Below are positions 1-64,000 of a stretch of 64,000 bases of DNA, in pieces. The stretch's first letter is position 1, and each line of letters opens with the position of its first letter. A program made the translations under genes and the position numbers. The DNA comes from Macrostomum lignano (taxonomy: Eukaryota): positions 195,275 through 259,274 of the forward strand of contig NIVC01000740.1 of the NCBI GenBank assembly GCA_002269645.1. The letters are read 5' to 3'. The notes beneath the pieces are model-generated. The model saw nothing but the letters and a program-made list of their open reading frames with translations, did no database searches and was not told where the DNA came from.

Positions 1-2002
1 GAACTTCTCCTTGCCGGCCATGGCCGCATGGATGGGGCGCAGCAGCTGGGCGGCGCGCGGCACGTGGCGGTGGTAGAAATTCACCATGCCGGCGAACTCC
101 TGCAGGCCCTTGACGGTGGCTGGTGGTGCGAACATGGCGATGGCGTCGACTTTGGTGGGCAGCGGCACGGCTCCCTGGGCGCTGATCCAGTGGCCGAGGA
201 AGTCGATCTCGCTGCGGCCGAACTCGCACTTGGCCGGGTTGACGATAAGGCCGTTGTCGGCCAGGCGCTGGAACAGCGTCCGCAGGTGCTCCATGTGCTG
301 CTGCCGGCTTTGGTTAGCGACCAAGAAGTCGTCGATGTAGGCGAAGACGAAGTCCAGGTCTTGGAAGATGGAGTCCACCAGCCGCTGGAAGGCCTGGGCA
401 GCGTTCTTGAGGCCGAACGGCATTCGCAGGAATTCGAAGAGGCCGAACGGGGTAGTGACGGCTGTCTTGGGCACGTCAACTGTGGCCACAGGCACCTGAT
501 GGTAGCCACGGACGAGATCGATCTTGGAGAAGGCGCGCTGAGAAGTCCTGGATGTGCGGCACGGGGTAGCGGTCGGGCACCGTGGCGTCGTTGAGCCGCC
601 TGAAATCGCCACAGGGACGCCAGCCGCCCGAGGCCTTTGGCACCATGTGCAGCGGCGAGGACCAAGTGCTGTTGATCCGGCGAACGATGCCGAGCTGCTC
701 CAGGAGCCGGAACTCCTCCTTGGCCACCGCCAGCTTGTCCGGCGGCAGGCGGCGAGGGCGGGCGTGGACCGGCGGGCCCTGCGTCGGGATGTGGAGCTCC
801 ACCCCGTGTCGTGGCTCAGCCCGCTGGAAACTGGGCTCGGTGAGGGCAGGGAACTCGGCCAACAGCTGGCTGTACGGGTCCTCAGCGGTGGCTGCGGCGA
901 GCTGCAGTCCGGGCCCCGCGCCGTCCAGCAGGTGCACGCTGGCGAGCGAGCGGGCGTCCAGGAGGCGCCGGTGCGGCAGGTCCACCAGCAGGCCGTGGTG
1001 CCGCAGAAAGTCGGCGCCGATCAGCGGGCGGGAGACCTCGGCTAGTATGAACGGCCAGGAGCAGCACCGGATGCCGAGGTCCAACGTGAGCTGGCGGGTG
1101 CCGAAGGTGCGGATCAGGCTGCCGTTGGCTGCGAAAAGCGGCGGGCCTGGCGAGTGCAGGCGGGCGTCGGAACCGGCGACGGGGAAAATGCTGACCTCGG
1201 CGCCGGTGTCGACCAGGAAGCGCCAGCCTGTCTGCACATCCGGGATGAGGAGCAGGCTGCTGCTGTTGCCGGCCGTCGAGCTGTTCACTGACGGCCGGCC
1301 TGCCCGTTTCCCTGGAAGCTGTACGGGGGCTCGCAGCGGCGGGCCTTCGCACCGAAGCGACGGTGAAAGAAACACAGGCCGTCGTCCGGGCGGTGTTGCC
1401 GAAGCCGGCTCTGTCTGGCGCCCTTGCTGGCCGCAGAGACCGCCGGCTGGGCTTGCTGGACTGGGTCTGCCGCCGGCTGCTGGACGGAGGCCGCGACCAG
1501 CTGCGGCCGCCGGCCGGCTGGCCCAGAGCTTGTCCACCTGCTGCGCTGCTGCCCGGGGGTCCGCGAAACTGACGGTTGTCATGGCCATGCGTACCTCCGG
1601 TGGCAGCTGTGGCAGCTCCTCGAACAGCAGGCAGGGGCGGTGTGGTTCCCCAGCAGGGCGAGCATCTCGTCCATCAGCTCGGACGGCAGCCGGTCGTCGA
1701 GGCCGGACATGCTGAGCAGGCGGCTGGCCCGCTGCTGAGGAGTCAAATCGAAAGTGCTGTTGAGGCGCTCCTTTAGCTGAGCGTACTTGTTCGCATCCGG
1801 AAGATCCTCGAGCACATCGAACAGGCGCTCTGCTGTCTGCTGGTCAAGAGCTGCGACGACCAGATGGGCGTACTATATCGTCCTTGAGTGATGCCTCTCG
1901 GGGTAACTGAGCTTTGGCCTGGATGAACCAGGCTCGAGGCTGGGCCGCCCAAAACGTGGGCAGCTTCAGGAGGGACACAGCAGAGTCGGTTTGTTGGGCC
2001 AT
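1..2002 (-). pseudogene. Disrupted gag-pro-pol of the Gypsy element
   Basis: The ATG at 2002 (MAQQTDSAVSLLK) is followed by frame changes in gag (~1890 and ~1640-1600). There is a deletion/frameshift in RT near 535, where ...DFSARL joins FSKIDL out of frame. YIDD is intact at ~325-340. Confidence 0.85.
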
Positions 2003-2013
2003 TGCACGAAATG

Positions 2014-2031
2014 GCTGCGTAGGGCTCACCA
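2014..2031 (-). promoter_or_regulatory. tRNA primer-binding site of the Gypsy element
   Basis: Minus strand reads ...GCGCTTCA T TGGTGAGCCCTACGC: LTR-terminal CA, one spacer base, then TGG. The cognate tRNA was not identified. Confidence 0.7.
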
Positions 2032-3000
2032 ATGAAGCGCGGCTTGCGAGTTGTAGCTAAGCGAGCAAAAAGAGCTTGTGATATTTTTTCAGCATAGTTA
2101 TTTATACATAACGAGAATAGGGAGGTGTGAGTCAGATCGAACTGGCTAGCTGGGCAAAACTCCCCAGCAGCCAGACGTGCAGGGGTCTGTGCAGTGTACA
2201 GGCGGGCCCCGCTCTCTCAGCCGTTGAATTTGATTGATTAAAAATTTCTAAGCTTAATTTTAAGTTCAAACTAAACTCGAATTAATTCGGTTGAAGATTT
2301 TAAGCAGTGTCCTTTTTATTTAGGATTTGATAGAGAATGCGGTAGTCGTGCGAAATTTTTGTGAATACCAAAAATATCCACTTTTGTACATGTATGCAAT
2401 ACACAAACACAAAATATGCAAAAAGATGAAATACCAAGCTGGTAATAATTTGATTAGAACGTAAATTCATTTTACATATGCATAGACAAAACTCTAAAAA
2501 TCAGAAATTGCTATCGTACTGAAAGTGGAATAGAAAACAGATTTTTATAACTAAAATCATATACCAGCTGTGAGAAAGTATATACTCGTAGTAAAGCGAC
2601 AAAAATATTAGAAAGCCCTTAAAACAGTATTTTTGTGCTCGAACATGAGCAAAAAATTGCAGAGTAAGACTGAAGAAGAGGCATAGGGATTTTCCTCTGC
2701 ATTTTTTCCTTTTAGAGCAAAATCGGCAGAAAAAGACCTGGTTCTCAAATGTGCAGCAAAATCTGCAATCCGTAATTCCCAGAAACGAGACTAAAGCGTA
2801 ATGTTACTTTACGCGAAAATTTAAAAGGTTTTTTCCTTGCTTGCTCAAATTTCGAAAACTTAATTCTCGTCTCGGCGGCTTGCTCGCACAACCCGGAACA
2901 GGAAACTAGCCGCACGATCAGCGGGAATAAAATTGCGGGAGGGGATTAGCTCATTTGTTAGTTAGTAATTTACGGTTTACAGCCGTGATCTAAAGTGGTC

Positions 3001-18752
<15,752 letters not shown>

Positions 18753-19460
18753 TCTAAATTTAACTGACAATAATAAATAATAAATTAAATACATATCCGC
18801 CGCATACTACTGCTGCTGCGCGAGACTACTGCTGAACAAAAATTCTGGTAAAACGTCTGCAAGCGATTTCATTCAATCAATACTGAACTCGGGTTCGCAG
18901 TCGGACACACTGATTAGAGCCATTCCTGTATTGCTCATTGATTTCTTGATCAGAGCTCCCTGCCTCTGCACTCCCACTAATCACTGCATAATGCTTTATA
19001 CACCTCTGCCCCAGCCAGGTGCAATCCGACTTCCTTTTTGGTCCGTTTTTTTGCTGTCTTCAAGTCTGTCCCCAGTCTGATTCGCAATTTTGGTTTTTTT
19101 AGTTTTGTTATAATTGAAAATTTTATAAATTGATTATTTTGAGTCAATTCTGTGCAGTAGAAGTGTGTTTTTAACTGATTAGCGCTTTCTTATCTGAGTG
19201 ATTCTTCCCCAGTAATCCCCTTCAATTGGTGCTTTGAAATTCATTTATTCACTGTTTTGTACCTGATTACTATTAGTAATATTTTTATTAATTTGTTACT
19301 TTTTCCGCACGGACTGTTTAGTGGACATATATTAAATAATAATGATGATGATAATAGCAACAAATGTTCGCAGGCTCAGGTGCCAATGGACTTATCGACT
19401 CATTCATTTATTATCTGAAAGGTTTTTCCGGCTCTCATCGAAGGTCATGAAGAATTGAAC

Positions 19461-19578
19461 TTTGAGGAAAGCCAGGAAAACGAAAGCAAAATCGAACATT
19501 CGCATTTAGGACCCCAAAATTATTAAAGAAAAAATGCGAATGTTTGTTTTTGCTTTCGTTTTCCTGGCTTTCCTCAAA
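19461..19578. mobile_element. MITE-like near-perfect hairpin
   Basis: Arm TTTGAGGAAAGCCAGGAAAACGAAAGCAAAATCGAACATTCGCATTT pairs with 19532-19578 with 2 mismatches over ~47 bp. Loop is ~24 nt. Confidence 0.6.
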
Positions 19579-19810
19579 CGATGTACCCTTCCTCGACTCT
19601 GAATTGAACTTTAAAGTGCACAGTCGGTTGGAGTTTTCCTATGGCGAAACTCTGAAGCCTCTGACAAGTGACGAGAATTGCTTTTGTCAGCCAAAGTTGA
19701 GAATTCCCATTTGCCAGCAGTAGATATGGTCTTGCCCATAGACAGGCAAAAAATGGCCGTCAATCAAATTGATAAATCTGATCTTTACTACATGGAAGTA
19801 GATGTTTACC

Positions 19811-21094
19811 GGTTCACTGGTCAGATCGTCATATCGGATGACGAAGTGACCAAATATTTTGTTATGCTGGATACTTCGTCATCAACCAATCAGTAAAATG
19901 GGGGATGAAAATACCTTTAACGTAGATATCAACCATGCACAAAAACTAAACCGGATCAATTTGTATCCTAACTTCGTCATTTCTTGAGAAAGAAATAGCC
20001 AAAAATAGACACCGAGTCTTTTAGATATTAAAAATTTGAAAAACATTTTTTTGCCATGAATTAAAGGATTTTCCACGCAACAGCTTTTATACGCACAACG
20101 CATATCTTTACAATGCCGGATAAACGTAGACCGCGAAAGTGCAAGAGACGATTGTCTGTTGCATGCTCAAAAATAGTGCGCAATGATGGTGAAGCCCTTT
20201 CGTGTGACGCCTGCAAGAAATTGCAACGTCGCTGCTGCGGAACAGGTGTGTCGAAAAAAGACTACAATGCTAATAATGCAGGATAAATTCACGTGGATTT
20301 GCACTGAGTGCCGGATATCCGAAGCAAAATCGCCGCTATCGAATTCGCGATCAGGTGCTGCGTCCGCTCTGGCAGCTGTGCTCTCGCAGTCGCCTCCGCT
20401 GCCGCCGCCACCGACTTCGCTGCCGCCTGCGCCTCATCTGGAAGCAGCACTATCGCCGCCACCTGCGCCTCAGTTACTTAAGTATGCATTGCCACAACGG
20501 TTAGTAACGTCTATGGCTCAGACAGCTACCATTTTGGATGAGCCGTATTCCTTCCATCTAGAACCCGTCCGCCATCCTGCGGCTTTACTGGAAAATCCAA
20601 TCGAGGGTCCTGAGCCGCAAACCGGTAATTTTCCTGCAGCTGGAATAACCAACGGAGTTTTTGATGAGGATCTGCCGGCAAAAGTCATATGAAGTTAAAT
20701 GAATTCGTCTTTAAGGATTATTTAGCTTTCTATTAAAAAACCTTCCAATTGCAAAACTATCTAATAAAAATCCCAAAAAGCAAAGTCCACGGGGGGTGTG
20801 TGTGAGATTTGAGTTAGTGTAAACTATTTTTTGTTTTTTTAACTATAAGCTGCGGCAAGCAGAACCGATCCATCGACAGGTTTTATCAATCGAGATGACA
20901 AAATGACTGGGATCATTAGGATTCCAAGTAAATATGTTTAATTGCCACATTAATTCACTTGGAAGTTGAAACTAACATGATTGGTGGATGACAAAATGAC
21001 TCTCTTCAGGTAGTGCATGTTAATTAAGATGACGAAGTGACCCTAGTCGAGGTGAGCACCCCAGACACCTCAGATGAAGAAATGACTAGGAACC
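19811..21094 (+). mobile_element. Non-autonomous MULE (Mutator-like) derivative with a frameshifted PHD finger
   Basis: The right end reads GGTTCCTAGTCATTTCTTCATC (reverse complement), 19/22 identical to the terminus of the MULE at 43579. The left end is GGTTCACTGGTCAGATCGTCAT. Both ends are flanked by GTTTACC(G). The ATG at 20113 gives CSKIVRNDGEALSCDACKKLQRRCCGTGVS.../...QDKFTWICTEC, homologous to the PHD at 45300-45467. Confidence 0.75.
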
Positions 21095-21460
21095 GTTTAC
21101 CGACTTAAATGAGCTAATAATTTAATTTAATAAATTAATAATCGAGGAATCCTTTGTAGTCAAGTTGTTCCTCCTGAAATTCAGTCTGTCGCTCTTTTCA
21201 TTTCCTTGCTTTTGGCAGTTGGTTACTATACCGACAAACGCCTACATTCCGTTCCTAAAGGCGATGTAAAATTTAATCGATATTGAGTCTTGACTACGGG
21301 CTTCTGACTACAGCACAGACGCTAAATGTTGCTTGTACCAGCAAGTTGGCTGGTTCGGAACCCCTCCCGAAGGGTCTTTGACGTGACCGCTATTTTTAAG
21401 ATACTGAATGAAACTGAATGAAAAACTTTGATGTCAACAAAGCAGGGCATGCAGCTGCCG

Positions 21461-21945
21461 TCACGTCCGCGAGTTCGGGCAGGGTTCGCACGAGTCGCAC
21501 TCGGCCGAAATCGTGCGGTCCTTTTTGACCTCCAGCACTCGGCAGTAGCCTGAGCAGCAGTCCTTGCCGCTCCAGCACCTGGTGCCGCCTTCTGAGCACG
21601 ACTTGCTGGATGAGCAGGCCGGCGCCATCTCTAGCTTTGCAGTGAGGAAATTTTTGTATTTATATAGATACTTTATATAGAGTCTTTGGGGTTAATGGCC
21701 CTCCTGGGTGCGAATGGCTCAGTATAACCCACCAGAGCCATGCAATACCTGTACTTGAAAAGAAGTCTCAATTGTCAGTTAATAAATGGCATTGCAAATG
21801 CATAAAACAGCTACTCACGCGTAACAAGAGTTATGATAATCAAAAAGTTGAACGTTTGTAATTTAGTGAAGAAGATGGAACTGTGTGCAAAGTGCAGTTG
21901 GGTTCGAAGATCGGTGGTACTGAGACTACGGACACTTGGCTGCAT
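21461..21945 (-). CDS. Secreted inhibitor-cystine-knot (conotoxin-like) peptide A, 2 exons, ~98 aa
   Basis: Exon 1 is 21945-21819 (MQPSVRSL...KLQTFNFLIIITLVT, donor C|GTGAGT). Exon 2 is 21630-21461 (acceptor CTAG|, phase 1). The joined product ends ...LVTQMAPACSSSKSCSEGGTRCWSGKDCCSGYCRVLEVKKDRTISAECDSCEPCPNSRT*. The start codon and exact acceptor are less certain than for peptide B. Confidence 0.8.
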
Positions 21946-22504
21946 GATGATGGAGATGGATGGAGAATGATAATTAATCAGGCTTAGTTCTGGCTCAACT
22001 GCTGCCATAGACGGTAAAGGCCTGACACAAATTGAAGAGACAAAGAGAGAAGGTTCTGTAGCTGCCGGCGGAGACTGTCCCGCCAAGGGCGGGTTTCTTG
22101 TCTATGGTAAAAAGTCAAACTTCTCTGTGGCACAGTCAACTGCAAGTGCCAGGGGTTCTCAATTCCTCTGCAAGACCTGGTCACTAAAATCTCAAGCTTA
22201 TATGATGTACTTGCTGCTTGCTTGGAATAGAACTGCCCTTTTTACGCAGTTATAGAATTTCTACTGGATACATGTAATTATTGGTCTGAAAGTTGGTAGC
22301 GGAAATGAAAGCTTAGCAATCTCTACACACGGATATATTGCGGCAGAGATCAAAACTGGGTGAAAAGCACAGGCTGGGCTGGCGGCAGAGATCAAAGCGG
22401 GGCAGCAGGGCACAGGCCGAGTTGGCGGCAGAGATCAAAGCGGGGCAGCAGGGCACAGGCCGAGTTGGCAGCAGAGATCAGAGCGGAGCAGCAGGCACAG
22501 CAGC

Positions 22505-22829
22505 TCAGGTGCACTCTGCAGTGAACGTCAAGTTCGGCCAGGCCTTGAGCACTCTGCAGTAGTGTGAGCAGCAGTCTTTGCCCGACCAGCAGCTCACTCC
22601 GTTGACCAGACATGGCTCTGTGGCGGGGCAGGCGACTGATGATCTCAAGTCTGCAACAAATTGATCGGGTAACGGACTGCTCTTTGTTCATTCTAGTCTT
22701 GGTTTTAATTAGGAAATAAAATCGTTATTTATAGTTGATAGTAGTCGATAGACTGCCTGAAAACTCACAGATTAGCAGTAAATTGAAGAAAGCAAGCAGA
22801 AGTGACTTCACGGACTGGCGTATTTTCAT
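22505..22829 (-). CDS. Secreted inhibitor-cystine-knot (conotoxin-like) peptide B, 2 exons, 68 aa
   Basis: Exon 1 is 22829-22769 (donor T|GTGAGT), the intron is 118 nt, and exon 2 is 22650-22505 (acceptor TTGCAG|). Product: MKIRQSVKSLLLAFFNLLLIYLRSSVACPATEPCLVNGVSCWSGKDCCSHYCRVLKAWPNLTFTAECT*. Confidence 0.88.
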
Positions 22830-22983
22830 GGCTGCGTGATCAAGTTGGCAAAACTGCAAACTGACTTCTTGTGGTGGTCGCTCAAGTGAAGGTGGGTGCC
22901 AAAGCGCACGGCACCGAGAAGTAAATAAAAGTCCTTGTCTTGAAATTGTCTGTGGCTGAAAACCTGTTTCTTGTAAAAGAACA

Positions 22984-23409
22984 CGAAGCCTTCGGCATCT
23001 CCTACCCTGAGGTGGTCTCGAACGCGGCCCTCTACCGACGAGCCGGCCTGCGACCACCCAGCGAGACCATCCGGCGGCGGCGGCTGCAGCTGGCGGGCCA
23101 CGTGATCCGCGCGGAAACCTACTGCCCTGAACCGGTGCAGGACGTCCTGCTGCTCACGCTGCGGGGCCCCTGGCGCCGAGGGCAGGCCAGGACGCGCCGG
23201 TACGTGGACTGCCTGCTGGCTGACGCCGGTGTCATCGGCCAGACCAACGCTGCGGCTGCCTTCAGGGAGCAAGCCAGAAGGAGAGTGCTCTGACACTGCC
23301 GCCACGCTCTCACATTTCCGTTTCTTTCCCCCCCTTTTTTGCTCTTCCGTCCCGTGCTGCCCCCTTTTCCTTTTGCTTTCTTTTGCGGCGGTGTACATGT
23401 ATGTATGTA
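22984..23409 (+). mobile_element. 5'-truncated non-LTR retrotransposon (LINE, RTE-like C-terminus)
   Basis: Encodes ...ETIRRRRLQLAGHVIRA...RRRVL* and ends in an (ATGT)n tail. It is flanked by the 12-bp direct repeat TGTAAAAGAACA at 22972-22983 and 23410-23421. Confidence 0.85.
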
Positions 23410-23526
23410 TGTAAAAGAACAAGACTCTGCTTTTACAAATCAAAGAGACCATTCTAAATCAGAATTTATTGCAAAAATTTTATATACCGGTATTTAAAGC
23501 AGAAATTTTCAGTGGAAAGAAACCAT

Positions 23527-24626
23527 ATGTCTGGCTGGCTTATGTTACTCCTGCTGGGCCTCTCCGTCAGCAGCCAACTGATTACATGTGAGTCAGGGAG
23601 TTTTCAATATCAGCGTTGCGCGCCATCATTGTGTTATGAACTTTCATGTTCTGAATTCGTGTTCTGAATTCGTGTTCTGAATTCGTGTTCTGAATTCGTG
23701 TTCTGAATTCGTGTTCTGAATTCGTGTTCTGAATTTATGTTCTGAATTCGTGTTCTGAATTCGTGTTCTGAATTCGTGTTCTGAATTCGTGTTCTGAATT
23801 CGTGTTCTGAATTTGTGTTCTGAATTCGTGTTCTGAATTCGTGTTCTGAATTCGTCTTCTGAATTCGTGTTCTGAATTCGTGTTCTGAATTCGTGTTCTG
23901 AATTCGTGTTCTGAATTCGTGTTCTGAATTCGTGTTCTGAATTCGTGTTCTGAATTCGTGTTCTGAATTCGTGTTCTGAATTCGTGTTCTGAATTCGTGT
24001 TCTGAATTCGTGTTCTGAATTCGTGTTCTGAATTCGTGTTCTGAATTAGTGTTCTGAATTCGTGTTCTGAATTCGTGTTCTGAATTCGTGTTCTGAATTC
24101 GTGTTCTGAATTCGTGTTCTGAATTCGTGTTCTGAATTCGTGTTCTGAATTCGTGTTCTGAATTCGTGTTCTGAATTCGTGTTCTGAATTCGTGTTCTGA
24201 ATTCGTGTTCTGAATTCGTGTTCTGAATTCGTGTTCTGAATTCGTGTTCTGAATTCGTGTTCTGAATTCGTGTTCTGAATTCGTGTTCTGAATTCGTGTT
24301 CTGAATTCGTGTTCTGAATTCGTGTTCTGAATTCGTGTTCTGAATTCGTGTTCTGAATTCGTGTTCTGAATTCGTGTTCTGAATTAGTGTTCTGAATTAG
24401 TGTTCTGAATTCGTGTTCTGAATTAGTGTTCTGAATTCGTGTTCTGAATTAGTGTTCTGAATTCGTGTTCACGAAGCTTCTTTCCTCCAATCCAGCAGCG
24501 CAGGCCTGCAAGTGCGCCAGGGACCACCGCGGCTGCACCCTGAGTCTGCGCGTCCTGCTGATGAAGCTGAGCTGGCACCAGGCTCCCGCGGCCTCATCGC
24601 TTGGGGGGAAGAAACCGCATCACTAG
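23527..24626 (+). CDS. Small secreted peptide C, 2 exons, 63 aa
   Basis: Exon 1 is 23527-23587 (MSGWLMLLLLGLSVSSQLIT, T|GTGAGT). Exon 2 is 24496-24626 after a pyrimidine tract + CCAG. Product ends ...ITSAQACKCARDHRGCTLSLRVLLMKLSWHQAPAASSLGGKKPHH*. The 61-nt phase-1 signal exon has the same layout as peptide B. Confidence 0.65.
23645..24470. repeat. 13-bp minisatellite (gaattcgtgttct)n, ~63 copies, inside the intron of peptide C
   Basis: Near-perfect tandem array. Confidence 0.97.
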
Positions 24627-25049
24627 TGCATGTATTGTAATAAGTTCACTGTTTTATACTCTGTTCATTTTAAATACACAAGTTGCCGCAACAAATCAGT
24701 ACATTTTAGTACAGTAATAATGTACTGATATGTCGGCAACTTATTGACAAACTCGGCAAATAAAACTTTGTTTAAAAAATTCGTTGCCCACCTCCGCTTG
24801 ACTAAATTCCTACATGTACATTATTTTGAGAATTGGTGTTGCCAGTGCCCATTTTATTGCCGCAGGCACTCATTAAATTTAATTTGAATTTCTGAAAACC
24901 TTTCTGCCTTTCTGCAGAGGATAAACTATTTTATCCAATGACAATGACTCAAGAAGATTGAGAAAATTCATTAAAGACATAAACAAGCCCCTCTGAACTG
25001 CCCTGAGGCTCGATTTAAATAAATGAGACAGAAGGCGGTGGTTCTTTGT

Positions 25050-25225
25050 TACAAATATTTTGTATTAATACTTTTGTATTATTTTTGTATTAATACTTTT
25101 AATTGTATTTTGTATTAATACTAATATTTGTAATACTAATTTGTAATACTAATATTTGTATTAATACTAATTGTATTGTACTTTGTATTAATACTTTTGT
25201 ATTAATACTTTGTATTAATATTTTT
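25050..25225. repeat. Degenerate ~15-bp AT-rich repeat (ttttgtattaatact)n
   Basis: Direct reading. Confidence 0.7.
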
Positions 25226-25699
25226 AAGAACGAGATAATAATGGGCCAAAGGACTGCAACCGTTTGATTGCGGGTGCTTTCTATTTATAGCTTTTTGATG
25301 ACGATGGGACATTCCGGAAGAAAAATGTTCTAGAAAGAGTAGCGCGGGAATTCGAGTTACTATATTTAGAATTATATTTATCGTAGAAATTTCTAGAATG
25401 AAATGTTTACTACATGGTCAGAAAGTTTGCGAAGGTTCAGTACAAGGTCATTACGGCTTCATTTTGGTACGAGTGTACCGATAATATGATCTGCTTTACG
25501 TCGAGAAACTTAATTATTTAATAATTGATGATTAAAGTGTAATAGCAATTTAAATTAAAAGTTTAAATTAAAATAAATTTTAAGAAATTAAGATTTTAAA
25601 ACTAGGATTTTTCATCAAAAGAATAAGTTAATAACAGTAATAGAATAGCAACAAACACTAATTATTTTTTGTAATTTTTTCCTTCATTGTACTATAGCC

Positions 25700-28577
25700 T
25701 TAAATAACATTTTTAAATATGAAAATCAGCACCCTCTGCGCAAATTTTTAATAACAATATTTGTTGTTAATATGTACGCTCGTAAGTACGGTTGAATTTT
25801 TAAAAGAGCGCTTCGAATCACTTCGTACTGACCTGCTTGAGGAAATTTTCCAGGCTGAACAAATTCGATTTTTGCAGTGTCCACAGCGTTTGTTCATGCA
25901 CACTATGCGGCTTGCGGCAACGATCCATTTTGTGACCAGCATCAGGTGCGATGCAGAGTTGATCCTGCCTGGCATTTGGACGGCAGTCTCGAATTCGAAG
26001 CCATTTCGAGTTTCCCTTCTTGGCCACCAACAGCCAGGACTCCTGGCACTCATGCAGACCAGCGGGCCCGATGTCCTTTTTCAGTGTATAGTGCACCTGA
26101 TCCTCCGATTCACAGCAGTTGTCGCAGCCGAGACGCCAGCAATTGCCTTGCTCGATCATCGATGTTGGAAACCTGGCCTGCGATTGAAAAGTTTTTTCAT
26201 AATGACCAGAGGTTTTGGTATAGACTGTTAGACCATAGACTATAGACTATTCAGTGAAGACCATAGACTATATAGAGACTATTCAGTAAAGACCATAGAC
26301 TATAGAGACTATTCAGTGAAGACCATAGACTATAGAGACTATTCAGTGAAGACCATAGACTATAGAGACTACTCAGTGAAGACCATAGACTATAGAGACT
26401 ATTCAGTGAAGACCATAGACTATAGAGACTATTCAGTGAAGACCATAGACTATAGAGACTATTCAGTGAAGACCATAGACTATATAGAGACTACTCAGTG
26501 AAGACCATAGACTATAGAGACTATTCAGTGAAGACCATAGACTATAGAGACTATTCAGTGAAGACCATAGACTATAGAGACTATTCAGTGAAGACCATAG
26601 ACTATAGAGACTATTCAGTGAAGACCATAGACTATAGAGACTATTCAGTGAAGACCATAGACTATATAGAGACTATTCAGTGAAGACCATAGACTATAGA
26701 GACTATTCAGTGAAGACCATAGACTATAGAGACTATTCAGTGAAGACCATAGACTATAGAGACTATTCAGTGAAGACCATAGACTATATAGAGACTATTC
26801 AGTGAAGACCATAGACTAAGACCGTGTTAAGTCAATGTCAATCAGACTCCAGAAAAAATATACCAATATCTCGCATTCTGGACTTCTGTATTGAAAACAA
26901 AGCAATTCTGCTTTTTTCGAAATTGATGCACAAGTTTCTTACGCTAAAGCTGTCAGTCCAGTCAGGTATCATAAATTCTACCAGAGACAAACCGACTAGT
27001 TTGAGCAAAGTGAGCGAAGTTCTGGCGATCCCACTATTTTCGTGCGTTCTATATACGACCTAAGTTAAGTTGCTGTCCATGCTTTACGAGTGTAAGTACA
27101 TGTAGTTTGATGCATTTAGCCACGATTTTTAAACGGCTGTTGAATATAATTTACAATTTACGAGAAAACTCACAGTTTTATCATTTTCTGGCTTAAGATA
27201 TTCCTTGATCCAATTTTTGTCCAGTTGATCCAGACCGGCTGCTCCAGATGCTTCCTCAATTTGTCTTCTTTTGTGCTGGGACACAAAACGTAAGCTCGGT
27301 AGCCGCTCAGCTGCCTCCTTCATCCGGCGAATGCCCTCGGCGGGATCTTGGCCGCTGACCAGGAGAAAGCGGCCGAACTCGAACCGGACGTGAAGCCTCG
27401 TCTTGTTGCTGTCTGCAGCAGCCTGCTCTTCGAGGGCTTCGTATCTCTCACGAAGTTCGACCTTGTCGACAGCTTCTTCATTCTCATTCAGACCCAGCAG
27501 CCTCAGCTGGGCCCAGGTGTTTGTTAGATCGACTTTTTGCAGCAAGTATCTGGCTTTCTGGATTCTGTCCTCGCCAGCATCTTTTGTTTTGATGAAGTAC
27601 AGAGCGCACTGGAAAGCGAAATCGCTCTTCAGGAACTCGCTATCTGACAGAGTCTCGCCAGTCTTCAAAACCTTCAGCTCCTTGTTCTTGAGCCTTTTCT
27701 TGAGAATTTGGTCCTGGTCTCCTTGGATTGGCACTTTCTTCCACTGCACCATTTTTGTCAGTCCGCGATAGACTTTGCAGCAGGTGATGTATACCTGGAG
27801 GTGCTCGCCTGCAAACTGAACCGCCTCATCTGCCAGCTGCTCAGACTTGTTGAAATGAACAGCGGAGTACGCGAGGGCCTCAGCGAACCGAGCCAGAAAC
27901 ATCGGGTGCTGGACTTTACATTTGTCCAGAATCCTCTTAGCCTCATCCCACAGCTCCACTCTTTCCTCTCCAATCTCAGCACTGAGGTCCGCCTGACGCC
28001 TCTGCATGGCCATCGCCTCTGCCAGACCGAAGCGCCAGTGGAAGCTCTGGACCGACTGCTCCAGATGGTGCTCCACCTCCAGCTTCAGGGCCTCCCGGAA
28101 CGCCTTCGCGGCCTCCTCCAGCTGCTGCCTCCCGAAGCTGAGCAGAGTCCAGCCTTTGGCGCCCCAGACTGAGGCCCGGACCTGCGGCTTCTGCCACTCA
28201 TCAGAGAGCTTCTGAAGCATCATCTGCTCTTGCTGCTCATCTGGGTGGAATTTGTTCATCAGGTGCAGCTCCGTGGCCTCGATCAGGAAGGCCACATCCA
28301 TGGTTAAAGGTGAATTAGCATTCAAATCCAGCTTTGCTTCGTTAAGGTACTTCAGACACCGTGCTTCATCACCAGGTTGCTCCAGCATGTGCACGTAGAC
28401 CAGACTCAGCAGGTGCAGCCCCTTTAGTCCGAGCTGGGTGTCCATCCTGCCTTGCAAGCTGCTGACGAGTCTGTCGATGCTCTCTGGGCTCTCGGCAAGT
28501 TTCGGCCTCCACTGGAAGTGACACGGAACCTCGCCCAGGCTCTTGAAAGACTCCGCTGGATTGTTGAGTTCCGCCAT
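25700..28577 (-). CDS. IFIT-like tetratricopeptide-repeat protein with a C-terminal ZC3H7/HELZ2-like Cys/His module (~630 aa)
   Basis: Exons: 28577-27174 (MAELNN...CHFQW...GAKGWTLLSFG...ALKL...HWRFGLAEA; donor ACT|GTGAGT), 27059-26943 (117 nt, phase 0/0), 26177-25833 (CWRLGCDNC...HECQESWLLV...KWLRIR...LC...CRKPHSVHEQTLW) and a tentative last exon 25735-25700. Otherwise the read-through stop is at 25818. All junctions are phase 0 and in frame. Confidence 0.72.
26230..26820. repeat. 30-bp minisatellite (gactatagagactattcagtgaagaccata)n in an intron of the IFIT-like gene
   Basis: About 19 units, some with a TA insertion. Confidence 0.96.
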
Positions 28578-29099
28578 GGCGAGAACTGACTGTCTGAATG
28601 AACGGGGGGAGGGGGTAGGGTTGGGATCAGCTCTCAGGCAGCTGTCAGACCAGAGAGTCGGACTGACATCAGTGGCTCTACAAATGAAAAAAACCGTTAG
28701 ACCAAGCAAGGAGAACAATTAGTTTTACAAAATTACGAGTAGTAATGTTGGGTTACTTCCTTAGTACTTAAGCAGTAACCCTGTTGTTATATATAAATGT
28801 TGTCTGTTGTCTCTTTCGATTGAAGCTAAAATAAACCTTGATGATGTCCGCTTTGGACGAAAAGCTTTGGCACGAGCTAATTGCACAACATTTTTCCTAG
28901 CTGCTGGTTCTATTTTTGAATCTGACGCTGATCTCAGAAAAATAATAATGGAGGTTACTAAAAAAAGTCACGTACCGGAGCAGCAGTTGACAGATTTGAC
29001 CCAATGGCTCACAAGGTACAGCCTACCTGATCGATATTTTAGTTCCATATTTCTGCTTTAAATAGCTATCCAAATATATACCATATGGTTGAACCTGTT

Positions 29100-29340
29100 A
29101 TGAGGGATTTTTAGTGAAGAAAACTAGCAATCAGCGCCCCCTGTTGGGGAGCCAACATGGTATGGAATAAAAATTATTGAACAAACTACATTTAGCTTCT
29201 GACTACTCCTCAGCCTTGATATCTCAGCAATTCCCCCGACCAGCCTTGACATTACAGCAATTCTCCCCAAGGGTCGCAGCATTAGCAACCTCCCCATGGC
29301 TTGACATCTTAGCAATTGATCCCCAATGAACCTTTTGTGT
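29100..29340. repeat. Second copy of the degenerate repeat seen at 5400-5940
   Basis: Shared cttgacat..tagcaatt motifs. Confidence 0.5.
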
Positions 29341-30559
29341 TTGACATAGCTCTTCTTTTACGTTAGACATGACAAAAAGTTTTCGTTTCACTGGGGAAGG
29401 TGCAAAGTATGAAGTTAGTGCGTTTCGAGAGAGGTTGGCCCCCTGTTCCACATTTCTGTGGGACCAACAAATTTAAAGTTAAGAGACGCAGCTTTATGAG
29501 CTTCAATGACAACTCTCACAGCAGTCATATTCATATCACAGGAGCACCCACGGGTTCGCTTGTAAATTTGCAGCTACTGTTCGAAAATGAAAAGAGCAAA
29601 TTGGCGAGATCACTTACCGAAATATAGATGCTGAGAATGGCTTAGCGACTTTGTAGCACGGCTGGTTTATGTGAGTTGGTTTTGCTGGCCATTAGTTTCA
29701 ATTAGTTTCAGATATAATATACAGTGTATACCATGCAGTCATACATGTACATGTACAATAGTTGGAATGGCAGACCCCCTACGCACTTGAAATCTAATTG
29801 GGGTGGGCGAGAATTTCAGATACAAATACCAGCATATTCTGTTCGCAACTGCACGCTCTGGCTGTGATCGGTACAGTACGGAGCTAAGAGGAAGTTTGGG
29901 GAAATTGAGGGGGAACTTCATTGTTTCTCAATCCTCGTCTCCCTCCTTACGTACATGCGTGACGGAGTCATATCACGGGTCTTGGGTGATTGCGAGCTAA
30001 ATTCAACTGGCTCTCTCGAGGGCCCGATCACAATCTTGTTCAGTTACCACATAGTAAGTCTATACAAAAGAATCCACATTGACTGTACGTGTGGTAGCCC
30101 AGCATTAATGTTGATCGATAATTTCCGCCTTGTCCTAATGGCAACGCCAAGCAACGGACGCTGACGAGCTCGCTCGAACAACAGCAAGTTGAGATGCCTT
30201 CAAGTTTGAGTTAGCAACGCCGCGCCGTGCTACCCACACTCAGTGCAGGTGTTCATGCTTTACCGGCGGTGACAGGTGCGCACTGTGTTTCGTCGACTGC
30301 CTGCTGGCTCGTGCTGTCACCCGAATTTGGTAGGCGGCAGGAATGGCCTTTGTTTTCGCGCTATAACGCTGCTTTTTTTAGGCTGTAGGCATTCTGGCTC
30401 GCGCTCAACGCTTTCGGGGCGAAATCGTCTCAAAAAAACCAGCAGTTTTGCCCATTTCGCAGACTCCAGGGCACATGCATGCGCAAGCGCGCCAACACTG
30501 TATGCTTGGGGGTTGACAAACCCCCTGTGACCAATTTTCCTGCACACAAGCCCCAAATG

Positions 30560-30638
30560 AGCGAGGCCACACAAGGAATCGAACCCGGGTTCTTGGCGGG
30601 AGAGTCGGACTCGGTTCACCACTGAGCTGATCCGCCCC
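30560..30638 (-). mobile_element. tRNA-derived SINE head
   Basis: Minus strand has an A-box-like CAGCTCAGTGG and B box GGTTCGATTCC. No convincing cloverleaf. Confidence 0.45.
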
Positions 30639-31549
30639 GTCCGTAACTGTACGAGTATGGAGGGCGGGGATCCTTGACAGACGGTTAAAGGATGTCGATA
30701 TTTCACCAAAAACTATGAGCACTGGTTTTTAAATCTAAGGAATTCAAGCCTGGACATCCAGTCCAAGGAAGCAGCTTCTTAAAGATGTACTTTAGCAGAA
30801 CAGACAGCTGCCCCTGAACTAGAATGAGCTGCCTCCAGATCTTCTTCTACGAGCTAGAAGCTGAAGCCGCAACAATAGGCTAGCTTGTGTTCGTGAATTT
30901 TGTGTTTCACCTTTGGGATAGTTCTACAGGTGCAACCGAAGGAACTCGAGCTGTCCGGCTTTGACTTGCGTCCGAGCAGCGTACATACCATACTACTTTG
31001 TAATAAACCAAACCAATTGAACTAAAAATACAATTGACTGCTGGTCTTATAGAAATGTCATTACCTGATTATATATTTTTTTAAATCAAACCAAATCAAC
31101 TCGCCTTATCAAAAACATTGAATGTTGAAGTCTGTAACAGTAGAAAGCGTGAAAAAACTGTATTAAAATACAGCCTGATATTTGGTAAATGAGTATGAAT
31201 ATAGATGGATATAGTGCTGCATAATTACTGGTTCTACTCAGAAGCGCTAAGCTGGCTCTAAGAGCGAATGAATAAGACACTAAAAATAGCATCAGCCAGA
31301 GTAGGCACACTGGAGTTACAGCATTTATTTCTCATTAGTATATAGAAAAAGGGAAGCATAAATCAAATTGGAAACATGTAGAAGAAAATTTGTGCTAAAA
31401 TTTACACTCAAAATATTTTTATTTTATAACCAATGCTCAAGCTACACTACTCGGGCAAGCAAGTCAGTAGCATCTAACGAGTGCATTAGCCGGGCGGTGG
31501 GCAACGCGGGTGAAGCGGAGAACATTTTGGACAGCAATAATGTCAGGCA

Positions 31550-32010
31550 GGGGTCCATAGACACGGACAGGTGAGGTCCTTAAACACGGATACACAGGGT
31601 CAATAGACATGGACAGGAGGGGTCAGGCGGGGTCCATAGACATGGACAGGCGGGGTCAGGTGGTGTCCATAGACACGGACAGGCGGGGTCAGGTGGGGTC
31701 CATAGACACGGACTGGCGGGGTCAGGTGGGGTCCATAGACACGGACAGGCGGGGTCAGGTGGGGTCCATAGACACGGACAGGCGGGGTCAGGTGGGGTCC
31801 ATAGACATGGACAGGCAGGGTCAGGTAGGCTCCATAGACACGGACAGGCGGGGTCAGGTAGGCTCCATAGACACGGACAGGCGGGGTCAGGTAGGCTTCA
31901 TAGACACGGACAGGCGGGGTCAGGTAGGCTCCATAGACACGGACAGGCGGGGTCATGTAGGCTCCATAGACACGGACAGGCGGGGTCAGGTGGGGTCCAT
32001 AGACATGGAC
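31550..32010. repeat. 30-bp minisatellite (gtccatagacacggacaggcggggtcaggt)n overlapping the zinc-finger stop codon
   Basis: About 14 units. Confidence 0.95.
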
Positions 32011-32810
32011 AGGCGGCGCGCGTGGGCCCGCAGGTGGCGCACCAGGTCGCCGGGGCGCTGGAAGCCGCGCGGGCAGATCACGCAGTCGAGTCGGCGACCG
32101 GCGGCGATGGCGTCTTCGTCCTCGTGCGCCCGCCGGTGGCTGTCCAGGTGGCTGCGGCGGGCGAAGCGGTGCTGGCAGAGGTCACATTGGAACGGCCGCT
32201 CGTTGGCGTGCAGGCGGCGGTGGCTCAGCAGGGAGCCGCTCTGGGCGAAGCTGCGGCCGCACTGGGCGCAGGCAAAGGGCCGCTCGCCAGAGTGCGTGCG
32301 GCGGTGGCGGGACAGGTCGGTGTTGCGCGGGAACTGCCGGCCGCACTGGTCGCAGCTGAACGGGCGCTCCTCGGTGTGCCGGGCCCGCAGATGGCTGCGC
32401 AGGTTGCTGAGGCGGGCGAAGCTGGACGGGCACTGCTCGCAGCTGAAGGGCCGCTCGCCGCTGTGCACCCGCATGTGGCTGCTGAGGTGGCTCCGCTGGC
32501 CGAAGGCGAGGCCGCAGTCGCCGCAGCGGTGCGGTTTCGCGTGGCTCCGCCGATGCCGAGACAGCTGGCGGAGCTCCGGGAAGCGGCGCGGACAGTCCGG
32601 ACAGCTGAACTGCTCGGCCGCGGCGGCCTCCATGGCGTCAGGCGGCTGGCGCTGGTCGGGCGCGGACTGCCGATCCTCAGTGTGCGGCTGCTGCTGCTGC
32701 AAGTCGGGCATGGCGGGGCGGGGGTCAGAGACCAGCTGCTCAGCCGCGGTGTGCATATATTGGGGCCGGCAGCGGCTCACATGCCGGCTCACTGTGTGGC
32801 AATGCGCCAT
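31986..32810 (-). CDS. C2H2 zinc-finger protein (7 fingers)
   Basis: Seven CxxC-x12-HxxxH(H) motifs with H-SGERPF-type linkers. The true start or upstream exon is uncertain. Confidence 0.9.
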   Translation of the reverse strand: MAHCHTVSRHVSRCRPQYMHTAAEQLVSDPRPAMPDLQQQQPHTEDRQSAPDQRQPPDAMEAAAAEQFSCPDCPRRFPELRQLSRHRRSHAKPHRCGDCGLAFGQRSHLSSHMRVHSGERPFSCEQCPSSFARLSNLRSHLRARHTEERPFSCDQCGRQFPRNTDLSRHRRTHSGERPFACAQCGRSFAQSGSLLSHRRLHANERPFQCDLCQHRFARRSHLDSHRRAHEDEDAIAAGRRLDCVICPRGFQRPGDLVRHLRAHARRLSMSMDPT

Positions 32811-33359
32811 TCACATTTCTGCTGCAGTCCCCACCTCACTGAGCTCTGCTCACAGCTCTCAACACTTCCTCGGACCACCCGGGCCAAGGTGGCTCTTTTC
32901 TAACTTTGCTGCTTTTTATCGGCCTGCCGCACTATCTTGCTGGGCCTCCCTCCCTCTCTCTCTCTCGCTCAGACCACTGGCAGCAATCTATGGGAACACC
33001 TGTGGAACACCTGCCAGAAATGAGACGTCCTTTTCTATTATAAAAAATGGGTGAGCAGGGTGTTCTTCATTTGCCGATAACTCAGCTAGCTCAGCTAAAA
33101 TATGTCAAAGAAACAAGCAAGGTGAAAGACGCACAGGTGTATTGAAATAAAAATAGGGCATGAAACAAAAGTGAAATTGAATAGGAAACCAAAGCGTGTA
33201 TTTGCCATCGGCCTGGCTGTGACCAAGCAGAGCGATTCGTACATTGCGAGCTCAGCTCGGCAGGCCATGAAGTCACTGGGTGCCGCAGCATTAGCTGGAT
33301 ATGAATGAAACTGGCTGCCGCAGCATTAGCTGGATATGAATGAAACTGGCTGCCGCAGC

Positions 33360-35699
33360 TCACACGGGCTTCGTGACCATCAGAGCAGCTGACGGGCACA
33401 GGTCCAGCGTGTACAGCGGCTTCTCCATGTCCTCAGCGGTGAACACCCGCTTTGGGAACAGCGTCATAAGGGCGAAGTCCTCACCAGCCCGGCCGTCTGT
33501 CCGGTTGGTTCGAACGTAGCAGGCCACCGCCGCGAGGCTCTCCTTGGCGCCGAACTGGGTAGTGAGCGGCTGGCCGCCGCCCGACAGGCGGATCTGCAGC
33601 CGGCAGGTGTCGCCGTCCGACACCGCGGCGGGGGTCGCCGCCTTCGGCAGGCTCGGGCCAGACGGCGCGCCAGCGGCAGCCGCAGGGGCAGCCGGTTGAC
33701 CCGCGGCCGCTCGGCGCTCTTCGGCTTCGCGCGCCTCCATCTCGGCGCGGTCCTGCGCGTAGCGCTGCCTAATGCGCGCCAGGTACTCGCGCTGCTCCTC
33801 CTTCTCGCGCCGGCGCGCCTCGGCCTCGCGCTTTAACTCCTGCTCAGCGGACTCCTCGCGCCACTTTTTGAGGCCTTTGCCGTCCGTGCGCCGCTTCCGC
33901 TCGCGCTCCAGCTCCGCCCGGCGCTCCTCAGCCTCCCGCTCTTGGCGCTTCGCCTCCAGCTTGGCCTCCAGCTGGCGCAGCTGCTCCGCCTTCTCCTCGG
34001 CTGTCAGGGCGCGGACCTGCGGTTAGGGCGGGGCGGATTCTGCTTGAGAGCTGAGATGGGGGCGGATTTTGGTTGAGAGCTGAGATGGGGGCGGATTTTG
34101 GTTGAGAGCTGAGATGGGGGCGGATTTTGGTTGAGAGCTGAGATGGGGGCGGATTTTGGTTGAGAGCTGAGATGGGGGCGGATTTTGGTTGAGAGCTGAG
34201 ATGGGGGCGGATCATCCGCTAGTTGGGGGCGGATTATCCGCTAGTTGGGGCGGATCATCCGCTAGTTGGGGGCGGATCATCCGCTAGTTGGGGGCGGATC
34301 ATCCGCTAGTTGGGGGCGGATCATCCGCTAGTTGGGGGCGGATCATCCGCTAGTTGGGGGCGGATCATCCGCTAGTTGGGGGCGGATCATCTGCTAGTTG
34401 GGGGCGGATCATCCGCTAGTTGGGGGCAGTGGCGGATCTGGCATTAGATAATGAGTTCGCTGACATTAACAGCCCTTCCCCAGCTGCTCACCTCCTCCGT
34501 GGACTGGGAGAAGTTGGCGTGGCCGGTCTTGGCGGCGTGGAATTCGGCCTCGGCCGGGCTGCGGAACAACTTGCCGCAGTCGTCGCACTTCAAAGATTTT
34601 GCATCGGCATCGGTGGCCTCCGCCGAGCCGGCGGTGCCTCCCGCCGACTCTCCTGACGCCGCCGACGAAGCAGCTGCCGCGTTGGCTGCCGGCGCGGGCT
34701 CCGGTTCCGGGATCGGGTCGTCAATATCCGGGTCATCCTGGTGGCTGGACAGCCTGCGGAATTTCCGAGGAAAAAGCAGAGTTAGGCAATGTTGGCATTG
34801 CCGAGTCAGCTGGGGTAAGATCGCTACTTGGTTAGAGGCGATTCTCAGCTGAGGTCAGATGGCGGTTCTCATGGTGAGATCGGGGGGCGATTCTCATGGT
34901 GAGATCAGGGGAGGATTCTCATGGTGAGATCAGGGGGCGATTCTCATGGTTAGATCAGTGGGCAATTCTCATGGTGAGATCAGGGGGCGATTCTCATGGT
35001 GAGATCAGGGGGCGATTCTCATGGTGAGATCAGGGGGTGATTCTCATGGTGAGATCAGGGGGCGATTCTCATGGTGAGATCAGGGGGTGATTCTCATGGT
35101 GAGATCAGGGGGCGATTCTCATGGTGAGATCAGGGGGCGATTCTCATGGTGAGATCAGGGGGTGATTCTCATGGTGAGATCAGGGGGCGATTCTCATGGT
35201 GAGATCAGGGGGTGATTCTCATGGTGAGATCAGGGGAGGATTCTCATGGTGAGATCAGGGGGCGATTCTCATGGTGAGATCAGTAGGCGGTTCTCAGGTG
35301 GTATCAGGTGTCAGTAGGGTCAGGGTGGATCCTCGGTTGATGTCAGAGAGTGACTTAGGTCTATCAAAATTCAAAGCCAAAATCGACAAACTAAATAAGT
35401 TATTACATTGTTACGATATTACTTGTAATATTAGTATACTCGTACTGATTAAACCAGCAAAAACATGAGTTTGAGAAACTTTAAGTAATACACTGGACTT
35501 ACCAGTCCATTGCTGCTTCAATCCCTTTGTTCCCTGACTTCAACAGAGCTTTTTTTCTAAAAAAAAAAGACAAAATAACGATTTCACTGGCAATGTAGCT
35601 TGTAGACATAGCAAGTGATTTATTTGGCATTTCTTACGCTCTGATTTCGGAGAAACCCATGTCTAAGAGCATGCTCAGGTTGGAGTCATTGGATGACAT
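33360..35699 (-). CDS. UBXN1: UBX domain-containing protein 1 (UBA + coiled coil + UBX), 4 exons
   Basis: Exons: 35699-35638 (MSSNDSNLSMLLDMGFSEIR), 35555-35503 (KALLKSGNKGIEAAMDW), 34753-34492 (LSSHQDDP...CDDCGK...HAAKTGH...STEE) and 34016-33360 (coiled coil, RLQIRL...FPKRVF...LCPSAAL*). The exon 1/2 junction is 1 nt out of frame as sequenced. Confidence 0.9.
34030..34430. repeat. Adjacent 29-bp and 22-bp minisatellites in UBXN1 intron 3
   Basis: (gagagctgagatgggggcggattttggtt)n followed by (gggggcggatcatccgctagtt)n. Confidence 0.93.
34865..35285. repeat. 25-bp minisatellite (cagggggcgattctcatggtgagat)n in UBXN1 intron 2
   Basis: About 16 units. Confidence 0.94.
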
Positions 35700-35984
35700 G
35701 GCAGATTCGACTGTTGCATGAAGTATTGGATTTGAAAGCTCATTTGTTTAATTGACTTAATTTGAAGGTTTAAGATAAATTATAATATCTGGTTCTTGTA
35801 TTTTACAAGTAAAAATTATAATTTATAATTAGTTAGAAAAAATGTATGCATTATATGTACATGCAATGTGTGTAAGGCCTTGTCTATTTCGTTCAATTAA
35901 TAATGCTTTTTGCACAAATTGAATTTGCACCAAATCTCTGAAAAATATTTTGTTGAAATATTTATACATGTAATTCAACAGGCC

Positions 35985-36210
35985 AGGGGGTTGTAGCCTA
36001 GAGGTTAGAAAGTTGGACTCACGACTGAAACTGAAAAGTCGGGGGTTCAATTCCCAATCCCACTGGAACAATTTGTGTTCATGAGCAAGACACTTAACTC
36101 TGCATTGCTTCAGTTCACCCAGCTGTAAAATGGGTGCCAGCATTAGCTGGGGTAATTGAGGGTGTGTGTGACAACCCCCAAGTCCTTGGACTGAACAGCT
36201 ATACTTACTT
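35985..36210 (+). mobile_element. tRNA-derived SINE, older CpG-decayed copy
   Basis: A box TAGCCTAGAGG and B box GGTTCAATTCC. The body GAGCAAGACACTTAACTCTGCATTGCTTC...CACCCAGCTG is shared with 56470-56742. Confidence 0.8.
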
Positions 36211-37239
36211 GACAATGACAAATTTTTTAAAGTAAGATGGGGAAAGCCTCTTTTTATTCTTTATTTTTAAGCAAAAATCTAATTTTCTAGGCGATTTCAA
36301 ATCTGCACAAAAACTAAAAAACAAACTTTTTGTTTAAATACTCATATTTTTCTAAATATTTTTGTGATTTTTTGTTTTAAATGAACCAAGAAAATAGTAT
36401 AAATAGATGCAAATTTTCAGACAAGAGAATCAACCTTGCCCACTGTGGTTACATATAATCAATAATAAACTAGGCCTAGCAGTTAACAAGAAGTGTTCCA
36501 AGTGAAATTAAATCTTTGAGAATTCAATTTGACTTGGTTAATTTTCTGAGTAAAGTAGAAGGATTATAAGAATATACCATATATACTACTGAGAAGTAGA
36601 AAACCATAGTAAAAGAGACAAAGTAGATCTTGAAGCAGACATATAGAGGCCATGACCTTCTAATCTCAGAAATGCCCAGGACTAGAAAGATCAATACATG
36701 CAATCCATATACTAGTAGAATATATACTGCTCAGATCAGATATTTATATATATAACACTACTAGAATTAATTAAGAATGCTACCAATGGAATAATAATGC
36801 TACCAGTAAGAAATAGGAAATACTAAGAACTATTACTTAGACTAATACTTAGATATATACTCAGACTTAGACAAATATTCAGTTACATATACTAAGAATA
36901 AAAGTCCTGCAACGACTGAAAGAGAACAACATAACCATCGGGAAGGATAAGTGCAAGTTTTTAGTGGATTAAAATAATCTTCATGGGAATGCTGCTAACT
37001 TGCAAGGATATTTAGGGTCTCAACCAATTCTAAGAAAGTAGAGAATTAGCATAGGAACAACTAGGTGGAAGCTTTTAGGACATTTACAGAGACTGAAGCA
37101 AGACCTTAGTGACACCACACTCTCAAATCTGCTATATGGTACGCTAGAAAAAATGACCCCCTATACCATAAATTCAAATTTACACCACAAAAGACTAATT
37201 TACTTGTGATCTATATATGCCAGAAATTATCAAAAAAGC

Positions 37240-37606
37240 ATTTCAACAATAAAGGATTTTTTTGTTGCAGCAATACAAGAATAATTTTTTCTTGGAATTG
37301 GGATCAGGATTTGGGATTAGGTCTTTTAGTATATTGAAGTTTGTAGGTCCATATAAAGTTAAACAAAATTGAGCAAAAAATGTCAATATCAAAAGTAAAA
37401 CACAACAAAATTGATGCAAAGTTTGGTAATTAACAAAGTAATAACATAATGAATACAAGTTAAAACAAAATAAATTTAAATAATTATTAATTCTATAAAC
37501 TTTTGATCAAAAGAACTGTTCCCAATTCTTGTGTTTTTTAGGATTGGGATCCTAGTCCCACAGGAACACAATTTTCCTTGGGATCCTAAGATTTTGGGAT
37601 TGGGAT
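37240..37606 (-). mobile_element. Old non-autonomous deletion derivative of the adjacent hAT family (its terminus continues at 42947-42960)
   Basis: The reverse complement matches both subterminal regions of the 37607-42938 element, with CG replaced by CA/TG/TA. Confidence 0.75.
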
Positions 37607-40600
37607 TAGAGGTCGGACGGGATCCCGATCCCGATCCCGAAACCTCGGGATCCCGAGGAAAATTGGATTCCCGCGGGATCGGGATCCCGACCCTAAAAAA
37701 AACGGGAATCGGGAACAGGTCCTTTGGTTCCAAATTTGTAGAATTGATGATTGCTTTCATGCATTTTGTTTTACTTGTACTTGTTACATCGTTACTTTTT
37801 TGGTTACAAAACTTTGCATTCATTCTCTCGTGTTTTACCTCTTGATCTTAACATTGTTAAAGTTATAAATATTCCATTGATATTTACAAACTTTGTAGAA
37901 CATATAAATCAAATCGGATTAGTATGCATGGTTGCGCAATGATTAGTGAATAGAAATTACAGAAGCTCAATACATGCGCAATCTCTGCTGCGATTAAAAT
38001 TTGATCACTCCCTTTTCACTCCATTATAAGAACACAAAAACTTTTTTTTCTCCCTTATTTTAGCACGTCTAGGCCTGTGATTGTGTGCGCAAAGGTTATA
38101 TAACTTGCGCAATCGTTTATTAATTTATTTTCACTGTTTCAGTTTCATCATTTTTGGGCGTGAAATCTGAGGCGTGAATTCAGTAGTTAGTGTTAACACA
38201 TGTTGCTTGTAATGTTGTATCTTAAATAGCTTTTTACTTTTTGTGTAATGTAAATAATGTTTTTTTAAATGTTATGATCGTTTGTTTTATTTTTAATTGC
38301 TAAAATAAAATAAATAAACCGAATGTCTTTAGACAGGATTTACATCAATATTTTCCATTCCAAATGCTTTCCAATTACTTAACAAATCACTTATCAAGTC
38401 ATCATTAATTCATTCATCAGTCGTTGTGCAGGTGGAAAGTTGCAAACTTCTGTTGTTTATTTCTCAATAAAAAGGCAGTCGGTGGATGCTACAAAAATGG
38501 TACATGTACATTTACGAGTGTAACTTCCTGATTTGCCTCACAGAGATGGAGATCTTAGTGATATGGATAACGTGAGTGCCATCGGCAGAAACTGTTCGCT
38601 TTAAACAAGCAACAAAAAACAGGATATAAGAAAGCACAACAGCAGACAAAGTAGGCAATATTTTACTTTTGCACGTTTAATTATTTTACTTTGAATTAGT
38701 GTTGAAGTAGGACATCGTGATCCACCTTACAAATATAGATAAATTGTGTTATATTTTAAAAGGCTAAAATTTCATATCACTTTCTATCAAATCTACAAAT
38801 TTGTTAAATGTTTAAGGAATAAGGTCCTCAGGGATTTTATATTGCTTTTTATAATGTGGATCGCAACTTCCTTTTTAGCGCCAATCTAAATTGAAAAAGT
38901 AACTGCGTAAGCCGTAAAGTAAAAAATGCCTAAAAATCCGTAACAAACGTCTCTAGCATTGGCAAAGTGCATCTTCGAAATTATTTTCCGGCATTGAAGT
39001 CAACAAATGGCAAATTAATCTTACACAAAACAATCTTTTCTAGCGAATCAGGTGACAGAGAAGCCCGCCTATCTGAGAAAACATTTCCAGCAATACTAAA
39101 TAGCCTTTCACTAGAAACGCTAGATGCAGGAATGCAAAATAGTTTTTTCACTAAGGGAATAATCGAAGTCCGAAGCCTTTCAGTTGCCTTTGTAGACCAG
39201 TAGATAAGTGGATCACTACTGGCTGGCTCCAGTTTTGAGGTTAGAAACTCCGTCAACAGCTCTTCAATGCAGCTGCTGGGCTGCAGCACTGAGTTGGCAT
39301 TAAAATTACTGAACAGATCGTCCAGAAGACGGCGCTTTGGAGGAGGGGGCTGGTCAAAAGCTTCCCTCGTGCATTCATCATCCTCTGGAGAAGGCGAACT
39401 TGCAAAGTTGCCATTGCCAGAAGTTACTTCTTGTTCTTGTCTACTATTATGACCAGTGACAGTAGTAGTCGTAGAACAGAATTCTAACACAATCTTCTTC
39501 TTCTGGTCTCTCTCAGCAGCAGGGAAAAAAGCAAGCTTGTAACGCGGATCCAGGGCTGTTGCCAGGATGCAGTCCAATCTGATAGGGATGTCAGAAAATC
39601 GCGAATTGACACCACGTACCAGTGAATCAAACAGCGACCTCACACCCGAAATTGCATCCTTATCGAGTGCTGCTTTTTCGAGAAACTTTTGCAACAGTGC
39701 AACCATTGGAATCAAATATGAGATGCTGGTTGACTCTTTGCTAACTTCCAGAGTTAGCTCTTCAAAAATTGAAAGCAGATTAACTACTTTTTCGATTATG
39801 GTAAATTCATTGCTCGAAATTTCTTCGAAATCCGATCGATCAGCAACGAAGGCAGAGATAGCACTTCGCTGTTCCAAAACTCTTTGCAGCATGTGTAATG
39901 TAGAGTTCCAACGAGTTGGAACATCACACTTGAGCTTGTGCTGTGGCAGCTCCAATGCTTTCTGAAGCTTTTCAAATCGGCCTTGAGATGTTGTTGAATG
40001 GTGCATGGAGCTAACAAAGCGTCGGCATTTGCCTATAATTGCCTCAACACACGGTTGCTGCTTAAGTGCATCTTGCACAATCAGATTCAACTTGTGAGCT
40101 GCACAGCTCACACTTCCTCCGATATTCTCCGAGAAATTGGAGTCAGCAGTAGCACCATTGGCTGAAGAAGGTAGCATTGTGCGCACTGCCTTCAGCATGT
40201 TAGCAGCATTGTCAGTAACAATTGCTATTGTTTTACTTTCGATACGCCAGTCAGCGAAAATCTCAGTCAGCACATTTGCAATGTTAGAAGAAGTGTGAAC
40301 TTCAATCAGATGTTGCATAGCCAGTGTTGTGCTAAATCTCTCTAGCTTGCAGACTTGAGCTTGGGTGTTGTCGTTGCAACAATCAGCCTCAGAGACGGAA
40401 AGCATTTCTTTGATTCCGTGGACTGTGAGTCCAAGGAAGGACAGGCCTTTTTCAGACCAAATGTCACAGGTAACTGCCACTGAGGTCAAGTCGTCAAGCT
40501 GCTGCCTGATGTTCTTCTTGGCACAGTTGTACACATCATTGAGCTTTTCGCGGTAAAATTTTTCAGACTTAATTGTATACTGTGGTGATGCAATCTTCAT

Positions 40601-42938
40601 CAGGCCTTGAAATCCTGCTTCTTGAACCATGGTCCATGGTTGACCATCCAACAATATCATACGAACAATTGCTAAGTCAAGTTCCTTTGACCTGGAATCC
40701 TCGATGTCCCATGGACGGCTTTTCTTAATTGATTGTTGCAATGTTGGCTGGAAAAGCCCTTCAGCTTTTGAGCTCTCCTTCAGTTTCTGGCTGTCTCTCT
40801 GCTGTTTAATTTGTTGGAGCTCTTCATATAAGTCCTTATGGCATGATTGTAAATGGCGAAGAGCCCCACTTGTAGATCCAGTGGAACACAGTAACATTTT
40901 TCCACAACCTGGGCTTAAGCATTTAGCAAAATCTTGTCCATTGTGCACTTCCTTTTTAAAAAAGCGCCAGACTGGACTTGAGTTTATACCAGACATTAGG
41001 TTGATAACTTGATGTTAATTTGACTTGTATATGGTGTAGCACGTGTGCTGAAAATGGAAAATGATGAAACATTAGTTATACATGTTTACAATCTACATTA
41101 TAAGAAAATATATAAAAAATATAGGCACCTAATGGTTTTATAATTATTTTTATAGTTTGTTACTGAAAGTACTAAACATAAATAGTTTAAATCAAATGGC
41201 AATAAACTAGGCCTATTTAGTGACTAGTAATGATAATGAGATAATAATAGCAAGTTGATTGTTGAATAATAAAAAATTCACTGAATTATTTGAATAAAAA
41301 CTATAGATTGAAAAATGAAATAGCATGCTACGCTAGGATATTCAATGCCTATGCCCTTATTCACTATTTTTTCAATAAGATTTTTAGAGACATTAAATAC
41401 AGGACAAAGGCCTAGTATTATTCTAAGGAATAGGCTAGATTACGTTAAAATCAATTGAAGAATTTAATTACAAAAATAATAATCAAACTGAACTCCTAAC
41501 TCTATTCTATTAAATAATTCTTAATATTGACTTGACAATAAGTCAGAAAATTTTGAAATTCAAACAAATAGTCACACAAAAAGACAAGTGATAAAATCAA
41601 AAAAATTGCAAAAAGGTCTCTACTCTATATAACATATTGATAAAAAACATTTGCAAAATTAAAAGTATTAAATTTATTTAACAGATTAAATCCCATTTTT
41701 TAAAAATAAATCTTTTTGATAAAAAAGAATTTTTTTATTGACAAATAAGCTACAATTTATACTACAATTTATTCTGTTATTGATGAATAGAATACAATTG
41801 ATTAAGTCAATTGTCATTGAACATAGTGATAATGAAGTAACCACTTTATCTAATCTGGCATATTTCTAGCTAGCTAACTTTAACTTTTTTTGCATTTTTT
41901 GTTAATAAACACTAAATAGTTTTCAATGGAATATACACCATCACCATACTGCTATATAGTATATGCTATGAACGTTCAATAAATTATTTTGACTTCAAAT
42001 TTGTGCTTAGCAAACAGTTCTAAGAATTCCCATAGTGAAACAAACACAAATAACTAATAATTTCAAAATTTGTAGCCAAAATAATTTGTTGATTTCAGGT
42101 ATCAATTATAAACAAATTATATATGTACTAAATATACAATCTACATTTGCTTGTTTGTAACGGTTGACAGACTTGAAATTCTTGACCATCATTATTACGA
42201 AATGCAAATAAATATAGAAATTTACAATCCTATATACTAAAAATGAGTTGATTGTTTGTACGCACCACGCAATCGATTAGAGAAAAACTGGCTGGATTTT
42301 CTCTTTTACTTTTACTTTTACTTCTACTTTTTTCAATTTTTTTTTCAGTTGATATATAAACTTGATAATTAACATAATATCGTGTCTATTATGTTAATTA
42401 TTGAAAGTCCCAAGCAATCAGTTTCAGCATCAGTTTCAATTTTTCTAGCTTTCTATGCTAAAATATTTTAGGCCAAGGTTTATACATTCCATATATACTA
42501 CATTTTTTCTCTATTTATTTAATTTATAAAATATATTAATTTAAAAGTAAAAACATTAATTGTCTAATGTCTGTGTACTGTACATACATTACTATCTATA
42601 TAATTATTTTTATATTATTTACTTAAAGGAAATTGATTAGGACTTTTTTATTATAAATTCAAAAGTTTCTATTTATATGCATTTAAATATATTAATAGTA
42701 ATTATAAATAATAAAGCATAAACTTAAGAGCCTAGACAAATTTTTGTTTATGTTATATTGTGTATCTATTCTTTATAGCTGTATATGAATATACAAATAT
42801 ACAAACTACGGCTACGGTATATTTTAACTTTAAAGACCTGATCCCGATTCCCGAATCCCGATCCCGATCCCGATCCCGAGAAAAAAATTATTCCCGATCC
42901 CGATCCCGCCCGAAGATTTCAATCCCGTCCGACCTCTA
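37607..42938 (-). mobile_element. Full-length hAT DNA transposon (5332 bp)
   Basis: 17-bp perfect TIR TAGAGGTCGGACGGGAT, perfect 8-bp TSD ATTGGGAT (37599-37606 and 42939-42946), subterminal GATCCC repeats and an intact transposase. Confidence 0.97.
38981..40996 (-). CDS. hAT transposase with N-terminal BED zinc finger, 671 aa
   Basis: BED finger (VWRFF...AKCLSPGC...LRHLQSCH), catalytic motifs TCDIWS, VTDNAANM, CAAH and SERLFS, and the C-terminal dimerisation region. No stops. Confidence 0.95.
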   Translation of the reverse strand: MSGINSSPVWRFFKKEVHNGQDFAKCLSPGCGKMLLCSTGSTSGALRHLQSCHKDLYEELQQIKQQRDSQKLKESSKAEGLFQPTLQQSIKKSRPWDIEDSRSKELDLAIVRMILLDGQPWTMVQEAGFQGLMKIASPQYTIKSEKFYREKLNDVYNCAKKNIRQQLDDLTSVAVTCDIWSEKGLSFLGLTVHGIKEMLSVSEADCCNDNTQAQVCKLERFSTTLAMQHLIEVHTSSNIANVLTEIFADWRIESKTIAIVTDNAANMLKAVRTMLPSSANGATADSNFSENIGGSVSCAAHKLNLIVQDALKQQPCVEAIIGKCRRFVSSMHHSTTSQGRFEKLQKALELPQHKLKCDVPTRWNSTLHMLQRVLEQRSAISAFVADRSDFEEISSNEFTIIEKVVNLLSIFEELTLEVSKESTSISYLIPMVALLQKFLEKAALDKDAISGVRSLFDSLVRGVNSRFSDIPIRLDCILATALDPRYKLAFFPAAERDQKKKIVLEFCSTTTTVTGHNSRQEQEVTSGNGNFASSPSPEDDECTREAFDQPPPPKRRLLDDLFSNFNANSVLQPSSCIEELLTEFLTSKLEPASSDPLIYWSTKATERLRTSIIPLVKKLFCIPASSVSSERLFSIAGNVFSDRRASLSPDSLEKIVLCKINLPFVDFNAGK

Positions 42939-43999
42939 ATTGGGATCTCATCCAACGGTCCAGTGTTGCCACTACCTGCATTTTTAATGCAGCTACATTT
43001 TTTTAGCTTTGGTTCTGCATTGTGCGATAATTTTTTCACCAGATGTAATATCTGCATTTTTTCTTATTATATACACCGTACCTATCCTTTTTCATGATTA
43101 TAAATAAACAAGCCCAGTTGGTAGTCAAATTTTGACTCTGTTTTATACTTGTCTTTTTAATTTTAAGTAACATTTTTGGTATCTAGCAGTCAGCAAAATG
43201 ATAATTTGTTTTATTTAATGCTATTACTCTCACTTAAAGCAAAAATTAATTAATCCTTTCCATATATTTCAGTGTCCTTATTTTGCAAATCAAACTACTG
43301 TTGCAGCCAAGTGCCAATGATAATACCAAATAGCAAAGTACCTAGTAAAAGCCACCAAACTCTTTTCAAGAGAGCTGGATTAAGAAATTGAATGCATAGA
43401 CTTGGTTTCAAAAAGGCGAAACCCCAACAATTGCTTCATGCTCAGCCTGCAACGATGCCAAAATATCTGTGGCCCAAGCAGGCATTCAAGCTCTGCATTA
43501 GCACAAGAAGGGCACTAAGCACATTGTTGCTGTTGCTGTTACCATGAAGTTGCAGCACTCTATCAAGCATTTTTGCCAGGATCCTAGTCATTTCGTCAAC
43601 TGCCATTTCGTCAACTGGACACATCGTCAACCCGTTCCCCATATTGGTCGTTTCGTCAACCAACCAATAGGATACTTTCAAAGCTTGGTTATTTCGTCAA
43701 CTGTTCAATGGGACGATGTCAACTTTTGGTCACTTCGTCAACTGCCAATAATACACGCCCCGCATGCAGCCCTCCTCCTTTCTCATTCTGGGCTTGGGAC
43801 CAGACAATGGCGGAGTTACTGCCACAAAGATGCAGTTTGTATGGTAAAAAAAGGAAAATGCATTGCACAAAATCACAAAGATCACAAAGGCCACCACAAA
43901 GGTCACAATCAAATATAAAGCTGAAGATATGCGCAGAGTGTACAGTACACTTATCCACTTCTACACTGTATACACTAATACCTATATACACTTTAGGTA

Positions 44000-44003
44000 C
44001 TAG

Positions 44004-44036
<33 letters not shown>

Positions 44037-45467
44037 TGTTGCCGCTGTCTGTACGCAAACTGGGGAACGTGGCCGAGGCGCGAGCACCGGAGCAGGAATG
44101 CACGGATTGACAACTCACCAGTGCGGTACTGCGCCCAGTACCGCTCCACACTCGTTTGCAGACGCTCGTACCGTGCTCTGTGCTGGCGCTCCTGAGCACC
44201 CTGGTTCACCAGCGCGGCATGCACTGGCACAAGCTTGGCCTCCATGTGCAGCAGGTGCAGGAGTGGGTAGAGTGTCAACTGCACTCTCTCGGCCCGCTGC
44301 TCGAGTCTCCGGTGCCAGCCCTCGACCTCGTTGTTGGTACGTATTGACTGGCAGTACACACTGACTTCGTGGACTCCGTGGACCGGGTTCGACAGCCAGG
44401 TTGCGCTCACGTACTCGGCCAGGTCCAGCAGCAGCGGCGCGTGCACACCAGCAACGATCTGCGCCAGACCCTCGCCCATGTGCTCGGCCGGCAGGTAGGG
44501 GAGCGCCATGAGCATGCGAGCGAAGTCGCGGGTGCCAGGATCTGTCAGATAGGCCTGCTGCAGGCCCAGGTGCTGCAAGCGACGAAATATCGCCTGCGCG
44601 AAGTGAAACAGGCAGCCCTGGAACCTTGCAGCCGGAAACACGGACCGTAAAGCCTGCCATGCCGCAGCTTCGAAGTCCATGACACAGACCTCCGGCGTCG
44701 AGTTGCCCAGTCCCTGTTTCAGTGCAGAGAAGACAGCAGTGTAGTCATTTACCGACTTACCTGACATTAGTGCGAAAGCCAGAGGAACCTGCTTGATTGT
44801 CGTTCCCTGTCGGATGTAGCAGTGCACCGAGTACAGCTGTTTGAAGGGGGCATGAACGACATCGAAGGTGCCGTCCAGAAACCACAATCTGCGGGAGACA
44901 AGCAACTCGATCTGGTTGGATGTGTAAAGAAGCAGATGACGCTTACCTGAGCCTTCGACTCGGACATCGCTGCGGAGAAAATTCGGAGGCAGATGATCCA
45001 AGGCCAGTGCAAACTGGAGGTCGACTGGAGGCTGCGGGCGCCCAACCTCACGAGACCGATTGGCGATGCGCACCAGCTGATTGATTGGGCCAATGTGCCC
45101 GGTCTCCAGCAACTTCGCCTCCACGATTGCTGCAGCCGATCTCCACCGCAGGCTCCGCCGCAGGCTCCGCCGCAGGCTCCGCCGCAGGCTCCGCCGCAGG
45201 CTCCGCCGCAGGCTCCGCCGCAGGCTCCGCCGCAGGCTCCGCCGCAGGCTCCGCCGCAGGCTCCGCCGCAGGCTCCGCCGCTGGTCTTGCCTGACAAGTG
45301 GCACACGACCATACAAACACGTCCTGCCGCATAAGCTGCCTGTACTCTGCTTGTGAGATTCTAGTCCCACAAGTTCGATGTTGCCACTTTTGGCATGAAT
45401 CGCACTGTATGGCCTGTTGACGTGGCCGCACAGTCTCTGAGCACTGAATACACTTATCAGTCTCCAT
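44000..45467 (-). pseudogene. PHD finger + MULE transposase, frameshifted after a 12-bp repeat
   Basis: ATG at 45467 gives C4HC3 PHD (CIQC...CDSCQKWQHRTC...WSCATC). After the (PAAE)n repeat the frame switches to the transposase with WFLDGTF, CVMDFE, GCLFHF and RTNNEVEGWH. Confidence 0.85.
45145..45280. repeat. 12-bp tandem repeat (gcaggctccgcc)n inside the MULE ORF
   Basis: About 11 units. Confidence 0.95.
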
Positions 45468-45709
45468 CCAAAGATGTAAAAATTGAGTGGCCCTCCTGAA
45501 ACCCTACTCCATTATATAGTGTTTGAGGAGGTTGCAGTGTCAGGTTTAAAGTATTTTGGATTGGTTTGGCTGGTGGGGTTGTTGAGACATGATAGTTGGG
45601 GATAAGACCTGGTGCCAATTCGCACCTCACAAGAACCTGCCTATACCCCTCCCCTCCGACACCGACACACTTGGTGATTGAAACCAAGACCAAGATAGGG
45701 CGCACGAGC

Positions 45710-46035
45710 TAGGGCGCACATTGACAGCTTGGGGGGGGAGTGGGTGCGAAGATGGATTGAGAGAACAGGTGTCAACGCGAGGGGCGCTGGTTCAAGTAAA
45801 AGAGACAGGGCGCACATTGACAGCTTGGGGGGGGGTGGGTGCGAGGATGGATTGAGAGAACAGGTGTCAACGCAAGGGGCGCTGGTTCAAGTTACAGAGA
45901 CAGGGCACGTTGTCAGTTTGGGGGGTGGGTGCGAAGATGGATTGAGAGAACAGGTGTCAGCGCAAGGGGCCCTGATTCAAGTTACAGAGATAGGGCACGT
46001 TGACAGTTTGGGGGTGGGTGCGAAGATGGATTGAG
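45710..46035. repeat. ~96-bp direct repeats (3-4 copies) in the MULE 5' region
   Basis: gggcgcacattgacagcttggggg...ggattgagagaacaggtgtc recurs at ~45712, 45808, 45904 and 45993. Confidence 0.85.
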
Positions 46036-47639
46036 AGATTAAGTCAGTTGGTTCATCGGTGGTTCTTTTTGTGGTGAATTCAGAAGTAGTCGAAGAAGAA
46101 GGTGGAAAGCGTGAAAGATCGATCTTGCCTTTGTAGCGGCATGCTTGCTGCATATGTATACAAATTAATAGAGAACGTTCCGGAAAATCTGGGAGTTTCT
46201 GGGATAATACCCGATAATAACAAAGGTAATAAGCGGATATGACATGCGTTAGTTGATGTACATGTTATGACATTTGCAAACTGTAGACGAAGTAACTAAC
46301 ATTCTCAGGTCATTTCGTCAACTGACTAATGAACCAATCTAAAACCTTGGTCATTTCGTCAACTGCAAGTGAGACCACCTTAAAATGTTAGTCAATTCGT
46401 CAACCCAGTTGACGAACTAGCAGTTGACGAAATGACCAGCACCCTTTTGCCAAGCCCCTGGCTGAAAAGGTTGATGCAGCTAAGCCAGCTGATCAAGTTA
46501 TGGAAGCTGAGCTTTGTTGATGTCTCTATCTGTGCAAAACAAATACCACAATCAATTTGCAGGATCATTTGGCCCATCTTTTTGATCAAATGTTTCCAGA
46601 CAGCCAAATTGCTAAAAGAGGACCTGCAGTTGAACAAAGCTATTGACATTGTACCTTCTTGTTCATGCCATGGATCCATTCTTCCAGAAAAGTCTGGTAG
46701 AACTGCTGAAAACGACACCAAAACAACACTAGGCCTACTATGTCTATCATGCCTATAATGTATATGTCATTAGGCCTACTATGTATATAAATTATTTAAT
46801 AAGTCAGTTCTTTAGGTCTCTGCCTCAGGGATTAAGTTAATATAAACATTTTTGGGTAGGATGTTGGCATAGACCTTAGTCCTATACCTAAAATAAGTCA
46901 TCGTAGTAGTAGTAGTAGTAGTAAGTTTGGCTCAGGCAAGAAGCCTATTTGGCTAATATATTTCAATGTTATTTAATAAATTTCAATAAATCACACTGAA
47001 TAGTAATTCAAGAGAGAAGGATGGAGTTTTGCAATAATATGTAATGTATCTTTATATCTATTTTAAAAGTAATCATATTTTGTACTTATTTTAAATTGTG
47101 CATTGTTTGTACTTGTATTCTATTTATATTTTACTGTACTTTTTACTGTATGTATTTATGTTTATTTTGCTGGACAGTTTAAAATAAAGCTTGTTTTAAT
47201 GACTAATAATTAACTAATGTAAATATGAGTCATCGTTTTTTGTAAGAGTTCGCCGCTCTAATTTGGCATTGGAACTCTGGTCTCGACTGACGATTCAAAT
47301 ATTCAAATGGGACTTCTCGGTAAATTTATTACAAATATAGTATTTGAAAGAGCACCAAATTTTTCTACGAAACTTTAAACGATCTTTAACGACTAACAAA
47401 GCAAAAAGTAAGAAATTAAAAAACAAGTATTGTATGAAATTGATGTATAGCAATTCGATTGATCCCGTAGGTAATGAAAAATAAGTTGGCGTCACTAGGG
47501 GAGCGCATAGATGCTGGCAGGGAGACAGGATTTCAATACTAATCTCCGGCTTAAGCCAAAAAAGTTCTGCAACGTCAAAACGAAATGCAAATAGGTATTG
47601 ATCAGACAATAGCAAAAATCAAATGTAAGGATTGTTGGC

Positions 47640-48000
47640 AATTCTGTCTGTGTCTGTGTCTGTGTGTCTGTGGACAATTTTGATCGTGTCTGTGTGTCTG
47701 TCTGTCTGTGTGTCTGTGGACAATTTTGATCGCTATGGACTCCCAAACCGCTCAACCAAATGACACCAAACTTTACACCCACCCTAAACTTACTACGGAG
47801 AATGTCTTAGGCTACCTTTAAATTTCCTAGACTCAAGTCTTCCTACCTAAAAGTACAAAAAACTGCTCAAAATGCGCGATTTTTTTCACTTAATTCTCCA
47901 TAGCGCCGCTCCACTTCTACCGATTCTCTTCAAATTTGATACAGGCAATTTTCAACTATTTTGACACAATCATGTAAAATTTCGAGTCTCAAAGTTAATC
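47640..48000. mobile_element. Possible DINE-1/Helentron-type non-autonomous element fragment
   Basis: A TCTG/TGTG microsatellite is followed by aaaccgctcaaccaaatgacaccaaacttt, a motif style typical of such elements. Ends not defined. Confidence 0.3.
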
Positions 48001-48830
48001 CTGAGCGGTGCTGTGCACTTTTAAAGTTAGGCTGTTTTTTTCAGCGTAGCAACCACCCCAACCTCCGCCCGCCTGCCTCTCTTTCCCGATCCCGATCTGG
48101 GCCCAGATGTGTAAAAGGGTTTCAAAATTGACTAACTTTCAGCTGCCATAAGTTTGCTCCACGTAAAGCGATTGACTTCAAACTTGACACAATTCTTCAT
48201 TGACTCATTCTCTGTTTAAATGTAAAGTTTTAACTCTGTAACTCAACCGAAAAAGAAACTGTAAGCATGTGAAGTTTGTCTGCTTTTTCTGTTGTTTGTG
48301 CCACTCACTCACTCATTCCCCCAGCTCAGACGAAGGGTCAGGCGATAGGACTGAATGTACATAGCGATTGTACAGTGTTTTGGAATAACTTTATTTATAA
48401 CCTTCTCTGCACCCCGAGAGTAGAGAGGCTACGTTTAGCCATAACAGTTTAGTGAGAAATTCTAACTACTGCCCTCCCCTCTGTATTGGCAAACTCTGCA
48501 GCAGTTAACACTGGATGGCAATTGGCAAATCGAGGGAATCCAGCATGGTTTGTAAAAGCGAAAGATTTATAAAAAGGCGATGCGATGCAATGCAATACAA
48601 CCCTACTAAATTAGGCACACCATGGAAATTTTAAGTTTCTCTTAAAAGTACTTTGAAATTTAAATGGCCTAAGAAATGCGTATTTCCTTGGTTGTTAGAC
48701 TGATGCAGACTGCAGTGGAGCTGAAGATACACAAATTCCTTTCAGGGCTGCAAATTGGCAAGAAAGATGACGTGATCAAAGCATGAGAATAACGATGAGA
48801 GTAGTACGTCCCACAAGCTGGCTTTCGAAG

Positions 48831-50527
<1,697 letters not shown>

Positions 50528-51754
50528 TTTTAGAGTCAGACAGACATTGCCTGACATTCTGTGCAGTACCCCAGCCAACAATATCAATGTTTGCCTCAAA
50601 TCCTAATTTTACACAAATGTGCTCCATTTTATGTCTACCTCTATCCTTACTAACTATTAACAAGTTTTTGTTTGTGTATGACCTTAGATTTCAGAATACA
50701 TGCAAAAGTAGTTCCGGGGATTGAAATTCCCCGGGTTCAAAATCTGCGGGTTTCAACAGCTTGTCTATTAATAAAAAAGATTAATAAATTAAAAAATTAA
50801 TAATTTTTATTTTTATTAAAACTTAAACGAGAGCAAGCTTTGTGAATGATGTAATATGAGCTGCCTACTAGAGCTACGCACAAAGCGGTTTGCACTCGTA
50901 CATTTAACAATCAGCCGATCTCATGAGTAAATGTATATGTCTCATGATTTCCTCATCGTATCCAACTGAAGATGATGATCCTAATGTGAAGAGCAGTCCT
51001 TGATGTGAGACTCGGTTGGCATGCTGACTGTCTTTGTTTCAAAATGAGGCCTAAAACTCGAAGATCGTCTATCTCCTCCTGAGAAAAATGCTGGCCTTAT
51101 AGCTGGGCGAGGCCGGCTGGGGCGGGTCCATGAGATTTGCCCTTGAGCGAATTGCCCGCCGATATTTGCCCGCCGAGATTTGCCCGATTTGCACGCAATT
51201 TACATGTAGTGCTATCTTAGACGGCGAAAGGGCAGGAATGAGTCAATTAGAGTTAGTCTATAGGGATCTTGAAGGCTTTAATCTTCTGGATCAGCTCTAT
51301 GGCGACAAGTTGACAAATTTCAGGCCAAAAGCGAGAAAGCACATGCACATGTATTTCTGAGAGTTCAATGTACTTCGTACGAGTAATAGTGCATCCAGCG
51401 GAGAGACTCCTCAGCGCAGGAACCCCTGGAAAGTCTTCTCTGTCCCTGCATGGACACGACAACCCCCTGGCCGATTTTCGTGCACAAGCCTCAAATGAAT
51501 GTGTGACCGCGGGCACGGAATTGAACGAATTAGGGTCCGCCTCTCAATTACAGTAGCTATATGTACAGATACATGCGCCAGAAAGTTTTCATCCATGAAA
51601 TGTTTGGCTATATGAAGTCCTGGCTTGCTAATCTGTCCAATTTAATAAATGATTGAGCATGCATTGATTAATCAGTCGACAAGGCGCTCTGGAGAAACGG
51701 GAAGTCTGCAAAGTCACAGCGTCACTGCGAGGGAGCTCCACTCGCAGTCATCGA

Positions 51755-52559
51755 TCAAGCGCACCGGAATACCTTCTTCCTATTGCGGATCGCCACCATG
51801 GAGCAGATGCCGCTGCAGCAGTCGGAGTCGCTCTGTGCGCACTCGGTTCCGGTGGCCTTGCAGCGGTCTCGCAGGCAGGTGGAGGCGCTGTCTTAAAATG
51901 CCAATGGTTTTGCATTAAATTTTAGATTTTTCGATAAGTTTAAATAATATCGAATTCTTGTTCGATAACACCTAATTGTCGAAGAAGTCATGAAAAATTA
52001 GGTTGTCTGTCATTTCGGACAGAACGACATCGCGACCAAATGTCTTTCCATCGAACACTACAATCCCCTTTGACAGCTCTAGACTGAGCTGACTGATCCT
52101 ACCCACTGCAATCTGCTCACACTGACTGATCCTACCCGCTGCAATCTGCTCACACTGACTGATTGTACCCGCTGAAATCTGCTCACACTGACTGATCCTA
52201 CCCGCTGCAATCTGCTCACACTGACTGATCCTACCCGCTGCAATCTGCTCACACTGACTGATCCTACCCGCTGCAATCTGCTCACACTGACTGATCCTAC
52301 CCGCTGCAATCTGCTCACACTGACTGATCCTACCCGCTGCAATCTGCTCACACTGACTGATCCTACCCGCTGCAATCTGCTCACACTGACTGATCCTACC
52401 CGCTGCAATCTGCTCACACTGACTGATCCTACCCGCTGCAATCTGCTCACACTGACTGATCCTACCCGCTGCAATCTGCTCACTCACAGAAGTTCTTGAA
52501 TGATTATGAAACTTACTGATGATGACTAATAGACAAAATAAGAAGAACAGCAGTCTCAT
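51755..52559 (-). CDS. Secreted inhibitor-cystine-knot (conotoxin-like) peptide D, 2 exons, 59 aa
   Basis: Exon 1 is 52559-52517 (donor A|GTAAGT), the intron is 625 nt, and exon 2 is 51891-51755 (acceptor TTTAAG|, phase 1). Product: MRLLFFLFCLLVIINSASTCLRDRCKATGTECAQSDSDCCSGICSMVAIRNRKKVFRCA*. ATTAAA lies at 51646-51641. Confidence 0.88.
52090..52485. repeat. 33-bp minisatellite (actgactgatcctacccgctgcaatctgctcac)n in the intron of peptide D
   Basis: About 12 units. Confidence 0.96.
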
Positions 52560-54635
52560 GTTTTACCAATGAGTGCGAGCAGTGCAGGAACAAGTGATCT
52601 TTTACAAACGACAGAAGCTAATTGATTGTAAACCACTGCAGCCACATGTGCAACCATTTCTACATGCATTAAGCTCATAATTTTTTTGCCATAGAAATGG
52701 GAAGTTCTCGCTTCTTGTTTCAGCCAGAAGCAACATGCAGCTATAATAACAGAAGATTCATCCAAGATGAATGAAATTCTTCTGCAGAACAAAATTCGCA
52801 AAAAGCATCAACTCTTTTAGTCGCATTGCTCTTTTTGGATGCATACAGTTAGGGGGGGGGGGGCGCGTTTCACAATCGAAAAGGTTTCTAATTTTTAATT
52901 TTTAAAAATCAAAATAAGACGTTAATTACTTAATTTCTACTGCACAGTGTAAATAGACTATACGCTTTAAATCATTGGGACTGTAGAGCCTTCACCAACT
53001 CTGGAAGTGACTGGTGTTGTTATTGCAACAGCGTTTTAGCAATTCAGCTGTGGAGGACCCCGGCATCAGGCGTTGCATGCGTCGCTACCGCAAATCGAGA
53101 TTCCGTTGTACCCCAAAGCGATGCGCTCATTCGGATGTTTCGAAGACGAAACGCACATCCGAGAATGATGTTTCCGGGTCTCCGCAGCCTTTTGTAGTCC
53201 TCGTTCTCTATATCCGACCAGCCAAAACTATTCAGCTTGGCCCAGCTGAAGCAGAACGGGCAGGTTTTCAGCTCAGTCTTGATTCTTGTGGGGTTGTCGG
53301 GGGGGGGGGGGTCAAGGCTCATGTGGTCGCACCGAGTTGGCCGCGGCGGGGCTCAGGTGGAAAACCAAAATTGCAGCAGCAGCGAAGGCAGTAGCGACAC
53401 GGAACGGCTGAGCGTGGCTGCAGTCTTGGCGAACTGAAATTTGTCATTTGGACGCAACTTCTTTTATCGCTAACTTTTGTGGCTAACTTTTATGTTATGA
53501 CTGACTCGTTACTGGCGTAAGAAATAATAACTTGTCTAATTAATAGTGCATATTTCTCGCTCACATACGGAATAAGTTTTTTTCAGCTTAAACCATGACA
53601 AACTAATCAAACAGTAACCAACAGTAGCATGATGCGTAGCAGATCTGAAGTCTTGGCTTACCAGGTTCGGCGACTGTATAGGTCAGAAAAAGTATTTCTG
53701 AAAATGTCAATGAAGATTTGCAGGATATTAAACTTAAATTACTTCGATTTAAATACACATGTAGATGGCGCGTGGAGTTCTGCGAATTTGTAAATTTCCC
53801 CTAATTGCGAATTGATTTTTCGAAGGCATTTTAATTTAAAGAAGATTCAAGCAAATGATTTTTTAAATAATAAATCGCAAAACTCAGACGCAATGGATTG
53901 CGCAGTACTGAAATATAATGGCCAAACACGAGTGCGCGCACGAGTGTCTGTGGCCATTATTTCAGCCCCTTACCTACTACGCAACGGCATTGTCTATAAG
54001 ACACATAGAGGCCATTGTAATTATACTTTTTACCCAGACGCAATAACAAAATATTTGGGCCATTATTCCACAGTTTTGATGTGTACCATAGACATTTGGA
54101 TTGAAAAAATCATCGCACAGCATTTTTGTTGATAAATACATAACAGCAAGGAGTAAATGAACAAAAAGGAAAAAAATCATTAAAACTAAAGTACCAGCTA
54201 CAGGAAAAGAGTTCATTATAAATGTCACAGCTAGTGCAGGTCATCAGTTTGTAGTCGAAATTTGACAATGTGAAAATCTGTCACTCAAAGTGAAACATGC
54301 AGTACTCAAAGCCGCAGTTCCTAAAGATGCTCGACACTTTAGCCTGATGATTTGGCACTGCAAAAGGAGTTGGTCTATTTTGAATGTTTTCTATAAAAGA
54401 GAAATACAGGTGCTCAACTATAGATGCCGAACTTACCATTTGAAAGATGCACGTCTTGGTTGGCTTGCGACTGATAAGCTTCGTCTGATGGCCTTCTTTG
54501 GTAACGCAGTATCCAAGTTGGGATTCTTTGGGACTGTCGGCTGCTCGACTAAATCTATCGGCTGCTTTGAGTCATCGCTTATAGCCATCGAGGCGTTGAA
54601 GACTGCATGGTCGCGTTTTCTTCCTAGGTAGCGCT

Positions 54636-55380
54636 GCACGGTTCGTTCAGTCGTCGACAGGAAGATTTTTTCCAATTAATTAGCGCGGCTGTTTGACGAG
54701 ATGCACCAGTTAAAGTTGTTTGACAAGACAAATAGCTTTTTCTCTCACTACTCGCTTTTCTGTTTCTTACAAGACGCAAGCGAAACCAGCACTCATCACA
54801 GTGTGTCTATGGTCAATCTAAGACACACATCTCAGTGGTCTATGGGTAAAATAACTCTTAAAACAGCCAATTGAAGCATGATAAAAAAGTGTGGAATACC
54901 AATTGAAGCATGATAAAAAAGTGTGGAATAATGACAGCGACAATAGTGTGGAATAATGGCCGCAAAAGTGTGGAATAATGACTGCGCGCTGAGTGAAATT
55001 ATAAGTACAATGCACTTGTATAGTATGCAACTGAGTTGAATACTATACAATCTACCATTATTTCAGCATAACGTAGTCTGCCGGCCATTATTTCAGCGTG
55101 CCGGAAGCGCTATTTCACACTTTTTTATCACGCTTCAATTGGCTGTTTTGAGAGTTATTTTACCCATAGACGACTGAGATGTATGTCTTAGTTTGACCAT
55201 AGACAACACTGTGATGAGTGCTGATTTCGTTTGCGTCTTGCAAGAACTCAGGAAAGCGGGTAGTACGAATGAAAGCTATTTATTTGTCTTGTCAAACAAC
55301 TATGGCTGGTGCATCTCGTCGAACAGCCCCGCGCTTATTAATTGGAAACATCTTCTTGTCGACGACTGAACGAACCGTGC
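54636..55380. mobile_element. Foldback element with ~260-bp inverted arms
   Basis: 54636-54897 is the reverse complement (with some divergence) of 55107-55380. Termini are GCACGGTTCGTTCAGTCGTCGACA... Confidence 0.75.
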
Positions 55381-55764
55381 GACCTATATGCTTCAGTGAA
55401 GATGCGGGGTGAAGGATGAAGAGACACAGGAGATGCGGGTGAAGCATGGTAAGCATAATATGTCAACATTGTAAGTAAATTAGTGTGGCTTATACTAATG
55501 GCTATAGAAACAGAATTTTTTACAATGTCCATTAATGGATTCGGAACGCGCAATTCGCTTCTTCGAGAACTGCCACTTCAAGGATTGCACGTTTCAGTTT
55601 TAATGAGCAACTGCTGATGAACAGTCTATGACTACTGGACGTGTTGCTTTTGTGCTTAATGTGTGCGTTTTCCATTGTTTAGCAATTTGACGATCATTAT
55701 TCACATTTTTAATGCAGAACAATCCATTACTACAAACAATGCATTGTCTGTAGGATCGTCAAAC

Positions 55765-55892
55765 AGAAAAACAATGCAAAGAATCAGCGGTCGCAGCACG
55801 TGACAACGATTTGTCTATGGCTCGCGCCTACCGGCGCTCGCCAGACAATCGTTGTCACGCGCTGGGACCGCTGATTATTTATCCATTGTTTG
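55765..55892. other. Hairpin / MITE-like inverted repeat
   Basis: AATCAGCGGTCGCAGCACGTGACAACGATTTGTCT pairs with AGACAATCGTTGTCACGCGCTGGGACCGCTGATT. Confidence 0.6.
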
Positions 55893-56469
55893 TTAGCTAA
55901 AATGACTATCCTTTTTCAGCGTATTCCAGAATGTTATGTAGACTGTTTGCGATTATTAACCCCTTGTGTCAGTTAATAAATGCATAGTTAACTAATCGTC
56001 TATGGTTCAAACGCCTGCTAAAGCTGAACTAATGGCCAGTTGAGTTTGTCATTTCGCCAGCTAGGCTGTGTCTTATGGACAATGATAGATTGTGTATATG
56101 GTTTTGGAGGTAGACAATGATAAAATTTTCACGAGTGGCTATAAACATTATAGCTAGGTTTGCGTAAGGGGAGCGGTGACGTTACTGGGGGAAATGTGTG
56201 ATATGCATGTGACATGTTGCTGGGGAAATTGTGATGTCTCGACATACATATGTATGGACTAGTAGGCTTCCAAATTCTAATGCAGGACGCGCGGTTCACG
56301 AACATCGCATTGAATTAGGTTGCCCTCTAGAGGTTGGGTGTGGTGCCTCTGACAGCAGGAGAGCCGGGGTGTCGGAAGTTCCATCATCTGTCCGCCAGCG
56401 TCTAGCTAGATCTCTCGACGTGCCCTCGATGTCGTCCTGAACACAGAGAATAACGGTCTATATAGCTAT

Positions 56470-56742
56470 ATACAGTGGTCCTTGGCGGTCAGAGCGTCGT
56501 CGGACTCTCGACTTGAAGGTCGGGGGTTCGATTCCCGGTCCCACTTGAACGATTTGTGCCCTTGAGCAAGACGCTTAACTCTGCATTGCTTCTGTTCACC
56601 CAGCTGTGTAAAATGGGTGCCAGCTGCATTAGCTGGGGTAATTGAGGGTGTGTGTGGCGACCCCCCCCCCCCAGCAGGGGTGTCGGAACCGGGGGGGGCC
56701 CACTTTTTAGCATGATCCTGCAAGTGCCCTTTTTTAATTTCA
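56470..56742 (+). mobile_element. tRNA-derived SINE, younger copy
   Basis: B box GGTTCGATTCC at ~56525. The body aligns with 35985-36210. Confidence 0.8.
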
Positions 56743-56858
56743 AGCAAGTGTCGGCCGGTTTTCGGCTTTGGCTGATATAATAGCTCGTAGTTCAGTCGTT
56801 CTCAATCCTATTCCACTACAGTTTTTATCTAATGTGCCTAAGCCTAGCGCTTTTAGTG

Positions 56859-57578
56859 CAGAGGTCAGCAAACGTTTTACCTCTAGGGCCAGATTGAGAA
56901 CAGCGCATGACTGCCCTTCTGGGTCCGCTTCGCTGGGCCCTCTAAGCAAAACGCGCGCCCAGGAGTCCGCGATGACTGCGGGCTATAAGGAGAGAGGATA
57001 GGGAATAGAGAAGAGAAGAAAATACGAGCGCAGGAGCGAGAAAGGAGAGGCGAAGGAATAAAGGAGAAGAGAGTAGACGAGAAGAAAGATAAAATAGGAG
57101 AGAAGGAGAGGAGAGAGAAGGGAAGGGAGAAGAGAATGGAGAGGAAACGGGAGATGAGAGGAGAGGAAACAAGAGATGAGAGGAGAGGAGAAAGAAGAGA
57201 GGAGAGGAGAGGGAGAGGTGAGATGAGAGGAGAGGAGAGGATAGGAAAGGAGAGGAGAGAGGTGAGGAGATGAGAGGAGAGGAGATGAGAGGAAAGGAGA
57301 GATCGGAGAGGAGAGGAGAGAGGTGAGGAGATGAGAGGAAAGTAGAGAGGAGAGGAGAGGAGAGGAGAGGAGAGGAAAGTAGAGAGGAGAGGAGAGGAGA
57401 GGAGAGGAGAGGACAGGAGAATATGAGAAGAGAGAGGTGAGGGAAGAGAGCTGAGAAGAGACACAAGCATCGAGCGGGCCGGATTGCTATTGTGAAGATT
57501 CAAAAGGACCCAAGGGCCGGATATAGAGAGGCTTTGCGGGCAACATTTGGCTCTCAGGCCGGAGTTTGCCAACCCCCG
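56859..57578 (+). mobile_element. Second hAT-type MITE with an internal AG-rich tract
   Basis: Left end CAGAGGTCAGCAAAC and right end GTTTGCCAACCCCCG. Shares TTTTAC.TC.A..GCCAGAT..AGAA and AAAGGA.CCAAGGG with the 48831-50527 copy. Confidence 0.65.
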
Positions 57579-59523
57579 GCCTGTTTTAGTATTAAGCCTT
57601 TTTTACTTTGGCATCTCTGATCAAAATCCCGAGTCCACCGCAATCCCAAGATAAAAGAATAAAGAGACAGCGCCAAGAGGAACTGATCGAAGGAGGCAGC
57701 CAAGAGATCCAGAAAATTACTGGTCTTGCCCTGGCAATTTTCATTCATTTTGATATGAATTAAGTTGCGCAGTTGCGCAATGTTTGAATTAGTTGAAAAA
57801 CATTTTTTCAAACAGTTAAAACATTTTTAGACTTTTGGCCACACCTAACACAGAATTGAATATTGGCCTGGTTTTCACAATTAATGCCACAAAAACTGAC
57901 ATAACAGCAGGAGTTAGGGTGCCCTTAGATAAAAAAATCATGTGCAATGTGCCCTCCCACCATATAGCCCCCCACTTTGAAATATGTTCCGACACCGCTG
58001 CCCCCCAGTCCTTGGACTGAACAGCTTGGCTGAGCTTCGGTTGCACATCTGCCTATTGGTGTAGGTGTAATCAATTGTTATTATTACGCACAGAGCATTG
58101 AGATGAAACAGCCCGAGGAACGAGGAACCAGATAGAAACAGCCCGAGGACAGAGTCCAATAAATTTACGCTCGTACAGATCGAGCGTACAGTTATATCGA
58201 TGACTTTTCGATGCATTGATATAAGCAAGCCGAAGCTCCAAAGTCGGATTATATATGAGTGCCAAAATTTTGACTGAGGCACGGGGCTGTGGCAGAGTGT
58301 CAAAGACCGAAAAAATGAGGCAGCTTTAGACAGAATTTTAACAGGCTCATTAAGGATAGGTAGCCAAAAAGTACAGCACTCCTTTCAATTTCTGAAGCAG
58401 CAAATTGTCATTGCATGGGCCAGTAGCTAGCTTTATTTGAGTTTTCTGTCTCTACTAATGTAATGGAAATTTAATCCATAGGGTCGAACGCGACGAGACG
58501 ACATTTGTTTTTCGCTTGGTCTTCGGTTTTTGATTTAAGAATTTTTCTATGAATGTCACGCGTCGTATGGTATGGTAGGCTGGTAGCTAGCTAGGCTTGC
58601 AAAAAGCAAGTCCAATGAAAGCTAGAACTAGCAGCTGTCGGCTGGCCGGTTCCAGTTCAGTTGCTGCGTTGCATTTATCATTCATGAGAGGACGTGTATG
58701 CGACCCGTGTTCCAACTCCAACACAGGCTCTTCAAGATGCCTCTAAGTAACCCTAACCCTAACTTTATGATATGTTATGTTATGATAGATGATAAGGCCT
58801 ATCAAGTTTTTTTATTTTGCATTTGCTTTTTCGCTCTTTCGCTTGAAAGCTGCGAGTGGTATAATAAAATTTATACCTACCTAGACTAGAGAATTCTTTG
58901 TATTGTAGACATAGGCCTACCTTAAAAATAGCCCAACCTAAGTAGATTTTTAACTTTTTTGATAGGGGCCTAATGATAATTTTGAATTTTATAATGTAAT
59001 AAGTGCTTTAAAATTCAAGTTTCATTGTTTTATTTACTAAATTGAACCAAAATATTCATTCAATAGGCTAGGGCTCATCCCTATATATGTATGTATATAG
59101 GGCCTAGGCCTATGTATAGTTTTAATACAATGTGAATTAGGGCTAGGCTAATTTGGGCCTTCTATCCAACTAGACCACAAATCAATATTGTAATTTTTGG
59201 AAAATTGGCTAATTGCTTATTTTGTAACTTTTTAACATTAATTTTATAATTTTATTTTGGCAATTTTTATTTTTTCCATGTTTAATTCTTTAAAGTTTAA
59301 TAATTTTTAATTCAAACAAGTACAAAATTATATAGGCTATAAAAATTTGAGAGAAACAAAGGAAAGCTTCTATAACTGGTCAATGAATATAAAAAGAAAA
59401 TAAGCTATAAATAGTTTAAAGCCAGAGAAAAAAAATTAAATTGTACATAATGCAAAACTATATTGCAAGAAAGCTCCAAATATAAACTATGTCCACTTTT
59501 TCATGTTGCTTGGGCGCAACCTT

Positions 59524-59659
59524 GAGATTCACCCGGCCATTTCTATTGGCAACACACGCATGTAAGTCGCTATTGTCTGAGAGCAGTCACGTGACTACTC
59601 TTCTGTCCAATAGCAACTTACATGTGTGTGTTGCCAATAGAAATGGCCGAGTAAATCCC
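59524..59659. mobile_element. MITE-like hairpin with a central GTCACGTGAC palindrome
   Basis: The ~50-bp arm TTCACCCGGCCATTTCTATTGGCAACACACGCATGTAAGTCGCTATTG pairs with 59608-59656. Confidence 0.6.
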
Positions 59660-60078
59660 AAAGTTTTGCATGTATGTTTTTCATTAAAGGTATGCACTTT
59701 TACATGCACCTGTGATTGTGTGTGTATGTGTGTAATAGTGATAGCCCATAATTCATGGGTTTTGTACTTTGAGACAGCGTGGCCAAATGAATACAATGCA
59801 ATTGCAAGAAGTGATTGCAGAGAAGAAAAAGTCACAAAGGCTTGGAAGGCTGGTGTGCACTTATATTATAGTTAAACTACTAACCTGCATGATTCAGCAA
59901 ACACCAAACCCCCCACCCGGCCTAGGCTGGTCTGGGCAGACAGACAAACACCCTAGCCAATCAGAATGCAAGAACACTAACCGGTGTACAAGCTGCATAC
60001 ACAACAATGGAGTCTCAATTGTGACAGCCCAGTGCATCCAAATCTTGCATTTCTTCCACCCACTGCATTTCTCTCCAG

Positions 60079-63000
60079 TCAACGCCAAGAAGTCAGGCTG
60101 CTCAGCAGCCGGAAGGCGCCCCAGGCCAGCTGCAGCAGCTGTCCTATCCCTACCTCAATCTGTTCAAGGAGCTGGGCGTTGGCCAATGGAACAGGTCAGA
60201 GTGCCATGGCGGGGTGGCCTCCTACATGGACCAGACTGTTAAGTCAACTGCCTTCAGCATCCAGGGCGCGGTTTCCGCCTCCAACTACATCCAGCTGCCC
60301 AGGCCTGCTGGCCGCGGCCTGCAGCTGCAGTGCCGCTACCTGTACGTGCAGTTCCGGCCCAGCCCCGGCCGCCACTTCGTGCTGCACGTGGACCTGGCAG
60401 CGGCCGGCACCGCCGCCCCGGTGCGGCTCAGCGTCAGCAGCCTCTACAAGCGGCCTGCCGGCGGCGCCGCTGCCATCAAGCTGCCGTTCGTCTTCGACGC
60501 CGACGGCCGAGGCCGCCTGCTGGCCGCGCCGCCGGACGAGTCCGAGGCGCCGGCGGCCGGGGCGCCCTGCCGGAGGCGGCCCGCTGGACTCTGCTGCGTC
60601 TCGACCTGGACTGGGCGCTGCGGGTGTTCGCCGGGGTTCGTCTCGGCTGCCTGCGCGGCCTTCGGCTCTGCGCCTGCATGAGCGCCCGCGCCGTCTTTGC
60701 CGCCTCCAGGCGCTACCAGCCGGGCGCATCGCCCGGCTCCGAGGAGGCGCTGCCCCGCGCCATGGCCTTCTTCCTGGGCCGCGGCGAGCGCTTTGAAGAT
60801 CGCTACGATTTTGTGCAGCTGCCCGAGCCCACAGTCGAAGCTCGCGAGGCCGCGTCTCCTGTCGGGCCGGCTGAGCGAAGACCCTCGCCGCCGCCTGCGC
60901 CGCTGACGCCGCCGCCGCCTCAACAGCCGCAGTCGTCCTTCGTCAGGCCGGCTGCTTCTGTGCCGGCGTCAGCAGCGGCGGAGCTGCGCCTGTCGCGGGT
61001 GCTGGGCTGCACACAGCCGCACAGCGCCTGCTGGACCCAGGAGGAGCTGGTCTTCCCCTGCCACGCCCTGGTGGTGGCCCAGTGCCTGGCCACCGGCCGC
61101 CAGCGCTTCTTCACCGGCCACACGGACTCCGTTGGCTGCGTGGCCGTGGACTCCGCCTGCGGCCGGATGGCCAGCGGCCAGCGCGGCCTGCTCCGCCTGT
61201 GGGACTTCGCCGGCCAGCGCTGCCTGGCCCACTGTCCGGCCTTTCAGCTGGGCGCCGGCCTTCTGGCCTTCTCGCCCGGCGGCCTTCGGTTGGCTGGCAC
61301 CGGCCGGGACGCTCACGGACGCTTTGTGGTCACCGTCTGGCAGGTGAGCCGGGGCTGGCGTGCTGGGATTTGAATCAAGATAGGATGGGATTTGAGTCAT
61401 GATTGGATGGGATTTGGGCCTGGGATGTGGAATCTGGTGGATAATTTTCCCCACATCCGCGATCCCCAGACGGACGGGCCGGTCGTCCGGTTGCTCGCCA
61501 AGGCCTGCAGCGACCAGGCCCCCGTTGCCCTGCACTTCCTGGACGAGGCGCGCGTAGTCACCTGCGGCCGCGGCGCCGTTCGCTTCTGGCGCGTCAAAGG
61601 CGGCGGCGGCGCCGCCGGAACCTCGGCGCTGCTCCGCTCGGCGCCGGCTGCCCTGGGCGAGTACGCGGCGCTGGACTTCACCGCCGTCTGCCCGCTGCCC
61701 GGGCCTGCCGACGCTGACCCGCTGGTGCTGGCCTGCGCCCGGTCCGGCCACGTGCTCGAGCTCGGCGCCTCCGACCTGGCCGTCCGGCGCGCCCGCCGCC
61801 TGCTGCCGTCGGACCGGACAGCCTGGCGTGGCCGAGCTCGGCCGGCCGGCATCGAGGTGTCCGCGGTGGCGGCCAACGAGTCCTTCTGCGTGACGGGCTC
61901 GGCCGATGGCTTCCTGCGCGTCTGGCCGCTCGACTTCTCGCAGGTGGGTCTTCGACTCGAGGTCCCTCACTTGAAGCTCGCTTTATCTCTGTGTTTGACC
62001 CTGGGACTAATTTGTGCGGGCTGATTTGGAAATGAACTGGTGCACCGCCTCTTGCAGGGAAGTCTAGTTATAATGTATTGAAATTTCCTCTTATCTTGAA
62101 ATTGACCAAAAATACCTTGACCAAAATTACACCTGACTGAATTACACTTGACTGTAGCTGACCAAATCATACCTGACCAAATTACACCTGACCAAATTAC
62201 ACCTGACCAAATTACACCTGACCAAATTACACCTGACCAAATTACACCTGACCAAATTACACCTGACCAAATTACACCTGACCAATTTACACCTGACCAA
62301 ATTATAACCTGACCAAATTACACCTGACCAAATTACACCTGACTAAATTACACCTGACCAAATTATAACCTGACCAAATTACACCTGACCAAATTACACC
62401 TGACCAAATTACACCTGACCAAATTACACCTGACCAAATTACACCTGACCAAATTACACCTGACCAAATTACACCTGACCAAATTACACCTGACTAAATT
62501 ACACCTGACCAATTTACACCTGACCAAAAAGCACCTGACCAATTTACACCTGACCAAAAAGCACCTGACCAAATTACACCTGACCAAATAGCACCTGACC
62601 AAATTACACCTGACCAAATAGCACCTGACCAAATTACACCTGACCGAATTAAACCTGACCGATATTACCCCAAACCTTACCTTATGAAATTCCCCGCTCG
62701 CCCAGGTGCTCCTCGAGGCCGAGCACGAGAGCCCAGTGGTGACCGCCGCTCTCAGTCGGGACGGCGCCAGCGCCCTGGCCGCCACCGCCGCCGGCTGCCT
62801 CGGAGTCCTGGACGTTGCCCGCCGCGCCTACCGGACACTCGTCCGCTCGCCCGGCCCCGGCCCGGTTGCCTCGCCCACCTCGGCCGGGACACCCTGGCCA
62901 CGGTGTCCGCCGGCGACAAGTCGCTCCGCCTGTGGAGCTCCGACCGCCTCGACCAGTGCCAGAGCTTCGGCCTCGCTGAGCCGCCCTGCCGCGTCGCTGT

Positions 63001-63804
63001 TCACCCCCGCGACGGCCTCGCCGCTTGCGGCTTCCGCTCCGGCCACGTCCGCTTGTTCGACCTGGCCGCCGCTTCCATGCTGGGTGAGCGGCGCAGCCAT
63101 AGCGGCGCCGTCAGCGGGCTCGCCTTCTCCGCCTGCGGCCTCCGCCTGTTCTCCTGCGGCTCCGACGGCGGCCTGTCGGTTCACGACGCCTCGGCGGCCT
63201 GCGCGCTGCTCCGCTCCGTGCCCGACGTTGTCGCCAGGGTCGGCGCCGGCGGCTCCGAGGACCGTCCGAGCCCGCTGGCCGTGGACTCGGCCGACCCCGG
63301 CGGCTCCCTCATTGCCTACATCGGGCCGACCGGCGCCGCGGTTGTCGTGGCCGAAGGCGCCACCCTCGCTGAGCTGATCCGCGTAGACGTCACCATGGTC
63401 GCCGGGGCGGGCGTGGCGGACGCAGCCCGCGCCTGCAGTTCGGCGCCGGGCACCTCCTGGTGGCCACGGAGGGCGGCCGCCTACTTCGATTGGAGCGCCG
63501 TTCCGGCCGCCTGGCCTCCCAGCTGTCCGGCCTCGGCCGCTGCGACTGCCTCTGCCTGAGCCCGGACGGCCGTTACTGCGTGGCCGGGGTTGGCCGGCAG
63601 CTGAAGCTGTTCCAGAACTGCTCGACCGGACAGGTGCAGTTCTCCAGCTTCCTGGGCCACAGCGGCCGAATTTGCGCGCTCGCCTTTAGCGCCGACGGCG
63701 CCAGACTGATGTCCGTTGGGGAGGCGGTCCTCGTCTGGGACTTCATGGCCCCGCCGGCATCTGAGAAGCCTGCCGAGAACCTCAGGACTGAGAACGGCGC
63801 CAAG
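60079..63804 (+). CDS. WDR90: WD repeat-containing protein 90 (CFAP20-like N-terminal domain + WD40 repeats), partial, with apparent frameshifts
   Basis: Exons 60079-61343, 61470-61943 and 62706-63804 (tentative donor). Motifs YPYLNLFK, IQGAVSASNYIQLP, RYLYVQFRP, RAMAF...DRY, FFTGHTDSV and SADGFLRVWPLDF match the WDR90 architecture. Frame switches occur at ~60565, ~62870 and ~63440. The start exon was not located and the gene probably continues past the window. Confidence 0.85.
62170..62660. repeat. 15-bp minisatellite (ctgaccaaattacac)n in a WDR90 intron
   Basis: About 32 units. Confidence 0.95.
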
Positions 63805-63819
63805 GTTTGTGGACAGTGA

Positions 63820-64000
63820 AACCAGCCCCGCCTGACTCCCAATGCCACATCAGCCTCCCCACCTCACTCCCAATGTACATCAGCCTCCCCACCTCACTCC
63901 CAATGTACATCAGCCTCCCCACCTCACTCCCAATACACATCAGCCTCCCCACCTCACTCCAATACATCAGCCTCCCACCTCACTCCAATGTACATCAGCC
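63820..64000. repeat. ~30-bp minisatellite (cagcctccccacctcactcccaatgtacat)n
   Basis: Tandem units continue to the window end. Confidence 0.9.

What the first reader, a model, noticed from the sequence alone, without database searches (positions are those of the whole stretch)
25700..28577. IFIT-like TPR protein fused by splicing to a ZC3H7/HELZ2-like zinc-finger module in an invertebrate
Seen in the sequence: a 468-codon exon with CHFQW near the N-terminus, GAKGWTLLSFG and TPR-like helices, followed by in-frame phase-0 exons. One of these encodes C-x2-C...H-x-C...W-x2-IR...LC...C-x2-PHS-x2-E-x3-W. Established: vertebrate IFITs begin with CHFTW, contain EGWALLKxG, are encoded mostly by one exon, and bind 5'-triphosphate or cap-0 viral RNA. 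The second pattern resembles the CCCH-associated repeats of ZC3H7 and HELZ2-like proteins. Inference: an antiviral RNA-sensing protein with a domain combination not seen in vertebrate IFITs, sitting beside the secreted-peptide cluster as a possible defence locus.
Basis: partly seen in the sequence, partly recalled or inferred. Interest (0 to 1): 0.75.

Follow-up and report, generated by a model that had tools for sequence, protein, structure and literature searches.

The report
Flatworm IFIT-like gene with HELZ2-type zinc finger
An unannotated gene of the flatworm Macrostomum lignano encodes a true distant relative of the vertebrate antiviral IFIT proteins, a family thought to exist only in jawed vertebrates. 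It is probably, but not provably, spliced to one zinc-finger unit of the kind found at the front of the antiviral RNase-helicase HELZ2.

Summary
The window is the last 64 kb of Macrostomum lignano contig NIVC01000740.1.

**IFIT relationship (well supported).** The 468-codon minus-strand ORF (28577-27174) is real. A full HMMER scan links it to named vertebrate IFITs (E 1.6e-7 to 5.9e-5). An invertebrate-only family profile ranks IFIT5/2/1/3 first in the PDB. hhalign gives 99.2% probability over residues 12-423. An AlphaFold model (pLDDT 86) has IFIT1/IFIT5 as its 13 best Foldseek hits.

**Zinc-finger exon.** Exon 26177-25833 encodes one C2HC-like plus CCCH unit. A relative of it lies directly upstream of a helicase–OB_HELZ2–RNB gene, so "HELZ2-like" also holds.

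**What is weaker.**
- The fusion is untested. A lone consensus donor, no poly(A) signal in between and matching phase favour it. A spliced-leader trans-spliced second gene is a serious rival.
- Two anchored IFIT5 RNA-pocket residues are lost (K150→S, R186→M).
- The CCCH finger lacks its second Cys.
- Neighbours are housekeeping genes and transposons, not a defence locus.

**Verdict.** Interpretation partly supported; a new variant of a known kind. An antiviral role rests on inference only.

The parts
27174..28577 (-). Exon 1: 468 codons encoding the complete IFIT-like TPR clamp. Carries CHFQW at residues 19-23 and KGWTLLSFG at residues 141-149.
   Evidence: ORF and translation. Frame-specific codon usage. 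Named IFIT hits at E 1.6e-7 to 5.9e-5. Family profile against the PDB gives IFIT5 at 5.6e-10. hhalign 99.2%, E 7e-20. AF2 model pLDDT 86 and Foldseek top 13 hits are IFIT1/IFIT5, TM 0.42-0.66, most of them 0.58-0.66.
27168..27173 (-). Splice donor GTGAGT directly after codon 468, 42 nt before the read-through stop (TAA 27131-27129).
   Evidence: It is the only GT[AG]AGT on this strand between 28900 and 25000. The window-wide density is 0.34 per kb per strand. It matches the M. lignano donor motif GT[G/A]AG (PMC8629364).
26178..27173 (-). Proposed single intron (996 nt, GT..AG, phase 0) between the TPR exon and the zinc-finger exon.
   Evidence: GC 0.37 against 0.54 and 0.52 in the flanking exons. 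No AATAAA, ATTAAA, AGTAAA or TATAAA inside it. Mean M. lignano intron length is 1.1-1.4 kb (PMC5730564).
26943..27059 (-).
   Evidence: Codon-usage score -0.54 bits/codon, the same as the non-coding null and below every 39-codon window of exon 1. GC3 0.49. No homologue. TAG acceptor.
26230..26818 (.). 30-nt minisatellite (19.4 copies) inside the intron.
   Evidence: TRF. The introns of the neighbouring clathrin gene carry similar arrays of 200-620 bp.
25833..26177 (-). Zinc-finger exon (115 codons). It holds a C-x2-C...H-x-C knuckle, WLRIR, then a CCCH-type finger in which the second Cys is missing (C-x6-H-x4-C-x3-H), then E-x3-W...F...F.
   Evidence: Homologues P0018, P0020, P0021 and P0023. 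The module profile hits TIS11/TTP, Roquin and ZC3H7A CCCH fingers. A relative lies upstream of a HELZ2-type gene. AF2 pLDDT 78.
25818..25832 (-). Read-through tail VSTK plus stop TGA (25820-25818): the likelier end of the reading frame.
   Evidence: Translation. The donor here is GTCAGT, which does not fit GT[G/A]AG.
25747..25752 (-). ATTAAA, the first poly(A)-signal-like hexamer downstream of exon 1, 66 nt after the TGA.
   Evidence: Pattern scan. A weak indication only, because the region is AT-rich.
25700..25735 (-).
   Evidence: GC 0.24, codon score -0.93 bits/codon, no homology.

Best explanation
The locus holds an unannotated Macrostomum lignano gene for a divergent member of the IFIT family.

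**Shown**
- One 468-codon exon encodes the whole IFIT-type helical clamp: an N-terminal CHFxW cap followed by TPR-like hairpins.
- It belongs to a so-far unnamed invertebrate branch of the family. That branch has other paralogues in M. lignano and members on unplaced eukaryotic contigs.
- About 1 kb downstream, on the same strand, lies one zinc-finger unit of the HELZ2 N-terminal type: a C2HC-like knuckle plus a CCCH finger.

**Inferred as most likely**
- The consensus donor at the end of the TPR exon is cis-spliced to the acceptor of the zinc-finger exon (intron 27173-26178).
- The product would be about 587 residues and end ...FLKQVSTK.

**Inferred mechanism**
- It would be a cytoplasmic RNA-binding protein.
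- The CCCH-type unit would supply single-stranded-RNA contact, as CCCH fingers do in TTP, Roquin and HELZ2.
- The IFIT-like clamp would act as a second ligand pocket or as a protein-docking scaffold. It would probably not act as a classical 5'-triphosphate pocket, because two anchored pocket residues are lost.
- A role in RNA surveillance or antiviral defence is suggested only by what the two parent families do in vertebrates.
For: **Source.** The hAT ORF of the window is on record on NIVC01000740.1 and its flanks match exactly. NIVC is the Mlig_3_7 assembly.

**IFIT homology**
- The only PDB sequence hit is IFIT5, aligned at CHFQW/CHFTW and KGWTLLSFG/KGWALLKFG.
- In a 1.84-billion-protein HMMER scan, the only named hits are IFIT5-like and IFIT1-like proteins of frog, milkfish and stingray.
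- An invertebrate-only profile ranks IFIT5, IFIT2, IFIT1 and IFIT3 first. Its positions 4-88 hit nothing but IFITs.
- hhalign gives 99.2% over 359 columns.
- Foldseek: 13 of the 13 best hits are IFIT1/IFIT5 over the full length.

**Zinc finger.**

**Fusion**
- GTGAGT at 27173 is the only consensus donor in 3.9 kb of this strand. It sits 42 nt before the ORF's own stop.
- No poly(A) hexamer lies between the two exons.
- Both exon boundaries are phase 0.
- The first ATTAAA comes 66 nt after the zinc-finger ORF stop.
- The conserved F-P of the module lies upstream of the only internal ATG.
- An acceptor with a cis donor upstream is expected to be cis-spliced (PMC8629364).
- The intron length is typical for the species.
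Against: - There are no transcript data. The protein, in any form, is absent from a 15-billion-protein collection that does hold M. lignano GenBank proteins.
- None of the 24 homologues combines the two modules.
- No zinc-finger module lies within 10 kb of five other family members: L003 and L004 and L008 and L009. No TPR member lies near the two zinc-finger genes in L006 and L007.
- M. lignano trans-splices 30% of its genes, and its spliced leader ends in ATG. That ATG would be in frame with the zinc-finger exon.
- IFIT5 K150 and R186 equivalents are Ser and Met.
- The CCCH finger lacks its second Cys, and Pfam does not recognise it.
- The IFIT fold rests on a predicted model, not a solved structure.
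Confidence: 0.55

Rival explanations
1. Two genes in one transcription unit (an operon). The IFIT-like gene would end at its own stop (TAA 27131-27129, 482 residues). The zinc-finger ORF would be a separate small protein of about 120 residues, whose acceptor at 26178/26177 receives the spliced leader.
For: [quoted passage not shown]
- Operon spacers are often swollen by repeats, and the published cut-off is 1 kb after subtracting repeats. Here the spacer is 951 nt, or about 360 nt without the minisatellite.
- The SL ends ...TTGCATG, so its ATG would read straight into exon 3 as M-ARFPTSMIEQ....
- About 7% of transcription units are polycistronic.
- No homologue has both modules.
Against: - A perfect cis donor lies upstream of the acceptor, which normally gives cis-splicing.
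- No poly(A) hexamer exists for the upstream gene.
- The acceptor TCGCAG does not fit the trans-splice motif [T/C]TNCAG.
- All known relatives of the module carry two or more units, so a one-unit protein would be unusual.
Confidence: 0.28
2. The zinc-finger exon is an unexpressed or decaying relic, copied from a HELZ2-like gene by exon shuffling. Only the IFIT-like ORF would be functional.
For: - The second Cys of the CCCH finger is missing.
- There is a single unit, with no helicase or RNB sequence anywhere in the window.
- Its codon-usage score is only weakly positive, +0.085 bits/codon.
- The adjacency is not conserved elsewhere.
Against: - The frame is open over 115 codons.
- All 14 invariant module positions are kept, and one of the two nearly invariant positions; the other is the missing Cys.
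- A His sits one residue from the missing Cys.
- The correct frame scores above the other two.
- Good acceptor and donor signals flank it.
Confidence: 0.1
3. The reader's exact four-exon, 633-residue model (exons 28577-27174, 27059-26943, 26177-25833 and 25735-25700) is the real transcript.
For: All junctions are GT/AG and phase 0. The donor of exon 2, GTAAGA, fits GT[G/A]AG.
Against: - Exons 2 and 4 are compositionally non-coding.
- Neither has a homologue.
- Exon 2 has a TAG acceptor, whereas CAG is the species norm.
- The exon 3 donor GTCAGT is off-consensus.
Confidence: 0.1
4. The TPR exon is an ordinary TPR protein, and the IFIT resemblance is only the generic similarity of TPR repeats. 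This is what was concluded for acorn-worm, lancelet and lamprey candidates in 2013.
For: - Pfam sees only a sub-threshold TPR_2 match.
- Structure-based identity to IFITs is 14-16%.
- Earlier invertebrate candidates proved to be FKBP-like TPR proteins (PMC3688568).
Against: - The match includes the non-TPR N-terminal CHFxW segment, which hits only IFITs in the PDB.
- All named hits in 1.84 billion proteins are IFITs.
- hhalign gives E 7e-20 over nearly the full length.
- The best IFIT chains reach TM 0.58-0.66, against 0.46 at most for the other TPR proteins among the top 30 hits, with an E-value gap of more than tenfold.
Confidence: 0.03

Closest known systems
Vertebrate IFIT1/IFIT5 (interferon-induced proteins with tetratricopeptide repeats; PDB 4hoq, 5w5h)
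   Same: - N-terminal L-x-x-L-x-CHF-x-W cap.
- The motifs KGW-x-LL-x-FG, A-x3-F-x2-AL-x-L-x-P and W-x2-G-x-A.
- Length of about 470 residues in one large exon.
- Predicted full-length fold with TM 0.6-0.66.
- Significant sequence and profile similarity.
   Different: - Only 14-16% structure-based identity.
- IFIT5 K150→Ser and R186→Met. The remaining pocket residues cannot be placed reliably.
- The start codon lies inside the large exon. In vertebrates a first exon carries only ATG plus 2 nt (PMC3688568).
- The host has no known interferon system (my own knowledge).
- A putative C-terminal zinc finger is present.
Unnamed invertebrate 'LECHF[NT]WxPE' family, including M. lignano PAA92423.1 (BOX15_Mlig030191g2) and PAA70671.1 (BOX15_Mlig000529g2)
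   Same: 25-30% identity over the first 250 residues or so, with the same motifs. These are the best hits of the window protein (E 1e-13 to 1e-6). They come from the same species and are encoded mostly by one long exon.
   Different: - The long members (860-1090 residues) continue into more helical repeats and a conserved C-terminal block, REH..AW..W..EKH..Y[DE][VL]AH.AAEFAE[EQ], with no Pfam match.
- PAA92423.1 also ends in RGG repeats.
- The window gene has none of this and stops after the IFIT-sized clamp.
- In these relatives the R186 equivalent is usually Arg or Lys.
HELZ2 N-terminal zinc-finger array (interferon-induced 3'-5' exoribonuclease/helicase)
   Same: - A C2H2-like finger alternates with a CCCH finger, with extra conserved Cys and His, as described for human HELZ2 (PMC10516660).
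- The homologue P0021 has two such units plus jaz-type C2H2 fingers. It lies directly upstream, on the same strand, of helicase–OB_HELZ2–RNB–helicase ORFs.
   Different: - The window has a single unit.
- There is no helicase or RNB in the window.
- The second Cys of the CCCH is replaced.
- Direct comparison with human HELZ2 was not possible with these tools.
ZC3H7A CCCH finger (PDB 2d9m)
   Same: It gives the longest alignment of any solved finger: 43-44 residues, including HR..G.Y..C upstream and E...W downstream. ZC3H7 proteins also combine TPRs with CCCH fingers (my own knowledge).
   Different: The E-values are weak: 0.0045 for the profile and 0.1 for a single sequence. TIS11-type fingers score higher on the core. 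The TPRs of ZC3H7 were not examined here.
TIS11/TTP and Roquin C3H1 fingers
   Same: The core C-x(5-8)-C-x(5-6)-C-x3-H followed by AHS/AHG-x-x-E is the best PDB match of the module profile (E 3e-5 to 6e-4).
   Different: Only about 28 residues match. The N-terminal knuckle, the W-x2-IR strand and the C-terminal W...F...F helices have no solved counterpart (Foldseek found nothing).

Membership tests
IFIT family | N-terminal CHFTW-type motif | tested here: met
   CHFQW at residues 19-23, in the same place as IFIT5 C18-W22.
IFIT family | Sequence similarity to bona fide IFITs that is significant and better than to any other TPR family | tested here: met
   In a phmmer scan of 1.84 billion proteins, all five hits that carry an organism name outside the invertebrate family are vertebrate. 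Four of them are annotated IFIT5-like or IFIT1-like (E 1.6e-7 to 5.9e-5). The fifth, an electric-eel protein, is labelled only 'hypothetical' but carries CHFTW and EKGWTLLKF. An invertebrate-only profile against the PDB puts IFIT5, IFIT2, IFIT1 and IFIT3 on top. hhalign gives 99.2%, E 7e-20.
IFIT family | Full-length IFIT fold (TPR clamp of about 470 residues) | tested here: met
   AF2 pLDDT 86, pTM 0.83. The Foldseek top 13 are IFIT1/IFIT5, most with TM 0.58-0.66 over 480-520 columns. This rests on a predicted model only.
IFIT family | Conserved RNA 5'-end pocket residues (IFIT5 K150 and R186; also E33, T37, Q41, Y250, R253 and Q288, recalled from my own knowledge of the IFIT5 structures) | tested here: not met
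   K150→S and R186→M, both anchored by invariant flanking motifs. The other positions are ambiguous: HMMER and hhalign differ by 3 residues in helix 2 and by one repeat in the C-terminal half. Some vertebrate IFITs in the alignment also lack K150.
IFIT family | Two-exon gene with exon 1 carrying only ATG plus 2 nt (typical of vertebrate IFITs; PMC3688568) | tested here: not met
   The ATG at 28577 is continuous with the 468-codon exon. This feature is descriptive rather than defining.
IFIT family | Induction by interferon, virus or dsRNA | not testable with these tools
   No expression data were available.
IFIT family | Phylogenetic placement with IFITs against broad TPR outgroups | not tested
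   No outgroup set could be fetched.
HELZ2-type N-terminal zinc-finger unit | A C2H2-like finger followed by a CCCH finger, with extra conserved Cys and His | tested here: met
   C18-x2-C21 ... H42-x-C44, then C75 ... C87-x3-H91. All 14 invariant positions of the module alignment are kept. The description of HELZ2 is in PMC10516660.
HELZ2-type N-terminal zinc-finger unit | Lies N-terminal to a helicase–RNB–helicase body | tested here: not met
   This holds for the relative P0021 (AAA_11/AAA_12, OB_HELZ2 2.1e-9, RNB 3.9e-70). It does not hold here: there is no helicase or RNB in the window. The module is HELZ2-like, but the gene is not a HELZ2.
HELZ2-type N-terminal zinc-finger unit | Direct similarity to the vertebrate HELZ2 fingers | not testable with these tools
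   No HELZ2 sequence could be retrieved. Three word-index searches returned nothing.
C3H1 (CCCH) zinc finger | C-x(6-14)-C-x(4-5)-C-x3-H ligand set | tested here: not met
   The window copy reads C-x6-H-x4-C-x3-H, and the second Cys is absent. There is no Pfam hit. The family profile itself matches TIS11, TTP and Roquin fingers. Whether the His replaces the Cys as a ligand is unknown.
ZC3H7 family | ZC3H7-type CCCH finger with its flanks | tested here: inconclusive
   2d9m gives the longest alignment but weak E-values, 0.0045 and 0.1.

The most novel reading that the evidence does not exclude
The IFIT clamp is not a jawed-vertebrate invention. It would be an old animal protein family that survives in flatworms and other invertebrates with interchangeable C-terminal modules. 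In M. lignano one copy would have captured a HELZ2-type zinc-finger unit, giving a single-chain RNA sensor or restriction factor built from two modules that vertebrates later placed under interferon control. If this protein is induced by, or restricts, foreign RNA, part of the interferon effector toolkit predates interferon.
Probability: 0.3. Interest if true: 0.8.

Novelty: new variant of a known kind. Interest (0 to 1): 0.6.

Why it matters
**Current view of the family.** The searchable literature treats IFITs as having arisen with jawed vertebrates together with interferon. Earlier invertebrate candidates were dismissed as generic TPR proteins (PMC3688568). A zebrafish/human comparison calls IFIT a 'young' family (bioRxiv 10.1101/693333).

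**What this locus adds.**
- A flatworm protein, and a wider unnamed family around it, passes sequence, profile and predicted-fold tests for IFIT relationship.
- That moves the origin of the fold much deeper in animal evolution.
- It offers a tractable laboratory animal, with RNAi and transgenesis available, in which to ask what an IFIT-like clamp does without interferon.

**The domain combination.** A possible fusion to a HELZ2-type finger would be a combination not seen in any of the 24 homologues. It would link two RNA-directed defence families.

**If the fusion is not real.** The finding shrinks to 'a distant IFIT homologue next to a small CCCH protein'. That is still a useful annotation of an unannotated gene.

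Tried and rejected
- **Word-index protein searches.** Searches with the full model, with the module alignment and with P0023 found nothing but self. All homologues came from the one exhaustive HMMER job.
- **Exact-product look-ups.** Look-ups of the read-through ORF and of the neighbouring C2H2 ORF found no record. The locus could therefore not be seen in an annotation, and no homeologous copy could be fetched.
- **Pfam.** It gives nothing significant for either part, nor for the C-terminal block of the long relatives.
- **Foldseek of the zinc-finger model.** No match in the PDB.
- **Conserved adjacency of TPR and zinc-finger genes.** None was found in loci L003, L004 and L006-L009.
- **Helicase or RNB exons in the window.** None were found, so the finger is not the 5' end of a HELZ2 gene here.
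- **Intron position shared with the paralogue PAA92423.1.** That gene is one 1036-codon exon plus a short last exon, so it is not informative. An apparent second tblastn hit was on another locus held in the same file, not in L003.
- **Mapping the C-terminal IFIT5 pocket residues (Y250, R253, K257, R260, H287, Q288).** Abandoned, because HMMER and hhalign disagree by one repeat.
- **Net charge and pI.** They do not discriminate.
- **Taxonomy of the ENA contigs and of GCA_022702835.1.** It could not be established.
- **Rfam.** No RNA family in the window.
Full report
**Where the window comes from.** An intact hAT transposase ORF of the window (38981-40996) is on record on two contigs of GCA_002269645.1. 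One of them, NIVC01000740.1, matches the window exactly over 6 kb. The window is the last 64,000 nt of that contig (record position = window position + 195,274). Papers that cite the accession, and the genome paper itself, identify it as the Mlig_3_7 assembly of the free-living flatworm Macrostomum lignano.

**The observation.** On the minus strand an ATG at 28577 (GCCATGG) opens 468 codons that end at 27174, directly before GTGAGT. The frame would otherwise run 14 more codons to TAA at 27131-27129.
- CHFQW (residues 19-23) and GAKGWTLLSFG (residues 139-149) are present.
- Three GT/AG-bounded phase-0 segments follow at the stated coordinates.
- Codon usage is clearly coding in exon 1 (+0.44 bits/codon in frame, negative out of frame) and weakly coding in the Cys/His exon (+0.085).
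- The 39-codon 'exon 2' scores -0.54. That is indistinguishable from stop-free non-coding windows (61% score at least as high) and lower than every 39-codon window of exon 1.
- 'Exon 4' is 24% GC.
- Neither small exon has any homologue.
- The simplest model is therefore exon 1 joined directly to the Cys/His exon. The intron would be 27173-26178 (996 nt, phase 0) and would contain a 30-nt minisatellite at 26230-26818.
- Such introns are normal here. The clathrin gene next door has minisatellites of 200-620 bp between its coding pieces, and the mean intron length in this species is 1.1-1.4 kb.

**Is the TPR exon IFIT-like?** Yes, by four independent routes.
1. The only PDB sequence hit of the single protein is IFIT5. 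It is weak (E 0.18) but aligned precisely at CHFQW/CHFTW and KGWTLLSFG/KGWALLKFG.
2. An exhaustive HMMER scan of 1.84 billion representative proteins gave 24 hits. Fifteen belong to an unnamed family sharing L-x-LECHF[NT]W-x-PE. These come from ENA metagenome contigs plus the M. lignano proteins PAA92423.1 and PAA70660.1/PAA70671.1. Five are vertebrate proteins. Four of those are annotated IFIT5-like or IFIT1-like: Phyllobates 1.6e-7, Chanos 2e-6, Hypanus 3.5e-6 and Dendropsophus 5.9e-5. The fifth, from Electrophorus (5.9e-6), is labelled only 'hypothetical protein' but carries the same CHFTW and EKGWTLLKF motifs. No other named TPR family appears.
3. A profile built only from the window protein and the invertebrate family ranks IFIT5 (5.6e-10), IFIT2, IFIT1 and IFIT3 first in the PDB. 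Its positions 4-88, the non-TPR CHFxW cap and first hairpin, match IFITs only. Consensus-TPR designs match a single repeat. Profile-profile comparison with a vertebrate IFIT alignment gives 99.2% probability, E 7e-20, over 359 columns covering residues 12-423 of 468.
4. An AlphaFold2 model made with the invertebrate alignment is confident (pLDDT 86, pTM 0.83). Its 13 best Foldseek matches in the PDB are all IFIT1 or IFIT5 chains aligned end to end. TM is 0.58-0.66 for eleven of them and 0.42-0.46 for two IFIT5 entries. Then comes a gap of more than tenfold in E-value to the O-GlcNAc-transferase TPR domain, and no other TPR protein among the top 30 hits exceeds TM 0.46.

One caveat applies: the fold evidence is a prediction.

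**Does it keep the IFIT RNA pocket?** Two residues can be placed with confidence, because invariant motifs flank them. IFIT5 K150 (LLKFG) is Ser in the window protein, and Cys, Arg or Ser in the family. IFIT5 R186 (G-x-A-x4-R) is Met in the window protein, although it is Arg or Lys in most other family members. For helix 2 (E33, T37, Q41) and for the C-terminal half (Y250, R253 and others), HMMER and hhalign disagree by three residues and by one repeat respectively, so I make no claim there. The list of pocket residues is from my own knowledge of the IFIT5 structures. Net charge is uninformative. Binding of 5'-ppp or cap-0 RNA in the vertebrate manner is thus not supported for this protein, though it is not excluded.

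**What is the Cys/His exon?**
- Four proteins match it: P0018, P0020, P0021 and P0023. The last has seven tandem copies.
- An alignment of ten copies shows 14 invariant positions, all kept in the window. They are C18-x2-C21, C44 (preceded by His), L49, W59-x3-R63, and C75...C87-x3-H91-S-x2-E95-x3-W99...F107...F112, together with L16.
- Of the two nearly invariant positions, S92 is kept. The second Cys of the CCCH finger is replaced, and a His sits one residue away, giving C-x6-H-x4-C-x3-H.
- The profile matches solved C3H1 fingers: TIS11d/TTP, Roquin and ZC3H7A. ZC3H7A entry 2d9m gives the longest alignment, flanks included, but with weak E-values.
- The whole-module model (pLDDT 78) has no structural match in the PDB.
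- The decisive context comes from the locus of P0021. On the same strand, directly downstream of its ORF, follow further CCCH and jaz-type C2H2 pieces. After these come ORFs with AAA_11/AAA_12 helicase domains, OB_HELZ2 (2.1e-9), RNB (3.9e-70) and a second helicase. That is the HELZ2 architecture.
- Human HELZ2 is described as having six N-terminal fingers that alternate between C2H2-like and CCCH types, with extra conserved Cys and His. It is interferon-induced and present in some corals and molluscs (PMC10516660).
- The window exon is therefore one such C2H2-like plus CCCH unit. No helicase or RNB sequence is in the window, so this is not a HELZ2 gene.

**Are the two parts one protein?** This is the weakest link, and no transcript evidence could be obtained. 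The gene product, in any form, is absent from a collection that contains the GenBank proteins of this assembly. The locus is apparently unannotated.

Points in favour of cis-splicing:
- GTGAGT at 27173 is the only GT[AG]AGT on this strand in 3.9 kb (background 0.34 per kb). It sits 42 nt before the ORF's own stop.
- Donor and acceptor are both phase 0.
- No AATAAA, ATTAAA, AGTAAA or TATAAA lies between the exons. The first ATTAAA (25752) comes 66 nt after the TGA that ends the zinc-finger frame when its off-consensus GTCAGT donor is ignored.
- The module's conserved F-P lies upstream of the only internal ATG.
- An acceptor that has a donor upstream in cis is expected to be cis-spliced (PMC8629364).

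Points against:
- None of the 24 homologues has both modules.
- The adjacency is not seen near five other family members or near two other zinc-finger genes.
- The SL ends in ATG, which would read in frame into the exon.

I put the fusion at about 0.55-0.6, two genes in one transcription unit at about 0.3, and a dead relic at about 0.1.

**Surroundings.** The neighbours are:
- clathrin heavy chain (about 6-18 kb);
- retroelement debris;
- a C2H2 factor (31986-32810);
- a UBX protein (33360-33740);
- hAT and MULE transposases;
- WDR90 (60-64 kb).

Nothing marks a defence island.

**Mechanism, as far as it can be argued.**
- Shown: an IFIT-type clamp and a HELZ2-type finger unit lie 1 kb apart on one strand, with signals suited to joining them.
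- Inferred: a cytoplasmic RNA-binding protein in which the CCCH-type unit contacts single-stranded RNA, while the clamp offers a second pocket or a docking surface.
- Two M. lignano paralogues end in other modules. PAA92423.1 has RGG repeats, and both share an unknown REH...AAEFAEE block. This fits a picture of one clamp with exchangeable C-terminal parts.
- An antiviral role is only an analogy with IFIT and HELZ2 in vertebrates.

**Novelty.** Literature searches found no report of IFIT homologues in flatworms or other invertebrates. The standard account restricts the family to jawed vertebrates. The search covers open-access text only, and database families such as PANTHER could not be checked. 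I class the finding as a new variant of a known kind. The IFIT relationship is solid. The domain fusion and the function remain open.

Noticed in passing
L003:8600-8900 (PAA92423.1 residues about 870-960); also P0002, P0016, P0022 and P0028: The long members of the invertebrate IFIT-like family share a conserved C-terminal block, [AK]REH[HR]I..(x5)AW..W..(x6)[DE]KH ... Y[DE][VL]AH.AAEFAE[EQ]. It has no Pfam match, so it is an unknown domain that could be the family's effector part. PAA92423.1 also ends in RGG repeats (RGRGGSEHF repeated about 5 times).
   Followed up: partly
L007:7500-22067 (ENA ERZ28675667 ctg1934): A HELZ2-type gene lies on an unplaced eukaryotic contig. Its parts, in order, are jaz-type C2H2 fingers, C2HC/CCCH units, a helicase, OB_HELZ2, RNB and a second helicase. 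A TPR-like ORF (7584-7946) sits upstream on the same strand. The gene caller used there broke the gene into many ORFs, some with internal stops under the standard code.
   Followed up: partly
window 25700-28577: The IFIT-like gene seems to be unannotated in the GenBank record. No protein of 50% identity or more exists in a collection that does contain other M. lignano PAA proteins.
   Followed up: partly
window 38981-40996 and 44000-45370: An intact 671-residue hAT transposase (ZBED1-like, Dimer_Tnp_hAT) has an identical protein copy on another contig, NIVC01001888.1, so the element is probably recently active. A MULE-domain transposase ORF lies nearby, with a (SLRR)n repeat at its N-terminus.
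   Followed up: partly
window 9603-10108, 10574-11041, 12944-13137, 14979-15430, 15633-15915, 16560-17180, 24000-24470, 26230-26818: Introns and spacers in this region are packed with minisatellites and microsatellites (periods 4, 13, 21-61, 28, 30 and 42 nt). They produce many long spurious ORFs on both strands.
   Followed up: yes
window 21461-21628 (-): A small Cys-rich ORF (55 residues, ...CSEGGTRCWSGKDCCSGYCRV...CDSCEPC...) with knottin-like spacing.
   Followed up: no
window 22826-23452: Overlapping ORFs on both strands, with no Pfam match. The plus-strand ORF reads like the C-terminal tail of a non-LTR retrotransposon ORF2 (my own recognition; not confirmed by any tool).
   Followed up: no
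window 1-1715 and 60000-64000: The ends of the window are very GC-rich (0.60-0.70). At the left end there are retroelement-like ORFs that I read as protease/RT motifs (not tested with any tool). At the right end there are WDR90/POC16 beta-propeller exons (Pfam 7e-39). These regions contrast sharply with the 0.29-0.38 GC of the intergenic DNA.
   Followed up: partly
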